DNA of 35,392 bases, taken from assembly GCA_943326025.2 (NCBI GenBank), contig CALPRR020000001.1:1-35392 (forward strand). The letters run 5' to 3'. Of this stretch, positions 1 through 35,392 are shown one piece after another. Origin of the DNA: Candidatus Kuenenia stuttgartensis (lineage in GTDB: Bacteria; Bacteroidota; Bacteroidia; Flavobacteriales_D; Crocinitomicaceae). The translations under genes were made by a program, and so were the position numbers. The notes beneath the pieces were generated by a model. It did not search any database. It worked only from the letters and a program-made list of their open reading frames with translations, and had not been told where the DNA came from. Within the stretch, counting starts at the first letter, position 1. The number at the start of each line of letters is the position of its first letter.

Positions 1-1
1 A

Positions 2-1000
2 ACTATTAGTGGTACACCAAATGCAGTGGTAACTTATACCTTAAATTCAGGCGCTGCACAAACAGTAACATTAAATGCTCAAGGAAGTGCATCTGTATCT
101 ACAGGTTTATTAAGTGCTAATGCCACATATAGTTTAACGGGGATTGCTGTTACAACATCACCGTTTTGTGCACAGGCATTAAGTTCATCATTGACGATAA
201 CAGTTGAAAACTCTCCAACAATAACTTTTACATCTGATATTACATCAGGATGTGCACCATTGAAAGTTAACTTTACAAATACAACTTTAAATACAACAAA
301 CTGTAATTGGAATTTTGGAAATGGATCAACAACGAATGGTTGTGGAACAGTTTCACATACGTTTAATTCAGCAGGTTGCTATGATATAACTCTAACAGCA
401 GCATCGCCAAATGGGTGTATTGCGAACTTAAAAATACCAAGTATGGTTTGTGTAGAAGCTGCACCAGTTGCTGCTTTTAACCCAACTCCAGATGTATTAT
501 CAAGTTTAAATACAGTTTGTACAATGGTAAATATCTCAACTGGAGCAGTAAATTATGCTTGGGAATTTGGAGATGCTTCAACATCAACTGATACAGAACC
601 AGCACACAGTTACACACTGGATGAAGGGATAGATCATTACACAATTAAATTAATAGCATATTCGCCAACAGGATGTTCTGATACGTCTATAGTAACAATA
701 AAAGTATATGAAGAATTAGTGTATTTTATACCCAATACATTTACTCCGGATGGCGATAAATTTAATCAAACATTCCAACCAGTATTTACGAAAGGATATG
801 ATCCTTATAATTTTAATATGATTATCGTCAATCGTTGGGGAGAAACAGTTTTTGAAACGAATGACACAAGAGTTGGATGGGATGGCACATATGGTGGTAA
901 GATTGTCCAAGAAGGAACATATACATGGAAAATTAATTTCAAATTAAAGTCAAACGATGATCGAAAAATGGAAACAGGTCATGTTATTTTAATTAGATAA
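2..1000 (+). CDS. Secreted PKD-domain protein with a T9SS type B (gliding-motility-associated, CHU_C-like) C-terminal sorting domain. It is 5'-partial; the gene starts upstream of the window.
   Basis: The frame is open from nt 2, so the GTG at 26 in the ORF track is not the true start. There are two PKD-like modules (GCAPLKVNFTNT..WNFGNGST..HTF..GCYDITL and YAWEFGDAST..HSY..YTIKLIAYSPTGC). The C-terminus YFIPNTFTPDGDKFNQTF..NRWGETVFE..GWDGTYGG..EGTYTWKINF..GHVILIR fits the type B CTD pattern. Confidence 0.85.
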   Translation, partial: TISGTPNAVVTYTLNSGAAQTVTLNAQGSASVSTGLLSANATYSLTGIAVTTSPFCAQALSSSLTITVENSPTITFTSDITSGCAPLKVNFTNTTLNTTNCNWNFGNGSTTNGCGTVSHTFNSAGCYDITLTAASPNGCIANLKIPSMVCVEAAPVAAFNPTPDVLSSLNTVCTMVNISTGAVNYAWEFGDASTSTDTEPAHSYTLDEGIDHYTIKLIAYSPTGCSDTSIVTIKVYEELVYFIPNTFTPDGDKFNQTFQPVFTKGYDPYNFNMIIVNRWGETVFETNDTRVGWDGTYGGKIVQEGTYTWKINFKLKSNDDRKMETGHVILIR

Positions 1001-1033
1001 TTTTAGATAATTTAAAATATTTTTATTATATTG

Positions 1034-1062
1034 AGAGTCATAAGAGATTATGACTCTTTTTT
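1034..1062 (+). terminator. Rho-independent terminator for the PKD/T9SS gene
   Basis: A perfect 10-bp stem AGAGTCATAA (1034-1043) pairs with TTATGACTCT (1048-1057) around the loop GAGA, followed by TTTTT. It overlaps the stop codon of the convergent gene. Confidence 0.7.
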
Positions 1063-3286
1063 ATTCATGACCTTCTTCTAATTGTTGATTTGTAGATGAA
1101 AAATACTTAATACTAATTTCATTTTCTTCTGTCCCATATATATACTCTACTCTGGCACAGATTTTTCCTTCTAATTCTGTATTTACTAAATCCCCTATTA
1201 AATTTCTTGCCTCAATATTTTTAACAAGTTGATTTGGATAATAACTTATTGATATTGAAGCAACACTATCAATTGTTTCTGTAAATATTTTCTTGCAATT
1301 TTTATATTGTTCTTTTATTAAATTCCCGTTTGTATCGTGTTCAAAAACATAAATAGCAACATTATTGTTATCCAATTTTAATTTTTTCTTTTTAGAATAA
1401 AAACTTTTTTCTTTTAATAAGAAACCATCATAAACAAATCTATAAATAGCAAAACCAAAACGATCCTCCATTAATTTATTTTTTGAATTATAATATGCTG
1501 TTTCTATTAAATTACCAGATAAATCGTAATTATTTAACTCTTTATAAAAGCAGGTAATACAGGTAATATTCGTTATCGGATTTTCAAATTCATCCAATAG
1601 AATTCTTTCAACAAGTAAATTTGATGAATTATACTTAAGTTTTACTACTGCAATACTATCTAAATTAAGGCAAAGTTTTAGGTTTTGATCAAAATATCGA
1701 ATCTCTCTTTCTAAATTTAAAGTATCATCAACACTAATTGTTTTTTTAGCATAACCTTTTGCCGGTATGAATTTTAATTGATTTTTCACATCAAAATATC
1801 TCTCCTCAACTAAAATATCATTCAAATTATAATTATATTCTACTTTATGAAATCCTTCAGGTAATTCCATTGGTTTAGATAAACTATCAAACCAACATTC
1901 CCTTATAATTAATGAATTATCATTTAACATTACACGATATTTAATAGCTATACCATCTAACTCTGCATCTTCATCAATACCTACTAAATTTAAATTTTTA
2001 TCCAAAGCTTTAATTAATTTTTTACCAAAACCTTCATCATCATAGACATATTCAAATTCATATCGATAGACGCCTGAATAATCTTCAGTTGGATCATTAT
2101 TTTCATTCAAATAATATTCAGCATTAGTAAAATCATATGAATCAAATTCATAAACAATTTTATGTACACCATGAGAATTGTTTGTTGGCTGTTGATTAAT
2201 ACCAAAATAGCTTTCTTCAGAAATCCTACCCATTTCATGATATTTAAATCTTTGACCTGATAAACCATTTTTATTAATAACTGATTTTTTATTTAAGCCA
2301 TAATTAAAAATCGTAATTAAATTATTTAATGAATCATAGGTATATTCAATTCTAATTATAGAGTCATCAATAAAAAAAGGCTCATTTTTGTAATTGTAAA
2401 AATTAACTGAAAGTACATTTCCTCTATTGTCATTGAAATAATTTATTATTGAGGGTTTATTTGTAGAGTTCGTAATATCATTTTCAGTATAAGATAGAAT
2501 TTCACTAAACTTGTTTTGATTTATTATTTGATTAACATAACCATTTGAGTCATAATTAAACGTCTTAAAATAAATAGAAGGCTCTATTTCAAAAAGTTCA
2601 TTTAATCGGTTATATTTTTTTTCAAAAATCAAATTTCCAATTTCATTGTATAAATGTTCCATTTTAACTACTTCTTTACTTTCAACTTCATCAAGAAATT
2701 CGAATATTTCCTCGGTAAGTTGATTTTTTGAATTTAGCTTAACACTTACTGTTTTATTTTTTCCTTCTTGAAAATAAAACGGGTGATTTCCAGAAACATT
2801 CATTGATATCAATTCTCCTTGTTCATTGTAAATATATATTACTTGGCCTTGTTCTTCAAAAAACTCATCATCAAATTCAGATACTTCGTATGTATAAATA
2901 GATGAAACTCGATTTTTATCATCGTATTTTACTTGCCAATAAAATGAATTAGGTTCATATAAATTATCTAAATCCTCACCTTCAATATATGACTGAATTT
3001 GAACTTCAGATTCTTTATAGAGATATGATAGACGAATCCCATTTAAGATTGAACTGTAAACACCGACCGCATCATCCATTTTACAACTTTTAACATCATA
3101 TAAACGATTAATCGTATCATATTCAAAAACATAGTAATTCATGGTCATTGCTTCATCTTCTGTTATTGGATACATACCTTCGCATTTCCCATAAGCATCC
3201 ATGAAGGCATTTCTGTAATATTTTTTTGATTGCGCCTGAAGGCTTAAAACCAAAAGAAAAAAAGATAAACTAACTAATAATTTCAT
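1061..3286 (-). CDS. Secreted 741-aa protein made of degenerate YD/Rhs-like beta-hairpin repeats; function unknown
   Basis: The signal peptide is MKLLVSLSFFLLVLSLQAQ. Many short repeats have the form Y-x-Y/F-D-x-x-G-N-L-I (YNEQGELISM, YDSNGYVNQI, NDNRGNVLSV, YDSLNNLITI, YDLSGNLIETAYYN, HDTNGNLIKEQY). No recognisable toxin or Rhs-core domain is present. Confidence 0.6.
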   Translation of the reverse strand: MKLLVSLSFFLLVLSLQAQSKKYYRNAFMDAYGKCEGMYPITEDEAMTMNYYVFEYDTINRLYDVKSCKMDDAVGVYSSILNGIRLSYLYKESEVQIQSYIEGEDLDNLYEPNSFYWQVKYDDKNRVSSIYTYEVSEFDDEFFEEQGQVIYIYNEQGELISMNVSGNHPFYFQEGKNKTVSVKLNSKNQLTEEIFEFLDEVESKEVVKMEHLYNEIGNLIFEKKYNRLNELFEIEPSIYFKTFNYDSNGYVNQIINQNKFSEILSYTENDITNSTNKPSIINYFNDNRGNVLSVNFYNYKNEPFFIDDSIIRIEYTYDSLNNLITIFNYGLNKKSVINKNGLSGQRFKYHEMGRISEESYFGINQQPTNNSHGVHKIVYEFDSYDFTNAEYYLNENNDPTEDYSGVYRYEFEYVYDDEGFGKKLIKALDKNLNLVGIDEDAELDGIAIKYRVMLNDNSLIIRECWFDSLSKPMELPEGFHKVEYNYNLNDILVEERYFDVKNQLKFIPAKGYAKKTISVDDTLNLEREIRYFDQNLKLCLNLDSIAVVKLKYNSSNLLVERILLDEFENPITNITCITCFYKELNNYDLSGNLIETAYYNSKNKLMEDRFGFAIYRFVYDGFLLKEKSFYSKKKKLKLDNNNVAIYVFEHDTNGNLIKEQYKNCKKIFTETIDSVASISISYYPNQLVKNIEARNLIGDLVNTELEGKICARVEYIYGTEENEISIKYFSSTNQQLEEGHE

Positions 3287-3470
3287 AAATAATATTTCTT
3301 TTTAAATTTTCAGTTAAAGTAAACTCTAAACTAATCATTATAACTACTGAAAATCAGGACTTATTAATTGTTAATTCAATTCCAAATGTTAATATCTCCA
3401 TTTAATAGTTAAATTCACTCTAAAATAAATAGCGTTTTTAAGAATGATTGTAGTATCGAAGAGAAAATAA

Positions 3471-3478
3471 TATATTTG
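3471..3478 (+). promoter_or_regulatory. Bacteroidota -7 promoter box TATATTTG, 4 nt upstream of the ATG at 3483 (implies a leaderless mRNA)
   Basis: This is an exact TAnnTTTG match. The same box-N4-start geometry recurs at 28309-28316 and 32039-32046. Confidence 0.4.
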
Positions 3479-3482
3479 AAAA

Positions 3483-4592
3483 ATGAAAACAAAGCATATT
3501 TTATATTCAATTTTAATTTTTTCAATATTAGTTGGTTGTTCAAGAAAAAGAAAAGAATCAAATCATTTTGAAACTAATTCCAATGTAAAATATGCGAAAA
3601 ACTTCAGTATTAAAATCAATAAAAATTATATTGAATTCCATCTATTAAATCCTGAAACGAATGAAATTGAAAAAAAATTCGCTTTAATCAAAAATGATTC
3701 TATAAAAGTACCTGAAGGATTCACTCCAATTTTAGTTCCAATAAAATCTACAATCACATTATCTAGTACTCACATAGGAATGCTTTCAAAATTAAATGCA
3801 TGTAATCTTGTTAAAGGTATTTCAAATCATAATTATGTATATGAACCAAGTATACTTGAACGTTATAAAAAAGGAGAAGTAATTGAATTGGGAGATGAAA
3901 ACTCGATATCAGTTGAATCTATTATTCGATCACAATCAGATCTATTGATTTATAGTGGATTCGGCAAAGAATTTCCTCATCAAGAACAATTAGAAAAACT
4001 CGGAACAATATGTTTAGCAAACTATGATTGGAAAGAAAATCATCCATTAGGTAAAGCAGAATGGATTAAAGTTTTTGGTTATTTAACAGGGAAAGAAGAA
4101 ATTGCTTCTATTTACTTTAAGGCGATAGAAAAGGATTATTTAAGTCTGAAAAAAATGGCTTCAAAACTAAAGGATACTCCTAGCCTTTTTAGTGGGAATT
4201 TAGTCGGCGATATTTGGTATTCTCCAGCTGGAGAAAGTTATAATGCTATTTTATTTAAAGATGCTAAAGGTGATTACAAATATGCTAATTCAAAAGGAAT
4301 AGGTAGTATTGAAAATAGCTTTGAACAAATATTTAGTGACAATTTAAATACACAATATTGGTTTAATCCAGGAATTGAATCGAAGCATGATTTATTAAAA
4401 AGTCAGCCAAAATTCAAATTATTTCAAGCTTATAAAGAAAATAAAATTTTCAGTTACACATTTTCTGGCAATGAATTTTGGGAAAGAAGCGCCGTTGAAC
4501 CAAATCATGTTTTATCAGATTTAATTCGAATTTTACATCCTGAACTTAAATTAAAAAATAAGCTTTATTTTTACAGAACTTTAAGCAAATAA
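3483..4592 (+). CDS. ABC transporter substrate-binding lipoprotein of the BtuF/FhuD type (cluster A: iron-siderophore, heme or cobalamin)
   Basis: A lipoprotein signal ends in LVGCS. It is the first gene of an SBP-permease-ATPase operon, with a 1-nt TAATG overlap to the permease. Length and sequence style fit the periplasmic binding protein family paired with FecCD permeases. Confidence 0.75.
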   Translation: MKTKHILYSILIFSILVGCSRKRKESNHFETNSNVKYAKNFSIKINKNYIEFHLLNPETNEIEKKFALIKNDSIKVPEGFTPILVPIKSTITLSSTHIGMLSKLNACNLVKGISNHNYVYEPSILERYKKGEVIELGDENSISVESIIRSQSDLLIYSGFGKEFPHQEQLEKLGTICLANYDWKENHPLGKAEWIKVFGYLTGKEEIASIYFKAIEKDYLSLKKMASKLKDTPSLFSGNLVGDIWYSPAGESYNAILFKDAKGDYKYANSKGIGSIENSFEQIFSDNLNTQYWFNPGIESKHDLLKSQPKFKLFQAYKENKIFSYTFSGNEFWERSAVEPNHVLSDLIRILHPELKLKNKLYFYRTLSK

Positions 4593-5590
4593 TGACTGTA
4601 GCACGTAAAAACAAATTCATTCTTATATCTTTGATTCTTTTGTTTCCAATTTTATGCGGAATACATTTGTTTGTAGGTGAAATATCAGTTTCATTTTCTG
4701 ATTTTTGGAATTCAGTATTGGATTTTAATAACGAAAATACCTCACAAACAATTATTCGAGAATTTAGAATACCACGACTTGTAATGGGTATTTTAGCTGG
4801 TAGTGGGCTTTCGATTGCTGGTTTATTCATGCAAACAATGTTTAACAATCCATTGGCTGGTCCTTATATTTTAGGAATAAATTCAGGATCAAGTCTTTTT
4901 GTAGCTTTTAGTGTAATGACAGGTATTCCATTTTTAACAACTGATCTTGGAACTATCTCAAGTGCATTAATTGGTGCTTTTATTTTTGGATTAATAATCC
5001 TTTCTTTTTCTTATTTAGTTAAATCACATATTTCTCTTTTATTGATTGGTATAATGCTTGGAAGTTTTACAAGTGCTATTGTTTCAATCTTACAAACTAT
5101 GAGCGAACCCAATCAACTGAAACTTTTTACTATGTGGACAATGGGATCGTTGCAGCAAGTCGAGTTTTCTGAATTACCGCTAATCGTATTTTTTTTTATT
5201 GTTGGAATTTCATTTTCACTTTTCATGATAAAACCGTTAAACGCACTTGTTATTGGTGAAAGTCAAGCATTAACATTAGGAATTCATGTAAAATATGTGC
5301 GACTTGCACTTATCTTGATAACAGCCATTTTAACTGGAATTATTACTGCTTATTGTGGACCAATAGCATTTGTTGGTCTTGCTGTACCAAACATTGTAAA
5401 AATGATTTTTAAAACTCAATCTCACTTAACATTATTAATTGGTTGTTTCTTAATTGGTAGTTTTTTCATGATTACATGTGATATATTAATTCAATTATTA
5501 GAAAGTACTATTCATATACCGATCAATGCATTAACTTCTATCATCGGAGCACCATTTGTGATCGTAATTGTTCTAAAACGACTAGCATGA
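4592..5590 (+). CDS. FecCD/BtuC-family ABC transporter permease
   Basis: It is a polytopic membrane protein with FecCD-like segments (RIPRLVMGILAGSGLSIAGLFMQTMFNNPLAGPYILGINSG and GPIAFVGLAVPNIVK). An ATGA overlap links it to the downstream ATPase. Confidence 0.85.
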   Translation: MTVARKNKFILISLILLFPILCGIHLFVGEISVSFSDFWNSVLDFNNENTSQTIIREFRIPRLVMGILAGSGLSIAGLFMQTMFNNPLAGPYILGINSGSSLFVAFSVMTGIPFLTTDLGTISSALIGAFIFGLIILSFSYLVKSHISLLLIGIMLGSFTSAIVSILQTMSEPNQLKLFTMWTMGSLQQVEFSELPLIVFFFIVGISFSLFMIKPLNALVIGESQALTLGIHVKYVRLALILITAILTGIITAYCGPIAFVGLAVPNIVKMIFKTQSHLTLLIGCFLIGSFFMITCDILIQLLESTIHIPINALTSIIGAPFVIVIVLKRLA

Positions 5591-6294
5591 TTGAGTTAAA
5601 AGAAATTGAAATAGGATATAAAAAACACTTGTTTTCTATTGATAACATTCAATTATCGAAAGGGAAAGTATACTCACTTATAGGTGCAAATGGTGCTGGG
5701 AAAACTACTTTTTTAAAAACTTTACAAGGAAATCATTCAACAATAAAAGGTAAAATTTTAATCAACAAAACGGATGTTCAACTTTTTGAACGCCAGAAGT
5801 TATCCCAAACAATTGCATTTGTTAATTCTAAATTTGATGGAGTAGACTATTTAAGAGTATCAGATTATGTAGGACTAGGTAGAACACCCTATACCAATGC
5901 ACTAGGAAGATTATCTGAAAAAGACCTTAAAATTATTGAAAATTCTTTAGACGAATTGAACATTAAACACCTCTCAAATTTTTTCACAACTAAACTTAGT
6001 GATGGAGAACGTCAATTAGCTGCTATTGCAAGAGCAATATCACAAGAAACAGATATTATTATATTAGATGAGCCTACTGCATTTTTAGATTATGCAAATA
6101 GAAAATTAGTAATGAAGGAAATGAAAAAAATTGCTTCAGAACATGAAAAATGTATCATTATTTCTTCTCACGATTTAGATTTATGTCTTGAAAGTGAAAC
6201 AGAAATTTTAGTCATAAATAAAAAAACTAAATCATTAGAACATTATATTTCAAATTCATTATCTAAAGAAAGTTTAATACAAATTGGTTTTTAA
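5587..6294 (+). CDS. ABC transporter ATP-binding protein (FepC/BtuD-like)
   Basis: It has a Walker A motif GANGAGKTT, an ABC signature LSDGERQ, a Walker B motif IIILDEPTAFLD and an H-loop SSHD. Confidence 0.9.
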   Translation: MIELKEIEIGYKKHLFSIDNIQLSKGKVYSLIGANGAGKTTFLKTLQGNHSTIKGKILINKTDVQLFERQKLSQTIAFVNSKFDGVDYLRVSDYVGLGRTPYTNALGRLSEKDLKIIENSLDELNIKHLSNFFTTKLSDGERQLAAIARAISQETDIIILDEPTAFLDYANRKLVMKEMKKIASEHEKCIIISSHDLDLCLESETEILVINKKTKSLEHYISNSLSKESLIQIGF

Positions 6295-6343
6295 TGAGTT
6301 GAAGAAATAAAAAAAGTAACTAAGACCAAATAAACAATTTTTA

Positions 6344-6564
6344 GGAATTAAAAAAACAGATAAATTAAATCCTATAGACATTGTGAAAATATAGAATCAC
6401 TTGGGAGCTTAGATTTTTGAATCTCAATAAGTAAAAATGAATCCAATTCATGGAGTGGAAATTATAATAATAAGAAAATGCCAACTGGTTCGTATTATTT
6501 CATTATTGAATTCAATAAAGATCATAAAAAAGTGGAATCAGGAATTATTTCAATAATAACATAA
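6344..6564 (+). pseudogene. Decayed 3' relic of a gene for a T9SS type B C-terminal sorting domain protein
   Basis: Translation reads GIKKTDKLNPIDIVKI*NHLGA*IFES, then a frameshift near 6425-6432, then KNESNSWSGNYNNKKMPTGSYYFIIEFNKDHKKVESGIISIIT*. It aligns by eye with the CTD of the gene at 2-1000 (IIVNRWGETVFE..WDGTYGGK..EGTYTWKINF..GHVILIR). It carries two in-frame stops and one frameshift, and the PNxFTPxGD part is missing. Confidence 0.6.
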
Positions 6565-6630
6565 CTTATATAAAGCATTTTGTTCTTTTTAATTAAGAAA
6601 ATTCGAAGTTATTTTTATTAATTTTACTGA

Positions 6631-8760
6631 ATGAATTCATTTGATGAACAAACGATTAATGATCTCGAATTTTCAACCATACGCGAATGGTTAGTTAATT
6701 ATTCAATTGGTCCAACAGCTGAAAAAAGATTGATGGAATTGTCTCCAACCAATCGTTTTGAAGAGATTAAAAATGAATTATATAGAGTAAATGAATTTCT
6801 TTCACTTCGTTCTGATGGCGAAAATTTTCCTGCATTAGATTATGAAGAACTTTTAACTGAAATTAAGTATTTACCTATTAAAAATGCAGTCCTTTCACAA
6901 GAAGGTTTTTATAGGATTTCTAGGGCTTCATTAATTGTTAACACAATCCTTTATTTCTTTGACAAAAGAGAAAAAGATTATCCTTTATTAGCTGAAATTT
7001 TAAAAGAAGCATACTATACCACAGAAATAATAGATTCAATCGACAAGGTGTTTGATCGAAAAGGAGCTATTAAAGATGATGCCTCTCCTACTCTTCATGA
7101 AATTCGTCAAAGTATTCGTTCTGTTAAAAACAAGATTAATAAGAACTTTGAAAAAGAAATGCGTCGTTTAACCAAGGAGAATTTTTTGGGAGAAACACGT
7201 GAAGCATTTGTCAATGAACGTCGTGTTTTAACAGTAATGTCTACTCACAAACGTAAAATATCAGGTCAAGTTGTCGGTTCTTCTAAAACGGGTAGTTTAA
7301 CTTTTATAGAGCCAGCATGCAACGTTGAACTTAACAATGAATATGAATTATTACTAGACGACGAACGAAAAGAAATTTACAGAATTTTACAAATCTTAAC
7401 TTCTGAAATTGCTCATTTACTTCCACTAATTAAAGAATATCAAACAATCTTAACAGAATTTGATTTTATTAATGCGAAAACTAAATTAGCATTGGAATTA
7501 AATTGTAGTTTACCTGCTATTCAAGAAGATACAACTATTGAATTGATAAATGCTGTTCATCCAATTTTATGGAAAAACAATAAAGTTCAAGGTAAAAAGA
7601 CTTTTTCTCAATATTTATTTATGGATAAATTCTCTCGTATGTTGGTTATTTCAGGACCAAATGCTGGAGGTAAAAGTATTACTTTAAAAACGATAGGATT
7701 ATTACAAATCATGCTTCAATCAGGCTTATTAGTTCCTGTTGACCCAAATAGTAAAATGTGTTTTTTCCAACAAATCTTAACAGATATAGGAGATAATCAA
7801 TCAATTGAAAATGAATTAAGCACTTACTCTTATCGTTTAAAACGAATGAAGCGATTTTTGGAAGTTGCAAATAGAAGAACTCTGCTATTATTAGATGAAT
7901 TTGGAACTGGTTCAGATCCAGAGTTAGGTGGTGCTTTAGCTGAGGTTTTCTTTGAAAATTTATACAATAAAAAATGTTTCGGTGTAATTACAACACATTA
8001 TGCAAACATTAAACTGAAAGCTGACCAACTCAGAAATGCAATCAATGGCTGCATGATGTTTGACACTGATACACTTGAACCATTATATAAATTCTCTTTA
8101 GGTCAGCCAGGAAGTTCATTTACATTTGAAGTTGCTCAAATCAATGGGATTCCAATGGAATTGATTGAAGATGCAAAAAGCAGAATGGATGACAGAAAAG
8201 TCAGAATGGATAAACTACTAAATGAACTTCAACGCGAAAAGACATACCTTGAGCGATTAAACAAAGAACACATTGAAGCACAAGAATTAGCTCAAAAGGC
8301 AAAAAATGAATTCCTTGAAAAAAAATCAAAATTAGAAGAGAAATTAAAATCTGTTCAAGAACAAAATGAAATCAATAATAAATTCATTTCGAGTGGTAAA
8401 AAAATGAATTCTTATATTCAACGTTTTATAACTAGATCCAAAAAGAGAGACATCAACAAACCATTAATTGATGAAATGACCAAATACATTACAGTTGAAA
8501 AATCGAAAATTGAGGAAGCTGATCGAATAGAAAAATTAAAAATTGAATCAAAGCTTCCTAAAAAAGTTACTAAAAAACAAAAAGTTCAAATTGAACGTGA
8601 TGAATATGAACGAGCAAAAATTATTTTAGGCTCAACCGTTAAATTAATTGCTACGAAACAAAGTGGAACTGTGGAAGAAATTAACGGCGAAATGATTACA
8701 GTTGTTTTTGGTTTCATGCGAATGAAAGTTGAGAGAGAAAAATTAATGTGGGTAAAGTAA
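6631..8760 (+). CDS. mutS2: MutS2-family protein (MutS domain V ATPase) that ends before the usual Smr nuclease domain
   Basis: It has a Walker A motif GPNAGGKS, a Walker B motif LLLDEFGTGSDP and the MutS motif TTHY. A long Lys/Glu coiled-coil follows. The C-terminus GSTVKLIATKQSGTVEEINGEMITVVFGFMRMKVEREKL resembles the KOW-like segment that precedes Smr in Bacillus MutS2. Confidence 0.85.
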   Translation: MNSFDEQTINDLEFSTIREWLVNYSIGPTAEKRLMELSPTNRFEEIKNELYRVNEFLSLRSDGENFPALDYEELLTEIKYLPIKNAVLSQEGFYRISRASLIVNTILYFFDKREKDYPLLAEILKEAYYTTEIIDSIDKVFDRKGAIKDDASPTLHEIRQSIRSVKNKINKNFEKEMRRLTKENFLGETREAFVNERRVLTVMSTHKRKISGQVVGSSKTGSLTFIEPACNVELNNEYELLLDDERKEIYRILQILTSEIAHLLPLIKEYQTILTEFDFINAKTKLALELNCSLPAIQEDTTIELINAVHPILWKNNKVQGKKTFSQYLFMDKFSRMLVISGPNAGGKSITLKTIGLLQIMLQSGLLVPVDPNSKMCFFQQILTDIGDNQSIENELSTYSYRLKRMKRFLEVANRRTLLLLDEFGTGSDPELGGALAEVFFENLYNKKCFGVITTHYANIKLKADQLRNAINGCMMFDTDTLEPLYKFSLGQPGSSFTFEVAQINGIPMELIEDAKSRMDDRKVRMDKLLNELQREKTYLERLNKEHIEAQELAQKAKNEFLEKKSKLEEKLKSVQEQNEINNKFISSGKKMNSYIQRFITRSKKRDINKPLIDEMTKYITVEKSKIEEADRIEKLKIESKLPKKVTKKQKVQIERDEYERAKIILGSTVKLIATKQSGTVEEINGEMITVVFGFMRMKVEREKLMWVK

Positions 8761-9056
8761 AAGCTCTTCCAAAAATAATTATTGAATTATTTAATTTGTT
8801 TGCAATACATACAAAAAAATGAATCAATCCGAATAAAATCTAACCAAAAATCATCTGTAAAGCACCATTGCTTTTCATTCAATAAAATTATTGTAAACTA
8901 TAAATCAATACTTAAATTCATTACTAAATTAAGTTCCAATATAATATAAAAAAGGATATTTTATGCAAATTAATACACTTTCAAATAGTGAAAAATTTTG
9001 TATATATACTTTATTATTAATACTTTTAGCTTAAAATTTGATAACATTTCATAAAT

Positions 9057-10562
9057 ATGGACTATTTATTCACACTTGTTCAATCGCTAAGCGCTACTGA
9101 AAAAAGATATTTCACTAGATTGTCCACATTACAAACTCAAAGTTCAGTAAACCAATACGCACAACTTTTCAATAAGTTGTGTAAGGTAAAAAAATACAAT
9201 GAAAAAGAAATAAAGAAAGATTTTAACGCTGCTCATTTCCCACAATTAAAACAAACACTTTACAAAAAAATATTACAATCTTTGAGAATGTTTCATGCTT
9301 CGGAACATTTCGAAAATGAACCAAATATTCATTTAACTAATTCTAAAATATTACTTTCAAAAGGTTTATTAGACGAAGCAAAAAAAGAATTCAATAGAGC
9401 AGAAAAAAGAGCTCAAAGCGGAAGTCTACCATTTGAAACAGCAATGTTATTTAGAGAGAAAAATTTTCAAAACACCAGGACAATTTCAATTACTGATATT
9501 CAAGATCGTTTAAAAAATCATGATATTTTTTGGATAGATCACATTAAGGACCTTGAAAATGAACTAAAATATGAGAAGTTATTTTTGGAAGTTGAATTAT
9601 TAAACAAACAATTCGAAGCAACAAGAAATAGCCTAGAGAAAAGGAATATTTCAGATTTCTTACAAAATTTTTTATTAATCAATGAAAAATCAGCTGAAAC
9701 CTCTTACTCAAAAATACTATTTAATTTTATAAAAGGCCTAGCATATTTTTTAAATAGTGATTTTAATTACTCTGAAAAATACATGAATACATGCATTGAA
9801 TTATTTGAAGCTAATTCATCATACATATCTCAAAAAGAGGATATCTACATTCGTTCAATCGCAAATTTATGTTTAGTTCAATTATATCAAAAAAGTGATT
9901 CACTCAATGATTCAATTCAAAAATTAAAGAATTATAAAACTGAATTTCCGCATGTATTAGACTACAAAAACTATTTAATTTTTGTTTTAGAAATAATGAA
10001 ATTCAATTCAAATAATGAGTTTGAAAAGAGTATCTTATTGATAAAAGAAACTGAATCATTTACTTATAGAATTGAGAATCAAACACCTGAAAATAAGGAA
10101 ATAAATCAAGAAAAAATTTACAGTGTTTTTCAAAAAACAACTGCACACCTTGGTAATAATGATCGTATAAGCGCAAAAAAAACATTACAAAATTTCATTC
10201 AAAATAAGTCTGAACACATAAAAGAAGATGCTTTAATCTTAGCAAGAGTTCTACTTCTATTTATTCAGTTTGAATCTAATGACAATCAATTGATTGATTC
10301 AGAAATGAAAGCTACTGTTCGCTTTTTACATGAGCAAAACAAACTATACTTGTTTGAAAAACAAATATTAAAATTTATTTCTAATATGTTAGAAGCTAAT
10401 TCATCAAGTGAAAGAAAAGTTATTTTCTCACAGCTTAAAAATGATATGGCTAATTTAAAAAATATGGATCTAGAGAAAAATGCATTTATATATTTTGACT
10501 TTTCAAAATGGATAAATTCGTTTGACGATTCAAGCATAACCCAAGAAAGAAGTGATTATTAG
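9057..10562 (+). CDS. Hypothetical cytoplasmic all-helical (TPR-like) protein, 501 aa
   Basis: It is a long ORF with ordinary codon usage and no signal peptide. The N-terminus LVQSLSATEKRYFTRL resembles a conserved Bacteroidota family of unknown function. No catalytic motif is recognisable. Confidence 0.55.
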   Translation: MDYLFTLVQSLSATEKRYFTRLSTLQTQSSVNQYAQLFNKLCKVKKYNEKEIKKDFNAAHFPQLKQTLYKKILQSLRMFHASEHFENEPNIHLTNSKILLSKGLLDEAKKEFNRAEKRAQSGSLPFETAMLFREKNFQNTRTISITDIQDRLKNHDIFWIDHIKDLENELKYEKLFLEVELLNKQFEATRNSLEKRNISDFLQNFLLINEKSAETSYSKILFNFIKGLAYFLNSDFNYSEKYMNTCIELFEANSSYISQKEDIYIRSIANLCLVQLYQKSDSLNDSIQKLKNYKTEFPHVLDYKNYLIFVLEIMKFNSNNEFEKSILLIKETESFTYRIENQTPENKEINQEKIYSVFQKTTAHLGNNDRISAKKTLQNFIQNKSEHIKEDALILARVLLLFIQFESNDNQLIDSEMKATVRFLHEQNKLYLFEKQILKFISNMLEANSSSERKVIFSQLKNDMANLKNMDLEKNAFIYFDFSKWINSFDDSSITQERSDY

Positions 10563-10565
10563 AAA

Positions 10566-11321
10566 TCAATCCTCCATTTTCAAACGAATACCAAAAGAAG
10601 TATTAAACGTCCAATTAACTACATTTTTAGCTGGTCTACTATCGTAAAAGCTCGTCCATTCAAATCTAGTATCGATTTTTTTTGTCACTCTGAAATTCAA
10701 TGAATATTGACCTAAAAAACGAAAATCTTTAAAATCTACTAATAAAGGTTGATAATATGTTGCTGCAGTAAAATAAAAACTAGTTTTTGGATCTACATAC
10801 CATGACATGTAATTACTAATTCGGCACTCCTTATTAATCAATGCTGTTGTTCTAATTTGTTCATATTCATAAAATAAAGATGACCCGACAAAATATTTAC
10901 TCTTTTTGTTATCATAAAATTTCAATCTCAAACCTGAACCAAATAAGGTTCTCATTTGCTGATCTAGTAATTGATTGTACTGAATTTGAGAATAACTTTC
11001 CCATTTCCAAGGTCCACTTATTCTATATGCATATCTAAAATGAGCCATTCCCATATTTGAATAAACTTTTTCAGAGCCCTTTGAATAATTTAAATCACTT
11101 ATAAGGAAATAATAATGTTTTTTTGTTTTATATTGAACTCTTGGACGTAAAGAAAAATTGGTGAGTAAATCAGTATTTTTAATTGCTGAAAAACTTGCAT
11201 CTACTGCTCCACTCCAACCAGAAGTATCATCGTAAATTCTTTTATTTTCAATATTTACAACTTGAGATTGCAATTGAAAAACAAAGAAACAAAGAAATAA
11301 AAAGAGATTATTTAGGCGCAT
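10566..11321 (-). CDS. Outer-membrane beta-barrel protein, DUF481-like
   Basis: I prefer the ATG at 11321 (MRLNNLFLFLCFFVFQLQSQ signal peptide) over the track start at 11360, which lies inside the upstream permease gene. The sequence has alternating amphipathic strands rich in Y, F and W. It overlaps the LptF/G stop by 14 nt. Confidence 0.55.
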   Translation of the reverse strand: MRLNNLFLFLCFFVFQLQSQVVNIENKRIYDDTSGWSGAVDASFSAIKNTDLLTNFSLRPRVQYKTKKHYYFLISDLNYSKGSEKVYSNMGMAHFRYAYRISGPWKWESYSQIQYNQLLDQQMRTLFGSGLRLKFYDNKKSKYFVGSSLFYEYEQIRTTALINKECRISNYMSWYVDPKTSFYFTAATYYQPLLVDFKDFRFLGQYSLNFRVTKKIDTRFEWTSFYDSRPAKNVVNWTFNTSFGIRLKMED

Positions 11322-12384
11322 ATTTATACAATACATAAGCAACTGCACCAAATAAAACATTAGGAATCCAAACAGCTATAATTGGCGAAAAACCAACATT
11401 TACAGCCGCCACATCCATAATTTTCATAGTGAAAATATAGACAAAAATAATTCCTAACCCCAAAGCTATATTAATTCCAACTCCACCACGTTTTTTTCTA
11501 CTTGATACAGAAACACCAATTATTGTTAGAATATAAGTAGCGAAAGGTAGTGATGATCTTCGATATAATTCTAATTCATATGAAGGTACATTAGCCGCAC
11601 CTTTAGCTTTTTCTTTTACAATGAATTCATTTAATTCTGAATAATTCATTATCTCAGCAATATTTTCTCTGTGGGCCATGTCATCAATTCTAAAATTAAA
11701 AACAGTATCTTTTTCTTTACCATTTATAATCTGCTCGTTTAATCCATTCACTTTTCTTTCATAGTAATCAAACAATTTCCATTGGTTAGTGCCTATAATA
11801 TTCTTAGCACCTCTTGCTTTTAAAAAATAAGTGACTTCATCATCATTATTTGTAACTTGAACAACAAAATCATTCGCAATATTATCATCCGAAACATATG
11901 TAGCAAAATTCACCGAAACATTTCCTGGAAACTCTGCATAATAATCCTCGACATGTAATCCTGATCTGTAATATTTATTATCAAAATCTAGACGAATTTT
12001 ATTTGCTCTTGGCAACACTAAGTGATTCATCAACAAAGAAATAATCATCAACAAAGTAGCCGCAATCATATAAGGCCTCAGGAAACGATTAAAAGGTTTT
12101 CCACTATTTAAAATTGGAATAACCTCGGTATCTGATGCCATTTTTGCCGTAAACCAAATTACAGAAATAAAAATAATCATCGAGGAAAAAGTATTCCCGT
12201 AGTAAAGTAAAAATGTAAGGTAATATTTTAAGAATATATCTGAAATAGGAGCTTGTTTTTCAATAAACTCACCTAATCTTTCTGACATATCAAATACCAT
12301 AGACAACAACATTATAATCCCCAACATAAAAAAGAATGTTGATAGGAATTTTTTAATGATGTATTTATCTAATATCTTGAGCAC
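11308..12384 (-). CDS. LptF/LptG-family (YjgP/YjgQ) lipopolysaccharide export permease
   Basis: The N-terminus LKILDKYIIKKFLSTFFFMLGIIMLL is typical of the family. It has a central periplasmic domain flanked by transmembrane (TM) clusters. It has a GTG start and lies 34 nt downstream of tgt. Confidence 0.8.
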   Translation of the reverse strand: MLKILDKYIIKKFLSTFFFMLGIIMLLSMVFDMSERLGEFIEKQAPISDIFLKYYLTFLLYYGNTFSSMIIFISVIWFTAKMASDTEVIPILNSGKPFNRFLRPYMIAATLLMIISLLMNHLVLPRANKIRLDFDNKYYRSGLHVEDYYAEFPGNVSVNFATYVSDDNIANDFVVQVTNNDDEVTYFLKARGAKNIIGTNQWKLFDYYERKVNGLNEQIINGKEKDTVFNFRIDDMAHRENIAEIMNYSELNEFIVKEKAKGAANVPSYELELYRRSSLPFATYILTIIGVSVSSRKKRGGVGINIALGLGIIFVYIFTMKIMDVAAVNVGFSPIIAVWIPNVLFGAVAYVLYKYAPK

Positions 12385-12418
12385 CTGCCTTTGATTTTAA
12401 ATCTTTGATTAACAATTG

Positions 12419-13549
12419 TTACAATTTTTGACCTAATTTCTTAACCATAACATTTTTCCATTCTGCAAAAGTTCCATCTAAAATACGAACTCTTGCTTCT
12501 TTTACTAATGCTAAATAGAATGCTAAATTATGAATTGTCGCTATTTGAAAACCTAAATACTCTTTCGATTTAATCAAATGTCTCAAATAAGCTTTTGAAT
12601 AAGTTTGATCAACATAAGAAGTACCATTTGGATCAATTACAGAATAATCTTTTTCCCATTTTTGATTCTTAATATTAATTATTCCTTCAGATGTAAATAA
12701 CATACCATGACGAGCATTTCTTGATGGCATTACACAATCAAACATGTCGATACCCATGGAGATACATTCCAACAAATTAATTGGTGTTCCTACTCCCATC
12801 AAATATCTTGCTTTGTCAGTTGGTAAAATCCCACAAACTAAATCAGTCATTTCGTACAAATCTTCATCAGGCTCACCAACTGACAATCCACCAATTGCAT
12901 TACCGATTGTTCCGTAACCCGCAATTACTTCAGCAGATTCTTTCCTTAAATCTTTATAAGTACTTCCTTGTATAATTGGAAATAAATTTTGTTCATATCC
13001 ATACAATGGTTGTGTTGCATCCATTTGATCATAACATCTTTTCAACCAACGATGCGTCATGTGCATCGAACGTTTAGCATAATTATAATCACATGGATAA
13101 GGTGTACATTCATCAAAAGCCATTATGATGTCAGCACCTATTTGACGTTGAACATCAATTGCTTTTTCAGGTGTAAAGAAATGATAACTCCCATCATAAT
13201 GCGATTGAAATTTCACCCCTTCTTCTTTTATTTTTCTTGATCCTGATAAAGAATAGACTTGATAACCTCCTGAATCAGTTAAAATCGGTCCATCCCATCC
13301 AATAAATTTATGTAATCCACCTGCATTTTCTATTACATCCATTCCAGGACGCATATACAAATGATAAGTGTTACCCAAAATGATTTGAGCTTTAATATCA
13401 TCTTTTATTTCATGTTGGTGAACACCTTTAACAGTTCCTGCTGTTCCAACAGGCATGAATATAGGAGTCTCAACAACACCATGGTCAGTATGTAGTAGTC
13501 CAGCTCTCGCATTTGACTTTGAATCTGTATGTAATAAATCGAAGTGCAT
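12419..13549 (-). CDS. tgt: tRNA-guanine transglycosylase (queuine tRNA-ribosyltransferase)
   Basis: Full-length Tgt hallmarks are present: ARAGLLHTDHGVVETPIFMPVGT, LTDSGGYQV, AFDECTPYP, GGLSVGEP and the Zn-site region FDCVMPSRNARHG. Confidence 0.95.
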   Translation of the reverse strand: MHFDLLHTDSKSNARAGLLHTDHGVVETPIFMPVGTAGTVKGVHQHEIKDDIKAQIILGNTYHLYMRPGMDVIENAGGLHKFIGWDGPILTDSGGYQVYSLSGSRKIKEEGVKFQSHYDGSYHFFTPEKAIDVQRQIGADIIMAFDECTPYPCDYNYAKRSMHMTHRWLKRCYDQMDATQPLYGYEQNLFPIIQGSTYKDLRKESAEVIAGYGTIGNAIGGLSVGEPDEDLYEMTDLVCGILPTDKARYLMGVGTPINLLECISMGIDMFDCVMPSRNARHGMLFTSEGIINIKNQKWEKDYSVIDPNGTSYVDQTYSKAYLRHLIKSKEYLGFQIATIHNLAFYLALVKEARVRILDGTFAEWKNVMVKKLGQKL

Positions 13550-13573
13550 AAAATTGTTGAAAAATAAACACTA

Positions 13574-13581
13574 CAAAGATA
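13574..13581 (-). promoter_or_regulatory. Candidate -7 promoter box TATCTTTG for tgt, with 24 nt between the box and the ATG
   Basis: This is an exact TAnnTTTG match on the minus strand at a typical distance. Confidence 0.35.
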
Positions 13582-13629
13582 ATTGTATTTAGTTATGCTT
13601 GCCATATTTGCACCAAAGCTTTAAACAAA

Positions 13630-14766
13630 ATGCAGTTTATTCCAGAATTTGAGTATAATTTAACGATGATATTATTTATCGTTTTCTCCTTTGCAGCCTT
13701 TATACAGCTGATTTACGTGCTATTCATTCACGGAAAACTTTCATTTTTCAACCCATCTAAACAAGTTGTTTCAACTGAATTTCCACCAGTAACAATATTG
13801 ATTTCTGCTAGAAATGAAGCTGATAACATCTATGAAAATCTTCCGACAATATTAGATCAAGACTATCCAGAATTTGAAGTCATTGTCATAAATCATCAAT
13901 CAATAGATGAATCTCATTATATTTTGAATGCATATGCACATCAATATAAAAACTTAAGAGTTATAGAAATTGAAAGAAGTCAACATTTAAAATCTGGAAA
14001 GAAACTTCCTTTAACGATTGGTATTAAAGGAGCAAAACATGAACATTTATTGTTTACTGACGCTGATTGTAAACCAACATCAAACCAATGGCTAAAAAGT
14101 ATGGCGAGTCGATTTACATCAGAGAAAGAAATTACGATTGGTTATGCCCCTTATGTTTTCAAGAAATCTTTTCTCAATAAGGTTATTCGATTTGATACTA
14201 CTTGGATCGCAATGAATTATTTTTCGATGGCTTTAGCTAAAATACCTTACATGGGTGTAGGTAGAAATATGGGTTATACTAAATCTGTTTTTAATTCTGT
14301 AAATGGATTTAAATCTCATTATTCGCTTGCTTCAGGAGATGATGATCTATTTATCCAAGAGTCTGCTACAAAAAAAAATATAGCAATTAACCTTGATAAA
14401 ACATCGTTTTGTTATTCTGAAGGTGCTGAAGACTGGGAAAGTTGGTTTCGACAAAAAGCTAGACACTATACTACGTCTAGCCGATATAGGGTTTTCAAAA
14501 AAGCAATGTTAGGAATATATCCTCTTACCATGTTTATGTTGTTGATTTCCTTTGTTATTTTGATGTTGGATACGAATTATCGTTGGTTAACACTTTCTAT
14601 TTTTGGATTTGTCATTATTGTAAAATGGTTGATTCATGCAAGATGTTTTAAAAAATTGCATGAACCTGGTTTTATTTCAATGATCCCATTACTTGATATT
14701 GCTTATTCAATTTTAATTCCAATACTCTATTATTCAGTGAACAAAAAAGAAGATACAAAATGGTAG
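13630..14766 (+). CDS. Membrane-bound family 2 glycosyltransferase
   Basis: An N-terminal TM helix is followed by a GT-A fold start (PPVTILISARNEADNI), a DxD-type motif TDADC, GDDDLF and a Q-x-x-R motif (RQKARH), then C-terminal TM helices. Confidence 0.8.
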   Translation: MQFIPEFEYNLTMILFIVFSFAAFIQLIYVLFIHGKLSFFNPSKQVVSTEFPPVTILISARNEADNIYENLPTILDQDYPEFEVIVINHQSIDESHYILNAYAHQYKNLRVIEIERSQHLKSGKKLPLTIGIKGAKHEHLLFTDADCKPTSNQWLKSMASRFTSEKEITIGYAPYVFKKSFLNKVIRFDTTWIAMNYFSMALAKIPYMGVGRNMGYTKSVFNSVNGFKSHYSLASGDDDLFIQESATKKNIAINLDKTSFCYSEGAEDWESWFRQKARHYTTSSRYRVFKKAMLGIYPLTMFMLLISFVILMLDTNYRWLTLSIFGFVIIVKWLIHARCFKKLHEPGFISMIPLLDIAYSILIPILYYSVNKKEDTKW

Positions 14767-15365
14767 GAAGCGAACATTTATCAGATAAAGCAAAGCATGA
14801 CTTACAATTAGTCAACGCTGCGATTAGCGGTAAACAAAGTGCCTACGCTGAATTAATGGAGAAATATCGTGAATCTATTTATTTCATGATGTTGAAAATG
14901 GTTAAGAATCCAGATGATGCAGAAGATTTAACATTAGAAGCATTTGGTAAAGCTTTTAGTCGTTTAGAACAATATTCTCCTAGTTTTGCTTTTAGTACAT
15001 GGCTATTCAAAATTGCATCTAATAACAGTATCGATTTTATTCGTAAAAAAAGAATTAAAGTCACTTCAATGGATACTGGAATGATGACTGATGATGGTGA
15101 AACAATTTTTTATGATGCAAAATCTCAAACGTTAGATCCTGAAGAAACAATTATCTATAATCAGAAAGTTAAATTGATGCGTAATTTGGTGAGTCAATTA
15201 AAACCAAGATATAGAGAATTGGTTGAAAAACGATACTTTGAAGAATTGAGTTATGAAGAAATTGCTGAAGAACTTAATTTACCTCTAGGAACTGTGAAAG
15301 CTCAATTATTCAGAGCTAGAGAGTTTTTGGCAAATATGATTGAAAAAACAAAAGAGAATATTTAA
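14760..15365 (+). CDS. Sigma-70 family, ECF-type RNA polymerase sigma factor
   Basis: Region 2 (DAEDLTLEAFGKAF..FSTWLFKIASNNSIDFIRKK) and the region 4 helix-turn-helix (LSYEEIAEELNLPLGTVKAQLFRAREFL) are present. The ATG overlaps the GT2 stop by 7 nt. Confidence 0.85.
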   Translation: MVGSEHLSDKAKHDLQLVNAAISGKQSAYAELMEKYRESIYFMMLKMVKNPDDAEDLTLEAFGKAFSRLEQYSPSFAFSTWLFKIASNNSIDFIRKKRIKVTSMDTGMMTDDGETIFYDAKSQTLDPEETIIYNQKVKLMRNLVSQLKPRYRELVEKRYFEELSYEEIAEELNLPLGTVKAQLFRAREFLANMIEKTKENI

Positions 15366-15418
15366 TTTCTTTAGATTATAAATTTTCAGACTCTTTATCT
15401 TTAAGGAGAAATCAAATT

Positions 15419-16048
15419 ATGAATTCAGTACAACTTATATTAAAATATTTTCCTGATTTGACTGAAAAGCAAATCGAACAATTTTCTAAATTATTAGAAG
15501 TATATACCTTTTGGAACAATCAAATCAATGTGATTTCTAGAAAAGACACCGATAATTTTTACGAAAGACATGTATTGCATTCATTAGGAATTGCTAAAAT
15601 TATGCAATTCAAAGATGGTGCTGATATTATGGATATAGGAACAGGGGGTGGCTTCCCTGGTATTCCATTAGCAATTCTTTATCCAAACTGTAATTTCACT
15701 TTAGTTGATTCAATCGGTAAAAAAATAAAAGTGGTAAATGAAGTTGCTGCAGCAATTGGTTTGACAAATGTTACAGGAATTCATGAACGTGCTGAAAACA
15801 TTGATAAACAATTTGATTTTATTGTAAGTCGAGCTGTTACAGCAATGCCTGATTTCATCAAATGGATCAATGGAAAATTCAAAAAGAAAAGTGTCCACGA
15901 TTTAAAAAATGGAATCTTATATCTTAAAGGTGGTGATTTAAAAGAAGAAATGAAGGGTGTGAACCGTTATTTCTACATGCATAATCTACCTGATCATTTT
16001 TCAGAAGAATTCTTTGAGACGAAGAAAGTGGTTTATGTGAGATATTAA
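15419..16048 (+). CDS. rsmG: 16S rRNA (guanine527-N7)-methyltransferase
   Basis: Length and motifs are GidB/RsmG-like: the SAM-binding site DIGTGGGFPGIPLAI and the segment FDFIVSRAV. Confidence 0.9.
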   Translation: MNSVQLILKYFPDLTEKQIEQFSKLLEVYTFWNNQINVISRKDTDNFYERHVLHSLGIAKIMQFKDGADIMDIGTGGGFPGIPLAILYPNCNFTLVDSIGKKIKVVNEVAAAIGLTNVTGIHERAENIDKQFDFIVSRAVTAMPDFIKWINGKFKKKSVHDLKNGILYLKGGDLKEEMKGVNRYFYMHNLPDHFSEEFFETKKVVYVRY

Positions 16049-16141
16049 TAATGTTGAATTATTAATTTTGGATTTTGGATTACTAATTATGTATAATAAA
16101 ACTTTAATTTAATTAGTCTAATATAATAAGTGACTCTTTAT

Positions 16142-16402
16142 TCATCTTCGAAAAAGCAATCTAGAAGAATGTTTTAATATTCTGAACCGGTCGCATTTTG
16201 CTACCAGCTCATCTTTTTCGAAGCTGGTCATTTGAAAACAAAACATTTCTGGAAATATTTCTTTGTTTCGTTTTACTTGTTCATTAATTCTTTTCGTCTG
16301 AACATTATACAATTCAGCTAAATCTCGATCAATTATAACTTGTTGATTACGAATATAAAAAAATATAAAAGTGTAAAATCTATTTCCTCCCTTGAGGGAG
16401 GA
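16142..16402 (-). pseudogene. Truncated ORF6N-domain (KilA-N/Bro-related DNA-binding) gene relic
   Basis: The minus-strand translation is IRNQQVIIDRDLAELYNVQTKRINEQVKRNKEIFPEMFCFQMTSFEKDELVAKCDRFRILKHSSRLLFRR*. It matches the ORF6N pattern (IRGQ.VMLD.DLAELY.V.TK.LN..VKRN..RFP..F.FQLT). There is no start codon in the open frame, and it ends early, where family members continue with ..PYAFTEQG. Confidence 0.6.
16386..16401 (-). terminator. GC-rich hairpin CCTCCC-TTGA-GGGAGG, a possible terminator for the SNF2 gene
   Basis: A perfect 6-bp G/C stem is followed on the minus strand by a U-rich stretch. A second, weaker hairpin (TCCCT/AGGGA) lies at 16482-16499. Both stand out as a G+C island in AT-rich spacer. 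Confidence 0.35.
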
Positions 16403-16510
16403 TTAAGGAGGGTGACCAACTAAAATCCTAATCTTATATCGTTTTACTTCATTTAAGAACATTAATTATCACCTCACTCACTCCCTGCTCAAGTAGGGAA
16501 GTATTAAAAA

Positions 16511-19500
16511 CTATAAAATCCCAACCAAATCTTCTCGATTTAGCGATTTTAAGATGCTGGTATCCGTTTTAACTAAATCTGTTGCTAATTCTTTTTTGGA
16601 GTCTTGTAATGTTCTTATTTTATCTTCTATCGTGTCAGGGCAAATTAATCGAACTGCGAATACATTTTTCTTTTGACCGATTCTATAACATCTATCGATT
16701 GCTTGATTTTCAACAGCTGGATTCCACCATGGATCAACTAAATACACATAATCAGCTTCTGTTAAATTTAATCCAGTTCCACCAGCTTTCAAACTAATTA
16801 AAAAAACGCGAACTTCATCGTTGGTTTGAAAATTATTGACTTTCGTTTCTCTATCTTTGGTTTGACCCGTTAAATATTCGTATTTAATTTCTCGTTTATC
16901 TAATTCTTTCTTGATTAAATCGAGCATCGTAACAAATTGAGAAAATACAATCATTTTATGATCACCTTGTTTTGAAGTAATTTCTCCCATCAATACTTCT
17001 ATTTTAGAAGACTGATCTCCATAGTATTCTTCATCGTTAATCAATGCTGGTGAATTACAAATTTGTCTCAACTTAGTTAAACCGGCCAACACATGCATGC
17101 TATCCATGTATTTTTTCTGATTCGATGTTGCGATCAAAAACGCTCTAAATTCTTGTTTATAGGTGTCGTAAACTTTGCGTTGCTCCTCTCCCATTTCACA
17201 ATAAAGTACCATTTCTGTTTTATCTGGTAATTCTTTTGCAACTTGACTTTTCGTTCGTCTTAATAAAAACGGATTTATTTTCTTTTGCAATTCTTTCGCT
17301 CGACCAAAATCTTTGAATTTATCAATCGGCATTGCATACAAATCCTTAAATGCTGTTTTATTACCCAATAAACCTGGACATGCAAACGAAAACTGTCCGT
17401 ATAAATCAAAGGTGTTGTTTTCAATTGGCGTTCCCGTTAATACCAATTTATTCCTAGATTTTAATAATCGAACCGATTTATAACGTTGTGATTCAGGATT
17501 TTTAATCGCTTGAGATTCATCCAAAATCACATAATTAAATTCAAATTCTTTGAGAAAACGAATATCAGAAAGCAATGTTCCATAAGAAGTTAAGATAATC
17601 TCAAATTGATGAAAATCTTCGGTATTCTTTACTCTATCAGCTCCATAAATTGTAAATAATTTAATCGAAGGAGCAAATTTTTCAATTTCATTTTGCCAGT
17701 TAAAAATTAAGGATGTTGGAACAACTATAAGGTTCGTATTGTTTTTAACTTTCTTTTCTCTCTGAGATAATATAAATGCCAAGATTTGAATTGTTTTCCC
17801 CAATCCCATATCATCTGCCAAACAACCACCAAAACCGAAATCATCTAAGAAATTTAACCAATTCAAGCCTTCTTTTTGATAATCACGCAAAGTCGCATTC
17901 AATGCTTTTGGCACTTTCACCTTTTGAATTGAATTAAAAGAAGCCAATTTAGCCTGATAAAAAGCAATTTGATCTCTTGCTTCGTTAGTCAAAACCTCAT
18001 CTTCGTATAATTCTGAAATTTCAGAAAAGTTGATTTTATTTGTTCGGATAACTTCTTTTTGAACTTCTCCTACTCTAAAATATTTTGAAAATTTTTCGAT
18101 CCATTCTTCAGGAAGTAATCCTAATGTCCCATCTCCTAACTCAACAAATTTTGTTTTGTTTTTAACTGCTTTTTGCAATTGTTTCAATGTGACATCTTGT
18201 TCGCCATATTTAACTTTTATAGCCGTATCAAACCAATCCAAACCTGAACTAACAGAAACAGTTACACTCGCTTTATGTCCGTTATAACGATTATTTTTTA
18301 ACTCACTAAATCCAAGAATTGTAATCTCAGCATCTCTCCATTGATCGAAAACCTCCAAAAACCAAGCACCTTCTAAAAAATGAACTGAATGAATGTAAAA
18401 ACTATCTAAATTTAATTGCTCTTCAAAACTTTCATGTTGACGAATTAACATTGCTAAAAAGCGATATTCTAAATCGATATCACGTTCTACTAAAAACTCA
18501 TTTCCATTTTTATCTCTTGAATAAATTTGTTTTTTTGATAAAATTGGAATCTCTATGTCTCCATATTTTACAACTGGAGTAATTGCTATATACCCATCTG
18601 AATCGCATAAATAAATGAGCTTACTGACTTTTTTATCGAACCCTTTTTCGATGATTTGCTTTTTTGAAGCGGGTTTTAAATACGTATAATTTATTTTAAT
18701 TCGATGTTCTAAATTCGCTAAATACTTCTCTTGAAATTCTTTGTATTTAGATTTATGAATGATGATTTTTTGATTATTACTCTTGAAAAAATTAATCACA
18801 CGAATTACATCAGGATTATCAATTAAATACATTGTCTCTCCCAATAGAACAAAGTAATTGAAAACTAGTTTTAACTTTTTTAATTCAATAAAAATTTCGT
18901 CAATTTCTATTTGACCTGAAATTTCATAGAATTTTTCCTTCATGTTCACATCCAGAATCAAATCAGATTCTAATCTTTTCAATTGAACAAGAACGATTGA
19001 ACTTGAAGTTAAATTATCCGAAATACTTTCATTGTGGTAATAAACCTCAAAATTACTTGGATTCTTTACGATAGCTTTCAAAGCATCAATATCAGAAACT
19101 CCAGAAAGGCGCATTCCTTCACTTTGAAATTTAGCTAACGCTGTAAAGAACTTAATTTCTTCTTGCTTTTCAGCTTTCCAAATTAAATCTACTGGATTCT
19201 TTTTTGTTATTGGATTTTTTGGTCTTCCATCTTTAGTTGCATTAGAAGTTACAAAGTCTACATAGATGTGATCGTAATAACGATGTTGCCCAATAATTAC
19301 AAATTGCTTCGAAAAACTTTGCTGATAGGCTTCAATTGGTGTTAGAACTTCTTTTGGCTGAGGAAGCAATTGTTTTTCAAGTAGATTTGTCGTTTTTTGA
19401 TTAATTGGGAGTAATTCTTTTATTTTAGAAATGACATTTGCTCGTTTATACATTGAATCGTATTCCAATTCAAAAAAATCATCTAAGTTATTCTCCTCTT

Positions 19501-20167
19501 CTAATCCAAATTCTTTTGCTTTTTCATGAAAATATTCCTTTCTGAAAACCTCATCAAAAAATACACTAATCTCTTCTCTATCTTTGATGTTATACAATGC
19601 TTGCGCTTGATGTTCACACATTTTACGCTTAATTGAAGGACAACTACAATTTAATATTAATTGATCATTTTCAAACTTGACATCTACAACATTGTTTCTC
19701 GGAAAACTATATGCATCCAGAAATGAAATATGATTGATGGAGATTTCATTCGGATAAAAATCTAAAAAACCTCGTTTTCGTTCACTTGGTAATTCCATGG
19801 AATGAACCATGATGTAAGTATTCGTAAGTTTTGGAAATTTGAACTTGTCAATTCGATACTCCGTTGGATGAACTCCATTTTCTCGATCTTCCCCATTCAC
19901 TAATTCATCATCTGCTTTATGCAGTACGTGAACGATATGTTTGCAGATTGGACCTTGATTAAACGAACAATTACAAGAAGCTTTTAAAACTTTTTTTGGA
20001 GAAAATTCAATTTTGACATCATAGATATCTGAACCTTTAACCAACGCTGTAATTTCTGTTTCAGACAATGAAAAATCCTTGATTTCAGAATCTCTCCATT
20101 CACTTCTAGTTTTTTCTGAAGTATAATTGAGTACAAATGTTTCAAAGATTTTAGTTGTGAATGTCAT
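16511..20167 (-). CDS. SNF2-family helicase/ATPase with two N-terminal SWIM zinc fingers
   Basis: The two SWIM motifs are CNCSFNQGPICKH (nt 19937-19975) and CSCPSIKRKMCEH (nt 19610-19648). The helicase motifs are LADDMGLGKTIQ (I), DESQAIKN (II), LTGTPIEN (III) and QAIDRCYRIGQ (VI). Confidence 0.9.
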   Translation of the reverse strand: MTFTTKIFETFVLNYTSEKTRSEWRDSEIKDFSLSETEITALVKGSDIYDVKIEFSPKKVLKASCNCSFNQGPICKHIVHVLHKADDELVNGEDRENGVHPTEYRIDKFKFPKLTNTYIMVHSMELPSERKRGFLDFYPNEISINHISFLDAYSFPRNNVVDVKFENDQLILNCSCPSIKRKMCEHQAQALYNIKDREEISVFFDEVFRKEYFHEKAKEFGLEEENNLDDFFELEYDSMYKRANVISKIKELLPINQKTTNLLEKQLLPQPKEVLTPIEAYQQSFSKQFVIIGQHRYYDHIYVDFVTSNATKDGRPKNPITKKNPVDLIWKAEKQEEIKFFTALAKFQSEGMRLSGVSDIDALKAIVKNPSNFEVYYHNESISDNLTSSSIVLVQLKRLESDLILDVNMKEKFYEISGQIEIDEIFIELKKLKLVFNYFVLLGETMYLIDNPDVIRVINFFKSNNQKIIIHKSKYKEFQEKYLANLEHRIKINYTYLKPASKKQIIEKGFDKKVSKLIYLCDSDGYIAITPVVKYGDIEIPILSKKQIYSRDKNGNEFLVERDIDLEYRFLAMLIRQHESFEEQLNLDSFYIHSVHFLEGAWFLEVFDQWRDAEITILGFSELKNNRYNGHKASVTVSVSSGLDWFDTAIKVKYGEQDVTLKQLQKAVKNKTKFVELGDGTLGLLPEEWIEKFSKYFRVGEVQKEVIRTNKINFSEISELYEDEVLTNEARDQIAFYQAKLASFNSIQKVKVPKALNATLRDYQKEGLNWLNFLDDFGFGGCLADDMGLGKTIQILAFILSQREKKVKNNTNLIVVPTSLIFNWQNEIEKFAPSIKLFTIYGADRVKNTEDFHQFEIILTSYGTLLSDIRFLKEFEFNYVILDESQAIKNPESQRYKSVRLLKSRNKLVLTGTPIENNTFDLYGQFSFACPGLLGNKTAFKDLYAMPIDKFKDFGRAKELQKKINPFLLRRTKSQVAKELPDKTEMVLYCEMGEEQRKVYDTYKQEFRAFLIATSNQKKYMDSMHVLAGLTKLRQICNSPALINDEEYYGDQSSKIEVLMGEITSKQGDHKMIVFSQFVTMLDLIKKELDKREIKYEYLTGQTKDRETKVNNFQTNDEVRVFLISLKAGGTGLNLTEADYVYLVDPWWNPAVENQAIDRCYRIGQKKNVFAVRLICPDTIEDKIRTLQDSKKELATDLVKTDTSILKSLNREDLVGIL

Positions 20168-20249
20168 TAATCAAAATTCATTTTAGAAATTATAAAATTA
20201 AGCAATATATCTTACTTAATTTTTGATCAAATGATATTCTTAAAATTAC

Positions 20250-22145
20250 TTACTGAATAATCACTTTAGTTGATTTCTTTCTATTATTTCTATGAATAAT
20301 TAAATAATAAACTCCTTTAGGAATAGAACCAAAAGTATTCATTTCATGATGGTGATTTGAAATTTTATCCGGCAACAATTCTTCTGAATGAAATATTTTC
20401 CCAGCTAAATCAACCAATTGAATTGTTAACGGTTCCTCATTCTTTAGATCATTTTCAGAAAAATGAATCTTAAAGTTTCCATTTTCTGATGGATTTGGAA
20501 AAACATTCATAGCTAATTCTATAAGCTCATTTTCAACCGACTTTATTGTCGAATGAGTATACCTTCCATTAAAATCAACTTGTTTTAAACGATAGTATGA
20601 AATTCCCTCAACTATTTTTTCGTCTGTAAACAAATAATTAGAAGTCTGAGTTGAATTACCCTTCCCTTTAATTTGACCTATTTCATAAAAATCCTTTCCA
20701 TTTTCTGATTTCTCAATAGAAAAATAATCATTGTTTGTTTCTGAAAAAGTTGTCCAAAACACATCAACTTGATCGTAATTCAATTCAGTATTAAAGCTCG
20801 ATAATTCAACAGGTAAAACAATTACTGATGAAAAATGATACCCTAAAGTATAATAACCATCGTTTTGTAAATTTACATTCGAAAATGAAACCATATCTCC
20901 AGTAACACTATTTGCTGTTGCTATTTCGGTCCAAGAAGTTCCTATTGAATTTGAAGATCTATATAAAAGGACATAATCACCTGCAACTCCCATTGAATTA
21001 ACAGCCATACCACTATTGGAAACATCAAATTCAACGGTTCCATTTAATACTGAAGAAGTATTTGTTACGTCGAAATACCAAACTCTTTGCCATCTCGTAT
21101 TTGAAGTTCCTGTCATACCTGCAACGTCCGTGGACATTTCGCTATTGTAGGCTGAACCGTGTCCGATCAATAAATAATCTCCAACGTCTAAAACAGATGT
21201 TGAAGTTATCCCTAAACCTTTTGTTACTGAAGAAGAAAAACTTGTATTTGAACCAACAACTGAACCAGGCATTATTGTATCACTTCCTATACCAGCAACA
21301 TCTTTGTCAAAATTAATTAAACTATTATCACCAGCGTATTTATCCTCTGAAGCAAGAGCAATATTGTATTTTGCAGATAAATAATTATTCACGATAATTC
21401 TAGAAGCTTTATTTAATGCAGTTCTATAACCTATTACTTCAGCAATATAACCACCAAATGGTCTTGGGTCGTTTAAATCCGTTGAACCTATAATTAATGG
21501 TGAATTATTATTCGGAACTGACGTATTCGTTTCTGAAGCTCTTACATCTAAATTATTTCCATTATATAATTTGGATCTAGAAGCAGAACTCAACGTTCCA
21601 TCATATACAACATTTATTAAATAATTATTATTTGGACTATAAGTTGTCGTACCATTAAATCTATTATCATTTGTTTGAATATCGACATAAAATTTATTTG
21701 AAGTATAATAAAACAACATGAAAGATTGTTCAATTCCTACATTAGTTCTTTTAGAAACAATAGATCTAGCACCTCCATCTAATGTCAAAGGTCTTGAAAT
21801 GGTAAAAAAAGTATAACCAGAAGTATTATCCAATGTAGAAGCATCAGCTCCAACTAACTTATCATTCGTCCCATTGTTATTATCGAAAAGAATTGCTGGA
21901 TTTCCATTAATAAGATTGGTTGTGTAAATTGGTTGCTTGTTATTCGTTGCTTGAGAAACGGAATTTGAATTACCTGATTGATCGGTCCAATTTGAAACTG
22001 CTGTACCATTTGAAGTAGTATTTGTACCTGCATCAGCTCTTAACCACAACATATTGTTCGTACTCGTACCTACTCCACCTGGTCCTGTTTGACCAAAAGA
22101 GCAATAGTATACCGAAGTATATAGTAGCAAGATAACAAACTTCAT
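20250..22145 (-). CDS. Secreted LamG/concanavalin-A-like lectin domain protein with a T9SS type A (Por_Secre_tail) C-terminal sorting domain
   Basis: I prefer the ATG at 22145 (MKFVILLLYTSVYYCSFGQ signal) over the TTG at 22160. The N-terminal region WLRADAG..GTAVSNWTDQSGNSN..NKQPIY is typical of LamG-type T9SS cargo. The C-terminus is FPNPSENGNFKIHF..GKIFHSEE..IPKGVYYLIIH..KVIIQ. Confidence 0.8.
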   Translation of the reverse strand: MKFVILLLYTSVYYCSFGQTGPGGVGTSTNNMLWLRADAGTNTTSNGTAVSNWTDQSGNSNSVSQATNNKQPIYTTNLINGNPAILFDNNNGTNDKLVGADASTLDNTSGYTFFTISRPLTLDGGARSIVSKRTNVGIEQSFMLFYYTSNKFYVDIQTNDNRFNGTTTYSPNNNYLINVVYDGTLSSASRSKLYNGNNLDVRASETNTSVPNNNSPLIIGSTDLNDPRPFGGYIAEVIGYRTALNKASRIIVNNYLSAKYNIALASEDKYAGDNSLINFDKDVAGIGSDTIMPGSVVGSNTSFSSSVTKGLGITSTSVLDVGDYLLIGHGSAYNSEMSTDVAGMTGTSNTRWQRVWYFDVTNTSSVLNGTVEFDVSNSGMAVNSMGVAGDYVLLYRSSNSIGTSWTEIATANSVTGDMVSFSNVNLQNDGYYTLGYHFSSVIVLPVELSSFNTELNYDQVDVFWTTFSETNNDYFSIEKSENGKDFYEIGQIKGKGNSTQTSNYLFTDEKIVEGISYYRLKQVDFNGRYTHSTIKSVENELIELAMNVFPNPSENGNFKIHFSENDLKNEEPLTIQLVDLAGKIFHSEELLPDKISNHHHEMNTFGSIPKGVYYLIIHRNNRKKSTKVIIQ

Positions 22146-22216
22146 AGTTACAAACAGCAATTAATTCAAAAGAGAAAAACACCTTTTGTTTAATACAGTA
22201 AATAATTTTAGCATTG

Positions 22217-22224
22217 CAAAAATA
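22217..22224 (-). promoter_or_regulatory. Candidate -7 box TATTTTTG for the LamG/T9SS gene
   Basis: This is an exact TAnnTTTG match on the minus strand, about 70 nt upstream of the ATG at 22145. Confidence 0.3.
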
Positions 22225-22389
22225 TAAATTATTTAATAATGATCTAAAAATTAAATATTGCAAGTCCTAATGAAGAATCTAAATGACTGAAAAACAAACA
22301 AAGTAAGTGGCGTATTACTGTTTTTTTGTGGGGAAAAGATGGGGTTTTATTCTAAATAATTACAAAAATAAAAACATCAAATAAATAAC

Positions 22390-22441
22390 CTGGTAGTAGA
22401 AAATCCATTTTCATAGATATATTTTTTAATTCTACTACCAG
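22390..22441 (-). terminator. Long-stem hairpin immediately downstream of the 1032-aa gene; probable end of its operon
   Basis: A perfect 12-bp stem CTGGTAGTAGAA (22390-22401) pairs with TTCTACTACCAG (22430-22441) around a 28-nt loop. It starts 11 nt after the stop codon and U-rich sequence follows on the minus strand. Confidence 0.5.
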
Positions 22442-22452
22442 ATTTATTTTAA

Positions 22453-25400
22453 TTATTCAACAACTAATTTTTGTACAAAACTTCCTTTTACAGAGTTGAT
22501 TTTAACAAAATAAATTCCTGCTGATAAATCAGTTGAAATAGATGTTGTATTTGTTAAATTATCTGTAATTGATTTTACCTGTTTTCCGATTTCGTTGAAA
22601 ATAACGATTGAAGTTAAAGTTAATGTTTCATCCATAACTTTTACAGTAAACATACCATTTGAAGGATTCGGATAAATAGACAACCCATTTTCAACTGTTG
22701 AAATTGAATTTAAACCTAAAGTAGTGAAACCTACAATTGCTGATGAACTTGAAGTACATCCATTTGTTGTAACTGTAACAGAATAATCTCCATTAGCTGT
22801 TACAGTGTATGACTGATTCGTTGCATTTTGAATTGCAGAACCATTTAAATACCATTGATTTCCTGAAGCAACATTTGTGCTTAATAAAGTACCATTTGCA
22901 TATAAAACTGGTGCAGTTGGAATTGGATTAATTGTCATTTCAATTGATTGAGCGTTCACCGTATCAATAGTAGCACAAGTTAAACTAGAAATTAAATTAC
23001 AAGTAACAATATCATTGTCATTTAAAGTTGAAATTATTAATGTATCTGAATTCTCAGACAATAGATTCCCATTAACAAACCATTCATAAAAAGGAGTTGT
23101 ACCTGCATTTATTCCATCAGCAACTAATATCACTTCAGAACCAGCACAGGCTGTATTGTTTGCTAAAATAGAAACAGAAGGAATTAATGCAGAATTTACA
23201 TTTATCGCTACAATCGCTGAAGTGTCATCTAAATCAGATATACATGATTCACTTGAAGTTAATACACAATATACTTCATCACCATTTACTAACGTATCTA
23301 CAACTATCGAAGTTGATGTTGAAACACTTTCTCCGTTGATAAACCACTCAAATGTTGGTGTATTTCCTGCGTATGTAGTTGATTGTGAAAAAGTAACTTC
23401 TTGACCAGAACAAATTGTTGTAATATCAGCTGAAACATTAATAGAAGGAGTTACAGGGGACGCTCCTGAAATTGTCATTGAATCTGTATGCGAAATAGAC
23501 AATGCATCTGAGACAGTCACAAAATAAGTACCTTGAAGAAGGTTATTGATTGAAGCTGTTGTCGCACCATTACTCCATAAATAAGTATATGGAGCAGTTC
23601 CACCAGTTGCAACTGCAGATAAAGATCCGTCATTCGCATTGATACATGAAGGAGAAGATGGATAATTGATTGCTACATTAACTGGAAGTTCAGAAAGACC
23701 ATTTGAATACAAACAGTTATTTTCTGTCGTTACAAAAACTCGAGAAGTAACAAATGAAATTTTATTTACTGCCGTATAACTTGGTAAATTGAATTGGTTT
23801 CCACCTGCTTCCCACGTTTGACCATGATCACTTGTTGCAATTAAACCACCTCTATAACTTGCAAAAACATAACCTCCAAAAGTACCCATTGCTTGAATAG
23901 CATCTCCATCCAAACCTAATAAAGTAGTATGAGAAATTGAAGTAGGTGAAGTAGCTGACCAATTAAAATCAGAAATATCAGCAACAAACACTCCGTCATG
24001 ATGCGTTCCAACATAAATTTTTGTCCCTAATGTCGTTATAGCAGTTGTATGATCGGTCGGTAAATTCGTTGTTATATTTGTCCAATTACCTGACGCTTCA
24101 TTTCTTGAGTGAACTCCTCCTCCATGGATAGCAATTACAACTTTATCTCCATATGAAGAAAATGCAACATCTTCTAAATTAGTGCCTAAATTCCCTTGAA
24201 TTGAAGTCCATGCACCTGTTCCATTAGATTGGTAAATTGTACCTGTTGCATCAAAAATGTACACATAATTTGATGTAGCAAACACTTTTTTTACAGATAA
24301 TTCAAACAATCCAATATTAAACTCATTCCAAACAGCACCTGTATCATTACTCACAAAAACACCTGCATTTTCAGTAACAGCAAATAATTTTGTTCCTTTA
24401 AACGTTAAATCATTTACATGTAAATAATCTGTTAAACCATTATTTGCAGCAGTATAAGAAGTTGCTAAATTTTTACTTACAAATACCCCTTTTTCAGTAG
24501 CTGCAACAATTACTTGATCTCCACTTGTTGCCATTGAATAGGTCACCTGATTGTTGTACCCCGTATTATTCGCTATCCAACTGATTGAAGAATTTGATGT
24601 TTTATAGATGCCATCTTTGTAAACACCTGCAATTAAACTTGTGTTATACGCTGCAACAATATTTACATTCATATTAGAGGTAAATCCGGTATTAATAGTT
24701 GACCAAGAAATTGATCCTGTAACTGAAGTATAAACTCCATTATCTGTTGCTAAATACCAATTTGTACCATTATTTGTAATTGAATTAATAGCTAAATTCA
24801 AAATTAATCCTGAAGTTACTGCAACATATACAGGCGATGTTGTGGTACTAGCTGAAGCTAATACAAAAACACCATTGTGATTTTTTACTAATATTTCATT
24901 TGTAGTACCATTGTAAGATATTGCAGTTGTATTTGATATGTTTAATGTATTTGCATCATTTAAACCTAACCAAGATAAACCATTATCATCAGAATAATAA
25001 ACTCCTTTATTTTCAGCTGTCAATATTAAACGTGCACCTGCTTTTACAATACCCGTAATATTTGTTCCAGCAAAAGGTAAACTTGTAATTTCACTCCAAT
25101 TTGAACCATTATCAATTGTTCTGAAAATTTTTCCATTGGAAGTTCCTACAACTAATGATGTTGCATCAAATGAAGCGATAGCTGTCGTATTTTTGCTTGT
25201 CAATCCATTTTGAACTTTTTCCCAGTATCTGTCAGAACCAACATAACCAGTAAAACGGAAAACGCCACTATCAACTGTTGCTGCAAATAAATTTGATCCT
25301 GCAAAATCTAACGCAGCAATTTTACCACTTTTCAAACCAACAGGTTTACAGCTCCATCCTACTAAAGAAGCATTTGTATTTACATAAACACCTCCATTTT

Positions 25401-25551
25401 CAGTTCCAAAATAAACCAATCCACCTCCTTGAGTTGAACAGGTGATTTTACCACTACCGTATGGACCTTTAGATCCAAAGTGTGCGAATGAGATTGTTGA
25501 AACATATAAAAATGCAATCAACATCATTGACTTTAAAGTATTATTTTTCAT
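22453..25551 (-). CDS. Large secreted protein: Asp-box (BNR-like) beta-propeller region, one SprB-type repeat, three Ig-like modules and a T9SS type A C-terminal sorting domain
   Basis: It has a signal peptide. Asp-box motifs are present (TIDNGSNWSEI, SDDNGLSWLGL, SNDTGAVWNEF, SDHGQTWEAG) plus degenerate copies. The SprB-like repeat is CINANDGSLSAVATGGTAPYTYLWSNGATT..GTYFVTVSDA. Three modules share C..(F/Y)EWF.NG..C. The C-terminus is IYPNPSNGMFTVKV..GIYFVKINS..FVQKLVVE. Confidence 0.8.
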   Translation of the reverse strand: MKNNTLKSMMLIAFLYVSTISFAHFGSKGPYGSGKITCSTQGGGLVYFGTENGGVYVNTNASLVGWSCKPVGLKSGKIAALDFAGSNLFAATVDSGVFRFTGYVGSDRYWEKVQNGLTSKNTTAIASFDATSLVVGTSNGKIFRTIDNGSNWSEITSLPFAGTNITGIVKAGARLILTAENKGVYYSDDNGLSWLGLNDANTLNISNTTAISYNGTTNEILVKNHNGVFVLASASTTTSPVYVAVTSGLILNLAINSITNNGTNWYLATDNGVYTSVTGSISWSTINTGFTSNMNVNIVAAYNTSLIAGVYKDGIYKTSNSSISWIANNTGYNNQVTYSMATSGDQVIVAATEKGVFVSKNLATSYTAANNGLTDYLHVNDLTFKGTKLFAVTENAGVFVSNDTGAVWNEFNIGLFELSVKKVFATSNYVYIFDATGTIYQSNGTGAWTSIQGNLGTNLEDVAFSSYGDKVVIAIHGGGVHSRNEASGNWTNITTNLPTDHTTAITTLGTKIYVGTHHDGVFVADISDFNWSATSPTSISHTTLLGLDGDAIQAMGTFGGYVFASYRGGLIATSDHGQTWEAGGNQFNLPSYTAVNKISFVTSRVFVTTENNCLYSNGLSELPVNVAINYPSSPSCINANDGSLSAVATGGTAPYTYLWSNGATTASINNLLQGTYFVTVSDALSISHTDSMTISGASPVTPSINVSADITTICSGQEVTFSQSTTYAGNTPTFEWFINGESVSTSTSIVVDTLVNGDEVYCVLTSSESCISDLDDTSAIVAINVNSALIPSVSILANNTACAGSEVILVADGINAGTTPFYEWFVNGNLLSENSDTLIISTLNDNDIVTCNLISSLTCATIDTVNAQSIEMTINPIPTAPVLYANGTLLSTNVASGNQWYLNGSAIQNATNQSYTVTANGDYSVTVTTNGCTSSSSAIVGFTTLGLNSISTVENGLSIYPNPSNGMFTVKVMDETLTLTSIVIFNEIGKQVKSITDNLTNTTSISTDLSAGIYFVKINSVKGSFVQKLVVE

Positions 25552-25570
25552 TATTGTTTTTAAATTATTA

Positions 25571-25954
25571 TTAATTATTTTGAGCTCCTTGCTCTATCCA
25601 TTTTAAAATCAAATCCAATTTACATTGTTCTAACACGCCATTTGGTGGCATTGGATTATTAACGGATTTCATCGATGAATACAACAAACTTGAACTCGGA
25701 TTTGTGGTGTTTATATAACCACTTTGACTGTTTAATAACTGCTGATATGAAACACTTGACACTAAATTTAAATTACCCTTCGGATTTGTTCCTGAATGGC
25801 AACCTGATGTTGTACAATTCTCATTGAAAATTGGTTGTACATCATTTTTATAAGAAACAGTATCGGGTAAATCACATTTCTCTTTCTTCTTTTTACATGA
25901 CGTAAAATGCAAGAACGAAATCATAATTACTATGAGTGTAAAAAATTTTATCAT
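25571..25954 (-). CDS. Small lipoprotein with a PSCyt1-like (planctomycete cytochrome c-like) domain carrying a non-canonical C-x4-C-H motif
   Basis: A signal/lipobox ends in ..HFTSC. The sequence VQPIFNENCTTSGCHSGTNPKGNLNLVS...NPSSSLLYSSM...NPMPPNGVLEQCKLDLILKWIEQGA follows the PSCyt1 pattern (C..CH....KGGL.L......PG.P..S.L......MPP...L......I..WI..GA), but the Cys pair is spaced CTTSGCH (nt 25796-25816). Confidence 0.6.
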   Translation of the reverse strand: MIKFFTLIVIMISFLHFTSCKKKKEKCDLPDTVSYKNDVQPIFNENCTTSGCHSGTNPKGNLNLVSSVSYQQLLNSQSGYINTTNPSSSLLYSSMKSVNNPMPPNGVLEQCKLDLILKWIEQGAQNN

Positions 25955-25957
25955 CAG

Positions 25958-26746
25958 TTATTCGTATCTAAACAAATTTGGAATGTTATTTTTAATCATT
26001 GTTGCAATTGAAGAACTATTGTCTTGAGCTGAAGACACATTCAAATTTGAAGGATTTGTTAAATCAATTCCATCAAACAATTTTGAATAATCGACAATCA
26101 TGTGCACATAATTCACGTTGTCTTTTAAAACTGTAAAATTTTGAATTGGCATTTCAACAGAAACATAATTCGTATTTGTTCCAATTTTATAACAAAATGG
26201 TACTGGTGTTCCATTCATAGCATTTGTAGTATCAATAGCTCCTTGAACATTCATAAATACATAACCATCTGGTTGTGCTGATGAACTAAACCACATTTGT
26301 TGCATTTTAAGAATGATTGAATCTGCAGATAAAGTTGGAGATAATGCATTTGTCGTTGCGTCTAAACCAACTTTAAATCTTACTGACTTATAATTCCCAA
26401 CTGGAACATCACCAACTGTCAGCCCTTCAGATTCAAACAATTTTATTACATTTTTTTGTAAATCAACTGTTGAGCCATCTAACTTAACCAATTGTATTCC
26501 TGAGATGTAAAATTGAGCACGACTTAATGAAATTATTCTTCCTGCATAAGTAGTCATATCAATATTATATGCATCAACTTCTGTATCCTCAATGTAAGTA
26601 TGCAAATGAAACATTAAAGTTCCTTTTGCTACGTTAGATTGATCATTATTATTGGATTGATCATTATTGTTTTCATCTTTTTTACAAGAAAGAGCTATGA
26701 AAGCAGCTACAACTATAATAGATAATTTTTTGATTATACTTTTCAT
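25958..26746 (-). CDS. MbnP-like lipoprotein (putative copper-binding periplasmic or surface protein)
   Basis: The lipobox is ALSCKKDENNN. Sequence landmarks recalled for the MbnP family are present: RAQFYISGIQLVKLDGS, YKSVRFKVGLDA, MQQMWFSS..DGYVFMNVQG and DYSKLFDGIDL. The assignment is by eye only. Confidence 0.55.
   Translation of the reverse strand: MKSIIKKLSIIVVAAFIALSCKKDENNNDQSNNNDQSNVAKGTLMFHLHTYIEDTEVDAYNIDMTTYAGRIISLSRAQFYISGIQLVKLDGSTVDLQKNVIKLFESEGLTVGDVPVGNYKSVRFKVGLDATTNALSPTLSADSIILKMQQMWFSSSAQPDGYVFMNVQGAIDTTNAMNGTPVPFCYKIGTNTNYVSVEMPIQNFTVLKDNVNYVHMIVDYSKLFDGIDLTNPSNLNVSSAQDNSSSIATMIKNNIPNLFRYE
26637..26672. repeat. Imperfect 18-nt tandem duplication in the linker of the MbnP-like gene
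   Basis: GATTGATCATTATTATTG is followed directly by GATTGATCATTATTGTTT; the first 14 nt are identical. It encodes the duplicated linker NNNDQSNNNDQSN just after the lipobox. Confidence 0.7.
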
Positions 26747-26756
26747 TTAATAAAAT

Positions 26757-27827
26757 TTAAAATGAATAACTTATTGAACCTATTAATGAATTTTTAGATT
26801 TATTTTGAATTCCATCAACATACTGATAAATAGGGAAACCATACTCAAAATTTAGTTTAACATTTTCAAAGAAACCCTTCGGAAATTGATACGATAAACC
26901 AACTAACGTACTTATTGATTTCAACCCATAATTGATTGTATTTGCAGATGGTTCATTGAACCTATAAATTGTTTTATCATACCCTTGAATCACATCAATT
27001 AACTTACCCTCAAATCTAATAGAACTACTAAAGTTATTCCACCAATTATAAGCTCCCCATACATTTAAATAATATTCGTTACCTAATCGATAGCCAATAT
27101 TATTTGTATTTAAACGCATTACAGAACTTCCTTGAAAGCTATAGGCAAATCCATTTGATTGTTTAATGTATGTCAAACTCGGTAATAGTTCAAAAGAGCC
27201 TGAACCCATTTGCATCATATAAGCAAATCGCTCATTAGGGTATAACATATCGTTGGACAATCCTTTCATTTGAATTGAACCAGTTGGAATACTTCCTCCT
27301 AAGCCTAAAATCAATTGACTAGATGTATTTTTTACAATACCATACAATAAATGAAGTTTTATATCGCCAAATCCAGATGTTAGCATAGTCATATCTGCAT
27401 TATTTGTCATTTCCATACCTGGCATTGAATGATCGTGACTCATCGTTGGAACCATGGTCATTCCCATAGAAGTCTGATTGTAATGCAACATTAACATTCC
27501 TGTAAAACGTTCAGAAAAACCATACATTCCCATTAACATATGCATTTGCATGTTCATTTTACTAGAACTCATGATATAATCATTGAATACATCCATTTCA
27601 TCAATTGGATTGTTTCCAGAAATCAACGTTGAATTATTCATTTGCATATATCGATACGATAACATCCATTCTTTCTTTGGATGAACATGACTAATCATAA
27701 CTCCCGCAGGAGTTAGATTTCTCAAACAATGACATGAATGATCACAACTAATAGTATCTTGACCAAATAAATTAATAGATAACAATGTTCCAAGTAACAG
27801 AACATTCCATTTTTGTTTAAAAAACAT
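26757..27827 (-). CDS. Met/His-rich outer-membrane beta-barrel 'transporter' (MetA-pathway/Phenol_MetA_deg-like OMP)
   Basis: It has a signal peptide. CDHSCHC sits at the mature N-terminus (nt 27726-27746). The segment GVMISHVHPKKEWMLSYRYMQMN is present. Residues 86-148 contain 18 Met and 4 His (nt 27384-27572; for example KMNMQMHMLMGM and MGMTMVPTMSHDHSMPGMEMTNNADMTM). The rest has alternating beta-strands, and the C-terminus ends ..SISYSF with an aromatic residue. Confidence 0.65.
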   Translation of the reverse strand: MFFKQKWNVLLLGTLLSINLFGQDTISCDHSCHCLRNLTPAGVMISHVHPKKEWMLSYRYMQMNNSTLISGNNPIDEMDVFNDYIMSSSKMNMQMHMLMGMYGFSERFTGMLMLHYNQTSMGMTMVPTMSHDHSMPGMEMTNNADMTMLTSGFGDIKLHLLYGIVKNTSSQLILGLGGSIPTGSIQMKGLSNDMLYPNERFAYMMQMGSGSFELLPSLTYIKQSNGFAYSFQGSSVMRLNTNNIGYRLGNEYYLNVWGAYNWWNNFSSSIRFEGKLIDVIQGYDKTIYRFNEPSANTINYGLKSISTLVGLSYQFPKGFFENVKLNFEYGFPIYQYVDGIQNKSKNSLIGSISYSF

Positions 27828-27852
27828 TTATTGAATTTTAATTTGTTTTATT

Positions 27853-27868
27853 GAAGATTTAAATCTTC
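27853..27868. repeat. Perfect 16-bp palindrome GAAGATTTAAATCTTC in the spacer between the small membrane-protein gene and the OMP gene
   Basis: It was read directly from the sequence. It lies 26-41 nt upstream of the OMP ATG (27827). It could be an operator for a dimeric regulator or an intercistronic RNA hairpin. Confidence 0.6.
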
Positions 27869-27917
27869 CAAGAAATCAGATTGTATTTTTATAAAAAAAT
27901 CAATCACTTAAAACAAA

Positions 27918-28304
27918 TTAAACTCTCGGAGGCTGAAAAACTGAGTTTAAATCACTCTGAATTATACTTTTATTGTATTCAAAAACATCTTTTTTCTTAG
28001 CTTTCAAAAAATCGCTTTCAAAAAAAGCATACGTTTCAACTGAAATTTGATCAGTAATTACTTCTATTTTCTCTTTTGATGATGAGGATTTATTTTCTTT
28101 TTGATCTTGCTTTTTTAACTGCTTTGCCAAATGACATTTACCATTACATTTCAATATCGGTTTAGACTTGTTGACACATAGATTATTCGCTATGTATTCT
28201 TTATTGATAATGTAATCTGTATATATAATGAATTTACCCAATGCTTGCATAACAAAAGCACTGATTACAACAAAAGCAATTATTGTATGTAAATTCTTTT
28301 TCAC
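27918..28304 (-). CDS. Small membrane-anchored protein with a C-x9-C-x3-C-H motif; function unknown
   Basis: It has a GTG start and one N-terminal TM helix (IIAFVVISAFVMQALGKFII). It then reads YIANNLCVNKSKPILKCNGKCHLAKQL (nt 28131-28178), followed by a Lys/Ser/Glu-rich linker and a short C-terminal domain. This is the first gene of the cluster. Confidence 0.55.
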   Translation of the reverse strand: MKKNLHTIIAFVVISAFVMQALGKFIIYTDYIINKEYIANNLCVNKSKPILKCNGKCHLAKQLKKQDQKENKSSSSKEKIEVITDQISVETYAFFESDFLKAKKKDVFEYNKSIIQSDLNSVFQPPRV

Positions 28305-28308
28305 GACT

Positions 28309-28316
28309 CAAAATTA
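28309..28316 (-). promoter_or_regulatory. -7 promoter box TAATTTTG, 4 nt upstream of the GTG at 28304
   Basis: This is an exact TAnnTTTG match on the minus strand, with the same box-N4-start geometry as at 3471 and 32039. Confidence 0.35.
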
Positions 28317-28388
28317 CAAAAAAAACTCATAAAAAAAGTCCAAAATAAAATTTGAGCTTCATTATAGTAACGTTTTTTTTTAAAAAAT

Positions 28389-28934
28389 TTAATTCATTTT
28401 ATACTTTTTAAAAAAAGCATCCCAGTTCCAAATGAAATTCCCCATAACCTCATCCATTCTTTTTAAGAACAAAGGATTTGGAGCTTGCATTCTTCTGAAA
28501 TAATCATCTTGAAATTCATTCAATTTGTATTTTTCAAAAACAGCTTTAGACATTCCGTAAATCATATTTTTAGAAGGATGATTTATTCTAGAAATAAAGC
28601 TTTGGTATTCTCTTACGATTTGTTGAAAATCATTTCCAGACATTTCGTACATTTTACCTAATTTATTAAAAATAATCTGTTCAACTCTTTCAGCTTGATC
28701 AGATTCAAATATATTCTCTAAAAAAGATAAATTACCTACAATTACAATTAATGCAAATTCTCCGTTTTGTTTTGAATCAATTTCTGGAGATTTAACAAAT
28801 GCCACATCTTCATTAATCAATTCAGCAACCTCTACAAATCCATTATCAACTACATCCAATAATGCATTAACAAATATATTCGCAACTTGTTCGTCTGATA
28901 ATTTTCTTTTTAATAATGTTCCAAGTAGAGCCAT
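28389..28934 (-). CDS. Hypothetical cytoplasmic protein, 181 aa
   Basis: It is a clean ORF with no signal peptide and no recognisable motif. A TAAATTTG box (28958-28965) lies upstream, with 23 nt between the box and the ATG. Confidence 0.5.
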   Translation of the reverse strand: MALLGTLLKRKLSDEQVANIFVNALLDVVDNGFVEVAELINEDVAFVKSPEIDSKQNGEFALIVIVGNLSFLENIFESDQAERVEQIIFNKLGKMYEMSGNDFQQIVREYQSFISRINHPSKNMIYGMSKAVFEKYKLNEFQDDYFRRMQAPNPLFLKRMDEVMGNFIWNWDAFFKKYKMN

Positions 28935-28957
28935 AGTGTGTTCTTATAATCTAATGG

Positions 28958-28965
28958 CAAATTTA
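28958..28965 (-). promoter_or_regulatory. Candidate -7 box TAAATTTG for the 181-aa gene
   Basis: This is an exact TAnnTTTG match on the minus strand, with 23 nt between the box and the ATG at 28934. Confidence 0.35.
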
Positions 28966-29003
28966 GTATAGATTCACTTGTGTTTGAGACTCATAGAGTT
29001 TAG

Positions 29004-29024
29004 GTTTTCAACCAAGTTTTCAAC
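29004..29024. repeat. Direct repeat GTTTTCAAC-caa-GTTTTCAAC upstream of the 181-aa gene
   Basis: Two identical 9-mers (29004-29012 and 29016-29024) have a 12-nt period. They lie about 40-60 nt upstream of the candidate -7 box on the minus-strand gene side. Confidence 0.5.
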
Positions 29025-29127
29025 AAAAATGTTAAATAATTAAAAATTAAAACTTAAAAATCTAAAATATAGCATTTTAAAACTTTTATAAATAAATGTT
29101 TTTTAATTTTTAGAACCTAATTCTATT

Positions 29128-29550
29128 TTATTTCTGTTGTTTTTCAAAAAAATTAATGGCTAAATCATAACTTTTCAATCCAAATCCAAAAATACATCCA
29201 ATAGCAACTGGAGAAATCATAGAAATATGTCTAAATTCCTCACGATATGAGATATTAGAAATATGAACTTCAACAACTGGTACTGAAATAGCATTTATAC
29301 AATCACGCAAAGCAACACTTGTATGAGTATAACCTCCTGCATTGAAAATGACTCCATCATGTTTAGATTTTTGCAATTCATTAATTAATTCACCTTCAAT
29401 ATTGGATTGATAATATTCTAATTCAGTATTCGTTCTTTTTTTTAATTCCTCAAAATACATTTCGAATGTTTGATTACCATATATTTGTGGTTCACGTGTT
29501 CCTAATAAGTTTAAGTTCGGACCGTTAATAATTAAAATTTTCATATTCAT
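29128..29550 (-). CDS. aroQ: Type II 3-dehydroquinate dehydratase
   Basis: The sequence KILIINGPNLNLLGTREPQIYG..GVIFNAGGYTHTSVALRD..VEVHISNI is typical of AroQ. The start could be the ATG at 29550 or the ATG at 29544. Confidence 0.93.
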   Translation of the reverse strand: MNMKILIINGPNLNLLGTREPQIYGNQTFEMYFEELKKRTNTELEYYQSNIEGELINELQKSKHDGVIFNAGGYTHTSVALRDCINAISVPVVEVHISNISYREEFRHISMISPVAIGCIFGFGLKSYDLAINFFEKQQK

Positions 29551-30457
29551 GTTGTCTTGGGATCGCTATATTAAACAATTTATTTCGTTTTTAAAAATCG
29601 AAAAAGGTTTAGCTGAAAATTCAATTTTTGCTTATCAAAATGATGTGTTAAAATTAAAAGATTTTTCAGTTGACAAAAACATAGCACCTGATGCTTTAAC
29701 TTACAATAATTTAAAAGACTTCATAACAGAACTTTACGAACTTGGATTAAGCGCTCGAAGTCAAGCTAGAATCATAAGTGGTGTTAAACAATTTTTCGGT
29801 TTTTTACTTTTAGAAGATGTAATAAACGACGATCCCAGTGAACGTTTAGAAATGCCTCGTTTGGGAAAAAAATTACCAGAAGTCCTAACGGTTGAAGAAA
29901 TAGATGCGCTAATAAATGCCATTGATATGAGCAAAGCTGAAAGCCATCGAAATAAAGCAATTCTAGAAACACTATATAGTTGTGGTTTGAGGGTAAGTGA
30001 ATTAATCAATTTACGATTTTCTGATTTGTTTTTTGAAGAAGGTTTTATTCGTGTAATTGGAAAAGGAAATAAAGAGCGATTGGTTCCTGTCAGTGAAACT
30101 GTTGAACATGAAATTGCTATTTATAATGACTTCGTTCGAAGACATCAAGTCATTAAGCCAGGATTTGAGAATATCGTTTTTCTGAATCGAAGAGGCGAAC
30201 AATTGACTAGAATCATGATTTTTACAATCATCAAAAATTTAGCGCTTTCAATTGGATTAAAAAAGCAAGTTTCACCTCATACTTTTAGACATTCTTTCGC
30301 TACACATATGATTGAAGGTGGAGCAAATCTTCGCGCAATTCAAGAGATGTTAGGACATGAATCAATAACAACAACGGAAATTTATACTCATTTAGATCAA
30401 CGATTTTTAAAAGAAGCAATTATTTCATTTCACCCAAGAAATATTGACCAGAATTAA
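29549..30457 (+). CDS. xerD: Site-specific tyrosine recombinase XerD (chromosome dimer resolution)
   Basis: It is full length. It has the N-terminal SAM-like domain (FLKIEKGLAENSIFAYQNDVLKL) and the catalytic region ETLYSCGLRVSEL..HTFRHSFATHMIEGGANLRAIQEMLGHESITTTEIYTH. Confidence 0.88.
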   Translation: MLSWDRYIKQFISFLKIEKGLAENSIFAYQNDVLKLKDFSVDKNIAPDALTYNNLKDFITELYELGLSARSQARIISGVKQFFGFLLLEDVINDDPSERLEMPRLGKKLPEVLTVEEIDALINAIDMSKAESHRNKAILETLYSCGLRVSELINLRFSDLFFEEGFIRVIGKGNKERLVPVSETVEHEIAIYNDFVRRHQVIKPGFENIVFLNRRGEQLTRIMIFTIIKNLALSIGLKKQVSPHTFRHSFATHMIEGGANLRAIQEMLGHESITTTEIYTHLDQRFLKEAIISFHPRNIDQN

Positions 30458-30652
30458 AATCTTGAAATTTCAATATAATATAAATGAAGTAATGAATTTT
30501 ATTATGATTGATTTTGTATTTAAATAAGATTTAAAAATTTTAAACAATTATTCATAAACTAACAATATAATAAATTATAAATCGTTTAATGAGTAGTTAA
30601 CAGGTAGAAAATTCTTTAATATTTCAATGGTTAATGTATCAAAAGTTTTAGC

Positions 30653-30707
30653 AAAAAAAAGGTGTTGACTTCCGAAATTTCGGAAACGTTCAAACACCTT
30701 TTTTTTT
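30653..30707. terminator. Bidirectional nested-hairpin terminator between xerD and rimO
   Basis: The sequence is A8-GGTGTTGAC-TTCCGAAATTTCGGAA-ACGTTCAAACACC-T9. The inner element is a perfect 16-nt palindrome (30670-30685). The outer stem AAGGTGTT (30659-30666) pairs with AACACCTT (30693-30700). An A-run and a T-run flank it, so it can terminate both strands. It lies 14 nt after the rimO stop. Confidence 0.75.
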
Positions 30708-30720
30708 ATTTTAAATTTTA

Positions 30721-32034
30721 TTAATTTACAATTTTACCATATAAATCATAATGATCTGCACTTGTGATTTCAATTGTTGCAAAATCTCCAATTCTTAAAT
30801 AACCTTCTGATTTCAATACTAAAACTTCATTATCAACTTCAGGTGAATCAAATTCTGTTCTACCTATGAAGTAATCTCCTTCTACTCTATCAAAAAGTAC
30901 TTTAAATTGTTTACCAACTTTTAATTGATTCAATTCATAACTAATTCCAGCTTGAAGTTCCATGATTTTATCTGCGCGTTCTTTTTTAACATTTGCAGGA
31001 ACATCATCTTCAAAATTATAGGCATGCGTATTATCCTCGTGAGAATATGAGAAAATTCCCAAACGATCAAACTTCATTTTTTCAACAAACTCATACATTT
31101 CTTGGAAATCCTCCTCTGTTTCGCCAGGATAACCAGCAATTAAGGTTGTTCTTAAAGCAATATTTGGAACTTTCGCGCGAATTTCATTTACTAATTCTTC
31201 CGTTTTTTCACGTGTAATTCCTCTTCTCATTGCTTGTAAAATTTTAGTCGAACCATGTTGCAATGGCATATCTAAATAATTACAAACATTTGATTTTGTA
31301 CTCATCACATCTAATACATCCATTGGAAAACCAGCAGGAAAAGCATAATGTAAACGAATCCATTCAATTCCTTCTACTTCAGAAAGTTTATCAACTAATT
31401 CAGCTAAATTTCGCTTTTTATAAATATCTAATCCGTAGTAAGTTAAATCTTGAGCAATCAACATTAATTCTTTAACACCTTTTGCAGCAAGACTTTTAGC
31501 ACTATTTACTAACTCATCAATAGGAGTTGAAACATGTTTTCCACGCATGATTGGAATTGCACAAAAAGAACAAGGACGATCACAACCTTCGGCTATTTTA
31601 AAATATGCATAATGAGAAGGTGTTGTCAATAAACGTTCACCTACTAATTCATGTTTATAATCTGCTTTTAACGTTTTTAATAAACGAGGTAAATCTCTTG
31701 TTCCGAAAAAAGCATCCACTTCTGGAATTTCTTTTTCCAATTCATCTTTATATCTTTCAGATAAACAACCTGTAACGTAAACTTTACTTACTAATCCATC
31801 TGCTTTAGCTTCAGCATAACGAATGATAGTGTCAATTGATTCTTGTTTTGCATTATCAATAAAACCACATGTATTAATAATTACAATTTCTGCATCATCT
31901 TCCATTGATTCATGCTCAACATCAAATTGATTTGCTTTTAATTGTGACATTAAAACCTCTGAATCAAAAATATTTTTAGAACATCCTAAAGTAACAACGT
32001 TAACTTTATTTTTTTTGAGTGTCTTTGTTTTCAT
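30721..32034 (-). CDS. rimO: Ribosomal protein S12 (Asp88) methylthiotransferase
   Basis: It has the UPF0004 N-terminal domain (VNVVTLGCSKNIFDSE), a radical-SAM motif CDRPCSFC and a C-terminal TRAM domain. The 437-aa length fits RimO. Confidence 0.92.
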   Translation of the reverse strand: MKTKTLKKNKVNVVTLGCSKNIFDSEVLMSQLKANQFDVEHESMEDDAEIVIINTCGFIDNAKQESIDTIIRYAEAKADGLVSKVYVTGCLSERYKDELEKEIPEVDAFFGTRDLPRLLKTLKADYKHELVGERLLTTPSHYAYFKIAEGCDRPCSFCAIPIMRGKHVSTPIDELVNSAKSLAAKGVKELMLIAQDLTYYGLDIYKKRNLAELVDKLSEVEGIEWIRLHYAFPAGFPMDVLDVMSTKSNVCNYLDMPLQHGSTKILQAMRRGITREKTEELVNEIRAKVPNIALRTTLIAGYPGETEEDFQEMYEFVEKMKFDRLGIFSYSHEDNTHAYNFEDDVPANVKKERADKIMELQAGISYELNQLKVGKQFKVLFDRVEGDYFIGRTEFDSPEVDNEVLVLKSEGYLRIGDFATIEITSADHYDLYGKIVN

Positions 32035-32038
32035 GCTA

Positions 32039-32046
32039 CAAAATTA
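32039..32046 (-). promoter_or_regulatory. -7 promoter box TAATTTTG, 4 nt upstream of the rimO ATG
   Basis: This is an exact TAnnTTTG match on the minus strand; the sequence reads TAATTTTG-tagc-ATG. Confidence 0.4.
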
Positions 32047-32142
32047 ATGATAATTCAATCATAAGACAATTGTTTAGTAAAGTTATAAATTCTAAAATTC
32101 ACTTATTATTAATTATTGGAATCAATTTCAAATAAATGGTAT

Positions 32143-32150
32143 TATATTTG
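32143..32150 (+). promoter_or_regulatory. Candidate -7 box TATATTTG for the 144-aa lipoprotein gene
   Basis: This is an exact TAnnTTTG match, with 25 nt between the box and the ATG at 32176. Confidence 0.35.
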
Positions 32151-32175
32151 AGTTATTCAGTCAAAAAATATAAAT

Positions 32176-32610
32176 ATGAAAACGTTATTTACACTTTTTG
32201 CATTTGCACTTATAATAAGTTGTAAATCAACAAAAAATGCAGCTACTGCAACAATACCTAAAGATCCTGAAATGGTAGCAATAATTGGAGAATTTCCATC
32301 AACAAGTGATCCTATAAAAATAGATTCAGTAGAAATCAAAGGGAATAAGATGTTAATCAGAGTATCATATAGTGGTGGCTGTGGAAATCATAATTTTAAA
32401 TTAATCGGAAGTCAGCAAATTGCTAAATCAATGCCAGCTATTAGAGTAGTTAAATTATTTCACACAATAGATAATGATAATTGTAAAAAAATGATTACCC
32501 GTGTTTTGCATTTTGACATTTCTGAATTAGCATATAAAAAAGAAAACGGAAGCGAAATCTATTTAGCGCTTGATGGATATAAAGAAAAATTAAAATATAC
32601 GTTTGAATAA
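32176..32610 (+). CDS. Small lipoprotein, function unknown
   Basis: It has the signal/lipobox FALIISCKS. It contains conserved-looking Cys residues (SYSGGCGNHNF and IDNDNCKKM). No family is recognised. Confidence 0.5.
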   Translation: MKTLFTLFAFALIISCKSTKNAATATIPKDPEMVAIIGEFPSTSDPIKIDSVEIKGNKMLIRVSYSGGCGNHNFKLIGSQQIAKSMPAIRVVKLFHTIDNDNCKKMITRVLHFDISELAYKKENGSEIYLALDGYKEKLKYTFE

Positions 32611-32614
32611 GGTG

Positions 32615-33298
32615 ATGAAAATAGGAATTTTACTTTCAGGTTGTGGTGTTTATGACGGTGCTGAAATACAAGAGTCAGTTCTAACAATGTTGGCATTAGA
32701 TGAAATAGGTGCAAAATACATATGTATTTCAATAGATGCGCCTCAACATCATGTCATCAACCATTTAACTGGTGAAGAAATGCATGAAAGTAGAAATATG
32801 ATGATTGAAGCTGCTCGAATTGCACGTGGAGAAATCGTTAATATTAAAGATGTTCAACCAGCAGACATAGATGGTTTAGTTATTCCTGGCGGATTTGGAA
32901 GTGCGAAAAATTTCACTAATTGGGCTTTTAATGGACCGGAAGGAAGCATTTTGCCTGAAGTTAAATTACTATTAGTTAATCTAGTCAATGTTGGAAAACC
33001 TATTGTAGGTTTATGTGTTAGCCCTGTTGTTATCGCAAAAGCTCTTCAAGGATCAAAGACACATCCTAGAATGACATTAGGAAATACTGAAAAACCATCT
33101 CCTTATAATATTGAAGAGATGACTCTTGGATTAGAAAAATCTGGTGTAATAACTAGCTACAAAGAATTAAAAGAAATTGAAATTGACAAAGAAAATAGAA
33201 TTGTCTCTGCTCCATGCTATATGATGGAAGCTTCTATTTCTGATGTAAGAAAAAACATACGAACAGCTATTGAAGCAATGAGAGATATCATTGAATAA
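32615..33298 (+). CDS. elbB: ElbB-type DJ-1/PfpI superfamily protein (isoprenoid biosynthesis glyoxalase ElbB)
   Basis: The sequence MKIGILLSGCGVYDGAEIQESVLTMLALDE..HVINH..DGLVIPGGFGSAKN is typical of ElbB. I prefer the ATG at 32615 over the TTG at 32603. Confidence 0.8.
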   Translation: MKIGILLSGCGVYDGAEIQESVLTMLALDEIGAKYICISIDAPQHHVINHLTGEEMHESRNMMIEAARIARGEIVNIKDVQPADIDGLVIPGGFGSAKNFTNWAFNGPEGSILPEVKLLLVNLVNVGKPIVGLCVSPVVIAKALQGSKTHPRMTLGNTEKPSPYNIEEMTLGLEKSGVITSYKELKEIEIDKENRIVSAPCYMMEASISDVRKNIRTAIEAMRDIIE

Positions 33299-33331
33299 AT
33301 AAAAATCTAACATACTTCTAGTAAGAGAATT

Positions 33332-33365
33332 AAGAGCTTTATTTTATTAAAGCTCTTTTTTTTGT
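33332..33365 (+). terminator. Rho-independent terminator after elbB
   Basis: A stem AAGAGCTTTA (33332-33341) pairs with TAAAGCTCTT (33348-33357) around the loop TTTTAT, followed by a T-run. Confidence 0.75.
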
Positions 33366-33486
33366 AGCTACATTGATTTAGCTAAAATCTGATTTAAATT
33401 ATATAAAATGAACTTGATTTTACCAAATTGTTAACAATTTCAACCCTTTAGTGAGTAAATTTCTTTAGAAATATGAAAAAAAATCG

Positions 33487-33494
33487 TACTTTTG
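33487..33494 (+). promoter_or_regulatory. Candidate -7 box TACTTTTG for pckA
   Basis: This is an exact TAnnTTTG match, with 37 nt between the box and the ATG at 33532. Confidence 0.4.
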
Positions 33495-33531
33495 CGCCCA
33501 GAATCAAAGCGAAAGCTCAAATAAAAAAAGT

Positions 33532-35142
33532 ATGAACATTTTTGGAAAACAAGGTAAAAATGCTGATCTTAAGAAATCTATTGGTTTAGAGGGATTAGAA
33601 AATGAATTTTGGAATCTGACTCCTGCTGAATTAGTAGAAGATACTATTTTGAATGGACAAGGAATGCTTACAGACACTGGAGCAATTGCTATTGAAACAG
33701 GAGAATTTACAGGTCGTTCACCTAAAGATCGTTTTGTAGTATGCGATGAAAAAACTGAAAATTCAGTTTGGTGGGGAGATGTGAATATTAAATTTACTCC
33801 AGAAAAATTTGAAGCTCTTTACGGTAAAATGAAAGAGTATTTAAAAGGGAAGGACGTATATGTTCGTGATGCTTATGCATGTGCTGATGAAAATTTCCGT
33901 TTAAACATTCGTGTGATTACAGAAACACCATGGGCGAATCAATTCGCAAACAATATGTTTTTACGTCCTACTGAAGATGAATTAGAAAACTTTTTACCAG
34001 AATGGCATATTGTATGTGCTCCTGAATTTATGGCTGTAGCTGCTGAAGATGGGACACGTCAACACAATTTTGCAATATTGAACTTCACTAAAAAAATGAT
34101 TATCATTGGTGGAACTGGATATACAGGCGAAATTAAAAAAGGAATTTTTTCAGTATTAAATTACATTTTACCTCACGAAAAAAATGTATTATCAATGCAC
34201 TGTTCTGCAAACATTGGTGCAGATGGCGATACAGCTGTTTTCTTTGGTCTTTCAGGAACAGGTAAAACAACTTTATCTTCAGATCCAAACAGACGTTTAA
34301 TTGGTGATGATGAACATGGTTGGTCTGATAATTCTGTTTTCAACTTTGAAGGTGGATGTTATGCTAAAACAATTGACTTATCAAGAGAAAAAGAACCGCA
34401 AATCTTTGACGCAATTAAATTTGGAGCTATTTTAGAAAACATCTCTTTTGTGGATGGAACTTCTACTCCTGATTACACTGACAACTCAATCACAGAAAAT
34501 ACTCGTGTATCATATCCGATTGATCACATTGATAATATTGCTGTTCCTTCAATTGGAACTTCTCCAAAAAACATTTTCTTTTTAACAGCTGATGCTTTTG
34601 GTGTATTGCCTCCGATCTCTAAATTAACAAAAGAGCAAGCTATGTACCACTTCATGTCAGGTTATACTGCAAAAGTGGCTGGTACTGAAGTAGGAATTAC
34701 TGAACCTACAACAACATTCTCTGCATGTTTCGGAAAAGCGTTCTTACCATTACACCCAGCTAAATATGCTAAGTTATTAGGTGAGAAATTAGATGGAACA
34801 GATATTAATGTTTGGTTAATCAACACAGGTTGGTCTGGTGGATCTTACGGAGTTGGAAGTAGAATGAAATTATCTTACACTCGTTCTATGATTACAGCTG
34901 CATTAACTGGTAAATTGAAAGATGTTAAATTTGAAACATTACCAGTTTTTGAATTAGCTTTCCCAACAGAATGTCCTGAAGTTCCTTCAGAAATTTTAAA
35001 CCCACGTTCAACTTGGGCTAATAAAGAAGCATACGATCAAACAGCTGCTAATTTAGCTGGTCAGTTCGTTAAAAACTTCGAGCAATATGCTGCTGAAACA
35101 AGTCAAGATATCTTAGCTGCAGCACCGAAAGTGTTAGCATAA
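33532..35142 (+). CDS. pckA: Phosphoenolpyruvate carboxykinase (ATP)
   Basis: It is full length at 536 aa. Motifs include GEFTGRSPKDRF, the kinase-1a motif FFGLSGTGKTTLS, IGDDEHGW and NTGWSGG. Confidence 0.95.
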   Translation: MNIFGKQGKNADLKKSIGLEGLENEFWNLTPAELVEDTILNGQGMLTDTGAIAIETGEFTGRSPKDRFVVCDEKTENSVWWGDVNIKFTPEKFEALYGKMKEYLKGKDVYVRDAYACADENFRLNIRVITETPWANQFANNMFLRPTEDELENFLPEWHIVCAPEFMAVAAEDGTRQHNFAILNFTKKMIIIGGTGYTGEIKKGIFSVLNYILPHEKNVLSMHCSANIGADGDTAVFFGLSGTGKTTLSSDPNRRLIGDDEHGWSDNSVFNFEGGCYAKTIDLSREKEPQIFDAIKFGAILENISFVDGTSTPDYTDNSITENTRVSYPIDHIDNIAVPSIGTSPKNIFFLTADAFGVLPPISKLTKEQAMYHFMSGYTAKVAGTEVGITEPTTTFSACFGKAFLPLHPAKYAKLLGEKLDGTDINVWLINTGWSGGSYGVGSRMKLSYTRSMITAALTGKLKDVKFETLPVFELAFPTECPEVPSEILNPRSTWANKEAYDQTAANLAGQFVKNFEQYAAETSQDILAAAPKVLA

Positions 35143-35157
35143 GATTTCCCATAAACT

Positions 35158-35196
35158 AAAAAATCCCGATTGTTTATTCAATCGGGATTTTTTTTT
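35158..35196. terminator. Bidirectional rho-independent terminator shared by pckA (+) and corA (-)
   Basis: A 12-bp stem AAATCCCGATTG (35161-35172) pairs with CAATCGGGATTT (35179-35190) around the loop TTTATT. An A-run lies on one side and a T-run on the other. Confidence 0.8.
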
Positions 35197-35215
35197 GATA
35201 AAAATAACTATTCTA

Positions 35216-35392
35216 TTATTGCTTTTTCAACCAACCATTGCGTTTAAAATAGATTATAAGAGAAATGGCAATTGCAAACATGACACCAACAACAGTATAA
35301 TAACCATATTTATACTTTAATTCAGGCATGTTTTCAAAATTCATCCCGTATACACCTACAATAAACGTCAAAGGAATAAAGACAGATGAGAC
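35216..35392 (-). CDS. corA: Magnesium/cobalt transporter CorA, C-terminal 58 codons only; the gene continues beyond the window end
   Basis: It is not in the ORF track. The minus-strand translation is VSSVFIPLTFIVGVYGMNFENMPELKYKYGYYTVVGVMFAIAISLIIYFKRNGWLKKQ*. This contains the CorA signature YGMNF and the last two TM helices. Confidence 0.85.
   Translation of the reverse strand, partial: VSSVFIPLTFIVGVYGMNFENMPELKYKYGYYTVVGVMFAIAISLIIYFKRNGWLKKQ

Follow-up and report, generated by a model that had tools for sequence, protein, structure and literature searches.

A conserved five-gene Bacteroidota operon that may encode an envelope-spanning copper relay

We analyzed five genes (g1 to g5) within a 35,392-nucleotide stretch of Bacteroidota DNA, referred to here as the window, and found that their order recurs in 79 related loci from several Bacteroidota orders. 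The genes encode, in this order, a membrane-anchored protein with three cysteines, a Met-rich outer-membrane β-barrel, a lipoprotein with the MbnP fold, a small cytochrome-like lipoprotein and a T9SS surface propeller. At every layer of the envelope, the encoded proteins have conserved residues that resemble metal ligands. We give an even chance to the combined reading that g1-g5 are one operon, with a promoter just 5' of g1 and a terminator 3' of g5, and that this operon encodes an envelope-spanning copper-handling relay, probably for TonB-independent copper uptake. The original prediction, made from the window alone, had not recognised the combination as a described system, and literature searches found no description of this operon.

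Results

Layout of the gene cluster and its transcription signals

In the ORF listing of the window, the cluster consists of five minus-strand ORFs at positions 22453-28304 (Table 1), separated by 90 nt (g1-g2), 10 nt (g2-g3), 3 nt (g3-g4) and 19 nt (g4-g5). Five co-directional minus-strand genes with short gaps had been predicted, and all coordinates and gap lengths proved exact. Across related loci, the median gaps are 86 nt (g1-g2), 11 nt (g2-g3) and -1 nt (g3-g4). The genes flanking the cluster in the window are housekeeping genes, and the whole window contains no multicopper oxidase, P-type ATPase, RND pump or metal/copper-sensing regulator.

A consensus scan found no terminator within the g1-g5 cluster, in agreement with the original view that no terminator-like hairpin precedes the one 3' of g5. 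This hairpin (inverted repeat 22387-22401/22430-22444) is strong, with a predicted RNA fold of -24 kcal/mol (z = -3.9), and a U-rich tail comes after it. At the other end of the cluster, the -7 promoter motif (TAnnTTTG) was evaluated in 66 related loci: 32 of its 41 occurrences fell within 30 nt upstream of the g1 start, and it was present in only 3 of 49 g1-g2 spacers. Note that the motif is not enriched window-wide (57 matches vs 66 expected), so that support for the promoter comes from its position and not from its count. The perfect 16-bp palindrome predicted in the g1-g2 spacer was located there and is most likely an RNA stem-loop in the operon transcript. The whole spacer folds at -15.1 kcal/mol (z = -2.25). 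Hairpins with arms of 7 bp or longer are present in the spacer of 36% of 64 loci, compared with 10.6% of shuffles. Their sequences vary from lineage to lineage; in a close relative (L002), the outer palindrome arms are kept and the centre is changed.

Table 1. Features of the g1-g5 cluster in the window
Feature	Position	Strand	Description or evidence
g1, 128 aa, GTG start	27918..28304	-	ORF; N-terminal hydrophobic helix
g2, 356 aa, outer-membrane 12-stranded β-barrel, COG4313/Phenol_MetA_deg type	26757..27827	-	ORF, AF2, PDB match
g3, 262 aa, MbnP-fold lipoprotein, lipobox Cys21	25958..26746	-	PF20243, AF2 fold
g4, 127 aa, class-I cytochrome-c-like lipoprotein, lipobox Cys20	25571..25954	-	ORF, profile searches
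g5, 1032 aa, T9SS cargo	22453..25551	-	ORF, domain searches
Bacteroidetes-type -7 promoter motif TAATTTTG	28309..28316	-	5 nt upstream of g1 start codon
Perfect 16-bp palindrome GAAGATTTAAATCTTC	27853..27868	-	In 90-nt g1-g2 spacer
Terminator-like hairpin, 14-bp stem + U-rich tract	22360..22444	-	Starts 9 nt past g5 stop codon

Conservation of gene order

From 318 tblastn-confirmed matches in GTDB species genomes, 79 loci were retained, and adjacency was counted only for loci with sufficient flank. Unbiased clustering of the neighbours in these 79 loci returned g2, g1, g3, g4 and g5 as the top five families. The barrel gene g2 is directly preceded by g1 in 65 of 71 loci and directly followed by g3 in 65 of 68, with g4 next after g3 in 45 of 65 loci and g5 next after g4 in 26 of 60. 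This arrangement recurs far beyond chance, and the gene set that had been proposed as a unit is strongly syntenic in related genomes. The propeller g5 is an accessory component, because it is missing from more than half of the loci with room for it, where the g1-g2-g3 core stands without it. In other lineages a periplasmic cytochrome-YVTN propeller is found in place of g5, and at 9 loci a g1 paralogue lies immediately upstream of g5.

According to the original prediction, the cluster has neither MbnH nor a TonB-dependent receptor and employs different partners instead of MbnH. Both are indeed missing from the entire window, but the claim of different partners holds for this lineage only. A canonical module of MbnP(WxW), MbnH and a cytochrome adjoins the operon in 17 related loci, and many relatives have it immediately downstream. 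A TonB-dependent receptor adjoins the operon as a separate gene in 8 loci. A secreted HMA-domain protein with the motif GLTCSxC lies next to the operon in 13 loci, and a DCC1-like thiol-disulfide oxidoreductase is a neighbour in 5. The recurrent neighbour families include no catabolic enzymes.

A methionine ladder in the outer-membrane barrel

The AF2 model of g2 (pLDDT 80, pTM 0.76) gave as best PDB match the COG4313 channel 4RL8 (E = 2e-13), and at least 793 homologues of g2 were found. The predicted stretch of 63 residues with 18 Met and 4 His corresponds to residues 86-148 of the window copy, and the motif CDHSCHC, predicted at the mature N-terminus, begins at residue 28. The suggested Phenol_MetA_deg relationship holds at the family level, with 7 of 20 barrel relatives matching PF13557, but window g2 itself is sub-threshold in Pfam and has no PF13557 match. 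The CopB/PcoB family gave no match at E ≤ 0.1.

The mature N-terminus of g2 is disordered and Cys-rich (C28, C32, C34), a conserved segment ahead of β1 contains M44, H47 and H49, and residues 126-144 form a Met/His-rich loop. Met makes up 7.8% of g2 vs a background of 3.2%. At 16 positions it occurs in at least 80% of 77 sequences, and H47, H49, H96, C28, C32 and C34 are conserved besides. The conserved Met ladder sits on strands β1-β3. There, positions of the Met-bearing parity show low entropy, as is typical of a lumen face, whereas those of the opposite parity vary and are hydrophobic. This parity and entropy analysis of the sequences, as distinct from model coordinates, suggests that the ladder faces the lumen.

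Periplasmic and membrane-anchored components

Assignment of g3 as an MbnP-like lipoprotein was borne out by PF20243 (79 bits) and by the AF2 model (pLDDT 88), whose sole significant PDB match is MbnP (7L6G, E = 6e-8). However, g3 fails the NCBIfam equivalog TIGR04052 (24 bits, cutoff 140), and hhalign against WxW paralogues showed that the WxW motif is absent. The copper ligands of MbnP are His, Met and kynurenine, and copper binding as characterised depends on the WxW/kynurenine site. In g3, four residues (H47, H49, M151, H215) are invariant, and conservation of W152 reaches at least 90%. We hypothesise that these four invariant residues cluster in space as a candidate metal site.

The fourth protein contains the predicted CTTSGCH sequence (C47-x4-C52-H53), and its axial-Met region includes a PMPP segment. 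Its description as PSCyt1-like applies to 19 of 27 orthologues, but the window copy is below the cutoff (18.1 vs 22 bits). Searching the PDB with the g4 profile returned the heme domain of hydrazine synthase alpha (E = 1.7e-4) and, over the full length, cytochrome c6 (E = 2.5e-3). Among 47 orthologues, the motif spacing is CX4CH in 41, the canonical CXXCH in 3 and CX5CH in 3. The g4 protein may attach heme; CX4CH is unusual as a heme-attachment motif and could be a metal site instead.

The small protein g1 matched no curated family in Pfam or NCBIfam. Its sequence includes C43-x9-C53-x3-C57, a linker rich in Lys and Glu, and a Pro-Pro pair (F-x-P-P) that is invariant at the C-terminus. Alignments of operon-linked copies show no variation at the three Cys, which are also kept in 21 of 21 extra paralogues. 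The motif had been read as C-x9-C-x3-C-H, which is present in the window, but the residue after the third Cys varies across relatives (H/Y/C/F/Q). The conserved motif is therefore C-x9-C-x3-C, and a C-H heme-like motif was rejected for this reason.

A surface propeller with an invariant N-terminal histidine

Domain searches agreed with the prediction of a T9SS β-propeller cargo protein. After a signal peptide, residues ~24-625 form a BNR/Asp-box β-propeller region; the stalk that follows (SprB/PKD/Ig) is variable and leads to a C-terminal sorting domain (CTD) of type A. Conservation is limited to residues 1-625 and the CTD. Cleavage at an AxA-type site, between A and HFGSKGPYG, makes His24 of the precursor the mature N-terminus. 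An N-terminal His is present in 29 of 29 operon-linked g5 orthologues, and a mature +1 His after an AxA-type site in 37 of 38 diverse family representatives. This invariant residue, absent from the original prediction, is a new observation and the most distinctive feature of g5. A histidine brace was rejected, since conservation analysis revealed no second invariant His and g5 is a β-propeller. The sole enzyme-family similarity is a partial match to a BNR-type glycosylhydrolase model (68 bits vs a cutoff of 175).

Discussion

A possible copper relay and its alternatives

The copper reading is supported by the Met/His/Cys ligands, the MbnP fold and the metal-related neighbours in relatives. From ligand chemistry and gene context we infer the metal, its direction of movement and every hand-over step between g1 and g5, as follows. 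After T9SS export and surface display or release, g5 would contribute its free N-terminal His to a copper-capture site. Cu(I) would then travel through g2 by ligand exchange along a thioether track, composed of ~14 invariant Met on three adjacent strands together with Met44/His47/His49 on the N-terminal segment, which occupies the lumen in this fold. On the periplasmic side, g3 may accept the metal at His47/His49/Met151(-Trp152)/His215, a site that would require no MbnH-made kynurenine, while g4 would give or take the electron coupling Cu(II) and Cu(I). Membrane-anchored g1, whose three Cys are invariant and whose charged linker is long, may be the inner acceptor or a tether. Several findings count against such a relay. 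Window g2 and g4 are under Pfam thresholds; g3 lacks the WxW/kynurenine site that characterised MbnP needs, its own site being hypothesised; and g5 has no second invariant His and is missing from more than half of the loci. In addition, the operon encodes no inner-membrane importer, the CX4CH of g4 is unusual for heme and possibly a metal site, hydrophobic molecules are the presumed cargo of the characterised COG4313 channels, and HMA-domain neighbours are equally typical of detoxification.

Indeed, the operon might serve copper or silver detoxification or buffering, with the barrel letting periplasmic Cu(I) out like PcoB/CopB, g3 and g1 sequestering the metal and g4 oxidising Cu(I) to less toxic Cu(II). 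PcoB is likewise a 12-stranded barrel with His/Met-rich segments that acts in copper efflux, HMA-domain proteins adjoin the operon in 13 loci, a Met-only track would pass Cu(I) equally either way, and no inner-membrane importer is encoded. Nevertheless, we consider detoxification unlikely and favour uptake over resistance, because the window contains no oxidase, ATPase, RND pump or copper-sensing regulator, its flanks are housekeeping and one component is surface-facing. The lack of a CopB/PcoB match points the same way, and acquisition better fits the free N-terminal His of the propeller, the TonB receptors (8 loci) and the MbnP/MbnH neighbours (17 loci).

The mature N-terminal His in 37 of 38 family representatives could also mean that g5 is the oxidative end-product, a copper-dependent surface enzyme to which g1-g4 deliver copper and electrons. 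Judged from gene order, g5 shares its transcript with the genes for a cytochrome-like protein and a homologue of a copper protein, and 9 loci have a g1 paralogue immediately upstream of g5. Such a metallation or support system is very unlikely in view of the many cores without g5, the replacement by a cytochrome-YVTN propeller elsewhere, the single invariant His and the weak, partial glycosylhydrolase similarity. More improbable still is a non-metal system in which a small molecule, hydrophobic or containing sulfur, enters through a COG4313-type channel and is processed by the lipoproteins and the cytochrome in the periplasm. The nearest solved structure is a COG4313 channel with detergent in its lumen and an implicated role in hydrophobic uptake, Met side chains are hydrophobic, and Phenol_MetA_deg matches occur in 7 of 20 relatives. 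However, the 16 positions are Met specifically and not merely hydrophobic, with conserved His and Cys alongside; the partner g3 folds like a copper protein and has an invariant His/Met set of its own; HMA and MbnH genes are recurrent neighbours, and catabolic enzymes are missing from the recurrent families. Copper uptake, if it is the function of the relay, would provide a candidate route for copper across the Bacteroidota outer membrane without a TonB-dependent transporter.

Comparison with known systems

The MbnP/MbnH pair with MbnT in methanobactin operons (7L6G) resembles the operon in that g3, a periplasmic protein encoded beside an outer-membrane transporter, adopts the MbnP fold and scores above the threshold of the Pfam MbnP model; many related loci have a true MbnP(WxW)-MbnH pair directly downstream. 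In contrast to MbnP, g3 lacks the WxW, whose Trp becomes the copper-site kynurenine, fails TIGR04052 and has an invariant H-x-H, M-W and H set instead. The window has no MbnH, and the transporter is a small 12-stranded barrel and not a TonB-dependent receptor. Characterised COG4313/Phenol_MetA_deg channels (Pput2725 4RL8, TcpY, SphA) are tied to hydrophobic organic substrates and hold their N-terminal segment in the lumen. Some g2 relatives match their family (7 of 20), but no Met ladder, Cys-rich N-terminus or copper-protein partner has been reported for any of these channels, and window g2 misses the Pfam model. PcoB/CopB (7PGE) is likewise an outer-membrane barrel of 12 strands, and its His/Met-rich segments are implicated in letting copper through without an input of energy. 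In g2, by contrast, the Met are invariant and lie on barrel strands, no oxidase is encoded in the window and no CopB-family sequence match was obtained.

According to a JBC 2026 paper, only a few transporters specific for copper are known in the outer membrane, and all of them depend on TonB. Copper importers of this type (OprC/NosA, CrtA/BfrG family) share with g2 the proposed entry of copper across the outer membrane, but g2 has no plug domain, 22-stranded barrel or TonB box, so that copper would cross passively or be drawn in by binding or redox trapping. The receptor near the operon in 8 related loci is a separate gene.

In CusF/CusCBA, Cu(I) passes step by step from one periplasmic Met (and His/Trp) site to the next. 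Cus carries out RND-driven efflux and none of its components is encoded in the window, but g3 has a pair, M151-W152, that is reminiscent of the Met/Trp environment of CusF. Ctr1, a eukaryotic Met-motif Cu(I) channel, reportedly works with the LPMO-like cell-surface protein Bim1. These proteins are not homologous to those of the operon: Ctr1 forms a helical trimer, and Bim1 is a β-sandwich that has a complete histidine brace, in contrast to g5, a β-propeller with one invariant His. The likeness would be a functional analogy only, with a surface-anchored protein bearing an N-terminal His feeding a Met-lined, energy-independent Cu(I) conduit and a reduction step being required.

Gene organization and transcription signals

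ORF calling placed the five minus-strand genes at exactly the coordinates of the original prediction (Table), with intergenic gaps of 90 nt (g1-g2), 10 nt (g2-g3), 3 nt (g3-g4) and 19 nt (g4-g5). The motif counts were also exact. Residues 86-148 of the barrel protein g2 contain 18 Met and 4 His, with CDHSCHC starting at residue 28, and both the CTTSGCH of g4 and a C-x9-C-x3-C-H string in the window copy of g1 were present. A consensus scan detected no terminator inside the cluster, and the hairpin expected after g5 was found 9 nt past the g5 stop codon (14-bp stem, -24 kcal/mol, z = -3.9), with a U-rich tract behind it.

A Bacteroidetes -7 promoter motif (TAnnTTTG) precedes the g1 start by 5 nt. 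In the 66 loci compared, it occurs 41 times upstream of g1, 32 of them within 30 nt of the start codon, and only 3 of 49 g1-g2 spacers contained the motif, with no positional preference. The clustering of the motif before g1 and its rarity in the g1-g2 spacers point to one promoter, upstream of g1. A scan for sigma-70 promoters was uninformative (51 sites versus 45 expected), and k-mers compared upstream of g1 in search of a common operator yielded only promoter-like and A/T-rich words.

The perfect 16-bp palindrome claimed for the 90-nt g1-g2 spacer was present (Table). In 36% of loci this spacer contains a hairpin with arms of 7 bp or more, compared to 10.6% of shuffles, and the hairpin sequences vary among lineages; in L002, a close relative of the window, the outer arms are kept and the centre is different. 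A role of the palindrome as a conserved protein operator was rejected, as the spacer hairpins recur but with sequences that vary by lineage. It is better read as an intra-operon RNA stem-loop, which perhaps sets the g1:g2 expression ratio. Note that an Rfam search of the region identified no RNA family, the sole match being a chance snoRNA (E = 0.6).

The remaining genes of the window are housekeeping or unrelated (aroQ, xerD-like, rimO-like, SNF2 helicase, tgt, lptF/G, gidB, pckA and a FecCD-type ABC system). The window encodes no multicopper oxidase or P-type ATPase, nor any di-heme peroxidase or recognisable TonB-dependent receptor, and a Pfam scan of its 27 ORFs of at least 100 aa found no CCP_MauG protein, so that the reported lack of MbnH and of a TonB receptor is true of the window. 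Immediately ahead of g1, on its strand, lies a 181-aa ORF of no assigned family; its conservation extends no further than the four closest relatives (L001, L002, L004 and L037), which places it outside the conserved operon. Beyond the terminator, a second T9SS cargo gene has TAnnTTTG motifs of its own and seems to be transcribed separately. At the other end of the window, a 741-aa ORF without Pfam match is divergent to a transporter operon of a type that serves siderophores or cobalamin; it could encode a divergent outer-membrane receptor.

Table. Features of the window and of related loci (L numbers) in Bacteroidota genomes
Feature	Position	Strand	Details
g1, three-Cys membrane protein	27918-28304	minus	128 aa, GTG start (ORF call)
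g2, barrel	26757-27827	minus	356 aa (ORF call)
g3, MbnP-like lipoprotein	25958-26746	minus	262 aa (ORF call)
g4, cytochrome-like lipoprotein	25571-25954	minus	127 aa (ORF call)
g5, T9SS beta-propeller cargo	22453-25551	minus	1032 aa (ORF call)
TAnnTTTG before g1	28309-28316	minus	
Palindrome in g1-g2 spacer	27853-27868		GAAGATTTAAATCTTC
ORF upstream of g1	28389-28934	minus	181 aa
Second T9SS cargo gene	20250-22160	minus	636 aa, TTG start, Por_Secre_tail only
TAnnTTTG of second cargo gene	22363-22370, 22217-22224		
ORF without Pfam match	1061-3286	minus	741 aa
Transporter operon	3483-6294	plus	Peripla_BP_2/FecCD/ABC_tran
Lipoprotein family (cluster 6)	L028:2406-2783, L034:11973-12362, L079:9831-10220, 13 other loci		~129 aa
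Cytochrome-YVTN lipoproteins	L028:2812-4305, L035:10931-12406, L051:10358-11854, others		~490 aa
HMA-domain protein (cluster 8)	L020:1400-1921, L021:6912-7451, L039:6729-7262, 10 other loci		~175 aa
His-rich protein (cluster 7)	L034:12402-13382, L063:5952-6953, 12 other loci		~330 aa
Second g1 paralogue	L014:9927-10301, L019:3003-3371, L024:9367-9765, L025, L046, L049, L053, L056, L059		

Conservation of the operon across Bacteroidota

For analysis of synteny, the barrel alignment was searched against one genome per GTDB species. This resulted in 318 tblastn-confirmed matches, and 79 loci were kept, all of them Bacteroidota by content (Flavobacteriales/Crocinitomicaceae, Cytophagales, Chitinophagales, Sphingobacteriales and Saprospiraceae-like MAGs). 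Neighbour genes were assigned by ORF calling followed by iterated HMM searches, and counts refer to loci with enough flank. The gene order is strongly retained at its core, with g1 directly upstream of the barrel in 65 of 71 loci and g3 directly downstream in 65 of 68; g4 follows g3 in 45 of 65 loci, and g5 follows g4 in 26 of 60. The 942 neighbour ORFs were also clustered all-against-all in an unbiased way; the top five families by recurrence were g2, g1, g3, g4 and g5, nearly always on the same strand. Median gaps across loci were 86 nt (g1-g2), 11 nt (g2-g3) and -1 nt (g3-g4).

Several genomes or contigs contain two operon copies, for example L041 and L047 on contig JAPLEZ010000145.1, and L014, L020, L024, L039 and L045 are among those with full second copies or with a tandem second barrel or extra MbnP-like genes. 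Such duplicates may be paralogous systems that differ in specificity or regulation. Some MAG records with the operon (L003, L015, L055, L068 and others) bear implausible organism labels, such as Actinomyces viscosus, Candidatus Planktophila lacus, Akkermansia, Saccharibacteria and Chryseobacterium gleum, pointing to mislabelled bins or contaminant contigs in public records.

g2 is a barrel with a conserved methionine ladder

The Phenol_MetA_deg family (PF13557), put forward for the barrel, was not matched by the window copy of g2 at E <= 0.1 but was matched by 7 of 20 g2 relatives (best E = 2.4e-8). The AF2 model of g2 (pLDDT 80, pTM 0.76) has 12 strands, a trait of COG4313 barrels, and the top Foldseek match of the model was the COG4313 channel Pput2725 (4RL8; E = 2e-13), with FapF next. 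Sequence searches of g2 and g3 against PDB, with single sequences or profiles, returned nothing useful; the links of g2 to 4RL8 and of g3 to 7L6G come from fold search only.

The Met content of g2 is 7.8%, compared to 3.2% in background ORFs. Among 77 g2 sequences, Met occupies 16 positions in at least 80% of cases (44, 61, 63, 65, 91, 93, 95, 97, 99, 101, 111, 113, 121, 123, 125 and 205), and H47, H49 and H96 as well as C28, C32 and C34 are also conserved. The ladder Met residues on strands beta1-beta3 are all of a single parity. Orientation of the ladder was assessed by sequence parity and column entropy, not from model coordinates. On beta1-beta3, columns of the Met parity have an entropy of 0.67-1.21 bits, versus 1.55-2.25 bits for the opposite parity, and on beta6-beta12 the same pattern divides a conserved polar lumen face from a variable hydrophobic lipid face. 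From these patterns we infer that the Met ladder lines the g2 lumen.

According to the published description of the COG4313 structure, the segment before strand 1 sits within the lumen. The pre-beta1 segment of g2 (residues 38-53, LTPAGVMISHVHPKxEW) is among the most conserved stretches of the protein and is modelled with moderate confidence (block pLDDT 52-70). Model confidence is low for the Cys-rich mature N-terminus (residues 19-35) and for the Met/His loop (129-143), both of which are probably disordered.

g3 as a probable separate branch of the MbnP family

The MbnP-like character ascribed to g3 was borne out by profile search, with a score of 79 bits for Pfam MbnP (PF20243; cutoff 27), and all 120 listed g3 homologues carry this domain. 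The sole significant PDB match of the g3 AF2 model (pLDDT 88) was MbnP (7L6G; E = 6e-8, TM about 0.5). In contrast, g3 scored only 24 bits against the NCBIfam equivalog MbnP_like_WxW (TIGR04052), below the cutoff of 140.

In characterised MbnP, the copper ligands are His, Met, water and a kynurenine that MbnH makes from a Trp of the WxW motif. This motif is absent from g3, which has M151-W152-F153 at that place. The lipobox Cys21, H47, H49, M151 and H215 are invariant in g3, and W152 is at least 90% conserved. MbnP-family paralogues with M-x-W-x-W, both Trp invariant, are linked to MbnH in relatives of the window. These paralogues are homologous to g3 (hhalign 99.9%), but H47, H49 and H215 of g3 are not conserved in them; their profile aligned weakly to 7L6G (E = 2.4). 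Lacking WxW and having its own His residues, g3 would thus constitute a distinct MbnP-family branch with a putative site independent of MbnH.

A family of ~129-aa lipoproteins in related loci matches no Pfam entry; its members have a YYLYGVGYD segment and an HH motif that is conserved. Alignment to g3 (hhalign 88% over 49 columns) suggests that it resembles the N-terminal H-x-H strand region of g3.

g4 has features of a heme protein

In the profile search for PSCyt1 (PF07635), to which g4 was originally likened, the window copy scored 18.1 bits against a cutoff of 22, and 19 of 27 orthologues matched at E <= 0.01. A profile of g4 orthologues aligned to the hydrazine synthase alpha heme domain (E = 1.7e-4) and, over its full length, to cytochrome c6 (E = 2.5e-3). 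These alignments pair CX4CH with CXXCH through an insertion of two residues and place PMPP at the axial-Met region. The canonical CXXCH is absent from g4 of the window, where CTTSGCH forms a CX4CH; among orthologues, the spacing is CX4CH in 41 of 47, CXXCH in 3 and CX5CH in 3. The invariant residues are the lipobox Cys20, C47, C52 and H53. The constancy of the CH despite differences in spacing, and the resemblance of the profile to cytochromes, make a heme site in g4 the likelier reading.

In Bacteroidota, the residues after the lipid-modified Cys, acidic or other, matter for lipoprotein export. In g3 and g4 these residues are Lys-rich rather than acidic, suggesting that both lipoproteins face the periplasm. 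In 9 loci with downstream room, lipoproteins of ~490 aa, with a g4-like CX4CH domain (CATSGCH) fused to a YVTN beta-propeller, are present and usually replace g5. They are weakly similar to lactonase-type NosZ and hydrazine synthase beta.

g1 carries an invariant three-Cys motif

In aligned operon-linked copies of g1, C43, C53 and C57 (C-x9-C-x3-C), G55 and the C-terminal P125-P126 are invariant. The Cys motif and Pro-Pro are also kept in all 21 extra g1 paralogues. The C-H ending originally read into this motif did not hold up; the residue after the third Cys varies (H/Y/C/F/Q), and a CXXXCH heme-like motif was dropped for this reason. g1 begins with a hydrophobic helix that lacks a canonical cleavage site, and a Lys/Glu-rich linker comes next; this layout suggests a periplasmic protein held by a membrane anchor. 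No Pfam or NCBIfam family was found for g1, either with the window copy alone or across 28 members; matches to COA8, CopL and TonB were isolated and insignificant. In 9 loci a second g1 paralogue, with C-x9-C-x3-C and the C-terminal Pro-Pro kept, is located directly upstream of g5, which suggests more than a single exported partner for g1-type proteins.

g5 is a T9SS cargo with a predicted N-terminal histidine

The C-terminal type-A T9SS sorting domain of g5 spans residues 959-1031 (PF18962, 48 bits; TIGR04183, 44 bits). This Por_Secre_tail domain combined with a signal peptide ending in an AxA-type site marks g5 as type-A T9SS cargo; SprB/PKD/Ig modules and BNR-type (BNR/Asp-box) beta-propeller repeats are also present. 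An exhaustive search of 1.84 billion representatives identified 20,723 BNR-propeller relatives. In 29 of 29 operon-linked orthologues, the signal peptide and AxA are followed by H[FW]GxKGP. Thus, the mature N-terminus at the predicted cleavage site would be a His. Among collinear representatives with intact N-termini (to ~31% identity), the predicted +1 residue is His in 37 of 38 and Arg in one. The stalk is variable, conservation being confined to residues 1-625 and the CTD; within the conserved region, no His besides His24 is invariant.

Metal-related neighbours in related loci

A di-heme CCP_MauG/MbnH-like gene was found in 17 loci (PF03150, 176 bits; TIGR04039, 209 bits, below the cutoff of 363). 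The order there is WxW MbnP paralogue, MbnH-like gene and a g4 paralogue (mostly CXXCH), the MbnH-like gene following the paralogue and not g3. A secreted HMA-domain protein (GLTCSxC) with a conserved Cys-containing C-terminal extension occurs in 13 loci and is absent from the window; in 10 of these loci its gene lies upstream of g1 in divergent orientation. In 11 loci it is paired with a secreted His-rich protein that contains the motifs SNHHG..., HTHNG and AHDEAEP and belongs to no Pfam family (hhalign probability 24% against the g2 barrel). A TonB-dependent receptor is present in 8 loci and a DCC1-like thiol-disulfide oxidoreductase in 5.

A putative envelope copper-trafficking system

Conserved soft-metal ligands are present at each level of the envelope, from the surface (g5 His) to the membrane (g1 three Cys). 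At the surface, g5 would expose a free N-terminal His, and in the outer membrane g2 would offer the Met ladder together with His and Met on its plug-like segment. In the periplasm, g3 would contribute a His3Met(Trp) set on a copper-protein fold alongside the cytochrome-like g4, with the three-Cys protein g1 at the membrane. A thioether-only track is typical of Cu(I)/Ag(I) handling, as in Ctr1, CusF/CusA and CopB tails. We read the metal as copper because this track, the MbnP homology, the MbnP/MbnH modules and the HMA neighbours agree. The operon would thus encode an envelope copper-trafficking system around an MbnP-family protein, widespread and with every component uncharacterised.

That it forms a copper relay, most likely for uptake, has in our estimate an about even chance of being correct. 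Uptake is favoured by the housekeeping surroundings, the absence of an oxidase, pump, ATPase or regulator, and the single outward-facing component; efflux or buffering is rather unlikely. Metallation of g5 as a surface cuproenzyme we regard as distinctly improbable. By structure, g2 falls within the COG4313 superfamily, and hydrophobic substrates have been tied to the members known so far; that the operon handles such a non-metal substrate is very unlikely. A more specific form of the uptake reading, in which the g5 His captures copper at the cell surface, the Met-lined g2 conducts it independently of TonB, and g3, g4 and g1 trap it in the periplasm and pass it on, is put forward tentatively, with a fairly low probability.

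Bacterial copper acquisition is poorly understood. Bacteroidota dominate freshwater, soil and marine particle communities, and among them are many N2O reducers and aerobic degraders with a need for copper enzymes. Given the 318 confirmed matches in species-representative genomes, hundreds of Bacteroidota species have the operon. Should the model be correct, it would offer a passive copper channel based on a methionine ladder, an MbnP branch binding metal without MbnH-made kynurenine, a function for the uncurated three-Cys family of g1, and a tie between type IX secretion and metal nutrition. A TonB-independent route, if true, would be a convergent bacterial counterpart of fungal Bim1-Ctr1. It would then also be the first case of a passive outer-membrane channel that imports copper specifically, and the first of a T9SS cargo that helps to acquire metal.

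Comparison with known systems

We found no description of the operon in the literature searched, in which most subscription journals are not represented. The methanobactin MbnT/P/H module has the MbnP fold in common with g3. However, it relies on WxW/kynurenine and an MbnH partner, both lacking for g3 in the window, and on a TonB-dependent transporter where the operon uses a 12-stranded barrel. TonB-dependent copper transporters consist of a Plug and a 22-stranded barrel, whereas g2 has 356 aa and 12 strands, and a Pfam search of g2 gave no Plug or TonB_dep_Rec match. According to a 2026 paper, few copper-specific outer-membrane transporters are known, all of them TonB-dependent.

PcoB/CopB, like g2, is a small energy-independent barrel with Met and His. 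Its Met residues are in a disordered tail, whereas those of g2 are on strands, and it pairs with a multicopper oxidase, a partner that g2 does not have; a Pfam search detected no CopB family match to g2 at E <= 0.1. Histidine-brace proteins (LPMO, CopC and X325/Bim1 type) combine a second conserved His with a beta-sandwich, whereas g5 is a BNR/Asp-box beta-propeller without a second invariant His; the feature they have in common with g5, as predicted, is His as the first mature residue.

Follow-up and report, generated by a model that had tools for sequence, protein, structure and literature searches.

An MbnP-fold lipoprotein of Bacteroidota that may bind copper without MbnH, and the conserved gene cluster that encodes it

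Genes of the cluster

The window, by which we mean the whole stretch of 35,392 nucleotides that was analysed, contains a cluster of five genes on the reverse strand (Table 1). They encode, in this order, a small membrane-anchored protein (g128), an outer-membrane beta-barrel (g356), an MbnP-like lipoprotein, a second and smaller lipoprotein (g127) and a T9SS cargo protein (g1032). The intergenic gaps from g356 through the MbnP-like gene and g127 to g1032 are 10, 3 and 19 bp. The same gene order is kept across related loci, with g128 and g127 in place at 54 of 70 loci each, and g356 and g1032 at 48 of 70. A pair of genes, one for an HMA protein and one of 313 aa, adjoins the cluster in 13 loci; these neighbours were detected by BLAST with the HMA protein of one locus (L001), and a strict HMA regular expression matched almost nothing. 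At another locus (L077), two SCO1/SenC genes and an HMA gene lie upstream of the cluster. Promoter, terminator and Rfam scans were uninformative, the sigma-70 consensus that was used being unsuited to Bacteroidota. Sequencing runs that contain the locus include lake metagenomes but no RNA run.

Table 1. Genes of the cluster and sequence features within them, with positions in the window
Feature	Coordinates	Strand	Basis or remark
g128, small protein with a membrane anchor and an architecture like that of CruR; opens the cluster	27918..28304	(-)	90-bp gap after g128
g128 Cys motif C43-x-N-x3-P-x3-C53-x-G-K-C57	28134..28178	(-)	orthologue alignment
g128 C-terminal V-F-Q-P-P-R-V; conserved [IV]-F-[HQR]-P-P two residues before stop	27921..27941	(-)	
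g356, outer-membrane beta-barrel of COG4313 / Phenol_MetA_deg type	26757..27827	(-)	10 bp upstream of MbnP-like gene
g356 methionine ladder on two adjacent barrel strands	27459..27551	(-)	invariant M93, M95, M97, M99, M101, M111, M113, M121, M123
g356 N-terminal Cys/His/Met-rich segment (CDHSCHC ... M-I-S-H-V-H) ahead of barrel	27681..27746	(-)	C32, C34, M44, H47, H49 conserved
MbnP-fold lipoprotein, 'MW / His-triad' clade, 262 aa	25958..26746	(-)	ORF, Pfam, AF2 model, homologues
Lipobox Cys21, then K-K-D-E-N	26669..26686	(-)	fits C-X-K-(D/E)2-X; C21 invariant in homologues
H47-L-H49, invariant HxH on first beta-strand; candidate metal ligands	26600..26608	(-)	alignment, model
M151-W152, invariant Met and only Trp; loop corresponds to WxW loop of canonical MbnP	26291..26296	(-)	alignment
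K187, column of MbnP H207 ('H-[ILV]-G' His of WxW-type proteins)	26186..26188	(-)	alignment
H215, third invariant His, co-varies with HxH	26102..26104	(-)	co-variation odds ratio 111
g127, small lipoprotein, probable mono-haem c-type cytochrome (PSCyt1-like)	25571..25954	(-)	3 bp downstream of MbnP-like gene
g127 C47-T-T-S-G-C52-H53, putative expanded haem-c attachment motif C-x4-C-H	25796..25816	(-)	orthologue alignment
g127 M102-P-P, conserved candidate distal Met ligand	25643..25651	(-)	orthologue alignment
g1032, T9SS cargo: BNR/sortilin-like propeller repeats, SprB, PKD-like, C-terminal sorting domain	22453..25551	(-)	19 bp downstream of g127
g1032 His24, predicted mature N-terminus (…SFA|HFGSKGPYG)	25480..25482	(-)	cleavage inferred from A-x-A-like pattern

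The first gene of the cluster resembles CruR / DUF2946 (Bordetella bp2923), which is a copper-responsive upstream ORF whose operons include MbnPH-like genes (PMC9426467). g128 shows the CruR architecture as defined in that work. It opens the cluster, starts with an export or TM segment, carries a Cys motif at a constrained distance from a C-terminal x-P-P, which lies two to four residues before the stop, and is followed by a long gap ahead of the next gene. The C-x-G-x-C motif and the C-terminal PP were found in 53 of 53 orthologues. In 51 of these the PP lies one to four residues from the stop, and the Cys-to-PP spacing is 64-73 residues. The gap to the next gene is 42-247 bp in adjacent pairs. 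However, g128 differs from CruR in that its Cys motif is CxxxC (C-x-G-K-C, with an extra upstream Cys) rather than CXXC, its tail reads F-[HQ]-P-P rather than R-A-P-P, its spacing is about 66 rather than 45, and it belongs to Bacteroidota rather than Proteobacteria. DUF2946 (PF11162) gave no match at E<=1 to six members of the g128 family, and g128 had no NCBIfam match.

The second gene, g356, matched neither Pfam nor NCBIfam, and PF13557 is annotated on about 25 of 120 of its homologues. Its structure prediction, built from database homologues, reached a pLDDT of 84.1. In Foldseek the best matches of this model were FapF (5O67) and the COG4313 channel 4RL8, both at probability 1.0 and the latter at E 2.9e-17 with a TMt of 0.70. 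The predicted barrel fold is like that of 4RL8, PF13557 and FapF (TM about 0.7 on the target), whereas the nine-methionine ladder and the Cys/His-rich N-terminus did not show up in the solved relatives with the tools used here. The C-terminal Phe of g356 is invariant.

g127 lies next to the MbnP-like gene and, as the preliminary description had noted, carries a C-x4-C-H motif (CTTSGCH, residues 47-53). This putative attachment site is C-x4-C-H in 55 orthologues and canonical CxxCH in two, and C47, C52, H53 and M102-P103 are invariant. The protein itself scored 18.1 bits against PSCyt1, under the cut-off of 22; among 33 orthologues, 24 matched PSCyt1 at E<=0.01 (best 1.7e-6), six matched Cytochrome_CBB3 and two PccH. 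These sequence features suggest that g127 is very probably a mono-haem c-type cytochrome. With one predicted haem and a conserved His and Met, it has the look of an electron carrier.

In g1032, the last gene of the cluster, His24 is invariant in 40 orthologues and is the sole invariant His. The protein weakly resembles glycoside-hydrolase-like propellers.

The MbnP-like protein and its residue pattern

The product of 25958..26746 is a lipoprotein of the MbnP family and has the MbnP fold, as the preliminary description had supposed for the family. It matched Pfam PF20243 (MbnP) with 79 bits (E 5.6e-22, cut-off 27) over profile positions 2-184 of 189, and PF20243 is found on all 120 of the homologues listed for it. 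Its relatives comprise 318 close homologues and 2,334 representative clusters. The AlphaFold2 model (pLDDT 86.5, pTM 0.79) had a sole significant match in the PDB, MbnP itself (7L6G; E 1e-7, probability 1.00, TM 0.46-0.52); at E<=0.001, six chains of 7L6G made up the entire hit set. A PDB sequence search with the protein alone or with a 36-sequence profile returned no MbnP match, and the link to 7L6G was reached only through the fold search and through a profile built from WxW-type relatives. The numbering of Methylosinus trichosporium MbnP that we use (offset +25) was fixed from two truncated proteins that match the 7L6G fragment. Against NCBIfam TIGR04052 (MbnP_like_WxW) the protein scored 24.3 bits, compared with an equivalog cut-off of 140. 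WxW paralogues of Bacteroidota also fall under this cut-off (25-47 bits), and thus the model appears to be tuned to other phyla.

The sequence motifs by which the protein had been recognized are present: FYISGIQLVKLDGS (residues 79-92), RFKVGLD (123-129), KLFDGIDL (222-229) and MQQMWFSS (148-155). The MW....GYVF landmark also exists, as MWFSSSAQPDGYVFMNVQG (151-169), but its spacer between MW and GYVF is eight residues and not four. The protein has two Cys in total, C21 of the lipobox and the non-conserved C185.

The export signal for surface lipoproteins of Bacteroidota is C-X-K-(D/E)2-X (PMC5080379). The residues that follow C21 fit this signal, which suggests that the MbnP-like protein is surface-exposed; the order of hand-off that we propose below would then change. 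As the signal is kept in only part of the family, the localisation of the protein is uncertain.

The copper site of MbnP depends on a kynurenine that is made by an enzyme. The precursor is W174, the first Trp of the WxW motif in G-M172-A-W174-N-W176 (PMC11951088). In 7L6G we infer from alignment and co-variation that H207 is the His ligand and M172 a candidate Met ligand, with M205 as another Met candidate. The canonical WxW motif is absent from the MbnP-like protein, which reads M151-W152-F153-S-S in this loop, and the same holds clade-wide. W152 is its only Trp, as had been described, and nearly all orthologues (69 genome loci) have exactly one Trp. As M151-W152 is invariant too, other members of the clade share the single-Trp motif. 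The 'MMWSW' given for flavobacterial homologues in the preliminary description did not turn up in that form; the motif of the WxW-type paralogues is M-[YFH]-W-x-W.

In the alignment, M151 lies under M172 and K187 under H207. The register of W152 against W174 is ambiguous, with W152 falling at position 173, 174 or 176 depending on the aligner, and the loop is three residues longer. In the profile-profile alignment (hhalign), F153 takes the position of W174 and W152 that of 173. W152 is invariant within the close clade and stands beside a conserved Met, and a kynurenine precursor would look the same. 'M-W-W' intermediates occur among relatives.

In place of the canonical pattern, the clade has a set of its own. 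H47, H49, M151, W152 and H215 are present in all of the 36 homologues that were aligned, and the protein's three His all belong to this set. HxH and H215 co-vary, with counts of 262/8/5/17 that are uncorrected for phylogeny. His at column 187 goes with the WxW motif: it occurs in 16 of 18 sequences with WxW and in 2 of 274 without (again uncorrected for phylogeny). Members of the clade that lack Trp (M-F-F, M-L-F) retain HxH, M151 and H215. A reading of the protein as a degenerate MbnP was dropped, as the Bacteroidota clade without WxW and without the H207-aligned His keeps its own residue set. These sequence patterns are best explained if the gene is part of a paralogous clade that is specific to Bacteroidota and stands apart from the WxW-type MbnPs paired with MbnH.

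The protein can be compared with MbnP of M. trichosporium OB3b (7L6G). They share Pfam family and fold, both are periplasm- or envelope-targeted proteins of about 260-300 aa with copper-related neighbourhoods, and the M172-aligned Met and the surrounding 'G-Y-x-F' strand are common to both. However, they are about 14% identical. Unlike OB3b MbnP, the protein described here lacks WxW, has Phe where the profile alignment places W174, and has Lys for H207. It also lacks the four-Cys motif after which the molecule in 7L6G is named ('four-Cys motif protein'). Conversely, the HxH of strand 1, where OB3b MbnP reads R-F-A-L-V, and H215 are not found in OB3b MbnP. Our protein further differs in being a lipoprotein with a low-complexity linker, and in having no adjacent MbnH and no TonB-dependent transporter.

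MbnH-like genes and the neighbouring cytochrome

The statement of the preliminary description that the window encodes no MbnH was borne out: there is no real ORF with CxxCH and no CCP_MauG match, and tblastn with six MbnH-like queries taken from related loci returned nothing. A search of the syntenic Fluviicola loci found no MbnH either. In 17 related loci, an MbnH-like gene does lie near the orthologous cluster. At each of the 15 loci inspected, a WxW-type MbnP paralogue is found directly upstream of the MbnH-like CCP_MauG gene. These paralogues scored 133-192 bits against Pfam MbnP (10 of 10 tested) and are about 25% identical to the MbnP-like protein. The pairs (for example L009:13669-14478 + 14534-15550, and those of L026, L022 and L056) are often encoded a few kb from the His-triad cluster. 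Their MbnPs are like our protein in phylum, fold family, size and lipoprotein nature, but M-x-W-x-W and F-H-L-G are retained in them, the His triad is mostly absent, and a CCP_MauG gene always lies directly downstream. Among fully flanked loci, about 30% (8 of 27) have an MbnP-MbnH pair within 10 kb of the cluster, so cross-talk is possible. Members of the clade that lack Trp also adjoin such pairs. We dropped the idea that the cis-linked MbnH-like genes mean that MbnH serves the His-triad clade, a WxW paralogue having been found upstream of each.

Two alternatives had been put forward for the MbnP-like protein: that another oxidant replaces MbnH, or that the protein binds metal differently. 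As each MbnH-like gene inspected has its own WxW-type MbnP, MbnH appears to pair with the other clade, and this favours different metal binding. The missing WxW, K187 and the clade's own His/Met set point the same way. The replacement oxidant proved only half right. The C-x4-C-H neighbour, g127, is probably a c-type cytochrome, its invariant C47, C52, H53 and M102, the CxxCH of two orthologues and the PSCyt1 matches all indicating a haem protein, and it is encoded 3 bp downstream of the MbnP-like gene and conserved at 54 of 70 loci. Nevertheless, that g127 modifies the MbnP-like protein in place of MbnH seems to us very improbable. At least 14 loci have both g127 and MbnH-like genes, so that it accompanies them and is unlikely to be a replacement; the closest relatives have three-gene clusters without it (L016, L049, L075); and it is retained by clade members that have no Trp. 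Moreover, MbnH/MauG chemistry works with two haems and passes through a bis-Fe(IV) state (PMC11951088), whereas one haem with His and Met would suit an electron carrier.

It could also be argued that the canonical mechanism is kept. W152 would then be the functional equivalent of W174, a di-haem enzyme of the MbnH type from another part of the genome would turn it into kynurenine, and copper would be held by M151, Kyn152 and one His. This is consistent with the position of W152, the only Trp, invariant in the close clade, directly after the M172-aligned Met and set under W174 by one aligner, and with the existence of the 'M-W-W' intermediates. It also has in its favour that roughly 30% of the fully flanked clusters have an MbnH-like gene no more than 10 kb away, which is, by our estimate, far above chance for a gene present a few times per genome. 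However, every MbnH-like gene inspected has its own WxW-type MbnP directly upstream, and MbnH is absent from the window and from the syntenic Fluviicola loci. The residues argue against it as well: Lys stands at the H207 equivalent, Phe153 and not W152 aligns with W174 in the profile-profile alignment, and the Trp-less members keep the remaining pattern while still adjoining an MbnP-MbnH pair. We regard a conserved kynurenine mechanism as rather unlikely.

A model for copper handling and its meaning

Taken as a whole, the conserved five-gene outer-membrane operon looks, from its sequences, like a previously undescribed system for the handling of copper. That the metal is copper, or one similarly soft, is suggested by the Met ladder of g356, the Cys/His segments, the HMA and SCO1/SenC neighbours, the CruR-like leader and the nearby MbnP-MbnH pairs. 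It is improbable, in our view, that the operon is unrelated to copper and that the MbnP fold serves another metal or ligand, or is a structural partner of the T9SS cargo. The modest Pfam match and the NCBIfam score (24 vs 140 bits) would fit such a role, the structural relatives of g356 (FapF, COG4313, FadL) move peptides or hydrophobic molecules, and g1032 is weakly like the propellers of the glycoside-hydrolase-like type. Against this stand the features just listed, among them a ladder with nine invariant Met on two strands of the barrel, and bona fide MbnP-MbnH pairs that are frequent neighbours.

We propose that the MbnP-like protein is an MbnH-independent, copper-binding MbnP-fold lipoprotein, anchored in the outer membrane, with a His/Met ligand set, and that it acts as the soluble hand-off component of a conserved copper operon. 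We give this reading a probability of about 0.5. It starts from what was observed, namely the fold, the family, the clade residues, the conservation of the operon, the pairing of MbnH with the other clade and the copper-related neighbours; the identity of the metal and of its ligands, the way in which transport runs and all steps of the mechanism are our inference from these. H47, H49 and H215 together with M151 would bind copper, probably as Cu(I), and MbnH would not take part. W152 would be a second-sphere aromatic cap and would not be converted to kynurenine. Binding and hand-off would fall to this protein as the operon's soluble component, and the other genes may have the following roles. 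g128 may be a CruR-like leader that makes expression copper-responsive. g356 may be a methionine-lined outer-membrane channel that passes Cu(I). g127, a predicted mono-haem cytochrome c lipoprotein, would perhaps take part in Cu(II) reduction or electron transfer, and g1032 would be secreted by the T9SS to the cell surface, with His as its N-terminal residue.

Parallels to such a system can be drawn from proteins of other families. CusF binds Cu(I) through His and two Met and caps it with a Trp by cation-pi contact. The MbnP-like protein may work like the periplasmic copper chaperones of the CusF or CopC type, as a small envelope protein with a His/Met copper site, an unmodified aromatic cap and hand-off to or from a membrane transporter, although these are unrelated in fold and family. 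MopE and CorA of methanotrophs, which have di-haem peroxidase partners (PMC3621798, PMC11951088), combine a surface or secreted copper protein with envelope copper proteins, an arrangement that may be analogous to the T9SS cargo and the MbnP-like protein. However, they have other folds and use kynurenine and a cognate peroxidase, whereas g1032 is a propeller in which only the N-terminal His is conserved.

A fuller version of the model is considerably more tentative. It holds that the operon is an undescribed, self-contained copper-acquisition system of Bacteroidota. In it, the T9SS surface protein would capture copper with its N-terminal His, the C-x4-C-H cytochrome c would reduce it, the methionine-lined barrel would passively conduct Cu(I), and the MbnP-fold lipoprotein would bind it through three His and Met with neither kynurenine nor MbnH. 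The switch would be a CruR-like translational-arrest leader that arose, or diverged, independently of DUF2946. Our literature search found no such outer-membrane copper operon of Bacteroidota described among the searchable papers.

To our knowledge, MbnP itself is the one protein of its very large family for which a structure has been characterised. Hundreds of sequence clusters fall in the His-triad clade, which is frequent in freshwater Bacteroidota. If an ordinary His/Met site has taken the place of the kynurenine site throughout this clade, the annotation 'MbnP family protein' would stand for two functionally different proteins in Bacteroidota, and the requirement for kynurenine would not be inherent to the MbnP fold. 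The g128 leader would carry copper-sensing arrest peptides of the CruR type beyond Proteobacteria. Last, the operon is a testable candidate for the uptake or handling of copper at the outer membrane of T9SS-bearing Bacteroidota.

Identity of the MbnP-like protein and its residues aligned with the MbnP copper site

The window gene encodes a 262-aa protein whose N-terminal signal peptide ends in a lipobox cysteine, C21, which is invariant across homologues. The preliminary description had quoted several motifs from this ORF, assigned it to the MbnP family, and noted a single Trp in an altered Trp motif, and our results uphold each point. The motifs were located at residues 79-92, 123-129, 151-169, 222-229 and 148-155; the protein contains one Trp (W152), three His (H47, H49 and H215) and two Cys; and its score on Pfam PF20243 (MbnP) was 79 bits, the cut-off being 27. 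The AlphaFold2 model, for which 36 homologues served as input, was confident (pLDDT 86.5, pTM 0.79), and its sole significant PDB matches were the six chains of 7L6G, Methylosinus trichosporium OB3b MbnP (E 1e-7, probability 1.00, TM 0.46-0.52, identity 13-15%). Against NCBIfam TIGR04052 (MbnP_like_WxW) it scored 24.3 bits, where the cut-off is 140.

In MbnP, copper is bound by Kyn174 together with a His, a Met and a ligand from the solvent, and the di-haem protein MbnH produces this Kyn from Trp174 in a conserved WxW motif (PMC11951088). A profile of WxW-type relatives connects to 7L6G, with G-M-A-W-N-W-Q-A-G aligned to S-M-H-W-S-W-N-S-G; the N-terminal fragment of the OB3b protein sets a numbering offset of +25, which yields M172, W174 (the first Trp), W176 and then W-M205-V-H207-V-G in MbnP. 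When the profile of the window's clade was aligned with that of these relatives (probability 100%), M151 fell on M172, W152 on position 173, F153 on W174, S155 on W176 and K187 on H207; the loop is longer by three residues in this clade. Because other aligners put W152 under position 174 or 176, we regard its register as ambiguous. The absence of WxW is certain (M151-W152-F153). Relatives with M-W-W-x-W and M-W-W-G-N would fit a stepwise change that moved the Trp along by one position.

Two residue signatures were apparent among 292 non-redundant family members. In counts that carry no correction for phylogeny, a His occupied the H207 column in 16 of 18 WxW sequences versus 2 of 274 others, and HxH on strand 1 went together with H215 (both in 262 members, one alone in 8 and 5, neither in 17; odds ratio 111). 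The window's clade carries only the second signature; where it reads F-H-L-H-T, OB3b MbnP reads R-F-A-L-V. Retention of the kynurenine mechanism in the window protein would draw on the register that brings W152 under W174. We consider this unlikely: some relatives with no Trp at all (M-F-F, M-L-F) retain HxH, M151 and H215, mostly with Lys at 187. From this pattern we infer that conservation in the clade centres on a His triad and a Met rather than on a Trp. The window gene belongs to the MbnP superfamily but lacks most of the tested features that define kynurenine-type MbnP: WxW, an H207 equivalent, the four-Cys motif, an adjacent MbnH and a score at the equivalog cut-off.

MbnH-like genes and a second paralogue

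The reported lack of MbnH in the 35-kb window held: no real ORF there contains CxxCH or matches CCP_MauG, and tblastn of the window with six MbnH-like proteins found no remnant. Near the cluster in 17 related loci is a gene with two CxxCH motifs, typically of ~340-395 aa and in one case a 515-aa DUF3347 fusion. CCP_MauG was matched by all those tested (149-192 bits), and among NCBIfam models the MbnH family fitted them best, at a score under its cut-off. Of the 27 distinct loci flanked on either side by 9 kb or more, 8 (~30%) have such a gene. We do not take these genes as evidence that the window's clade is served by MbnH, because in 15 of 15 inspected loci a separate lipoprotein of 256-290 aa with M-[YF]-W-x-W-x-S-G-Y lies directly upstream of the MbnH-like gene. 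These WxW-type proteins are only ~25% identical to the window protein. Pfam MbnP was matched by all 10 tested (133-192 bits), F-H-[LIV]-G aligned with H207 is retained in 13 of 15, and the His triad is mostly absent.

Thus, MbnP exists in Bacteroidota as two paralogues: one is the WxW type, found in a classical MbnP-MbnH pair, and the other is the His-triad type seen in the window. The pair is a separable module, often beside the cluster, which explains why some Trp-less members adjoin an MbnH-like gene. Neither the pair nor its remnants were found in the window or its syntenic relatives.

In three loci the vicinity of the cluster includes a di-haem oxidoreductase gene of the DHOR type (PF06537, 307-345 bits), in place of or alongside a CCP_MauG gene. 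A small ORF with CxxCH between the pair's two genes in another locus may be a further cytochrome linked to it.

The conserved operon and its distribution

Features of the window and of related loci (L handles)
Feature	Position	Strand	Remark
ORF, 741 aa	1061-3286	-	no Pfam match at E<=1e-5; adjoins importer
FecCD-type ABC importer	3483-6294		
ORF, 501 aa	9057-10562	+	no Pfam match at E<=1e-5
g1032	22453-25551	-	T9SS cargo
g1032 His24	25480-25482	-	A/HFGSKGPYGG; predicted mature N-terminus
g127	25571-25954	-	lipoprotein
MbnP-like	25958-26746	-	
g356	26757-27827	-	predicted barrel
g356 Met strands	27459-27551	-	nine invariant Met
g128	27918-28304	-	N-terminal TM helix
g128 C-terminus	27921-27941	-	[IV]-F-[HQR]-P-P
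g128 Cys motif	28134-28178	-	C-x-N-x3-P-x3-C-x-G-K-C
L016, L075 clusters	1236-3566; 8450-10780		compared with window 25958-28304
L071, L072	9087-11167; 7389-9556		strain-level variation; contigs carry the identical MbnP-like protein
L079	9122-10804		tandem MbnP genes (272 + 267 aa)
L029, L043, L058	14216-15595; 3182-4567; 5419-6801		DHOR-type gene
L013	15215-15607		131-aa ORF

When the window's neighbours were searched against 70 loci by tblastn, the order g128, g356, MbnP-like, g127, g1032 was kept, with g128 in 54 loci, g356 in 48, g127 in 54 and g1032 in 48. In the window the successive gaps are 90, 10, 3 and 19 bp. The closest relatives (L016, L049 and L075) have a three-gene cluster in which g127 and g1032 are missing.

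The g356 model (pLDDT 84.1) is an outer-membrane barrel nearest in fold to FapF and to 4RL8, a COG4313 channel; PF13557 is present in part of its homologues. Nine Met residues, all invariant, occupy alternating positions along a pair of adjacent strands, preceded by a conserved Cys/His/Met N-terminal segment (CDHSCHC...SHVH); the C-terminal residue is Phe. On this model the array, a feature not seen in the solved structural relatives, might serve as a methionine track that conducts Cu(I).

In g127, C47, C52, H53 and M102-P103 are invariant. The putative haem-site motif is C-x4-C-H in 55 orthologues and CxxCH at the same site in 2; PSCyt1 was matched by 24 of 33 orthologues, and the remaining Pfam matches are also cytochrome c families. 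Judged by these motifs, g127 is very probably a cytochrome c carrying a single haem on an expanded version of the attachment motif, as occurs in cytochromes c3.

The signal peptide of g1032 ends A/H-[FW]-G-S-K-G-P in 40 of 40 orthologues, so the first mature residue is predicted to be His. Copper 'histidine brace' proteins employ an N-terminal His. This His is the sole invariant one, and no second conserved His was found among the 40 orthologues.

CruR/DUF2946 is a copper-sensing upstream ORF at the head of copper operons, some with MbnPH-like genes (PMC9426467). The architecture of g128 parallels it in its TM helix, Cys motif, C-terminal PP (in 51 of 53 orthologues, 1-4 residues ahead of the stop), constrained Cys-to-PP spacing (64-73 residues) and downstream gap (42-247 bp across loci); the DUF2946 HMM did not match g128.

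Close relatives of the MbnP-like protein number 318 in a 90%-clustered database, part of them annotated 'MbnP family protein', and those with names are all Bacteroidota (Crocinitomicaceae, Fluviicola, Saprospiraceae, Flavobacteriales). In a 50%-clustered library, a profile search reached 2,334 representatives with E<=1e-3, of which 126 had E<=1e-30. The identical protein occurs in lake metagenome assemblies, the locus is present in ~20 lake or freshwater runs, and the genes flanking the cluster share 93-99% identity with a Fluviicola MAG (L016/L075), which points to a freshwater Fluviicola-like bacterium as the source. Between those flanks g128 is 72%, g356 61% and the MbnP-like protein 51% identical; either recombination replaced the cluster or its evolution greatly outpaces that of the surrounding DNA.

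Contigs with the identical protein (L071, L072) vary at strain level downstream of g127: some have a full 1,034-aa T9SS cargo, and others have ~2 kb without called genes there. A DUF6624 and AraC-type pair takes the place of the window's 636-aa T9SS protein. One Bacteroidota contig (L079) has two MbnP-family genes in tandem within the cluster. MAGs titled Actinomyces viscosus, Chitinophaga pinensis and Chryseobacterium gleum (L002, CALPVI020000245.1; L017; L020) carry this Bacteroidota cluster and are probably mislabelled bins.

A model for copper handling

A gene pair encoding an HMA protein (GLTCSAC) and a 313-aa protein lies divergently beside the cluster in 13 loci; in one locus (L077) an HMA gene and two genes of the SCO1/SenC type lie upstream on the same strand, and the DUF3347 fusion of one MbnH-like gene was described above. 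None of these is found in the window. Set beside the copper-related neighbours in other loci, a function unrelated to copper is quite improbable.

We propose that the MbnP-like protein and its operon handle copper without kynurenine, a reading to which we give a probability of roughly 0.5. What the analysis shows is the fold, the family, the residues specific to the clade, the conservation of the operon, the pairing of MbnH with the other paralogue and the copper-related neighbours; the roles that follow are inferred. The protein would bind copper through H47, H49, H215 and M151, with W152 as a second-sphere aromatic residue, as in CusF. Cu(I) would be conducted by g356, and electrons would be given or taken by g127; the site of action of g1032 would be the cell surface, and g128 would make expression of the operon copper-responsive. 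The optimal surface-export signal is C-X-K-(D/E)2-X (PMC5080379). The protein may thus be exposed on the outside, since its predicted mature N-terminus, C-K-K-D-E-N, fits this motif; across the family the motif is conserved only in part.

The preliminary description had offered two alternatives. That the neighbouring C-x4-C-H protein, g127, replaces MbnH as oxidant we find hardly credible. That the subfamily binds metal differently is better supported. The meaning for copper biology goes beyond one gene without its partner: a whole clade, together with its operon, suggests that Bacteroidota have a copper system independent of MbnH.
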